Below, piece by piece: positions 1 through 34,522 of a stretch of DNA of 34,522 nucleotides (positions within the stretch are counted from its first letter, which is position 1; every line of letters begins with the position of its first letter). The notes under the pieces were generated by a model. That model worked only from the letters and a program-made list of their open reading frames with translations, made no database searches and had not been told where the DNA came from. The DNA comes from Chthonomonadaceae bacterium (GTDB lineage: Bacteria > Armatimonadota > Chthonomonadetes > Chthonomonadales > Chthonomonadaceae). Position numbers and translations under genes: made by a program. The stretch is from contig DASRGZ010000093.1 of assembly GCA_035650735.1 (NCBI GenBank), positions 1 to 34,522 of the forward strand. Reading direction: 5' to 3'.

Positions 1-234
1 CTTATCGACGATCTGGCCGGGCAAAAACCGGCTGTCTCCAGGATGGCGGACCTTGCGCTTTCGTAGCATCTGACGGACGATGACCTCGACATGCTTGTCG
101 TTGATGTCGACGCCCTGGCTCTTGTAGACGCTCTGGATCTCTTTGACCAGGTAGTCCTGGACCCCTCGGATGCCCTGCAACTCCAGCACCTTCATCGGGT
201 CCAAGGGGCCCTCGGTGAGCCGGTCGCCGGGATT
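1..234 (-). pseudogene. rpoC: RNA polymerase beta' subunit, internal/C-terminal fragment, 5'-truncated by IS21 and running off the window
   Basis: Manual translation from 234 down gives [78 protein letters not shown], which contains the conserved RpoC motif VY..QGV.INDKH.EVIVRQM. Not in the ORF track. The frame is closed upstream by TGA at 240-238 inside the IS end. Confidence 0.92.
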
Positions 235-336
235 GTGTCATCGCCGGTGGTATAATGCTCACTCGCGCCGCCTGAAAAGTGCTCGGTTGTAGTCCTTTGT
301 AGAACAACCTGGTCATTACTCTTTCGCCGGGAGGAT

Positions 337-1602
337 ATGACCACTTTGCTACGAGGAGACAACGTGAGCGACATTCAAGCCTTACGACACAAAGGACTGT
401 CCATCAGCCAGATCAGCCAACTTACCGGCTTCAACCGCCGAACCGTTCGCAAGTATCTGGCCCAACCGGGCATTCCTGAGTATGGGCCGCGTCCCGCCGC
501 GCCCAGCAAACTCGACCCGTTCAAAGACTACATCCACGAGCGGTTGCAAGCCGGTGTCTGGAATATGGTCGTGCTCCTGCGCGAGTTACAAGAGCGCGGG
601 TGCACGGGCGGCTACACCATTCTCAAAGAGTATGTCCATCCGCTGCGCCAGGAGGCCCAAAGCCAGGCGGTACGCCGCTTTGAAACCCCGCCCGGTTTTC
701 AGGCGCAGATAGACTGGGGCGACCGAGGCACCGTCGAAGTAGACGGCCAGAAGCAACCCCTCTCCGGTTTCGTGCTGACCCTGGGTCACAGTCGCGCCCT
801 GTTCTGTGACCTGGCTACCGACCAGACGTTAGTGACCTTCCTGCGAATGCATGAGGAAGCGTTCCGGCACTTAGGCGGGGTGCCGCAAGAAATTCTCTAC
901 GACCGCCTCAAGACGGTCGTGCTGGGAATAGATGCGCGCGCCGAGATCATCTGGCATCCTATCTTCCGGGACTTCGCCCGGTATTGGGGCTTTCGGCCTC
1001 GGCTGTGCCATGCTTACCGTCCCCAGACTAAAGGCAAGGTCGAGAGCGGCATCCGCTACTTACGCTCCAGTTTTCTCTGTGGGCGGCAGGCCAAAAGTGT
1101 AGACGACCTGCGCGCCCAATTACGCGCTTGGATCGCCCAGATCGCCAACCGGCGGGTGCATGGTACAACCCACCAGGTCGTCTACGAGGCCTGGCAGCAA
1201 GAGAAACTGCATCTGCAACCGCTGGCCGGGCGTGCGCCCTATCCCTATGTGCCCGAACAGCAGCGACGGGTCACCCGCGATGCCTTCGTCTCTTACCAGA
1301 CCAACCGCTACAGTGTGCCCTGGCAGGCTGCCGGACAGGAAGTGGCGGTGCGCGAGATAGACGGGCAGGTACAAATCTGGCGCGGTGGAGAGCAGATTGC
1401 CGTGCATACGCTGTGCCCAGGGCGCTACCAGACGATTAGCCTCGCCGGTCACCATGCCGACATTCCTTTGGGTAGCAGCGGCAGACCCCAGGGCAAAGCC
1501 CGCGTCACCATCCGTGCGGATGAACCCCAAGTGCAGGTACGCTCGCTCTCGGTCTACGAGGAGGTCTGTCTTCCCCAGGCAGAAGGGAGGAGTGCCGCAT
1601 GA
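337..1602 (+). CDS. istA: IS21 DDE transposase IstA
   Basis: N-terminal HTH (GLSISQISQLTGFNRRTVRKYL), motifs RFETPPGFQAQIDWG, LYDRLKT, PQTKGKVE, RVHGTT; GGAGG RBS upstream. Confidence 0.96.
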   Translation: MTTLLRGDNVSDIQALRHKGLSISQISQLTGFNRRTVRKYLAQPGIPEYGPRPAAPSKLDPFKDYIHERLQAGVWNMVVLLRELQERGCTGGYTILKEYVHPLRQEAQSQAVRRFETPPGFQAQIDWGDRGTVEVDGQKQPLSGFVLTLGHSRALFCDLATDQTLVTFLRMHEEAFRHLGGVPQEILYDRLKTVVLGIDARAEIIWHPIFRDFARYWGFRPRLCHAYRPQTKGKVESGIRYLRSSFLCGRQAKSVDDLRAQLRAWIAQIANRRVHGTTHQVVYEAWQQEKLHLQPLAGRAPYPYVPEQQRRVTRDAFVSYQTNRYSVPWQAAGQEVAVREIDGQVQIWRGGEQIAVHTLCPGRYQTISLAGHHADIPLGSSGRPQGKARVTIRADEPQVQVRSLSVYEEVCLPQAEGRSAA

Positions 1603-2393
1603 GCCAGACCCCTTCTACTTTAGAGCGATTGCACCACGCTCTGACCAGTCTGGGACTGGCCGAGGCGGACGCGGTGGTGGAAACGCCTCTGGAACGCGCC
1701 GCTCGCGAAGAGTGCGCCTACGCCGATTTTCTATGCGACCTGCTCTCCTGTGAGGTGACGGCCCGCCACGACCGGCATATTCGTAACCGTTTGCGCCAGG
1801 CGCGACTGCCTTTCCAGAAGACGCTGGAACAGTTTGATTTCGCCTTTCAGCCCAGCATTGAGGAGCGCCAGATCCGCGAACTCAGAACCTTGCGTTTTGT
1901 TCATGACGCCAGTAATGTCGTTTTCCTGGGGCCACCGGGTGTGGGCAAAACGCATCTGGCGGTCGGCTTAGCCGTCGAAGTCATCCGCGCCGGGTTCACC
2001 GCCGCCTTTATGACGGCTCATGACCTGGTCAGCGACTTGGGCAAAGCCGCACGGGAGGGCAAGTTGAACCAGCGTCTACGGGCGTATGTAAACCCTAAAG
2101 TGCTCGTCATTGACGAGATGGGCTACCTGCCTCTGGATGAGGTAGGAGCCACCCTGTTCTTCCAATTGGTCTCAGCCCGCTATGAGCGGGGCAGCATTCT
2201 CTTGACCAGCAACAAGAGTTACAGCGATTGGGGAGCCGTCTTTGGCGATCCCGTGATTGCTACGGCGGTGTTAGACCGACTGCTGCACCACTCGGCCACC
2301 GTCAACATTCGCGGGGAGAGTTACCGCTTGAAAGAACGCCGTAAAGCCGGATTGCTCTCCCCTTTGGAGAAGCGGGATCCAGTGACCGCCTGA
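1599..2393 (+). CDS. istB: IS21 AAA+ ATPase helper IstB
   Basis: Walker A GPPGVGKT, Walker B LVIDEMGY, LDRLLHH, GESYR; ATGA overlap with istA. Confidence 0.96.
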   Translation: MSQTPSTLERLHHALTSLGLAEADAVVETPLERAAREECAYADFLCDLLSCEVTARHDRHIRNRLRQARLPFQKTLEQFDFAFQPSIEERQIRELRTLRFVHDASNVVFLGPPGVGKTHLAVGLAVEVIRAGFTAAFMTAHDLVSDLGKAAREGKLNQRLRAYVNPKVLVIDEMGYLPLDEVGATLFFQLVSARYERGSILLTSNKSYSDWGAVFGDPVIATAVLDRLLHHSATVNIRGESYRLKERRKAGLLSPLEKRDPVTA

Positions 2394-2501
2394 GCGGCGA
2401 TTGGGTCGGCGATGTATCCGGCGAAAAGGACGGCGAACTGAGCACGTTTCAACCGGCGAAATGGGCATAGATTCGAGCGGCGTTGACAGATCTGCTCTAT
2501 G

Positions 2502-5500
2502 GTTTCAATTCCACGCTGGTTCGATTAAAGGTAGAGATCATCGCCAAAGCCAACCTGGCCATCTATTTGTTTCAATTCCACGCTGGTTCGATTAAAGGCG
2601 CATACAATGTAGGGACGATCCTGATCGTCGTGATGTTTCAATTCCACGCTGGTTCGATTAAAGTTGTGCTCATCGTCGCGTTTCTGCTCTTGAGTCGCGG
2701 TTTCAATTCCACGCTGGTTCGATTAAAGCGCTTCCCCCGAGGCCGATCTGTGTTCCAAGTGGTTTCAATTCCACGCTGGTTCGATTAAAGCTTCCCCCCA
2801 GATGCTGACGCCAAATGTCAGTATGAATAGGGTTTCAATTCCACGCTGGTTCGATTAAAGGAGCTGGGCGGCGAGATTATCGAAGGCGACGACAAGGGTT
2901 TCAATTCCACGCTGGTTCGATTAAAGCCTGGCCCTATCCAGCCCGGAGAGCCGCCCATGACAACGTTTCAATTCCACGCTGGTTCGATTAAAGCAGCGCC
3001 AGAGGCGCCGCCTCCGCAAGCGGGGCCATGTTTCAATTCCACGCTGGTTCGATTAAAGTGAACTGGAACGCGCGCATGGTCTGCCAGCTCACCTGTTTCA
3101 ATTCCACGCTGGTTCGATTAAAGCCCCAGCTAAAAAAAGGAGAGGAGGAACGAAAAATGTGTTTCAATTCCACGCTGGTTCGATTAAAGTGTTGCCGCTC
3201 TGCCAGGGCGGATCGCACCAAGCTGGTTTCAATTCCACGCTGGTTCGATTAAAGCTTGACCGCGCCAGCGAGTGCGACGCACTCGACCCTGTTTCAATTC
3301 CACGCTGGTTCGATTAAAGGCTGGGCCGCGATCGACGCCAAGCGGCGCTGGCTGCGGTTTCAATTCCACGCTGGTTCGATTAAAGGCCTCGCAGTCGCCC
3401 AACTACGCCAACCTGATCAACTGTTTCAATTCCACGCTGGTTCGATTAAAGTCGAGCTCGGCGGCGAGATTATCGAAGCGCAAGACAGTTTCAATTCCAC
3501 GCTGGTTCGATTAAAGACGCGCGCGGGCGCGCGTGGAGGAAGGGGATTATAGGTTTCAATTCCACGCTGGTTCGATTAAAGCAATTGCGCTGCTTCCACA
3601 GGGAACGCAGAAACTCGGTTTCAATTCCACGCTGGTTCGATTAAAGGCCGCCCGGTCGCGGTCGGGCAAAAGCTCGTTCAGGGTTTCAATTCCACGCTGG
3701 TTCGATTAAAGCTTGACCGCGCCAGCGAGTGCGACGCACTCGACCCTGTTTCAATTCCACGCTGGTTCGATTAAAGCGAAACCGAGCCAGCCCCTGGATC
3801 GACCCGCTGCCAATGTTTCAATTCCACGCTGGTTCGATTAAAGAAGCGTCTGCCCGACCGCGACCGGGCGGCGTAGGCGGGTTTCAATTCCACGCTGGTT
3901 CGATTAAAGTCAAACTGCTCCACGATGCTTGACCAGGCATTTTCGGTTTCAATTCCACGCTGGTTCGATTAAAGGCCTTTACGATTGCGCAGCGAGGTCT
4001 GGATAGCACGAGTTTCAATTCCACGCTGGTTCGATTAAAGTCGTGCAAAACGCCTGTCGCGTCAGCCATCGCGAGCAGTTTCAATTCCACGCTGGTTCGA
4101 TTAAAGCTTGAAGGCGACGACAAGGCCGTCGCGAGCGAAAGGAGTTTCAATTCCACGCTGGTTCGATTAAAGGTCGGCCTCCAGGGCGCGCAGGCCGCTG
4201 AAAGGTATCTGTTTCAATTCCACGCTGGTTCGATTAAAGGTGCCGCCGCGCACGATGACCGTGCGGGCATAGGTGTTTCAATTCCACGCTGGTTCGATTA
4301 AAGCTGCTCTGCGCACCAGCAGGCGAACTCATGCAAAATGGGTTTCAATTCCACGCTGGTTCGATTAAAGTGTCGTCGCCTTCAAGAAGATCGCCGCCCA
4401 GCTCGACGGTTTCAATTCCACGCTGGTTCGATTAAAGGAGGTTTTTCCGCCGATGATATGCACGCCGTTCATGCGTTTCAATTCCACGCTGGTTCGATTA
4501 AAGCCGCCTACGCCGCCTACGCCTACGCCCGCGACGCCGAGTTTCAATTCCACGCTGGTTCGATTAAAGGCCGCCCGCGCGGGCGCCTTCGGCGGGCGAA
4601 CCTTGGTTTCAATTCCACGCTGGTTCGATTAAAGTGTGGACGCGGAGCTTATCAAGTGGACGTATACCGAGTTTCAATTCCACGCTGGTTCGATTAAAGA
4701 GCGCCTGCCGCCGCATGGCCTCCATGGGATGACCGGTTTCAATTCCACGCTGGTTCGATTAAAGGTCGTCGCCTTCAAGAAGATCGCCCCCCAACTCGAC
4801 CGTTTCAATTCCACGCTGGTTCGATTAAAGACCGACAGGCACGTGGCAAGGACGGCGACGATTGCAGGTTTCAATTCCACGCTGGTTCGATTAAAGCAGC
4901 CAACCCTGGGCGGCCTGGGCGGCGTTGTTGGTGGCGGGTTTCAATTCCACGCTGGTTCGATTAAAGCGTGACGCGCAAAGCGCTGCTCAAGCGCGCCATT
5001 AGGTTTCAATTCCACGCTGGTTCGATTAAAGGAGGCGGAGCTGGAACCGTCTTCCCTCTCTTCGCCTTGTTTCAATTCCACGCTGGTTCGATTAAAGCTT
5101 CTCCGGCTCGCCGTTGAAGCCAGGCAGCATCCCTTGTTTCAATTCCACGCTGGTTCGATTAAAGCTTGATGCTGTCCCAGGTCGGCCTGGGCCTGCTCCA
5201 GTGTTTCAATTCCACGCTGGTTCGATTAAAGCAGGTCTGGGATGCGTTGGGGTGGGCGGATGCGCGGGTTTCAATTCCACGCTGGTTCGATTAAAGTAGG
5301 CGATGCCCGATGCCTTGAGGTGGCAGGAAGGAGTTTCAATTCCACGCTGGTTCGATTAAAGTTGTGCGAGTGGGAGCGCGAGGCGCTTCCCTGCCAAGTT
5401 TCAATTCCACGCTGGTTCGATTAAAGCCGCTCAGGTTCACGCCGATACCCCGCACAACCGAGAGTTTCAATTCCACGCTGGTTCGATTAAAGGAGTCGGC

Positions 5501-7721
5501 GGCGGTGAGAGCTAAAGCGTTGTTCACGAGTTTCAATTCCACGCTGGTTCGATTAAAGCCTCGACTGACCGCATGAGCAACCTGAGTGGCAACGGTTTCA
5601 ATTCCACGCTGGTTCGATTAAAGCCGGCGTGCTCGATATGGATGCCGCGCCGGTTGGCGGTTTCAATTCCACGCTGGTTCGATTAAAGGGCGCGTGCCGC
5701 AACTGACCGGCCAGAGAGAGCACGGTTTCAATTCCACGCTGGTTCGATTAAAGCGTCCCCGTGCCCGTCTCCACTGCTCGGTTTGCTTCGTTTCAATTCC
5801 ACGCTGGTTCGATTAAAGGGTCAATCCTTGCCTTTCGCGTAAGGCGGCCAGCCACGTTTCAATTCCACGCTGGTTCGATTAAAGCAAATTGAGGCTCAAC
5901 TGGCCTCCGCAATCGTGATCAGTTTCAATTCCACGCTGGTTCGATTAAAGTCGCGCCACTGGCACTGGAGAGGGTATCAATGGTTTCAATTCCACGCTGG
6001 TTCGATTAAAGCTGCTCAATCGCCCGCTCTACATGAGCGAGTACGCGCGTTTCAATTCCACGCTGGTTCGATTAAAGCCTTTTTCCTGGCCATCCCTCTG
6101 TTGATCTTTATCGGTTTCAATTCCACGCTGGTTCGATTAAAGCATGTGCCACTGCCCGCCGGCGGTCAGGTACTCATCCGGTTTCAATTCCACGCTGGTT
6201 CGATTAAAGTGGAATTGCCAGCACGCGCCGGGTCTGCTATACTGTGTTTCAATTCCACGCTGGTTCGATTAAAGTCACAGCTTCAGTTACCCTTACCCTC
6301 GCTCGTTCCAGGTTTCAATTCCACGCTGGTTCGATTAAAGGATCAATCCAACCGAGAACTATGGCGACAGCCTGCTCAGTTTCAATTCCACGCTGGTTCG
6401 ATTAAAGTGGTCAGCACGCTGCTAAAGCTCGCTCCCTCGTCCTGTTTCAATTCCACGCTGGTTCGATTAAAGGTCTGGCTCTCCCCTGCCGATCTCAAAG
6501 CCGGTAAGCGGTTTCAATTCCACGCTGGTTCGATTAAAGGGCTACCACGTCCCCGCGCCAGACCGGCGTACCATGTTTCAATTCCACGCTGGTTCGATTA
6601 AAGACGACTTCTACAAGGGCCAGTGGATCGCGTTTCGCAGGTTTCAATTCCACGCTGGTTCGATTAAAGAACGCCAAACGACAGAGGAGGCGGCGCCTTC
6701 ATCGGGTTTCAATTCCACGCTGGTTCGATTAAAGGACCAGGTGGGCAGCTTCACCGCCGTCTCCTCCTCAAGTTTCAATTCCACGCTGGTTCGATTAAAG
6801 GATGCTCAGGCCAGCGGGTACGGCGCAAAGAGTTATGTTTCAATTCCACGCTGGTTCGATTAAAGTCTGTTCGCGCTCGCGGGCTTCGATAAGGTCAAAT
6901 TGTTTCAATTCCACGCTGGTTCGATTAAAGCAGACCACGTACATCTATTTGTTCGAGTCTTCCCTAGTTTCAATTCCACGCTGGTTCGATTAAAGGAGGA
7001 AAAGGAGGCGAACACTCATGCCGCCTCATAGTCGTTTCAATTCCACGCTGGTTCGATTAAAGGGTCTCCATCTGCCCCGCGATCACCGCCCGGATCGCCT
7101 GTTTCAATTCCACGCTGGTTCGATTAAAGCCTGGCGCGCAAGGAGCGCATCCTCCGCCTTCTTTAGTTTCAATTCCACGCTGGTTCGATTAAAGGTTGCC
7201 CGCTGTGCCAAAGCCCGCCAGGTTTGCCAGGTTTCAATTCCACGCTGGTTCGATTAAAGCAGGTCATCGCGCCAGTTGTTGGAGTCCAGCAGTTCCGTTT
7301 CAATTCCACGCTGGTTCGATTAAAGTCTTTCGCATATTTCGCTTATTTCGCATGGTCTTAAGTTTCAATTCCACGCTGGTTCGATTAAAGTTTTCAAGAC
7401 AACCGCGAGCTTCGCTTTGTCGCTGGCAAGTTTCAATTCCACGCTGGTTCGATTAAAGCTGCTGTGGTTTTGCTTCCAAATAAGCCAAATAACATTGTTT
7501 CAATTCCACGCTGGTTCGATTAAAGCCATAGAGACGCTGAAGGGGTTGAAGCCTACACTGGGTTTCAATTCCACGCTGGTTCGATTAAAGTATCTCCTCC
7601 TCTTAGAGTATTTCCTGCATCTTCTTTGTTTCAATTCCACGCTGGTTCGATTAAAGTCTGTTCGCGCTCGCGGGCTTCGATAAGGTCAAATTGTTTCAAT
7701 TCCACGCTGGTTCGATTAAAG
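2502..7721 (-). CRISPR. CRISPR array, 80 repeats of 29 bp and 79 spacers of about 32-41 bp (manual count)
   Basis: Repeat GTTTCAATTCCACGCTGGTTCGATTAAAG on +, equal to CTTTAATCGAACCAGCGTGGAATTGAAAC on -. The ATTGAAAC 3' end is typical of Cas6-processed I-B/III repeats. The leader is inferred at the cas2 side. A 13-bp remnant (2489-2501) sits between the IS and the first repeat. Confidence 0.98.
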
Positions 7722-7902
7722 GACAGTACTAGGTCAGCTCCCGCTCTTTGGCTCTACTGCTAGAGAGAATTCGATGGGGATAGCTGTCTTTTCCTCCTGC
7801 CCCCCCACTTTTGGAGACAAAAGAGTCGTCGGCCTCTACCTCGACGCCACACTACCGTAGGCCGACGACACACCAGGGGCGGCTTTGCAGGGGAAGAGAA
7901 GA
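7722..7902 (-). promoter_or_regulatory. CRISPR leader
   Basis: Non-coding stretch between the cas2 stop and the terminal repeat. Contains an 11-bp inverted repeat GTCGTCGGCCT (7825-7835) / AGGCCGACGAC (7859-7869). Confidence 0.75.
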
Positions 7903-8166
7903 TCAGAAGAACTGGCTTACTGGCAACTTTTCCTTGCCAATTACCTGCCTGCCGGCCCAGCGCACCTCCCGCAGCACCCAGATGAGCACCGAGTCTACCT
8001 CCAGGTCCATCCGCTTGGCTAACCCTGCCTTCATACTCTCCAATTTCGACTCCGGCAGGTCGCCTTCGAAGACTGAGTTCTGCACCCGGGGCAGGTAGCG
8101 CTTGAGGAACTGACAGATACGGCTGACCCGCTCCTCGGCAATATCGTAGACCACAATCACATACAT
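7903..8166 (-). CDS. cas2: CRISPR-associated endonuclease Cas2
   Basis: 87 aa; MYVIVVYDI and VQNSVFEG motifs. Confidence 0.97.
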   Translation of the reverse strand: MYVIVVYDIAEERVSRICQFLKRYLPRVQNSVFEGDLPESKLESMKAGLAKRMDLEVDSVLIWVLREVRWAGRQVIGKEKLPVSQFF

Positions 8167-8249
8167 AGCTTCCTCTTTCTATCGCTACTACGCGCTAAAC
8201 GGAAGGCCGTGCCCCAGGCCCAGCAGGGGCAGAAGCCAGCTTTCTCTCG

Positions 8250-9428
8250 TTACCACCAGGCCCGAAACGCCCGGTAGGTCTCTAGGCCCGTCAGATGCCG
8301 GATCAGCTTGTAGCACTCCAGCCGGATCAGGTGACGATACGAGACATGCCGCCCCAACCTGCGATGTTTGATGGTCGTCCCTAGCCGCTCTTCTAGCGCC
8401 GCCAAAAACAGCTTCTTGCCCACATCCGTCAGATAGCAGCCGTTCAGGGAGGTGTCGAAGTGCTCCGGCTTGAGCTGGCCCGTGTTGACCAGACGGAAGA
8501 TAGCCCGGTCCACCAAGAGCGGCTTGAAGATCTCCGACAGGTCCAGGGCCAGCGAGAACCGTCGTGCTCCCGGTTCATGCAGATAGGAGATGGTAGGCGT
8601 CAACTGCGTGCGGTAGATCTCGCTCAGGCAGACGGTATAGAGCAGGGAGTTGCCGAAAGAGATCAGCGCATTAATCTCGTTGTCCGGGGGACGACGCACC
8701 CGTTGCGTGAACTCCCAGTCTGCCGAGAGGATATGCCGCCACGCCTGGTAGTAGCGCTCCCGCATCTTGCCTTCCAGGCCCCGCAGGACATTAACCTCCG
8801 TCTGGTCTGCAATCAGGGCGGCCAGCCCCGTGATGACAGCGTGCAGGTGCTCCAGCGAGGAGGGAGCGGCCTCGAACGCCACCGTTGAGGTCAGCGGGTC
8901 CGGCTCCTGGGCGGACGGTTCGGATAAGGGCAAGTCCATCCCGGCATCTACGGCGGCCTCCTTGTCGGCATCGATGGGCACGCCCGTGCTGGCGCTCTCT
9001 GCACCGACTTCGCCCAAAGGCTCGGCCTCCGCCTCGGCGCTCTGGCCCCGACGGCGGCTGTAGTAGCCGACGTTACGCAGCATCGAGTGGGCCGAAGCCT
9101 GCACCAGTTCCCGCACAAGCGCCAGGCGCTGGGGCGCTTGGGAATAGTGCTCGACCTGCCGGACCAGCAGGTAGCCGGAGTGGAGGTACTCGCGCGGATA
9201 GTAGCTGCCGGCATAGAAGCCGTAGTAGTTGAAGACATGCAGGACGACCTTCTTCTGGGACAGGAAGTTGAGAAGCTTGGTATTGATGTCTACCTCGCCG
9301 TAGAGATAGAGGCTCTCCACGTCCTCGATGGGCACAGGCTTCTTTTCTCCGTTGGCGTTCTCGATGGTAAGGGTGTTGGCCTCGCGCTTGACCCGGCCAT
9401 TGGACAGGACATAGTAGTTTTTTGACAT
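8250..9428 (-). CDS. cas1: Cas1 (type I-B-like) with a ~60-aa acidic insertion
   Basis: NYYGFYAGSYYPRE, RRPPDNEINALISFGNSLLY, SYLHEP, LALDLSEIFKPLLVDR. Confidence 0.97.
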   Translation of the reverse strand: MSKNYYVLSNGRVKREANTLTIENANGEKKPVPIEDVESLYLYGEVDINTKLLNFLSQKKVVLHVFNYYGFYAGSYYPREYLHSGYLLVRQVEHYSQAPQRLALVRELVQASAHSMLRNVGYYSRRRGQSAEAEAEPLGEVGAESASTGVPIDADKEAAVDAGMDLPLSEPSAQEPDPLTSTVAFEAAPSSLEHLHAVITGLAALIADQTEVNVLRGLEGKMRERYYQAWRHILSADWEFTQRVRRPPDNEINALISFGNSLLYTVCLSEIYRTQLTPTISYLHEPGARRFSLALDLSEIFKPLLVDRAIFRLVNTGQLKPEHFDTSLNGCYLTDVGKKLFLAALEERLGTTIKHRRLGRHVSYRHLIRLECYKLIRHLTGLETYRAFRAWW

Positions 9429-9434
9429 AGGACA

Positions 9435-10553
9435 TTACCCCTGACCATAGCGCCGATTTAAATACTCAATCACGGCCAGCTTCTGTGCTTTTGTCTTTGC
9501 TAGAGTCGCTATGGCGAACCGCGCGCCAAACCCACTTCGATCTCGATATTCACCGACTACCTCATCATCATTAGGCCGCAAGTAAAACACCCGGTCCCTT
9601 ATTCCACGCTGCTTATCATAAGGTAAAGAACGACAAGAGACAATCCAGGCTGTCTCGCGCCAGACCTTTTCCACATAATCATGAAATCCATTGGGATAAT
9701 GGTCATCGGGAAAGGTCGGTTTGCGTCTCTCTTTTTCTAAGGGTATTGCTGGCAGCGTCTTTTCCAAAGGATAGCGCAAGCGAAAACCTTCCAGATACAA
9801 TTGTCCCATAGCAGACAGGCCGATATAACGTTGTTTGTCTACCTCAACTTCCTCTACCAGAGGTAAAAGTGCCTCAGGAACTTCGTCCATGAACGGAATT
9901 GCATCCTCCGTCTCCAGCGCCAAGAGTGTTCCGGCCTCACGCCCCAACAGTTCGTAATCGAATGCAACCGGCATGGGTGGTAGGGCAATCACGCCAGGAA
10001 AATCTTCGTGCTTATAGTAAACGGGAATACCTATCGCCTGCCCGATGATTGCCGACAGGGCGATCTGCGCTTTATAGCCGCCAGTCGCGTTGAAAGCGAC
10101 CCACTCCGAACCACCTGCATTGCGCGTGATTTCGGCCACTTTTTGCACCAGGCGGCGCAGACCCGTTCGGCGAAACCGCTCCTCATTCTCCGCCTGTAAA
10201 CCTTCGATAGTGTGACAAAGAACGCGATGTCCTTGTGCTTCATAGTAGTTGTGCATCAAGGCCTGCATTTGCGAACCTTCCTTAGTGTCGGACAGGCAAA
10301 AATGCAGTGAGGCCGATTCCATGACCAGATGCCGACGATGTATCAACTCGTAGATTGTATTAATCTCTGCTCCACATATCCGCTCGGTCGGCGTTATGTC
10401 CTGCAACAGGCGCGCCGTCCGATGCCAATCCTCCGCTAAGAACGCTGCCGCCAAAGGCGTATCACCTGCCGCGTCGCTCGACGCCAATCTTGTTAAGTTT
10501 GCTAGCAGGCTTGCGCCTACTGTCGTAATCAACGTAGACTTCATCCTTTTCAT
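9435..10553 (-). CDS. CARF-domain CRISPR-associated protein, APE2256/Sso1393 (Crn1-like) family, with an extra C-terminal domain
   Basis: TTVGASLL, GAEIN, SDTKEG, NATGGYK, VYYKHE.F and LPPMP motifs; about 170 aa follow the CARF core. Confidence 0.85.
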   Translation of the reverse strand: MKRMKSTLITTVGASLLANLTRLASSDAAGDTPLAAAFLAEDWHRTARLLQDITPTERICGAEINTIYELIHRRHLVMESASLHFCLSDTKEGSQMQALMHNYYEAQGHRVLCHTIEGLQAENEERFRRTGLRRLVQKVAEITRNAGGSEWVAFNATGGYKAQIALSAIIGQAIGIPVYYKHEDFPGVIALPPMPVAFDYELLGREAGTLLALETEDAIPFMDEVPEALLPLVEEVEVDKQRYIGLSAMGQLYLEGFRLRYPLEKTLPAIPLEKERRKPTFPDDHYPNGFHDYVEKVWRETAWIVSCRSLPYDKQRGIRDRVFYLRPNDDEVVGEYRDRSGFGARFAIATLAKTKAQKLAVIEYLNRRYGQG

Positions 10554-10560
10554 TCCCTTC

Positions 10561-11508
10561 TTACAGACGCATCGGTACCGCTAATCCAAACATCGTGTGG
10601 ATAGTAGTAATGCCGCGTTGGCGAAGTGCCTGGCACTCTGCTGCGGGCAGAAACGCCTCCATCGGCAGGGCGCGCCCGACAAAGAGGCGTTCCGGCGAAC
10701 TGTAAAAGCAGGCTCCCGGTCGCAGCAATACCAGAGGCCGCTTGAAGACGTTCGCCAGCCCAAACTCCGGCCCGACCTTGCCATATTTGATGAAGACCTC
10801 CCAGAACCCCTCCGTCGGATCCCCCGGCGCAGGCTGATAGGAAGATAGAACCAAGACCCCATTGGCGCCCGCGAAGGCGTCCTCCAGCCATGCCATCGGT
10901 TCCAGGGCGGTAGGCGGGGCAAAAGCGCCTTTTCCCGTTGTCGTATCCGCCCCAAAACCGCGATAGGAGAGATACCTGAAAAGCTCCAGGAGAGAGGCGC
11001 GGTAGGTATCCGCCACACGCACATAGACCGAAAGATAAGGCGTCTGTGCGAGGCCCGCGAACCCGGTATTGAGAAAAGTTTCCGCACAAGCGAAAAGGCC
11101 GCCTTCCCCGGTGGTATCCGTCACGCGACTCAACTGGTTGTGCAGGCGATCCACCGTTTGAAACGCCTTATCTGGCAACAATTCGCCGGCGGCAATCTGC
11201 CTGCCTTCCTGGACAGCCCGAAACGCCTCCGAACGCAGCCAGCGCGCGCGCTTGATGGCCTTCCGCTCTGCCTCCCCCCAATCCTGCGTACGCAGGGCCA
11301 GCGGAACCGGCAGCAGGTCGCCGGGAAAAGCATCCGATAGCACGAAAGGAGGCCGGCCTTGCAAGGCCGGCTCCAAAATCTCCTTGTGCAGTCTTTCGGC
11401 TCCCCAATAGCAGGCCGCCATCCCACAGAGCATCCCAAACAGCGTATCCGCCTGCCAGGGCGTCATCCAGGCCGAGAGCGGACGCAGTTTAAGCCGATAG
11501 AGTCGCAT
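10561..11508 (-). CDS. csm4: Type III-A Csm4 (Cas5 group)
   Basis: MRLYRLKLRPLS..TPWQADTLFG, LSDAFP, G-rich loop GFGADTTTGKGAF. Start moved to the ATG at 11508. Confidence 0.9.
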   Translation of the reverse strand: MRLYRLKLRPLSAWMTPWQADTLFGMLCGMAACYWGAERLHKEILEPALQGRPPFVLSDAFPGDLLPVPLALRTQDWGEAERKAIKRARWLRSEAFRAVQEGRQIAAGELLPDKAFQTVDRLHNQLSRVTDTTGEGGLFACAETFLNTGFAGLAQTPYLSVYVRVADTYRASLLELFRYLSYRGFGADTTTGKGAFAPPTALEPMAWLEDAFAGANGVLVLSSYQPAPGDPTEGFWEVFIKYGKVGPEFGLANVFKRPLVLLRPGACFYSSPERLFVGRALPMEAFLPAAECQALRQRGITTIHTMFGLAVPMRL

Positions 11509-12178
11509 TCGCCTCGCTCCATTCGTCCGGAAACTTATCCAGAGAGATACGAGCCACCTTGACGTTCCGGAAGGCCACGCGACCATATCCCTTACTCACG
11601 CCTGCGCCGAGTCCCGTCTTCTCTACTAGATACATGCCATATCGCACAACCTTGAAGAGCGCATGCCCCCCTGTTTGCTCCTGGTAGGTAAAGTTCTGAT
11701 CCAGGTCCCATACTTGAACGCCGATATTGAGATTAAAGGTCGAGCCACTAACAACACGTTCTACTTTGCGCGGATGCAGCGCCGTACCAACCCTGCGATC
11801 AATGATATTCTCTGTCTTGGTTTCAATCTGCCCGCCACTTACCAACGTTGCGTCGCGTACGATGATGCGGCTTGGCCCGAGATCGTGTTGCGCCTTTTTA
11901 TGCGGCCCGAAAATGCGGCAGATGGGGCATTTTTCGCCACCGCAGTCGCACGGCTCGTTTCCATCCTGGCCACTGAATTTCCCTTCCGCCTTCTCCAGTT
12001 CCGAACGCATCTTCCCTTTGAGCGAGGAGCCGGGAATATAGGGCTGGAGCGTTACCGGATGCTTGATGCAGGTCAGGTCGGTTCCGCCAATCTGCAGGAG
12101 ATTATCGCTGCCGCCTATCCGCAGCCCGCTCAGGCACTCAATCGTCGCCTGAATAGTAAAATGCTCTACCTTCTTCAT
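11489..12178 (-). CDS. csm3: Type III-A Csm3 (Cas7 group RNase)
   Basis: GLRIGG..IGGTD (catalytic Asp position retained), PYIPGSSLKGKMRS, Cys cluster, GLGAGVSKGYG. Start moved to the ATG at 12178. Confidence 0.93.
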   Translation of the reverse strand: MKKVEHFTIQATIECLSGLRIGGSDNLLQIGGTDLTCIKHPVTLQPYIPGSSLKGKMRSELEKAEGKFSGQDGNEPCDCGGEKCPICRIFGPHKKAQHDLGPSRIIVRDATLVSGGQIETKTENIIDRRVGTALHPRKVERVVSGSTFNLNIGVQVWDLDQNFTYQEQTGGHALFKVVRYGMYLVEKTGLGAGVSKGYGRVAFRNVKVARISLDKFPDEWSEANATLSA

Positions 12179-12180
12179 CC

Positions 12181-12663
12181 CTATTTCCTTTCGTTGTCCA
12201 GGTATGCCGCGCCGAATCCAACCAACGCCTCGAAATGCCGCAGAAAGCCCTCGAGGAAATCCTTTTGGTTCCTGACGGCTGCGACATTTTGGCGGATAAA
12301 ATCGTGGAAAAGCTTGGGTATCTTCTTTTGCTCTTTGCCAAAGGCGTCTGCTGCCGCGACATCCAGCATAGCGAAGTCCGCCCGTTTGGTTTCCCATGAG
12401 GCCGTTTTAGCGCGGAGTTCGGCCTCGATTGCGCGGCAGTGACTAAAGAAACGCCTTAACTGATTGGATGTCAGCTTGGGTCTGGCACGTTGTGCCATTT
12501 CCCGGATAAGCGGCTCGACCTTCTCGCGGCGAACATAGTCCAGCCGCAGGCAGCCTTCGGCATCGAAATAGCCGTCGCGAAGATAGCCAGGCCATAGTTG
12601 ATCCAGCGTCCGTTCGGGGGTTCTGTCCTGGTAGCTTCCTCCGCTTCCGATCGGTCGGCTCAT
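12181..12663 (-). CDS. csm2: Type III-A small subunit Csm2 (Cas11)
   Basis: 160-aa helical protein between cas10 and csm3; LTSNQLRRFF and FEALVGF motifs. Confidence 0.88.
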   Translation of the reverse strand: MSRPIGSGGSYQDRTPERTLDQLWPGYLRDGYFDAEGCLRLDYVRREKVEPLIREMAQRARPKLTSNQLRRFFSHCRAIEAELRAKTASWETKRADFAMLDVAAADAFGKEQKKIPKLFHDFIRQNVAAVRNQKDFLEGFLRHFEALVGFGAAYLDNERK

Positions 12664-14258
12664 GGTTGCTCTCCTGTGGATGTGCGTGTAGCCATCAGTG
12701 CGTAGCGCAGAATGGCAGGCAGGTAGCGCGTCTCCGTGCGCTGCTGGGCGTCAAAGTCGCGCGTGATCTGGTCTATCCACTTTCGCAGCGCCCGTCGGTT
12801 AGGATCGCGATCCTCGCTGCGGGGATAGTTGCGTTCAACATGGGAGACCAGGCGGGCCGTTGTCAGCGGTTCCTTTTCGCGCGCCTCGGTCATCTGTAGC
12901 AGCGTCTGCAACCAACCACGTTCCGCTGCGTTGCCGGAAACCCATCGCGCCAGGCACTTGGCCCAGTGGGTAATGCGCTCATGCTGCTCCCACTTCCAGA
13001 CCTGTCCGAGGGTGGCGAACTGATTGCGCCCCTGCTCTGGCGGCTCGGTTTTGGCCTTGTCAAGCAGGCGATCCGCCTGTTCTACGGCGCGACGAATGGG
13101 CGTTTTGCGGGGAACGATCGCCATTCCCGCGCTGATGGTCAACTCAAGATCAGCGAATGCCTGCCGGAACAGTTGATGGACATGGAAGGCATAATCGAAA
13201 AGAACATTCCAGGGGCCGACCAGCAACAGATCGTCTCCGCCGGAGAAGATGGTATAGATACTCGCCCATTCCGGTTTGGCCAGTTCGCTATCCAGGCGCC
13301 AGGCGAAAAAGTCGTCAAGCCGGGCGCTGAGGACGGCAAGGGGTTGGAGGTCTTCGGCTTTTTGAAGCTGTTGCTGGATGGTTTTGCCGAGCGAGTCGGC
13401 GTCCATTTTGAGAATGCCCAGGTAGGGGGCGCCGAGGGAGGCGGCGGCGAGAGCATCGAAATCGAACGGGCTGCCGTCTTGTTCGCGCGGAATGTATCGG
13501 CTCAGCGGCCGTAGCAGAACGGACGTAGAGCCTCTGTACCGGGCCGATCCTCCGGAAAGGCTGAAAAGGCAGAGGTCTTCTGGAAGGGGAGCCGGTTCCG
13601 AAGATTCGAGTTTCACTCCAAGGCCAAGGATGTCGAACGGTGTATTTGCAGAAGGGGAACGCACGACCATCCAGTTCGCACGAGGCAGTTCAGCGCCTAT
13701 TTTCAGGTCGAGGGCGCAGGATACGCACAGGGAGAGCGGTTGGTTGTCGGCGTCGGCTTCTCTCTGTGTTGCCCTGCGGCGCTGGCAGATAGCACAGGGG
13801 GGCGTGATGGGATCGAGAATGAGAAAAGACGGATCCCAGATGCCGTTGGCGGTAAACAGAGCGGAGAGCGGTCGGCATTTCGCCTGCTGGAGAGCTTGCA
13901 TCGCGCGATGATATTGTTCCTGCGGAGTACCCTCTTCTTCCTCAAGAAGGAGCGACAGCCGCACTCTGGCGCCAGAATGCTCCAGGAGCCAGCGGGCTAT
14001 CTCCTGCCCTTCGGCCTCCACGTTTTGCCGGGCAGCTAGGCTCAAAGACGGGCCTTGCAGGATGAATTTCCCGGCGGCGCGTAACAGTATCCTATCGAGC
14101 GGCCACCCGGCTGCGCGCAGGAGACGCAGGGCGGCGATCTCGGCCACGATTTGCAGGAAAAAAGAGCGGGCGCGGAGGCGTCGTGACTGTCCGCCGGCCT
14201 GGTCAGCAATATCGAGCAGATAGTCCTGGATGCCGGATAGGTCGCCAACAAGGAGCAT
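12660..14258 (-). CDS. cas10: Cas10/Csm1 lacking the HD nuclease domain, cyclase motifs intact
   Basis: Begins at Palm1 (LLVGDLSGIQDY, LRARSF); CxxC..CxxC; Palm2 KMDADSLG and FSGGDD; GGAGG RBS directly upstream. Confidence 0.93.
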   Translation of the reverse strand: MLLVGDLSGIQDYLLDIADQAGGQSRRLRARSFFLQIVAEIAALRLLRAAGWPLDRILLRAAGKFILQGPSLSLAARQNVEAEGQEIARWLLEHSGARVRLSLLLEEEEGTPQEQYHRAMQALQQAKCRPLSALFTANGIWDPSFLILDPITPPCAICQRRRATQREADADNQPLSLCVSCALDLKIGAELPRANWMVVRSPSANTPFDILGLGVKLESSEPAPLPEDLCLFSLSGGSARYRGSTSVLLRPLSRYIPREQDGSPFDFDALAAASLGAPYLGILKMDADSLGKTIQQQLQKAEDLQPLAVLSARLDDFFAWRLDSELAKPEWASIYTIFSGGDDLLLVGPWNVLFDYAFHVHQLFRQAFADLELTISAGMAIVPRKTPIRRAVEQADRLLDKAKTEPPEQGRNQFATLGQVWKWEQHERITHWAKCLARWVSGNAAERGWLQTLLQMTEAREKEPLTTARLVSHVERNYPRSEDRDPNRRALRKWIDQITRDFDAQQRTETRYLPAILRYALMATRTSTGEQP

Positions 14259-14282
14259 AGCGCTTTCCTCCCTCTCTTGAGG

Positions 14283-14810
14283 TTATCCCCAACATAACTC
14301 TTGATAGGCGCACTTCTTACAGAGGGGCATGGGCTCGGGCACGCGGGGTGGGATGGGCTGCTCGCGCGTCTGCTGTACTCCGGTGAGGATGTGCTCGATC
14401 TCGGCCTCGTACTCCGGGGTCAGCGCCACCTCCTGCCGACGCCGCTGCTTGGGATAGTCAATCAGGCCAGTGGTCTCGACGCCTTTCTCATGCTTGAGGT
14501 AGTAGAGGTAGTAGAGCAACTGGTAGAGGGTGGCTTTCTGGCCGCCTTTGCTCTTCTTGATCTCATGGACGGCTCCGTCCTCGGTGAAGTCCAGGCGCAG
14601 GAGGTCGTCCAGGAGGAGGTCCTTGCGCCGCTGTTGGGGATAGCTTTCCTGGTGGAGCAGCTGGCCCAGGGCCACGTTCTCCTGCCCGACGTTGCCCTGG
14701 ACGTGTTCCTGCTCCATCCCATGAGCAAACCACCAGAGCTTGCGGGGGCAGAGCACATAGTAATGTACTTCCGTTCCCCCAATGCGCAGATCAGCCAAAG
14801 ATGCGTTCAT
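14283..14810 (-). CDS. cas4: Cas4 exonuclease
   Basis: YYVLCPRKLW, EIKKS, QLLYYLY, CKKCAYQELCW (4-Cys Fe-S cluster). Confidence 0.95.
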   Translation of the reverse strand: MNASLADLRIGGTEVHYYVLCPRKLWWFAHGMEQEHVQGNVGQENVALGQLLHQESYPQQRRKDLLLDDLLRLDFTEDGAVHEIKKSKGGQKATLYQLLYYLYYLKHEKGVETTGLIDYPKQRRRQEVALTPEYEAEIEHILTGVQQTREQPIPPRVPEPMPLCKKCAYQELCWG

Positions 14811-17100
14811 ACGCGGCCTCCCGTTCAAATGAGCGCTCCGTCTCAGGCTCGTTGAGCAGACCTAGTTCCGCATCATAGCGGCGATCTACATAATAGACGT
14901 GGTTGGTCTCGTCGTAATCCACCGGCTCACGCATTATGCTAAACGTGGCCGAAGACAGACCTGCGATAAACCCGGCAGCATCGAAGTATCGCTTCTCCTG
15001 GATCGCCTTTTGATACAAATGCTTGAAACGGATAGGAACGACATTATAGTTGTCGAAAAGGTCATAGAAATCGGCATCGCTGCCGCTATAGCCTGGACGC
15101 AAGTTCTGTAGCGTGCTTTCAAAGGAACTCCGTGCCGTATCGTACTTTTGCTGCTCCTCCACAGTATAGCCGCCCTCATAGGCGCGCTCCACCCATTCCC
15201 TTTCTACCGAGGCGAAGAGTTCACAGCCGTCTGGCACATTTCTGCATGTTGCCTCAATGCGCTCCAGACTGTAAACGTGCTTGACCGCCTTTTCCTCAAA
15301 CTGGGTAGCGACATGGACAGGCACAGGACAGCCGTGCTGGTTTAGGCGGTTAACGCGCCCGAATCGTTGAAGCAAAGCATCCACCGGCGCAATCTCCGTG
15401 TAAACAACATCAAAGGAGACATTGAGCGACACTTCCACAACCTGGGTCGAAACAAGGATATCCGCGGCCGGAACTTGTTGCTGGACGATGTCTAGCGAAT
15501 CGGGAAAGGCGGAAAGGCGCTTCTCCTTTTCCATGCGGTCCTTGCTGATAAAGCGGCTGTGCAGCAAGTCCACTCGCTTTCCGTGCAACGCTTCGCATGC
15601 CAATAAGCTGCGGTAAATCTCCTGCGCCTGGGCAACGCGATTACAGACTACCAGCACCTTCCGTCCTGCCAGCGCATCGGCAACGATTTGCGTCATCATA
15701 TCTTCCAGGCGGCAGGCGTGCAGATGCAATCGATGGCGCGCCGTCCGAAGCAGTCGGGCGGCACGGGGATCACTCCCCTCTACAGTTACAATGTGGCTAG
15801 TACCCAGCGCATTTTGCAGCCGCTTTTGGAGGAAGTCGGGGAATGTCGCCGACATGAACAAGAAGCGAACGCTCATGCGTCGCAGCCTGTGAACGCTGAT
15901 TTCAATAAGAGCGGCGACGTGGGCATCATAGGCATGTACCTCATCAAAAATTACCAGGCCTCCCAATAACTCCGCTAGGCCGATCTCGAAGAAGCGGCAT
16001 CCGAACATGAGCTTGAGCAACTGGTAAGGAGTCAGCACCTTGATGGGGCGGTAAAACTGCTCTGTCTGATCCATGCGCTTTCGCGCTGTCCGACTGGCTG
16101 CCTCGTAATTACTTCCATCGAAGTGACGGGCAAACTCCTGGAGCGCTGCCCGATGATGCAGGATACCGATGTTCTCCTCACCGAAGAGCGCTTGCAGACG
16201 CTCTGCCATTTTGTTGATGCTGGCCTGATAGGGAAGCACATAAAAGATACGCTCGCCGCCACGCCGGTTTGCCAACGCCCAATGTAGGGCCGCTTCCGTC
16301 TTGCCCGCCCCGGTTGGCGCTTCTAGCAGGGCGCAGCCTTCAACAGCCTGTATCCTCTTCTGAAATCCTTCTGCCGCACGCACCTTGCCGCCATCCAGCG
16401 CTGTGAGGGGGCCGATCAGTCCCGCGCTGGCAAGGTGGTCACCGGCCATGAGGAGGCCGCGCGCCAGGATCCAGGGTAAACTATCCAGGGTTATGTCGCT
16501 GATATGGGTTAGTATTTCATCAAGCGCATTGCCGGCCTCATGCAAATCCGGCAACTCCTGCGGCGATCCGGGAAGGGAAGCGGGCAGGGGCGGCAGACGA
16601 CCTTCGTCTTGGGCGGTCTTAAGGAAATCGACCAGCCATGTCCAATGTAGGGCCAGCTCTGCAACCTTTCGCCGCCACTTCACCCCCTCTCCCATGTCGA
16701 AGTACTCCCTATCCAATCCCTTCCCGAAAATAGGAGCCAGTTTCCGGTCGTCCAGCGTGCGGTGGTGCGTAAGAACGGAGAACAACAAACGGGAATCGCA
16801 TCGGTCGTGCAGGCCGGTCGCCAGCAAGAGGACCGCAGAAAGCGCTTCATGGCGATACTCCCAGGAAGGCGCTTTTTTGTCTTTCGGTGCCGTTACCATA
16901 TCTTGAAATCCGCTTGCCGCCTTTCCCAGATCATGGAAAAGGGCAGCGTAACGCAGCATCTCGGTGAACCCCTCTGGCACAACCTCGGAAAGAGAAAGGG
17001 ATAGCGCTGCCGTAAGTTGTTCTACAGCGGCATAAACTTCAAGGGTATGTTCATGCAATGTCTGCGGCGGATTTGATTTGGCGAACGGCTCTGCGCTCAT
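14791..17100 (-). CDS. cas3: Cas3 HD nuclease-helicase
   Basis: LHEH, HDLGK, HEALS, APTGAGKT, DEVH, MSAT, TQVVEVS, QRFGRVNR. Confidence 0.97.
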   Translation of the reverse strand: MSAEPFAKSNPPQTLHEHTLEVYAAVEQLTAALSLSLSEVVPEGFTEMLRYAALFHDLGKAASGFQDMVTAPKDKKAPSWEYRHEALSAVLLLATGLHDRCDSRLLFSVLTHHRTLDDRKLAPIFGKGLDREYFDMGEGVKWRRKVAELALHWTWLVDFLKTAQDEGRLPPLPASLPGSPQELPDLHEAGNALDEILTHISDITLDSLPWILARGLLMAGDHLASAGLIGPLTALDGGKVRAAEGFQKRIQAVEGCALLEAPTGAGKTEAALHWALANRRGGERIFYVLPYQASINKMAERLQALFGEENIGILHHRAALQEFARHFDGSNYEAASRTARKRMDQTEQFYRPIKVLTPYQLLKLMFGCRFFEIGLAELLGGLVIFDEVHAYDAHVAALIEISVHRLRRMSVRFLFMSATFPDFLQKRLQNALGTSHIVTVEGSDPRAARLLRTARHRLHLHACRLEDMMTQIVADALAGRKVLVVCNRVAQAQEIYRSLLACEALHGKRVDLLHSRFISKDRMEKEKRLSAFPDSLDIVQQQVPAADILVSTQVVEVSLNVSFDVVYTEIAPVDALLQRFGRVNRLNQHGCPVPVHVATQFEEKAVKHVYSLERIEATCRNVPDGCELFASVEREWVERAYEGGYTVEEQQKYDTARSSFESTLQNLRPGYSGSDADFYDLFDNYNVVPIRFKHLYQKAIQEKRYFDAAGFIAGLSSATFSIMREPVDYDETNHVYYVDRRYDAELGLLNEPETERSFEREAAYERIFG

Positions 17101-17780
17101 GGGCGTCTCAGTATCCTTTCATCGAACAGTGGGACAGCAAGCGATTCCTCTGCTTCGCGATAAAGCAGATCGGGAACGGAGACTGGCTGTGTTCCTTGCA
17201 AGCTGTCGAGGACGTGGAAGGGTTTTACGGCCAGGGGCGTTCGTTCTGGAGCCACTCCGTAGAAGGTCGGAAAGCTCATCACCCGCGACCGCAAGCGCCT
17301 GTCCTGTACTGGAAACGGCAACAGGATACCGGAGACATCCGCCTCCTGCATAAGCTCCAGCGTAGCGCGGCGATGTGCCGTGACAGTCGCAACATCCTGC
17401 GAGCGCCCTAAAAGCAGCGGAAAACGTGGTCGCAGAAACGCATCTGCTACTGCTCCCGGCGCAAGATACAGCGCCAGCCTTGCGCCAAAGAGAAACTGCC
17501 GGTTGACGACGTTGGTCTTAGGAGCGTACTGGCTCTTCACCCATACCGGCCCTCCCTGCTCATAGATGATGATCGTTTCCAGATCTTCCGCCTGGGCATC
17601 ATAGGCAAATCGGTACGCGACCCATGTCTCTCCGGGAGGTATCTCGCGCCCTGCGGCGGCAGCAAGCAGGCCGTATATGGTTGCCGGGGGAGGCACCGGC
17701 GCGGTGACCTGATATCCCATCATTCCGGGAACACGGAAGGAGGCAGTATAGGCCTGAATGTCAATGCGAACCGCCTCCAT
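17097..17780 (-). CDS. cas5: Cas5 (type I-B)
   Basis: TASFRVP, PPPATIYGLL, LLGRSQD. Start moved to the ATG at 17780. Confidence 0.92.
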   Translation of the reverse strand: MEAVRIDIQAYTASFRVPGMMGYQVTAPVPPPATIYGLLAAAAGREIPPGETWVAYRFAYDAQAEDLETIIIYEQGGPVWVKSQYAPKTNVVNRQFLFGARLALYLAPGAVADAFLRPRFPLLLGRSQDVATVTAHRRATLELMQEADVSGILLPFPVQDRRLRSRVMSFPTFYGVAPERTPLAVKPFHVLDSLQGTQPVSVPDLLYREAEESLAVPLFDERILRRP

Positions 17781-17784
17781 AGCT

Positions 17785-18912
17785 TTACCCCAGTCTTTCC
17801 GGTACGACGCCGCTCTCGCGGGCCATGCGCGCAATTTCCCGTATGGCCTGCCCAGGCGTGCCGACCATGAACGAAACCCCCGCTACGCCAGATCGCAATC
17901 TTTCCAGCACCTCGGCCTCGTTTCCCAGAATGCCGGGACGATAGCCGAAGAAGAGCCTTCCGCCTGCAAGGAGCCGATCACGGTAATCGGTGAGAACAGA
18001 CTCAAGGCGTGTAAGGTTTAGAACGACGGTTCCATTCTCACCCGGAGCAAACAGGTTCTGGAAGGGCGCATTGCCGCCATCCAGGAAGCCAAGCAAGATA
18101 ACCGCCGGAACGACATCCGAAAGGTTGCGCGTCAGGTTGGCTCCGTATCGCAGATGGGCCAGAGCCTCTACTGCTTGCGCGACTCGTTCCCTGCGGGTTT
18201 CGAACGGAAGCGCCAGTACCTTCGGCCTGGAAGCGCCGTCCATCTCCCGAACCACAGTGACGCCCTCCGTCGGAGTACCGGTCGGCAGATCGCGCATCGG
18301 GCCGCACTCAAACCGTCCCACATCCGTTAGCGAAAGAGTGAAGACCCCCTGCATGAGCGCAGTATAATGCTCATGTTCAAACGGCACCATATTCGGGTTT
18401 TCCACCGGCAGGTCGCGTGAGAAATGCCCAAAATCCGAAGTAATGACGTTAGGCAGCACGGAAACCAACAAGCTGTTCTTCAACGGGCTGACGCGCCGTT
18501 GGGTTCCGCCTGCCTCCGCGCTTTCTTCGACTTGCGCTGTTCCCCCTTCCGCTAGCGATGATTCGGAAGCTTCCTCCTCCGCCCTTCTGCCTCTCCTTCT
18601 AGGAGCTTTCTTGGCAGCCATATAGCCGAACACATCATCATCCGCATAGCGGATGGGATCGCCCTGCGTGTAGGCAGACTTGGCCTCGCGGGTGACCGGG
18701 CTGGGTTCCCACCCGAAGTCGGCATAAAGCACCTCACGCCACCAACGGCGAATGGCCTGACCGGAGATATAGGGATAGGAATTTCTTCCTACCTGGATCT
18801 GCTTGACAACTACCGCGTTATCGAGGCGTTGACCGGCAGCATTTCCGGCATTGTTCAAAGCCGCGCCGTTGGCCTCAACTAACATCGCGGCAGTCAGAAC
18901 AGGGTAAATCAT
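17785..18912 (-). CDS. cas7: Cas7 (Cst2/DevR family, type I-B)
   Basis: ALNNAG, YPYISGQAIRRWWR, DDDVFGYM, RVSPLK. Confidence 0.93.
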   Translation of the reverse strand: MIYPVLTAAMLVEANGAALNNAGNAAGQRLDNAVVVKQIQVGRNSYPYISGQAIRRWWREVLYADFGWEPSPVTREAKSAYTQGDPIRYADDDVFGYMAAKKAPRRRGRRAEEEASESSLAEGGTAQVEESAEAGGTQRRVSPLKNSLLVSVLPNVITSDFGHFSRDLPVENPNMVPFEHEHYTALMQGVFTLSLTDVGRFECGPMRDLPTGTPTEGVTVVREMDGASRPKVLALPFETRRERVAQAVEALAHLRYGANLTRNLSDVVPAVILLGFLDGGNAPFQNLFAPGENGTVVLNLTRLESVLTDYRDRLLAGGRLFFGYRPGILGNEAEVLERLRSGVAGVSFMVGTPGQAIREIARMARESGVVPERLG

Positions 18913-19526
18913 GCTTCTTCTCCTTCTGATTCGAGTTCCTGCACAGCCTCCATGTCTTGGAGGTCGCGAAGATGAGAATAGAGATAGGCGAGCAGATAGT
19001 CTCTCGCGCTATAAGCTGGAAGATAACTGCCTGGCTCCGGCGGAAAGAGGTAAACAAACTCAGGCCAGGTAACAAGACCGCGCCGGACAAAGTTTAGGAA
19101 TACTCCGCGCAATTCCGTTGGCCGCTGGACTCTTGCCAAGTCGTTTGCGGCACGCTTCCCCCGGTCGGCACTTAAAATCTTCTCCCCGGCACGCTCCACT
19201 ATCTCCAGCAGGGGATGTTTTTCGCCCTGCCGCGGCTGTAGGACTCCGGGCCATCGAAGAAACGGACGCTGAAGGGCTTCTGCGTGCGTCCGCTCGTAGA
19301 TGCATGCTAGAAGATAGTCGCGCGCGGCAAAGGGCGCTGAGCGGTCTGTAGGTGGAACTAGCAATTGGTACTCCTCATCGGTCATCATGCCCCGCCGAAC
19401 AAGGCTAAGCAGAATCTGGACCGGTGGCTCATCTCCTCTCAACGCTAAAACCGCTTTCTTCATATCCTCATGCTCAAATATCCGCTCGGATACTTGCTCT
19501 ATGGCACGGACGAAATCTCCGCTCAT
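18909..19526 (-). CDS. cas11: Putative internally translated Cas11 small subunit (205 aa, two tandem domains)
   Basis: In-frame ATG (Cas8 M348) preceded by GGAGGT at 7-nt spacing. Internal Cas11 translation from cas8 is established for I-B/I-C/I-D. Confidence 0.65.
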   Translation of the reverse strand: MSGDFVRAIEQVSERIFEHEDMKKAVLALRGDEPPVQILLSLVRRGMMTDEEYQLLVPPTDRSAPFAARDYLLACIYERTHAEALQRPFLRWPGVLQPRQGEKHPLLEIVERAGEKILSADRGKRAANDLARVQRPTELRGVFLNFVRRGLVTWPEFVYLFPPEPGSYLPAYSARDYLLAYLYSHLRDLQDMEAVQELESEGEEA

Positions 19527-20567
19527 CCCCAGAACCTCCGTTGCGTAGAGACTATGCGCCTCCCAACCTCCGCGCAGGCGAGGCGGCTGATCCTTACTGG
19601 CACGAATGCAGCAGATACGTACAATCGGCTCCCGTGCCAGCATCTTGGTGGCTACTCGCCAACAGGTCTGCTCGTTTTCCAACACCTCCCGCTGAAAGCG
19701 ATCTACTCCACGATCGCTGCTGTGTAGTGCATTGAAATAACGAAATAGTTCGTGCGGCAAGTCCTGCCCAGAGATGCTGGCACTACGGTTATCATTGGAG
19801 AAAACATAAGCTGTAATGGGAAGGGGACTTGATGAAATCCTGGTTTGCGCAAGCAGATTGCCGCTGGTCATAATGTCGCGTATGAGGGCAACGAAAGCTG
19901 CCGCTGGCGTCCTTGCCGCCACGCGCCAATCGCCAAAGAAGCCTAGGCCGGCGTTCTGGGCTATCAAGGACTCTATGCGCCGAATGGTTCGTTGGGCGCA
20001 AGCGATGGCGATCTCCTCGTCTGCCGTGTGAATGAACCAGAAGAGTCCCTCGTCCGTGCCCGTTCTGAGCACCGAGAGCGGAAAGAACTCCAACGCTAGG
20101 GCGGTAGCAGCGCTAACACAATGACCTTCTTGATGGCCTGGGTGAAAATTCCGTTTTCCCTTGCTATCCACTAAGGGAAACTCGTCATTCCCGACTCGGA
20201 ACTGTCCGACGCCTCCATCTACAAAGCAGGCCTCCAGGTCGGAGGCGCTTTCGCCGAGGACTGCCTCCCACTTTGTTCTTACCTTCCGGGCGTACCGGTC
20301 TGCCTTTTCGGAAGGCTTACCGGATGGATTGGCATGGGGGCCATTTGGAAAGATGACGGACATCTCGCTAGTGGCAAATACCGATTTTTTCTTTCCTTGC
20401 AGCCTCTCTTTGAATGCAGAAGGACTGGTCATGATACGCAACAGTCTTTGGACTGCCCGGCCTACCGCTTCTGTATCCAGCTCCGATAAGCTAGCAACGT
20501 CGGCAGCCGCGCACATCCCTGCAATCCCAGCATCTACAAACGGCTGGCCCGTAAAACGGAAATTCAT
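18909..20567 (-). CDS. cas8: Cas8 large subunit (Cst1/Cas8a1-Cas8b-like)
   Basis: N-terminal FTGQPFVDAG, FPN motif, position between cas6 and cas7. Confidence 0.85.
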   Translation of the reverse strand: MNFRFTGQPFVDAGIAGMCAAADVASLSELDTEAVGRAVQRLLRIMTSPSAFKERLQGKKKSVFATSEMSVIFPNGPHANPSGKPSEKADRYARKVRTKWEAVLGESASDLEACFVDGGVGQFRVGNDEFPLVDSKGKRNFHPGHQEGHCVSAATALALEFFPLSVLRTGTDEGLFWFIHTADEEIAIACAQRTIRRIESLIAQNAGLGFFGDWRVAARTPAAAFVALIRDIMTSGNLLAQTRISSSPLPITAYVFSNDNRSASISGQDLPHELFRYFNALHSSDRGVDRFQREVLENEQTCWRVATKMLAREPIVRICCIRASKDQPPRLRGGWEAHSLYATEVLGMSGDFVRAIEQVSERIFEHEDMKKAVLALRGDEPPVQILLSLVRRGMMTDEEYQLLVPPTDRSAPFAARDYLLACIYERTHAEALQRPFLRWPGVLQPRQGEKHPLLEIVERAGEKILSADRGKRAANDLARVQRPTELRGVFLNFVRRGLVTWPEFVYLFPPEPGSYLPAYSARDYLLAYLYSHLRDLQDMEAVQELESEGEEA

Positions 20568-21337
20568 TTAGCTACCTCCACCATGCCGAACCCCCCCGAA
20601 TTCTTCTCTCCTAAGCCGCAGTTCCAGGCGGTCTGCATCAGTTCCGGTGAGCCGGTGAGGATGAAGGGGACATAGGCCGCCACGATGTCAATGTCCTTGA
20701 AGGTCATCTTCTTAGTCCCCCCGTGTGGGTCCCGCGCCAGGTAGGCCCGGTCGAAGGTCAGGGTCAGGCGGTCGTCTTTCGGCGGGCGTCCATAGAGTAG
20801 TTCGTATTTGCGCACCAGATTGCGACGCACCGCCTCAGAAAATTCTTCTGTCTCCGCAGGGCGCAGGTAGCGCGTGCCCCCCTCCGGACCGGGAACCGAC
20901 GCCACTATCGGCGATAAGCAGGTAAACCGGACCACACCCCCTGAGAAGTCCGGGGCCGGCAGCGCCTCCACCTGTGCAATCGCCAGCGAGGCCGCGCCGA
21001 GTTGCAGCCTTCCACTCGCCAACAGCCCCGTCGCGCTGTGCGTTAGGAAGGCTTCCACGGGCGAGGACAGATACCAGGCCACCGGCCCGGGAGCCAGCCA
21101 GAGCCGCCCCCCTTCTACCCGCAGTCCCTTCCGACTGGCAGGCCGCAGCCAGGAGAAGACGAAGAGCTTAAAGCGCTTGGGGCCGCCATCGAGGGCGTAG
21201 CCCTGCTCATGCAGAAAGCGCGAATAGTCGGCATCCGAGGCTTCCAGCAGATGATAGACCGCTCCGGTCAGCAGATGCTGGTAGTTAACCGGCAGGCATG
21301 CCTCTTGGGGATTAGCAAAAGTGATCTTGAGTCTCAT
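20564..21337 (-). CDS. cas6: Cas6 endoribonuclease
   Basis: LPVNYQH, FLHEQGY, KLFVFS, C-terminal GLGEKNSGGFG. Confidence 0.96.
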   Translation of the reverse strand: MRLKITFANPQEACLPVNYQHLLTGAVYHLLEASDADYSRFLHEQGYALDGGPKRFKLFVFSWLRPASRKGLRVEGGRLWLAPGPVAWYLSSPVEAFLTHSATGLLASGRLQLGAASLAIAQVEALPAPDFSGGVVRFTCLSPIVASVPGPEGGTRYLRPAETEEFSEAVRRNLVRKYELLYGRPPKDDRLTLTFDRAYLARDPHGGTKKMTFKDIDIVAAYVPFILTGSPELMQTAWNCGLGEKNSGGFGMVEVAK

Positions 21338-21423
21338 GGGCGTAGAATAGCAAACAGACCATTACAGGATCATTACCTGCCAAAAGACCGTTCTCAAGCG
21401 CATGATCGTAGGATAACATAGTC

Positions 21424-21447
21424 GGATGGACACCTGCCTGTCCATCC
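21424..21447. promoter_or_regulatory. Palindromic operator candidate upstream of cas6
   Basis: Perfect 9-bp inverted repeat GGATGGACA-N6-TGTCCATCC, next to a candidate extended -10 (TGTTATCCT on -). Confidence 0.6.
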
Positions 21448-21468
21448 CCTGAGAAGGGACAGGAATTT

Positions 21469-22479
21469 TCAGGGATTTTCGGGCTCGGCATAGAGAGCGG
21501 CCAGAGCCTGGACTTCCTGAGCCATGCGCGCCCGCAGTTCTGGTCCGCCCAATACCTGCGCGTGCGAGCGCCACGAGAGCAGCTCCCGCACGATCCCGTC
21601 CAGCCCTCGCACCTGGCCCCGCAGCAGGATGGCTCCCGGCACGGCAGGGTCCTCGGTGATCCGGGCCGCAAACGGCCAGCGACGCGCGCGGGCAAAGGGG
21701 GCCACCTCCGCATCAAAGCGCACCACAACCGCCACCGGCGTCCCGCCCCGCAGACCGCCCACCACCCCCTGGCTGGTCAGCTTCCAGGGCCGTTTGATAA
21801 AGGTCTGTCCGGTGGGAACGGCCTCATAGATACGGTCGAGGGCGAAGACGAGCACCTGTTGCCGGCGATGGCACCAGGCGTGCAGCTCCAGATACCGCCC
21901 CTCCCGCCGATCTAAGGCATAAGGGTCAACACAACGGCGCTGGCAGGTCTGGCTGCGGTAGCTCTCGTAGAGGATCTCCAGCGTCTGCCGTTGCTGGATA
22001 GCCTGGAGCAACACGCCCATCGGAGCGTGGGAGTAGTCGCGGGCCAGGCCCTGGGTCTCGGCGATGCCGCCGGCCAGCGCCTCCATCTGCGCGCGCAGCC
22101 CCGGCGTCAGCCCGGCACTCACCTTCTCCAGGGCCGCCCGGATCTCTTCGGCAAAGGGCAGCGGCGCGGAGGTATTGCTCAGCAGGCCGCGCACCAGCGA
22201 GAGCGCCAGGACATCGGTGGCCGACAGGGAGGCGACGGGCAGCTTCCAGCCCTTCTCCGGCAGGACATAGGCACGGAGGGCCTGGTCGTAGCGAAGAGGC
22301 ACCTGGGCTTGCTGGAGGCAGTCGAGGTCGCGCTGGATGGTCTTTTTGGAGCAGTCGCAGGCAGCTGCCAGTTCCGAAAGGCCCAGGGGTTCAAAGGGAG
22401 CGCGGGAGGCGAGCAGGGTGAGGATACGGAAGAGCCGCACGGCCCGCGGATAGGTGTCGGAGTTGAAGTAAACGGCCAT
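21469..22479 (-). CDS. HTH-WYL-WCX transcriptional regulator
   Basis: wHTH ELAAACDCSKKTIQRDL; WYL core Y.S....RRCVDPYAL..YLELHAWCHRRQQVLVFALDRI; C-terminal VLGGPELR. Confidence 0.92.
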   Translation of the reverse strand: MAVYFNSDTYPRAVRLFRILTLLASRAPFEPLGLSELAAACDCSKKTIQRDLDCLQQAQVPLRYDQALRAYVLPEKGWKLPVASLSATDVLALSLVRGLLSNTSAPLPFAEEIRAALEKVSAGLTPGLRAQMEALAGGIAETQGLARDYSHAPMGVLLQAIQQRQTLEILYESYRSQTCQRRCVDPYALDRREGRYLELHAWCHRRQQVLVFALDRIYEAVPTGQTFIKRPWKLTSQGVVGGLRGGTPVAVVVRFDAEVAPFARARRWPFAARITEDPAVPGAILLRGQVRGLDGIVRELLSWRSHAQVLGGPELRARMAQEVQALAALYAEPENP

Positions 22480-22763
22480 AGGAACCGACCTGCAAAAGGA
22501 AAGTGAGGAAGCTCTTCAGCCTCTGCTACAGGGTTAAGCAGCAGAGCAGACATATCCTCCTCCATTTTGACGTTTTTTTTCGGCAGGTCGCAGTTAGAGA
22601 GAGTTAGCCCGCAAAGAAGTAGCAGAGGAGAGGGGATGCCGCACCACACAACGCTTGTCGGAGGGAGAAGAGGATGCGGTAGGAGATCGACATTGCGTCT
22701 GGGATCACCAGGCTTTTTCTACTTTTCACTATCTCCCTTTCGCGGCTACCCGCTAATTTCTAA

Positions 22764-23785
22764 CTACACCAACCGCTTTCGCTTCTGCGTTCGTTTGCTG
22801 CTCAAAATCCCTCGGACGATGCCGACTTCCTCATGCTTTTGCCGCAGGAAATTGCTGTTGATCTCTTTGTAGATGAAGGTGGTCTTGGGGTCTTTGTGTC
22901 CAGCCATGCGCTGCGCGAACATCAGTCCGCCCTGTTCGGCCATGCCGTTGATGCTGAAGCGGCGCTGGGAGTGATTGTTGATGCCCTCCGGGAGCTTGGC
23001 GAACTCACGGACTTTTGTGAGGCTGCGCAGGTAATTGCGTTTATCCACCCTCGTCCCAGTCTCGGAAATGAAGAGCCAGCCCTCGTCTTCTTCCGGTGGC
23101 ACGTTACTCATCACCCGCTTCCTAATTCTAAGCCACTGGTCAATCGCGGTCTCGCACTCTGGGGATACCGGCAGGATACGCGGCTCCCTTCCTTTGGACT
23201 CCCGCACGACCAGTTGACGCCCTCTCACGCTCATCTGATAGTCTTCCAGCTTGAAGGCGAAAATCTCCCCGATCCGGCAGGCGCTATCCAGTTTGACCAG
23301 CTCGATGGCGTAGTTGCGGTCGCGGTGAAAGCTGCGCTTCGCGGCGGACGTATACTTCACCGCCGCAGAGTTCTTCTGGAGGTCGTAGAAATCCAGGATG
23401 CCTTGCAGGAGCGCCTGGACGTTTTCCGGGGTGGGCATGTACTTGTAGGTTTTGGGGGCGCTCCTCACTTTGTACTCCGCCAAGGGGTCCCGGTCCAGGA
23501 GGTCGTTGCGTTTGCACCACTCGGTGAAGACGGTGGCGACTAAAGCGTCATGGTGGAGGGTGGTGGGGGCTTTGCCCGCTTGGGCGCGGGAGACGAGGTA
23601 TTCGTCGAGGTGGCGCTTGGTGAAGCGGTCGGGGGGGGGATGCCTTGCTCATTGGCCCAAAGGGGGAGGGCTTTGGCGTAGGTTTCGTACCAGAGAGCGG
23701 TTGGGAGGGAGCGGGTGGCCCGTTTATGGAGGACAAACCCGCGCATGGCTTCTTCCCAGGTAACGACAGAGTAAGCAGTGACCAT
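22764..23785 (-). pseudogene. Tyrosine recombinase/integrase, frameshifted in a C9 tract (23631-23639)
   Basis: The N-terminal frame (MVTAYS..NEQGIP) continues in another frame (DRFTKRHLDEYL..DPLAEYK) into ORF 22764-23483. Catalytic R (ACRIGE), K (SKGR), HxxR (HSQR), H (AGH) and Y (TTFIY) are present. Confidence 0.85.
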
Positions 23786-23815
23786 TGGAGTTCTCTTAAC
23801 TTTCTAGTTACCGCC

Positions 23816-23845
23816 AGATTAGCCGTAACGCGCAAGGACTGTCAA
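23816..23845 (-). promoter_or_regulatory. sigma70-type promoter of the integrase
   Basis: TTGACA-18-TAATCT. Confidence 0.6.
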
Positions 23846-23867
23846 GAGAACACAATGATTCAGAGTA

Positions 23868-23940
<73 letters not shown>

Positions 23941-23958
23941 AAACGTTGGAACGGGCGT

Positions 23959-23987
23959 ATTGTACCCGAAGTGCGCCAGTTTGTCAA
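23959..23987 (-). promoter_or_regulatory. sigma70 promoter of tRNA-Phe
   Basis: TTGACA-17-TACAAT. Confidence 0.8.
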
Positions 23988-24000
23988 GAAGCTGCCAGGG

Positions 24001-24083
24001 CGGGAGTGTCGAATCCGTTGCAGGCAAGTTCTTGCCTTGACTGCACAGAACCGCACTCACCTGCAAGAGGTTAGCCACTCCCG
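24001..24083. repeat. 83-bp MITE-like palindromic element, copy 1
   Basis: Imperfect ~23-bp terminal inverted repeats (GGGAGTG...CACTCCC), flanked by the 7-bp direct repeat GCCAGGG (23994-24000, 24084-24090). Confidence 0.7.
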
Positions 24084-24279
24084 GCCAGGGTGTTTGGCTG
24101 TCATTCTCCCCATTGCCCGGCCACGGCGGATTCCCGGCGAGGATGAGGAGACCTCTCCGTCCCTATAGGGCGCATCCTGCCCTTCCGGCATCAGGATAAG
24201 CGTACTGGGCAGGGACAGAAGAGGAGTCCAGGCGGTTCTTAAAAAGACAGGCCGGTTTTAGCGTTGCGGCGCGGAGACG

Positions 24280-25293
24280 TTAGGGGCTGGAGGCCGCTTC
24301 CACGTCGAAGACCAGGCCGACGCATTGCCGCCAGGCATCCAGCACGGCCATATTGCCCAGGCTGTCTTCCCAGGTCATGCAGGGTGGAGGCGCCTGCCGC
24401 GCATCCAGATAGCGGGCGACCGTGTCCGCCTCGATAGAGTAGAGGCCCGCGCCGCCCTCCACCATGATCTCGGTTGGGGCCGCTTCTCCGGCCTTCTGGA
24501 GGAGGATTTTATTGTCGCTCTCGCCAGGGAACCAGGGATTGGGAACGCGGATATGGCCCGCAGAGCCCCAGATGCGTAGCTCGCTATCCACGGAGACCTG
24601 CGTGCCGCAGGCGAGGTTGGCGACGATGCCGCCGGGGAACTTCAGGCTGGCGGTCGCCTGCTCGTCTACCCGGCTGATCGGGCCGATATGCGCGACACCC
24701 ACCACCACTTCCGGCTCGCTTCCGGCGATCAGCCGCGCCATAGAGGTCGTGTAGCAGCCTACGTCCATGATGCCGCCGCCTGCCGCCGGGTTGGAAAGCC
24801 GGATGTTGTCGTACTGCGGCCCCATATTATAACTGAAGTTGGACTGGATCAGCCGCACGTCGCCAATCGCCTTCTCGTCAATAAGCTGCTTCAGCCGCGC
24901 CGTCTGTGGATGGCAGCGGTACATGAACGCTTCCATCATAAAGACATCGTGCTTCCTGACGGCCTCGATCACCTGGACGGCCTCGGCGTGGTTGACGGTG
25001 AGCGGCTTTTCGCAGAGGATATGCTTCCCCGCTTCGGCGCATCGGATCGTCCATTCGGCGTGCAGGTGGTTGGGCAGCGAGATATAGATAGCCTCAACTT
25101 CGGGATCGGCGACAAGGGCCGCATAGGAGGCGTGGCGGCGCGGCACGTTGAACTCCGCGCCAAATCGGTCGGCGGTCTCCTGTGCGCGGCTGCCGACGGC
25201 GACAAGTTCGCCGGTCTGGGAGCCGGCGATCCCTTTGGCAAAGGTCTGCGCGATACGGCCTGTTCCCATAATGCCCCATTTGAGCTTGCTCAT
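24280..25293 (-). CDS. Gfo/Idh/MocA family oxidoreductase
   Basis: WGIMGTGRIA, GKHILCEKP, GGGIMDVGCY. Confidence 0.93.
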   Translation of the reverse strand: MSKLKWGIMGTGRIAQTFAKGIAGSQTGELVAVGSRAQETADRFGAEFNVPRRHASYAALVADPEVEAIYISLPNHLHAEWTIRCAEAGKHILCEKPLTVNHAEAVQVIEAVRKHDVFMMEAFMYRCHPQTARLKQLIDEKAIGDVRLIQSNFSYNMGPQYDNIRLSNPAAGGGIMDVGCYTTSMARLIAGSEPEVVVGVAHIGPISRVDEQATASLKFPGGIVANLACGTQVSVDSELRIWGSAGHIRVPNPWFPGESDNKILLQKAGEAAPTEIMVEGGAGLYSIEADTVARYLDARQAPPPCMTWEDSLGNMAVLDAWRQCVGLVFDVEAASSP

Positions 25294-25319
25294 GAGCCTC
25301 TGTTCTCTCCTTCCTCATA

Positions 25320-25400
25320 GGGAGTGCCGAATCGGTTGCCGGCGTCTTTGCGCTCTCGCTGAATAGGGACGAACTTACCTGCAAGAGGTTCGCCACTCCC
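25320..25400. repeat. MITE-like palindromic element, copy 2
   Basis: GGGAGTGCCGAATCGGTTGC...ACCTGCAAGAGGTTCGCCACTCCC; same orientation as copy 1 with a diverged centre. Confidence 0.7.
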
Positions 25401-25408
25401 CTCTTATA

Positions 25409-26479
25409 TTATAGAGTCACCCAGCGCCCGTTCTGGTGCGACTCGATAGCCGCTGCCATGACCTCCTGGACTTTGAGGCCGTCGGTGAAGTCCGGTGCGA
25501 CGGGCTGGCCCTTCCGGATGGCCTCGATGAAGTAGCGATCTCCGACCGGCTGCGTGGTAAAGACGCTAAAGGGGTCGCTGCGGTCCGCGCCTTCCCAGAG
25601 ACGATCCGGCACGGGAAGCGGTTGGAAAGCCACCTCGCCCTGCCGCACGCCACGAATCTCCATGCCCTTCAGAGCCGGGCCGGCTTCGAGCGTGCCGCCC
25701 TCGCCGTGCAGCTCGATCCGCTGCTGTATCTCGCGCTCACCGACGTGAGCGACGACGCTGACATGGATGATCCCCTGCGCGCCGTTGACGAACTCGAGGG
25801 CAAGCAGGACCGAGTCGCTGGCGGCGGCCTGCCCCGAACCATCTGGGCCGGGCCGCTCTACGTGCGTCGTGAGGTGTGCGCTCACGCGGGCGATGTCCCC
25901 GACGTACCAGCGCGCCAGGTCAATGGCATGGGAGCCGAGATCGCCCAGGACACCGTGCGCGCGGGCCGAATCGAACCGCCAGTTGTACTGCCCGGAGCGG
26001 CCATATCCCATAAAGTGCTGGATAGAGCAGTGGAAGCAGCGCCCAATAAAGCCTTCCGCAACCAGCTCCTTCAGATAGCGGTGGGTGGGCAGCCAGCGCG
26101 AGGTGAAGAAGACCATGTTCCGAACCCCCGACGCCTCTGCTTTCCGGGCCATCTCGCCTGCCTGCGCGACAGTGAGCGCCAGGGGCTTTTCGCACAGGAC
26201 GTGCAGACCGGCCTCCAGCGCCTGCATGGTGATGGGGTAGTGCAGGTCGTCGGGTGCGGCGACCACCAGCGCGTCGAGATCCGCCTGCCCGATCATCTCC
26301 TGATAATTGCTAAATATGCGTGGGATGGAGTATTTGGCAGCCAGAGCCGCCGCGCGCTCCCGGTTGCGGCCACATAGCGCGGCGATTTCGGCCTCCGGAC
26401 GGCTTTTCAGGCTGGGCAGGTGCATCCAGTCGGCGTACCAACTGGTGCCTACCACTCCAACACGCACCCTGGCGCTCAT
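25409..26479 (-). CDS. Gfo/Idh/MocA family oxidoreductase
   Basis: VGVVGT, GLHVLCEKP, GVLGDLGSHAID. Start set at ATG 26479 behind an AAGGAG RBS. Confidence 0.92.
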   Translation of the reverse strand: MSARVRVGVVGTSWYADWMHLPSLKSRPEAEIAALCGRNRERAAALAAKYSIPRIFSNYQEMIGQADLDALVVAAPDDLHYPITMQALEAGLHVLCEKPLALTVAQAGEMARKAEASGVRNMVFFTSRWLPTHRYLKELVAEGFIGRCFHCSIQHFMGYGRSGQYNWRFDSARAHGVLGDLGSHAIDLARWYVGDIARVSAHLTTHVERPGPDGSGQAAASDSVLLALEFVNGAQGIIHVSVVAHVGEREIQQRIELHGEGGTLEAGPALKGMEIRGVRQGEVAFQPLPVPDRLWEGADRSDPFSVFTTQPVGDRYFIEAIRKGQPVAPDFTDGLKVQEVMAAAIESHQNGRWVTL

Positions 26480-26514
26480 GGTCGTCTCCTTTGTACTACC
26501 CATCCGCCCTCCGC

Positions 26515-27903
26515 TCAGGAAGGAGGTTCTATCCGCCATACGTCTACGGACTGTAGGCGCGCGCTGCCGCCCCGCGCGAAGAGATCGAGGCCGAGGCTGT
26601 CGGCGCGGGAGGGATAGATGCGGGTGGTCAGGCAGGCCCGTCCGTTGGCGTAGACTTCGACGATGGAGCGGTCGAGGAACACATGCAGCCGCAGGTTCTC
26701 TCCTGCGGCCAGCGCAAACGCGCCGCCCTGCGGGTCGCGGTTGACCTCCGGCGCCAGGCTGGAGCGTTCCCGGTCTACGCTCAGACGCTGCGCGGCGCGG
26801 TCGTAGAGGATCACGGTTTCCTCGTTCCCATCGGGCGCACAGCGCACTTTCAGCCCGAACGCTTCGGCATCTCCCGGCGCGATCTCGGCCAGGATTTCCA
26901 GAGAGTCGCCCTGCGCGGCAGAGAGGTCGCTATAGTGCGCGCCACGCAGCGCCTGCAACTCCGGCGCAGGAGTAAAGCGTAGTGTCTTGTTCTCCGCCAG
27001 CGTCAACACGCGCGGCAGGGAAAGTACGCCCGCCCATCCGGCGGCGCGCTGCGCGGCCTCGCTGCGCCCCTCCCAACTCCAGCCCCACAACAGGCGGCGA
27101 CCGCTGCCGTCGGCCATACTTTTAGCGGCGTAGAAGTGCTGACCGAGGTCGGCGCGGTCCTGTGTCTCCGGGATAAACTTGCGGTTGGCGTAGGTTCCGA
27201 CGAAGGTGAAGACGGCGCTCGTGCCGATGGGCGACACCAGCAGGACGTACTTATCACCGAGCGGGAAGAAATCCGGGCACTCCCACATTGGCCCGGTCTG
27301 GTCTTTGTCGCCGATGCAGAGCGGATGCTGATACTCCCAATGGAGCAGATCGGGCGAGGTGTAGAGCAAGGCCGCGCCGCCGACGCCCTGGATGCCGGAG
27401 CCGATGAGCATGAGCCAGGCAGCGCCCTCTCGCCACACGCACGGGTCGCGGAAGCCCGTGACCGCCAATCCGGGCGGCGGTCCGGCAAGGACCGGGTTTC
27501 CGGCGTGCTTCTGCCAGGTCCGCATATCGTCCGCGCTGGTCGCCACGCACTGCACTTCCGGCTGCACGCCCGTATAAATCAGGGTCGGAACGCCGTCGTT
27601 GTCCACCGCGCACCCGCTGAAACAGCCGTCCTTATCCGGCCCGCCTGGCGTGGGCGCAAGCGCAATCGGCTGGTGCGTCCAGCGCAGCAGGTCCGCGCTG
27701 ACGGCGTGGCCCCAGTGCATCGTGCCCCAGGATGCCGCGTGCGGGTTGTGCTGATAGAAGACGTGGTACTTCTCCTTCCAGTAGATCAGCCCGTTTGGGT
27801 CGTTCATCCAGTTGGCCGGCGGCAGGAAGTGGTACTGGGGCCGGTGCGGATCGTTAGCAAATGGTCCCTGGGATGTCTGCCCGGTGCCTATTGGGGTTTG
27901 CAT
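26515..27903 (-). CDS. Glycoside hydrolase family 32 (beta-fructofuranosidase-like)
   Basis: WMNDPNG, FSG, RDP and WECPD catalytic motifs; C-terminal SIVEVY. Confidence 0.95.
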   Translation of the reverse strand: MQTPIGTGQTSQGPFANDPHRPQYHFLPPANWMNDPNGLIYWKEKYHVFYQHNPHAASWGTMHWGHAVSADLLRWTHQPIALAPTPGGPDKDGCFSGCAVDNDGVPTLIYTGVQPEVQCVATSADDMRTWQKHAGNPVLAGPPPGLAVTGFRDPCVWREGAAWLMLIGSGIQGVGGAALLYTSPDLLHWEYQHPLCIGDKDQTGPMWECPDFFPLGDKYVLLVSPIGTSAVFTFVGTYANRKFIPETQDRADLGQHFYAAKSMADGSGRRLLWGWSWEGRSEAAQRAAGWAGVLSLPRVLTLAENKTLRFTPAPELQALRGAHYSDLSAAQGDSLEILAEIAPGDAEAFGLKVRCAPDGNEETVILYDRAAQRLSVDRERSSLAPEVNRDPQGGAFALAAGENLRLHVFLDRSIVEVYANGRACLTTRIYPSRADSLGLDLFARGGSARLQSVDVWRIEPPS

Positions 27904-27946
27904 AATCTTATTCCCTCTTGTAAATCTCTATCCGCTCATAGCCAGC

Positions 27947-28468
27947 CTACTCTCTCGCACTCCCTCGCCGTGCTTCAACATCCCGCAGCAACGCGATCAC
28001 TGGCCCATAGTGAACGTGCCTTCCCAGTTCCGAGGCCGCATCCCGGATTGTAACCTGCAAGGCTGTCCTGCCGCGCCGGTTCGTCACCGATGGGTCTATC
28101 CCGTGTGCCAACAGCAATCGTGCCGCCTCTGTCCTGCCCATCTCGGCGGCGTAGAACAGGGCCGTACGTCTGTGGGCATCCCTAGCGCGGATGTCCGCTC
28201 CAGCCTCTAGCAGTAAGCGCAGCAACCCCGTCGCTTCCAGCGAGGCTGTCAGCATCAGCGGTGTAACCCCCTGCCGATTCTTAACGTTGACCTTCGCGCC
28301 GTGCCCAATCAGCAAAGCGGCAATATCGTAGCGCCCCTCACAGGCTGCTGTCAAGAGAGCCGTCGCGCCGTCGTCTGTTTTGGCGTTGACATCCGCGTCC
28401 GCTTCCAACAATTCCGCGACTTTGGCTGTGTTGCCATCCTCAATGGCTTTCTGCAACTCCCTATCCAC
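27947..28468 (-). CDS. Ankyrin-repeat protein
   Basis: Repeated G.TAL/TPL..A..G...LL..GADVN units. Confidence 0.88.
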   Translation of the reverse strand: MDRELQKAIEDGNTAKVAELLEADADVNAKTDDGATALLTAACEGRYDIAALLIGHGAKVNVKNRQGVTPLMLTASLEATGLLRLLLEAGADIRARDAHRRTALFYAAEMGRTEAARLLLAHGIDPSVTNRRGRTALQVTIRDAASELGRHVHYGPVIALLRDVEARRGSARE

Positions 28469-28591
28469 GAATACGCCATCCTTTGGACACGCACGACGCC
28501 CCTAATGTGGCCCAGAGAAGAGTTATACGACCGAGGCAGCGACCAAGTCAGGCCGCGCGAGGGCTGGTGTAATCCTTGAGATATACGGCTG

Positions 28592-28620
28592 ATTATAGAG
28601 GACGAGCAGGTTAATGTCAA
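28592..28620 (-). promoter_or_regulatory. Perfect consensus sigma70 promoter
   Basis: TTGACA (28620-28615)-17-TATAAT (28597-28592). Confidence 0.8.
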
Positions 28621-28654
28621 GACGAACAGACGCGGCTTGACAGAGCCGGCTGTA

Positions 28655-29815
28655 TTACTCGTCGAAGGAGAGGGAGGTCTGTGCGTTTCCGGCGCGTTCC
28701 TGGGCGGCGTGGTTGAGGAGCGCGGCGCGGAGGAGGGCCTGCGGAGAGGAGAAGGCGTAGTCGTTCAGGACGTCCAGGGATTCCCAGCGGACGGCGGCGC
28801 ACTCGCGCGGCGTCGGGACGGCATCCGGGGCTTTCAGGCAGGCGGCAAAGCCATAGAGCGTGATGCGATGGTGAGTGACGCCATGCTTGACCTTGCCGAT
28901 GCGCGCCCCGATCTCGACCTCCACGCCGGCCACCTTCCGCGCCGCCCGCGCTGCGCCCTCCTGCGGGCTCTCGCCGGAGGCGCAGACCACGCGCGGAAAC
29001 TCCCACAGGCCGCCCCACAGCCCATGCAAGGGACGCTGTACGATGAGAACGCGGCCCGGCTCATCCCGGATCAGGGCAGCGCTATGCGTGACGGTGACGG
29101 TGGCACGGCCCGGCGGGAGCTCCGGCAGCGCGCTCGGATCGGGGCTGTTGCCGGCCACGCAATGCGGCAGCAAAGGGCAGCGCTCACACTTCGGGTCGGC
29201 GGGCTCGCAGATCAGCGCGCCCAGCTCCATCAACGCCTGATTGAAGTCGCCCGGCGCTTCCGATGGCACCAACTGCTCGGCCAGCGACCACAAGGCCGCC
29301 TGGTTCGCCGCCGATTTCGGGTCCCCGCGCAGCCCGAATACCCGGCTCAGCACACGAATGACGTTGGCATCCACCAGCGGACGGGGCAGGTTGTAGGCCA
29401 TTGAGAGGATCGCGCCCGCTGTGTACCGACCGATGCCCGGCAGCGACTCGATCTCTTCCGGCGTATCCGGGACGCGCCCGCCGAACTTTTCCACCACCAT
29501 CTGCGCGGCGCGGTGCAGGTTGCGGGCGCGGGCGTAGTAGCCCAGCCCGGCCCAGTACTTCAATACCTCCTCTATCGGCGCGGCGGCCAGTGCCTCCACC
29601 GTCGGAAACCGCTCCATAAAGCGCAGGAAGTAGGGAATGGCCGTCGCCACCTGGGTCTGCTGCAACATGATCTCGGAAACCCAGACGGCGTAGGGCGAGC
29701 CGCCTCGCCACGGCAGGTCGCGCTTGTGGGCGCGATACCAGGCCAGCAGGCGGGCAGCGATATCCTCCTTCGTATCAGCGGACAGGGCAACAGGCGCAGA
29801 CGTTTGTGCATCCAT
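28655..29815 (-). CDS. mutY: A/G-specific adenine glycosylase
   Basis: VSEIMLQQTQV, WAGLGYYARARNL, HhH LPGIGRYTAGAI, Fe-S C-x6-C-x2-C-x5-C, NUDIX-like GGLWEFP. Extended -10 TGCTATAAT lies 9 nt before the ATG. Confidence 0.96.
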   Translation of the reverse strand: MDAQTSAPVALSADTKEDIAARLLAWYRAHKRDLPWRGGSPYAVWVSEIMLQQTQVATAIPYFLRFMERFPTVEALAAAPIEEVLKYWAGLGYYARARNLHRAAQMVVEKFGGRVPDTPEEIESLPGIGRYTAGAILSMAYNLPRPLVDANVIRVLSRVFGLRGDPKSAANQAALWSLAEQLVPSEAPGDFNQALMELGALICEPADPKCERCPLLPHCVAGNSPDPSALPELPPGRATVTVTHSAALIRDEPGRVLIVQRPLHGLWGGLWEFPRVVCASGESPQEGAARAARKVAGVEVEIGARIGKVKHGVTHHRITLYGFAACLKAPDAVPTPRECAAVRWESLDVLNDYAFSSPQALLRAALLNHAAQERAGNAQTSLSFDE

Positions 29816-29865
29816 CTCGCAAGCATTATAGCATACTTTCGCCGCGAGAAAATGCCCGTTCCGGC

Positions 29866-29894
29866 TTGCGCCAAAAGGCCGCGCGTGTTACAAT
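29866..29894 (+). promoter_or_regulatory. sigma70-type promoter
   Basis: TTGCGC-17-TACAAT with a TG extension; divergent from mutY. Confidence 0.55.
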
Positions 29895-30086
29895 GGGGCA
29901 TCCTACTTGCCGGAAGGCATTGCAAATGCGTACCGAGATGGGTCCCTCCCTTCCCTTGTAGGGTCGCAAGGTGTCGCGAGGCGGAGGGCCAATTATTGCA
30001 GGCCCGACCCTGGCAGTGGCGCGAACCGTTGAGCGCCGACCCTAGCAGTGGGGGCCGGGGGGTTAGGTCAAAGGAGGCAGGAGAGA

Positions 30087-31136
30087 ATGCGGGAGAGAAG
30101 CGAGAGCAAGGGAAGTGTTATCGGCGACATGACGCGCCGTGAGTTTTTGACGCGCACCGGAGCTGCCATCGCGGGCCTGGCCGTCGCGGGAATGGCCTCG
30201 GCGTCGGAGGAGAAGAAGGCCGCTCCCGTCCGCATCGGCAGCGGCTACTATACGTATGAACTCGTGGAGGGCTGGGGGCAGTTGCCGCCCGGAATGCACT
30301 ATGGCTGGGGCTGCGGGGTCGTCGTGGACGCCAGAGACCGCGTTTACGTCCACACGCGCAGCCAGCAGGCGGTCGTCGTCTTCGACCGGCACGGCAAGAT
30401 TCTGACCGATTGGGGCGCGGAGTTCGCCCAGAATGGCCACGGCCTCTACTGGTCGAAGGAAGGGCCGGACGAATTCCTCTACTTTACCACCAATGCCCCC
30501 GGCAACACGGTCGTCAAGACGGACCTGAGCGGCAGGAAGCTGCTGACCATCGGCAACGTACCCGAAGAGTCCTCGACCTCCATCAAGTTCCCCTTCGACA
30601 ACCCGACCGACGTAGCTATCGCTCCCAACGGCGATATTTACGTCTGCGAGGGCTATGGCAGCCAGCTTATCCATCGCTTTACCGCCGACGGCAGCCACCG
30701 CCAGACTATCGGCGGGCCGGGCACCGCGCCCGATAAGTTCAACATCTGCCACGGCATCTGGGTGGATACGCGCAACAATGCGGAAGAGCCGGAAATCTAC
30801 ATCGCCGACCGCTCCAATGGACGCCTGCAAGTCTTCTCGTCGGACTTGAAGTTCAGGCGCTCGCTCAAGGGCGAGGTACGCAACCCCTGCTGCTTCTACA
30901 CCCACAAGGGAAAGATGTATATCCCCGACCTCGACCACCGGGTCACCATCCTGGATCAGCACGATCAGGTGCTGGCGCAGTTGGGCGACGGGCGCGGCAA
31001 GGATAACGCGGACGATCCCGGCGTGTTCCGGGCGCCCCACGCCCTGACCGTCGACTCCCACGGCGATATGTACGTCGTCGAGTGGCTGGATTGGGCACGG
31101 CTACGCAAATTCAAGCACACGCCCCAGCCGTCCTGA
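30087..31136 (+). CDS. Tat-exported NHL-repeat beta-propeller protein
   Basis: TRREFL twin-arginine signal; NHL repeats PTDVAIAPNGDIYVCEGYG, IADRSNGRLQVF, PHALTVDSHGDMYV; AGGAG RBS. Confidence 0.85.
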   Translation: MRERSESKGSVIGDMTRREFLTRTGAAIAGLAVAGMASASEEKKAAPVRIGSGYYTYELVEGWGQLPPGMHYGWGCGVVVDARDRVYVHTRSQQAVVVFDRHGKILTDWGAEFAQNGHGLYWSKEGPDEFLYFTTNAPGNTVVKTDLSGRKLLTIGNVPEESSTSIKFPFDNPTDVAIAPNGDIYVCEGYGSQLIHRFTADGSHRQTIGGPGTAPDKFNICHGIWVDTRNNAEEPEIYIADRSNGRLQVFSSDLKFRRSLKGEVRNPCCFYTHKGKMYIPDLDHRVTILDQHDQVLAQLGDGRGKDNADDPGVFRAPHALTVDSHGDMYVVEWLDWARLRKFKHTPQPS

Positions 31137-31148
31137 ACACCCGCGCAG

Positions 31149-31192
31149 AGTAATTTCGTAGGTTCCTGGTTTCGGAAACCTACGAAGTTACT
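31149..31192. terminator. Hairpin between convergent genes
   Basis: AGTAATTTCGTAGGTT / AACCTACGAAGTTACT near-perfect 16-bp stem. Confidence 0.55.
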
Positions 31193-31218
31193 GCGAGGAT
31201 GGGCTTAGAGTCCGGCCT

Positions 31219-32481
31219 TTATTGGCCGGGCTGTACCCGTAATTTGCCGGTCATGGTCGGGTGCAGGGAGCAGAAGTACTCATACGTGCCCGGATGCTGA
31301 AATGTGTAGGTGAACTGCTGGTCGGTATCCAGCACCGGCGACGAGAAGCGTTTTTTCGTATCCACGACCGTATGCGGCACATCATCTTGATTGATCCAGG
31401 TGACGCGCACTCCGACCGGAACCGTTAGCGCCATCGGCGTAAAACGGAAGTTATCTATGCGGATCTGCGTGTTACCGGTAGAATGAGCGGAACTCGCCCC
31501 TAGCGCGGCTAACGAGGAATCGGTGACGGCCAGCGTATGCTGCCCTTCCCTATAGTTCACCTCGGTAATGCCCAACACGCTGCGCAAGCGGGCGGGTTCC
31601 ACTTTCATTGGCCCCGGCGACGGCGCCGTGCCGGGCGCAGGCTGCGGGAAGGCCGTAGACATGGCCGTGTGGAAGGTGACGTTCCCCTCCACCTTCTGCA
31701 TCACCTGGTGAATATGCCCGTTCAGCACCGTCACCGAGCCAAATCGCTTCAGAGAGGCTAACGCCCGCGCGCTGTCTTCTGTTCCCCATCCCCACTGCGG
31801 ATACACCGTCCAGAGCGGAATGTGGGCAAAGACGACCACGGGCGTGCTGCTGGGCAGGTGCCGGACATCGTTTTCCAGCCAAGCCAACTGCTCCGACCCC
31901 AGAGCGCCCATGCCGCCCGCTTTGAGATTGAGCACATTGATAAGGCCGATGAAATGCGCGCCTTTGTGATCGAAACTGTACCAGCCGCTGCCTTTCGTGC
32001 CCCGTCCATATCGCTCTAGATACTGCTTGCCGTTGTCCGTCAGCACGTCATGTTCGCCCGGCACATAGAAGACCCGACCCCGGTGGTTCTGCCTCAGCAT
32101 TTGATCCACCGTATCGAACTCTTCCGGCTTCGAGAGATGGCTGATGTCGCCAGTGTGAATGATAAATTCGGGGGACATCTCCAGCCCTTGAATCTTGTCC
32201 AGGGTCGCTTTGAACGTGCCAACCACATCGGGATTGGCTTCTTTCTGGAAACCGATATGGCTGTCGCTAATCTGAACAAAGTGGAGCTCGCTTTGCGCGA
32301 TGCTGCTCGGACCATGGCGCATAAGGTCGCCGAGTCCGTAAGACTTCAAGACGCCGCCGGTCATAGTCCAGAGTACGCCGGTTCCGGCCCAGGCCATACA
32401 TTTGAGAAATCCGCGCCGATCTATGCCATCGTCCTCCGGCTGGCACTGTGCAACTTCCTCGTAGCGTGTGTTGTCGGTCAT
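31219..32481 (-). CDS. Tat-exported metallophosphoesterase fused to a C-terminal cupredoxin domain
   Basis: DRRGFL; DSH, GD, GEHD, H and GHIH motifs; C-terminal PHTV..YFCSLHPTM type-1 copper site. Confidence 0.9.
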   Translation of the reverse strand: MTDNTRYEEVAQCQPEDDGIDRRGFLKCMAWAGTGVLWTMTGGVLKSYGLGDLMRHGPSSIAQSELHFVQISDSHIGFQKEANPDVVGTFKATLDKIQGLEMSPEFIIHTGDISHLSKPEEFDTVDQMLRQNHRGRVFYVPGEHDVLTDNGKQYLERYGRGTKGSGWYSFDHKGAHFIGLINVLNLKAGGMGALGSEQLAWLENDVRHLPSSTPVVVFAHIPLWTVYPQWGWGTEDSARALASLKRFGSVTVLNGHIHQVMQKVEGNVTFHTAMSTAFPQPAPGTAPSPGPMKVEPARLRSVLGITEVNYREGQHTLAVTDSSLAALGASSAHSTGNTQIRIDNFRFTPMALTVPVGVRVTWINQDDVPHTVVDTKKRFSSPVLDTDQQFTYTFQHPGTYEYFCSLHPTMTGKLRVQPGQ

Positions 32482-32765
32482 GAGAGGGCTCCTTCTTTCT
32501 GCGTTTGAAAACGCTTTGCCCTCCTATACACCTCGTGTCTTTGCTTTTATGCAGCCATTGATTCAGGTGGCAGCCCTGTCACCCGGTGGGGTTCATGGTT
32601 GGCGATAGGCGTTCGAGAGGCAACTACGGGGAAGTGGGGTGCTTCCCTTCCGGTTGATTGAGCAGGAAAAGTCTCTGGCAAATGAGGGGCAAAATAAATT
32701 TTGGCGCGTCGGCTGTATATACAAGTACAGCTATCGCGAACGCTATGGACGCCGGGGAGAAGGGC

Positions 32766-33338
32766 ATGAGGTCATACCTGCCGGATCAACTTCTGGCTCG
32801 CCGCGCAGCGGCAGGGCATCTGGAGGACTTTGAAGAACTACTGCGCCGTTACCGGGACCGCGTCTACCGCATCTGCTACCGCATGGCGGGCAATGCTGAG
32901 GACGCCCAGGACTGGACTCAGGAGTGCTTTGTGCGCGTCTACCGCCAGTTACATCACTACGACTCCGGCCTGCCGTTCGCGCCCTGGTTGCTGCGGGTGG
33001 CGTCCAATACCTGTGTCAATCTCGCCAAATCGCGCGCTCACCATCAGAGCAAGTTGGGAATGAGCTACGAGGAAGACCACGAGATGCCCAGCTCTATCGG
33101 CGATCCGCTGCGCTCAGCGCTTTCCGGCGAGGAGGCACGCCAGGTGCAAGCGGCCGTCGCGGCCCTGCCACCCATGCTCAAGCAGGCGGTGGTCCTGCGC
33201 GTGGTGGAAGGGCTTTCCTTCCGTGAGCTTGCGGAAACGCTTGGGATTCCGCTGCAAACGGCAGCCTCGCGAGTACGGCGCGCGTTACTTCAGGTTCGCG
33301 AGCAGTTGGAACAGGTGGAGAGTGAGGTCGAGCAATGA
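32766..33338 (+). CDS. ECF RNA polymerase sigma factor
   Basis: DAQDWTQECF, FAPWLLRVASN, region 4 GLSFRELAETLGIPLQTAASRVRRA. Start uncertain. Confidence 0.92.
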   Translation: MRSYLPDQLLARRAAAGHLEDFEELLRRYRDRVYRICYRMAGNAEDAQDWTQECFVRVYRQLHHYDSGLPFAPWLLRVASNTCVNLAKSRAHHQSKLGMSYEEDHEMPSSIGDPLRSALSGEEARQVQAAVAALPPMLKQAVVLRVVEGLSFRELAETLGIPLQTAASRVRRALLQVREQLEQVESEVEQ

Positions 33339-34165
33339 AGTGTGCCTGGGCACAGGAGCAACTGCTCCTTTATCTGGCCGGAGAACTGGAGCCGCAGATA
33401 ACCACAAAACTGCTCCAGCATTTAGAGCAGTGTGGGCAGTGCGCGGCAATGGCGGAGCGCCTGGCGGAAATGCAGGCCAAAGTAGAGGCCAGCTTGCAGC
33501 CTTCCCTGCAAGCCTCAGCGTCCCTGGATGCGCGCATTATGGATGCCGTGCGCTCGCTTCCCGCGCGCAAACAGATCTGGCCGGAGCTTCCTGACCGAAC
33601 CTGGTTCCGGCGTGTGTCCGTCGTGCTGACGGCCGCGTGCCTGCTGGCAATCGGCTTTTTCCTGGGCCGCGCGAGCACGCCGGGGAACTCCGGCAGGGAG
33701 GGCCTTCTGCCGCTCTACCTGACGACGTTGCGGACGGCGCACCAGCAGAGCGCTGCCTCCGAGTACGGCCCGGACGCTCTGGCGCAGAAACTAGCGCCGC
33801 AGGTGCAATTCGCCGTTCCGGTCGTGGATCTCCAGCCCGAAGGCGCGCAACTGGCAGGCGGCAGCAAGACCAGTCTCCAGGGCGTGCCGGTCGCGCATCT
33901 CTCCTACATTTACAAAGGAGAGGACGGTAAGACGGCTCTGGTGTCCCTGTTTCAGATGGATGGCCGCCGCGTTTTCCTGCCCGCCTTGCATCCTGCGGAT
34001 GCCCGCTCGGAGCACTATGTCGTCGAGAAGAAAGACGGCGTGAATTACGTCGCCTGGTATTCCCAAAAGACACACACGAACAACATCATGATCGCGCAAG
34101 CGATGCCGATGCACGAGCTTTTTCACCTGGCATGTCACGCTTGCGAAAAACAGGACCGCCTCTAA
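33335..34165 (+). CDS. Zinc-finger (HxxxCxxC) membrane anti-sigma factor
   Basis: MKC..HLEQCGQC, one hydrophobic helix, ATGA overlap with the sigma gene. Confidence 0.88.
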   Translation: MKCAWAQEQLLLYLAGELEPQITTKLLQHLEQCGQCAAMAERLAEMQAKVEASLQPSLQASASLDARIMDAVRSLPARKQIWPELPDRTWFRRVSVVLTAACLLAIGFFLGRASTPGNSGREGLLPLYLTTLRTAHQQSAASEYGPDALAQKLAPQVQFAVPVVDLQPEGAQLAGGSKTSLQGVPVAHLSYIYKGEDGKTALVSLFQMDGRRVFLPALHPADARSEHYVVEKKDGVNYVAWYSQKTHTNNIMIAQAMPMHELFHLACHACEKQDRL

Positions 34166-34189
34166 CACAGCCTTTCTGCTAGTGAAGAC

Positions 34190-34225
34190 AGAGCCTGTCC
34201 GGGCGGCTTCCAGGCAGGCTCTTTT
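34190..34225 (+). terminator. Intrinsic terminator
   Basis: AGAGCCTG...CAGGCTCT stem followed by a T run, between convergent genes. Confidence 0.6.
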
Positions 34226-34239
34226 CCTCCTTTTCTCAC

Positions 34240-34521
34240 TTATCCCTGTCCAAGCCGCGCCCGCTCCTCCTGGAGCAGACGCTCGTGCTCCCGTTCGTAG
34301 GCCGCCGTCACCCGCTCTCGCCCCCCCGTAATATGGTAGTCCAGCCGCTCCACGCCCAGCGCGCGCAGCACGGCCTGTTCCACCAGCGAGTAATCGCTTG
34401 GATCAGGCCGGTTGAAATGCATCGGCTCCTTGAGGGCGACGGGCGGATTGGTCAGGAAGCGGGGCTTGCCCGATAGGTTCTGAGAGGAGGCGTGCAGGAT
34501 GTAGGGATGCAGCAGGACGAT
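34240..34521 (-). CDS. Partial (3' end) phytanoyl-CoA dioxygenase (PhyH)-like protein
   Basis: Manual translation IVLLHPYILHASSQNLSGKPRFLTNPPVALKEP... matches the distal His/Arg of the 2OG-Fe(II) fold. Confidence 0.65.
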   Translation of the reverse strand: MVLLHPYILHASSQNLSGKPRFLTNPPVALKEPMHFNRPDPSDYSLVEQAVLRALGVERLDYHITGGRERVTAAYEREHERLLQEERARLGQG

Positions 34522-34522
34522 G

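Follow-up and report, generated by a model that had tools for sequence, protein, structure and literature searches.

In canonical CRISPR-Cas systems of type III-A, the large subunit Csm1 (Cas10) carries an N-terminal HD nuclease domain, and the second Cas7-like subunit, Csm5, caps the crRNA at its 3' end. Departures from this plan are on record. An excerpt of Hoikkala 2024 (PMC11229360) gives the HD domain in only 65% of III-A loci, and the 2025 classification, in the part of the text available, includes III-A2, a reduced III-A variant that has an active cyclase and lacks Cas11 (PMC12669027). Type III modules that accompany type I systems are also described, at least in the sections of the sources available here: in P. 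furiosus, the Cst locus has an associated Cmr module (PMC4666368), while synergy between I-F and III-B is reported for M. mediterranea, as cited in PMC7145637. Both HD-less III-A Cas10 proteins and hybrid type I/III loci are already published.

When compared to the canonical III-A systems of S. epidermidis, S. thermophilus, T. thermophilus and T. onnurineus, the module studied here has similar Csm1-Csm4 proteins, which align to the solved subunits, and shares the GGDD motif, the Csm3 aspartate and an adjacent CARF protein, but it lacks the HD domain, Csm5, and a Cas6, Cas1-Cas2 and array of its own. The contrast with III-A2, as that variant is summarized in the excerpt, is that our module retains Csm2/Cas11, the missing parts being HD and Csm5. 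As in the P. furiosus and M. mediterranea cases, a single array and a single adaptation set serve two effector modules; the type III part of those systems is a complete Cmr complex, whereas ours is a reduced one that constitutes a separate lineage and lies inside a type I operon.

We consider it likely that the window (the whole 34,522-nt stretch of DNA that was analysed) holds one composite operon, in which a type I-B system carries a reduced III-A module between cas4 and cas1 that would act by the mechanism proposed below (Table 1). The I-B set found comprises Cas6, Cas7, Cas5, Cas3 (HD and helicase), Cas4, Cas1b and Cas2, while the 552-aa ORF taken as the putative Cas8b has no match in Pfam or NCBIfam. 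The array, at 80 repeats, is larger than the tandem-repeat table had implied; on the minus strand each repeat ends in ATTGAAAC, and the leader junction was read directly. The genome contains one Cas10, one Csm3, one Csm4 and one Cas6, the last of which is presumed to process pre-crRNA for both effectors.

Table 1. Features of the composite type I-B/III-A locus, in order of transcription (bit scores with family cut-offs where reported).
Feature	Position	Strand	Basis
WYL-domain transcription regulator (HTH + WYL + WCX), head of cas operon	21469..22479	-	PF13280 E 1.2e-13; PF25583 E 4.7e-12
Cas6	20564..21337	-	TIGR01877 109.4 bits, cut-off 58.65; sole genome-wide match
Putative Cas8b large subunit	18909..20567	-	552-aa ORF between cas6 and cas7; position only
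Cas7 (Cst2/DevR), type I-B	17785..18912	-	TIGR02585 152.8 bits, cut-off 72.75
Cas5, type I-B	17097..17834	-	TIGR01895 93.1 bits, 3.6 under cut-off 96.7; TIGR02593 41.5 bits, above cut-off
Cas3, N-terminal HD nuclease + helicase	14791..17100	-	TIGR01587 270.4 bits; TIGR01596 (HD) 78.9 bits
Cas4	14283..14828	-	PF01930 E 3.5e-43; TIGR00372 78.8 bits
cas4-cas10 spacer, 24 nt, with GGGAGG ribosome-binding site	14259..14282	-	sequence read directly
Cas10/Csm1, HD-less, 532 aa	12660..14258	-	TIGR02578; GGDD at residues 340-343
Csm2 (Cas11 small subunit)	12181..12663	-	TIGR01870 49.3 bits, cut-off 30.6
Csm3 (Cas7 backbone RNase, predicted)	11489..12178	-	TIGR02582 151.5 bits, cut-off 90; PDB alignments
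Csm4 (Cas5)	10561..11508	-	TIGR01903 83.6 bits, cut-off 55; start codon and RBS read
CARF-wHTH sensor, APE2256 family, ~100-aa C-terminal domain	9435..10553	-	PF09651 E 1.6e-30
Cas1, type I-B	8250..9428	-	TIGR03641 431.2 bits, cut-off 304.1
Cas2	7903..8166	-	TIGR01573 45.3 bits, cut-off 24.5
CRISPR array, 80 identical 29-nt repeats	2502..7721	-	80 exact matches vs 0 expected (shuffles)

A sequence-only reading of this DNA had described a short Cas10 without an HD domain, starting behind its own ribosome-binding site and with GGDD intact, and all of these points hold. Residues 2-525 correspond to positions 231-753 of the 753 in TIGR02578, the III-A large-subunit family (297.9 bits, cut-off 170), and solved Csm1 chains in the PDB align to the protein only from their residues 223-254 onward. 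Upstream of the ATG at 14258 there are only 8 open codons (maximal frame of 540 aa), and thus, with a profile match that begins at position 231, the protein lacks an HD domain and has no room for one. The cas4 stop codon, TAA, occupies 14283-14285 and is followed by the spacer CCTCAAGAGAGGGAGGAAAGCGCT, which includes GGGAGG ahead of the cas10 ATG. Both GGDD (G340 G341 D342 D343) and the D286/D288 pair are invariant among 37 aligned clade members (alignment A1).

The tight order of cas10, csm2, csm3, csm4 and the CARF gene is likewise as first described. At the cas10-csm2 junction, stop and start overlap by 4 nt, the csm3 ATG (12178) lies 2 nt past the csm2 stop, the csm4 ATG (11508) overlaps the end of csm3 by 20 nt, and the CARF gene begins 7 nt past the csm4 stop; the starts of csm3, which was read directly, and csm4 lie downstream of their longest-ORF starts. 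None of the five ORFs is broken, and they are translationally coupled; genes that overlap or stand 2-7 nt apart leave no stretch that could accommodate csm5 or a remnant. All four Csm proteins (Cas10/Csm1 and Csm2-Csm4) score above their III-A NCBIfam cut-offs. In the PDB alignments, Csm3 D34 aligns with S. thermophilus D33, which we take to be the catalytic residue, so that the predicted RNA cleavage site appears to be kept.

On sequence grounds, the module belongs to a conserved lineage that lacks HD, Csm5 and a Cas6 of its own. In a quick tree, HD-less Cas10 proteins form a single clade (34 rows, support of 100) spanning many phyla. The Csm1 profile match begins only at position 193-231 in 13/13 scanned members, whereas 7/9 scanned distant, HD-containing loci match from position 2-3, and Cas10 lengths fall between 487 and 591 aa in 118 of the best 120 database homologs. 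The related genomes are mostly incomplete MAGs; among 40 other genomes of the same order, a locus match (E<=1e-10) was found in 9, with only 3 of these being close (51-60% identity). Individual members vary: in a close relative (G065) the Cas10 match falls in two pieces, one member (P0085) is a Cas6-Cas10 fusion, a small Cmr1-like RAMP lies immediately upstream of cas10 in another (locus L018), and a Planctomycetota subclade has a Csm4 with ~170 extra C-terminal residues.

The main distinguishing feature of this lineage, missed by the sequence-only reading, is its nesting in type I loci, mostly I-G, together with the absence of its own Cas6. Type I effector genes occur in the same locus in 21/38 HD-less loci (NCBIfam-verified for 13 loci) versus 1/42 HD-containing loci, the latter count taking both HD-containing clades together. 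Of the 21 nested loci, 19 are in I-G and 2 in I-B, namely the window and its nearest relative (L007), while 8 of the 23 HD-less loci in which the sequence upstream of cas10 runs to 5 kb or more have no adjacent type I genes. In place of its own Cas6, the module adjoins Csb2 (a Cas5-Cas6 fusion) or Cas6; among 30 HD-less genomes, Csb2 is above cut-off in 25, the Cas3 core (E<=1e-10) in 27 and either in 29. Because HD loss occurs once on the tree, the type I association is essentially a single evolutionary event and not many independent replicates, and the two contexts point to at least one switch between I-G and I-B on top of that loss. The neighbouring effectors across the clade are of cOA-dependent types, including TIGR02710 Csm6-like proteins, Card1/Can2, APE2256 CARF proteins and SAVED; Csx3 ring nucleases are also found next to clade modules.

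In the window, this effector slot is held by a CARF protein that matches PF09651 rather than TIGR02710, the family of canonical III-A Csm6, which was not found in a search of the genome. It is the only APE2256 CARF protein in the genome, where no further CARF of the searched families was detected, and is presumed to be both cOA receptor and effector. Its CARF and wHTH parts are similar to those of Cami1, a CARF-RelE, cA4-activated mRNA interferase (PDB 8phb, 8phj), with a profile match to 8phb at E 4.4e-32 over positions 7-260. For the AF2 model (pLDDT of 95), Cami1 is the top full-length Foldseek match (E 4e-15), though with an overall TM-score of only 0.55, and reaches Z 21 in VIA. Whereas Cami1 ends in RelE, Pfam, Foldseek and VIA detected no similarity to RelE in the C-terminal ~100 aa here: the domain modelled alone (pLDDT of 93.6) gave neither RelE nor a clear fold match (Foldseek best E 0.12; wide VIA best Z 4.6), and a Pfam scan of this region in 56 family members returned no match.

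These observations bear on the alternative that the CARF protein acts as a ring nuclease, or as a transcription factor responsive to cOA, rather than as a toxic effector, such that the module would regulate or reset a response. The CARF-wHTH part of the protein resembles the ring nucleases Sis0811 and SSO1393 (Z 18-19) nearly as closely as Cami1, and its S15 (conserved in at least 90% of the family alignment, A2) and K161 (invariant) are candidate counterparts of S12/K169 of the Crn1-type enzyme Sis0811. The lack of a detected RelE or other nuclease family at the C-terminus and of a second CARF protein of the searched families would also agree with it. Against it, most of 112 library representatives at E<=1e-30 align to residue ~370, indicating conservation along the entire C-terminal domain; sister loci carry proven effector types in this position (T. 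thermophilus-type Csm6, Card1/Can2); and the top full-length structural match is itself an effector. We therefore regard a non-toxic role as unlikely, albeit worth serious consideration.

The absence of csm5 extends beyond the operon. A TIGR01899 search of the whole assembly (6.5 Mb, 224 contigs, 97.6% complete, 3.4% contamination) gave nothing above cut-off, with a profile that detects csm5 in only 3/10 HD-containing control genomes. The only PF03787 match in the genome is Csm3, and a custom Csm5 HMM run over 47,322 genome frames produced only a cross-match to Csm3 (E 0.06); no supply in trans is thus seen. With the custom HMM, csm5 is detected at 17 HD-containing loci and at 0/38 HD-less loci; 32 of these 38 show csm4, making the csm5 position assessable there. 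The closest homologs lack both HD and csm5, contrary to the recent decay that had been raised as an alternative. The two losses had also been read as a pair, which is true within the HD-less clade but not outside it: of the two clades adjoining it in the quick Cas10 tree, one (17 rows, support of 95) contains HD and has the same csm1-csm2-csm3-csm4 gene set without csm5, so that the absence of csm5 is older and broader than had first been supposed. This HD-containing clade, from Chloroflexota, Ignavibacteriota and Bacillota (such as Calidifontibacillus erzurumensis, L065; Paenibacillus suaedae, L082), usually has its own Cas6 and Cas1-Cas2, which the window module lacks.

Without Csm5, another protein might cap the 3' end, for example Cas6 staying on the untrimmed handle as in type I Cascade, or a protein not yet recognised, in which case the complex would not be four-subunit. 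This would suit a lineage that adjoins Csb2 or Cas6 in lieu of its own Cas6, and the Cas6-Cas10 fusion, the Cmr1-like RAMP and the extended Csm4 noted above could each be read in the same direction. In S. epidermidis, deletion of csm5 stops 3' maturation and untrimmed intermediate crRNAs accumulate, according to an excerpt of PMC5389561. However, no such extra protein is found in the window, and the Cas6 partners vary (stand-alone Cas6 in I-B, Csb2 in I-G), a variation that speaks against a single, conserved protein-protein interface. An additional cap thus seems rather improbable.

In the composite operon that we favour, the I-B Cas6 would cut the shared pre-crRNA into guides with the 8-nt 5' tag AUUGAAAC, and the same guides would go into Cascade as well as into a Cas10-Csm4-(Csm3)n-(Csm2)n-1 complex, probably keeping a repeat-derived 3' end because Csm5 is missing. 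On meeting a complementary transcript, Csm3 would cut the RNA and the Palm/GGDD site of Cas10 would make a cyclic oligoadenylate, most likely cA4, that activates the adjacent CARF protein. Clearance of target DNA would be left to Cascade-Cas3, as first suggested, which would fit the type I association. Defence would thereby gain a second layer, triggered by transcripts and drawing on the same spacer set.

More tentatively, and short of favouring it, we consider that HD-less, Csm5-less and Cas6-less Csm modules in general may be obligate type I add-ons, which borrow Cas6/Csb2, the array and the adaptation genes, use untrimmed Cascade crRNAs, act as a pure cOA alarm and leave DNA to Cas3. Ceding DNA to Cas3 would explain the loss of HD upon capture by a type I locus, and without Csm5 there would be no 3' maturation, leaving the same Cas6-cut crRNA species as in Cascade. 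If so, these would be distinct, functionally integrated type I/III units and not chance neighbours. We found no literature description of this specific HD-less, Csm5-less and Cas6-less lineage, which is widespread but apparently unstudied; the idea of an undescribed III-A variant stands to that extent, while HD-less III-A Cas10 as such is already reported in the excerpt of PMC11229360. Should the module work as proposed, it would be the smallest type III sensor of several subunits found in nature, with four protein species and a nuclease-free Cas10, as well as a natural experiment on what Csm5 is for. It would also represent a type III effector turned dependent type I accessory, layering DNA targeting and RNA sensing within a single operon. 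Type III RNA diagnostics could also profit from a compact Csm complex that only signals and takes Cas6-cut guides without host trimming.

A decaying, non-functional remnant of a full III-A system would also lack two canonical parts, and the patchy distribution within the order and the split Cas10 match in a close relative could be taken as signs of decay. This is very improbable given five intact, translationally coupled ORFs, catalytic motifs that are invariant in 37 homologs from many phyla, and the presence of the same architecture in 32 loci whose Cas10 identities are 33-60%, a spread that implies long-term purifying selection. Finally, although the assembly is in 224 contigs with 3.4% contamination, the chance that the I-B/III-A juxtaposition is a metagenome chimera is negligible, as the junction spacings of 24 nt and 6 nt are unbroken, six runs, drawn from three studies, have contigs that contain 94-100% of the sampled words of 9435-14258 (five of these runs may be the source sample), and the nearest relative is likewise nested in I-B, with 19 other loci nested in I-G.

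The Cas10 gene of the window opens with an ATG at position 14258, 24 nt downstream of the cas4 stop codon (14283-14285), with a GGGAGG in between and only 8 open codons upstream of the start. Against the III-A Csm1 equivalog, the protein scores 297.9 bits (cut-off 170) over profile positions 231-753 of 753 only, and solved Csm1 chains align with it from their residues 223-254 onward. Because both profile and structure matches start this late and only 8 codons are open upstream, the HD domain is absent and has no room, as had been read from the sequence alone for a Cas10 with its own ribosome-binding site. The GGDD motif (residues 340-343) is likewise intact and, together with D286 and D288, is invariant across 37 aligned homologs. 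Csm2, Csm3, and Csm4 each score above the III-A cut-offs, and D34 of Csm3 aligns with D33 of Streptococcus thermophilus Csm3, which we take to be the catalytic residue. From cas10 onward, adjacent genes overlap by 4 nt, lie 2 nt apart, overlap by 20 nt, and lie 7 and 6 nt apart. Neither csm5 nor a remnant would fit in between, and the observation of a tightly packed cas10-csm2-csm3-csm4-CARF module is confirmed.

The module lies in one unbroken cas operon on the minus strand, the components of which are collected in the table. The ORF at the position of cas8b matches neither Pfam nor NCBIfam models at E<=0.01 and may encode a divergent large subunit. Read on the minus strand, every repeat of the CRISPR array ends in ATTGAAAC, which we take to be the 8-nt 5' tag typical of I-B/III guides processed by Cas6. 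With up to 3 mismatches allowed, the array shows no degenerate terminal repeat. Several ORFs listed in 2483-7683 are read-through of the array rather than genes. For the part from the CARF gene to cas10 (9435-14258), a look-up of sequencing runs yielded no RNA data set. Adjoining the WYL regulator is a 239-aa tyrosine recombinase fragment (PF00589), which matches only the C-terminal part of Xer models and may be a mark of past mobility of the island.

Table. Components of the cas operon and adjoining features in the window.
Feature	Position	Strand	Remark
Tyrosine recombinase fragment	22764-23483	-	
WYL regulator	21469-22479	-	head of the cas operon
Cas6	20564-21337	-	
Putative Cas8b-position ORF, 552 aa	18909-20567	-	no family match at E<=0.01
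Cas7/Cst2	17785-18912	-	
Cas5	17097-17834	-	
Cas3	14791-17100	-	HD and helicase
Cas4	14283-14828	-	
Cas10/Csm1	12660-14258	-	
Csm2	12181-12663	-	
Csm3	11489-12178	-	
Csm4	10561-11508	-	
CARF protein	9435-10553	-	
CARF protein, C-terminal domain	9438-9740	-	residues 272-372
Cas1b	8250-9428	-	
Cas2	7903-8166	-	
CRISPR array	2502-7721		after Cas2; 80 identical 29-nt repeats; 0 matches expected in shuffles

Among the 120 best Cas10 homologs in a collection of 5.8 billion proteins, 118 have lengths of 487-591 aa. The other two are a 303-aa fragment and an 874-aa protein of the HD-less clade (P0085), a Cas6-Cas10 fusion in which a Cas6 domain (PF10040, residues 171-292) takes the N-terminal place of the HD domain. 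A locus scan of species-representative genomes recovered no relative with a single Cas10 protein as the query and 80 loci with an alignment of HD-less homologs. In the 35 loci with 32-59% identity and a readable N-terminus, only short frames or read-through lie upstream, while loci at <=32% identity encode ~250-300 additional N-terminal residues; L026 (32%, HD-less) is a boundary case. On the Csm1 profile, the match of each of the 13 close-group proteins scanned begins no earlier than position 193-231, and that of 7 of 9 distant ones begins at position 2-3. A relative from the same order (L089, 53% identity) is also HD-less. Had the module decayed recently, its close homologs should retain both the HD domain and csm5; instead, they are short and HD-less, and, judging from these homologs, the module is not a product of recent decay.

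In a quick, unrooted IQ-TREE inference of 71 Cas10 rows (SH-aLRT support; the thorough search is unfinished), we resolve three clades. The HD-less clade (34 rows, support 100) contains the window and its sister L007, from a Chthonomonadales MAG, with which it shares 59-60% Cas10 identity. The other two clades are HD-containing: in one (17 rows, support 95), no csm5 was seen, and in the other (20 rows, support 88), csm5 directly follows csm4 in 17. The three remaining rows of this last clade are two short contigs, L050 (3.2 kb) and L059 (4.1 kb), and L076 (16.9 kb), in which the Csm HMM scan matched no Csm gene whatever. Within the order of the window, 9 of 40 other genomes have a Cas10 match at E<=1e-10, three of them close (51-60% identity), and the lone genome of the same genus (89% complete) has no Cas10 match. 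Such a patchy distribution would be expected of a defence island that spreads horizontally.

The possibility that csm5 is supplied in trans was examined in the whole genome (6.52 Mb in 224 contigs, 97.6% complete). The NCBIfam Csm5 model TIGR01899 yielded two matches at E<=1, neither above the cut-off and the better one being Csm3 itself, and the RAMP family PF03787 matched only Csm3. TIGR01899 is insensitive, exceeding its cut-off in just 3 of 10 HD-containing control genomes, and we therefore trained a Csm5 HMM on three verified Csm5 sequences from related loci. Run against the 47,322 ORFs of a six-frame translation of the genome, it found only a cross-match to Csm3 (E 0.06). The genome encodes one Cas10, one Cas6, and one APE2256 CARF protein, with no protein of the Csm6-like family TIGR02710. 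When applied to the related loci, our HMM detects csm5 in 17 HD-containing loci (3 of them seeds) and in none of the 38 HD-less loci, in 32 of which csm4 was seen and the slot could be assessed. An NCBIfam scan of 100 ORFs in 24 loci places a CARF protein, never a RAMP, after csm4 in the HD-less clade. In the HD-containing clade without csm5, csm4 is followed by Cas6, a TIGR02710 protein, or Cas1 (L043, L045, L047, L052, L060). In L069, L078, and L081, by comparison, Csm5 comes directly after csm4. Because the HMM counts and the downstream genes agree, we consider the absence of csm5 to be common to two clades and the loss of HD to one of them. The pairing of the two losses thus holds across the HD-less relatives, but the absence of csm5 is not specific to them. 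With a root inside the csm5-containing clade, a single loss of csm5 and a later single loss of HD would be enough, an order that we infer from an unrooted tree. At one HD-less locus (L018:9483-9980), a 165-aa Cmr1-like RAMP (TIGR01894, 50 bits; PF03787) is encoded directly upstream of cas10 and may stand in for Csm5 there. Separately, Csm4 of a Planctomycetota subclade is 448-462 aa long (L011:3187-4575, L013:12681-14027, L014:3878-5233, L018:12668-14041); the model covers only its first ~265-275 residues, leaving a C-terminal extension of ~170 aa that matches no Pfam family in L011 and L013, the two proteins scanned.

The sequence-only reading had proposed a signalling-only module that leaves DNA destruction to Cas3. 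This interpretation is supported in part, but it missed the nesting of the lineage as a whole in type I loci. Across 71 upstream ORFs from 24 loci, NCBIfam models place Cas3g-Cas8g1/Csx17-Csb1-Csb2 immediately before cas10, with Cas4g/Cas1g and Cas2 after the CARF gene (before cas10 in L034 and L068). By local HMMs, type I effector genes are present at 21 of the 38 HD-less loci (19 I-G and 2 I-B, the latter being the window and L007) and at 1 of the 42 remaining loci (L065). When only HD-less loci with >=5 kb of upstream sequence are counted, type I genes are found in 15 of 23 and not in the other 8 (L013, L015, L021, L022, L027, L031, L041, L064). Across 30 HD-less genomes, which are incomplete MAGs, Csb2 exceeds its cut-off in 25, the Cas3 core is matched at E<=1e-10 in 27, and one or both are found in 29. 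The HD-less loci do not encode a separate Cas6; in the HD-containing clade without csm5, L045, L047, L061, L062, L071, L072, and L082 do. Because HD was lost only once on the tree, the counts come from a single lineage and do not amount to independent replication; L068, from a genome flagged as unpublished, enters the tallies as one locus, and no claim is made on it alone. Within this lineage, the occurrence of two different type I contexts argues for a dependence on type I systems in general. In L007 (8695-15308), cas1 and cas2 flank the Csm module, which includes a TIGR02710 CARF protein, whereas the module of the window is flanked by cas4 and cas1 and includes an APE2256 protein; insertion point and effector differ even though the Cas10s are sisters. 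Upstream of the HD-less cas10 in L015 are a reverse transcriptase-Cas1 fusion and a stand-alone HD_4 (RelA/SpoT-type) hydrolase (L015:3720-6476 and L015:8714-9352).

Several of these features have precedents. An HD-less Cas10 is itself common: an HD domain is recognisable in 65% of III-A loci and, across type III as a whole, in 39% (PMC11229360). The CRISPRCasTyper preprint recognises hybrid loci in which two interference modules share one adaptation module, and the Cst and Cmr systems of Pyrococcus furiosus form such a locus (PMC4666368). The III-A2 variant of the 2025 classification (PMC12669027) lacks Cas11, whereas the module in the window has Csm2. Full-text searches turned up no account of a Csm lineage that lacks HD, Csm5, and Cas6 and is nested in I-G or I-B loci, and the supplements of PMC12669027 and PMC11229360 may list the clade. 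Two papers on Staphylococcus epidermidis mention a lack of Csm5, one in discussing csm5-deletion phenotypes (PMC5389561) and the other for a pulldown control (PMC9762709). The module is an obvious choice for reconstituting what would be a minimal, signalling-only Csm complex that depends on type I.

The CARF protein belongs to the APE2256 family (PF09651, E 1.6e-30), with 1347 relatives among cluster representatives at E<=0.001 and 112, most of them aligned over the full length, at E<=1e-30. Its family profile matches Cami1 (8phb) at E 4.4e-32 over positions 7-260, and the ring nucleases Sis0811 and SSO1393 at 1e-15 to 1e-18. The AF2 model (pLDDT 95.1) has apo Cami1 as its top Foldseek match (E 4e-15, TM 0.55), and VIA aligns Cami1 at Z 21 and ring nucleases at Z 18-19, all over residues ~3-265. 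These matches to Cami1 cover the CARF-wHTH part, and the conserved C-terminal domain (consensus DDHxPxGF ... FGARF ... TTA) has no convincing match. Modelled alone, the last ~100 residues adopt a predicted alpha-beta4-alpha arrangement (pLDDT 93.6), for which Foldseek returned nothing at E<=0.001 (best E 0.12) and VIA wide nothing at Z>=5 (best Z 4.6); the top rows of the latter, the 2H phosphoesterases Usb1 (Z 4.6), CPDase (Z 3.7), and a phage phosphodiesterase (Z 3.5), are too weak to name the domain. Searches of the ESM Atlas gave only other CRISPR-associated clusters and DUF2103, and no Pfam family matches this domain in any of 56 family members. The APE2256 tails of L010, L013, L020, and L034 proved not to be homologous to it in a 100-aa C-terminal alignment, which was redone with full-length library homologs. 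From sequence and model, we call the protein a putative cOA sensor of the Cami1/Crn1 family with an uncharacterised output domain, and not a Cami1.

The slot after csm4 in the HD-less clade is occupied by TIGR02710 proteins (the Thermus thermophilus Csm6 type), Card1/Can2 (L014, L019), a DxTHG protein (L018), or, elsewhere, APE2256 proteins with unrelated tails. A SAVED protein is encoded upstream of cas10 in L041, and Csx3/Crn3 ring nucleases are found in L010, L014, and L019. The title of PDB entry 8jh1 describes a T. thermophilus-type Csm6 bound to cA4, and Can1-2 and Cami1 are listed as cA4-activated in Hoikkala 2024 (PMC11229360). Because the effectors of the clade include relatives of these proteins (Csm6, Can2, Cami1-like), cA4 would most likely be the messenger. 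In the window, the RNA-cleaving backbone and the cyclase are intact, a cOA sensor is adjacent, a single Cas6, array, and adaptation set are shared, and an HD-bearing Cas3 is present in the operon; beyond these parts, we infer every step of the mechanism. A Csm5-less complex that shares its guides with Cascade may work with guides left untrimmed after Cas6 cleavage, to which Cas6 or Csb2 might remain bound. This proposal derives from the csm5-deletion phenotype in S. epidermidis, where Csm5 forms the 3' cap and brings in PNPase, and where, upon its deletion, maturation stops and Cas6-cut intermediates accumulate (PMC5389561). The Cas6-Cas10 fusion P0085 fits a close relationship between Cas6 and Csm, but its architecture would put Cas6 beside Cas10, at the opposite end of the complex from the 3' end.
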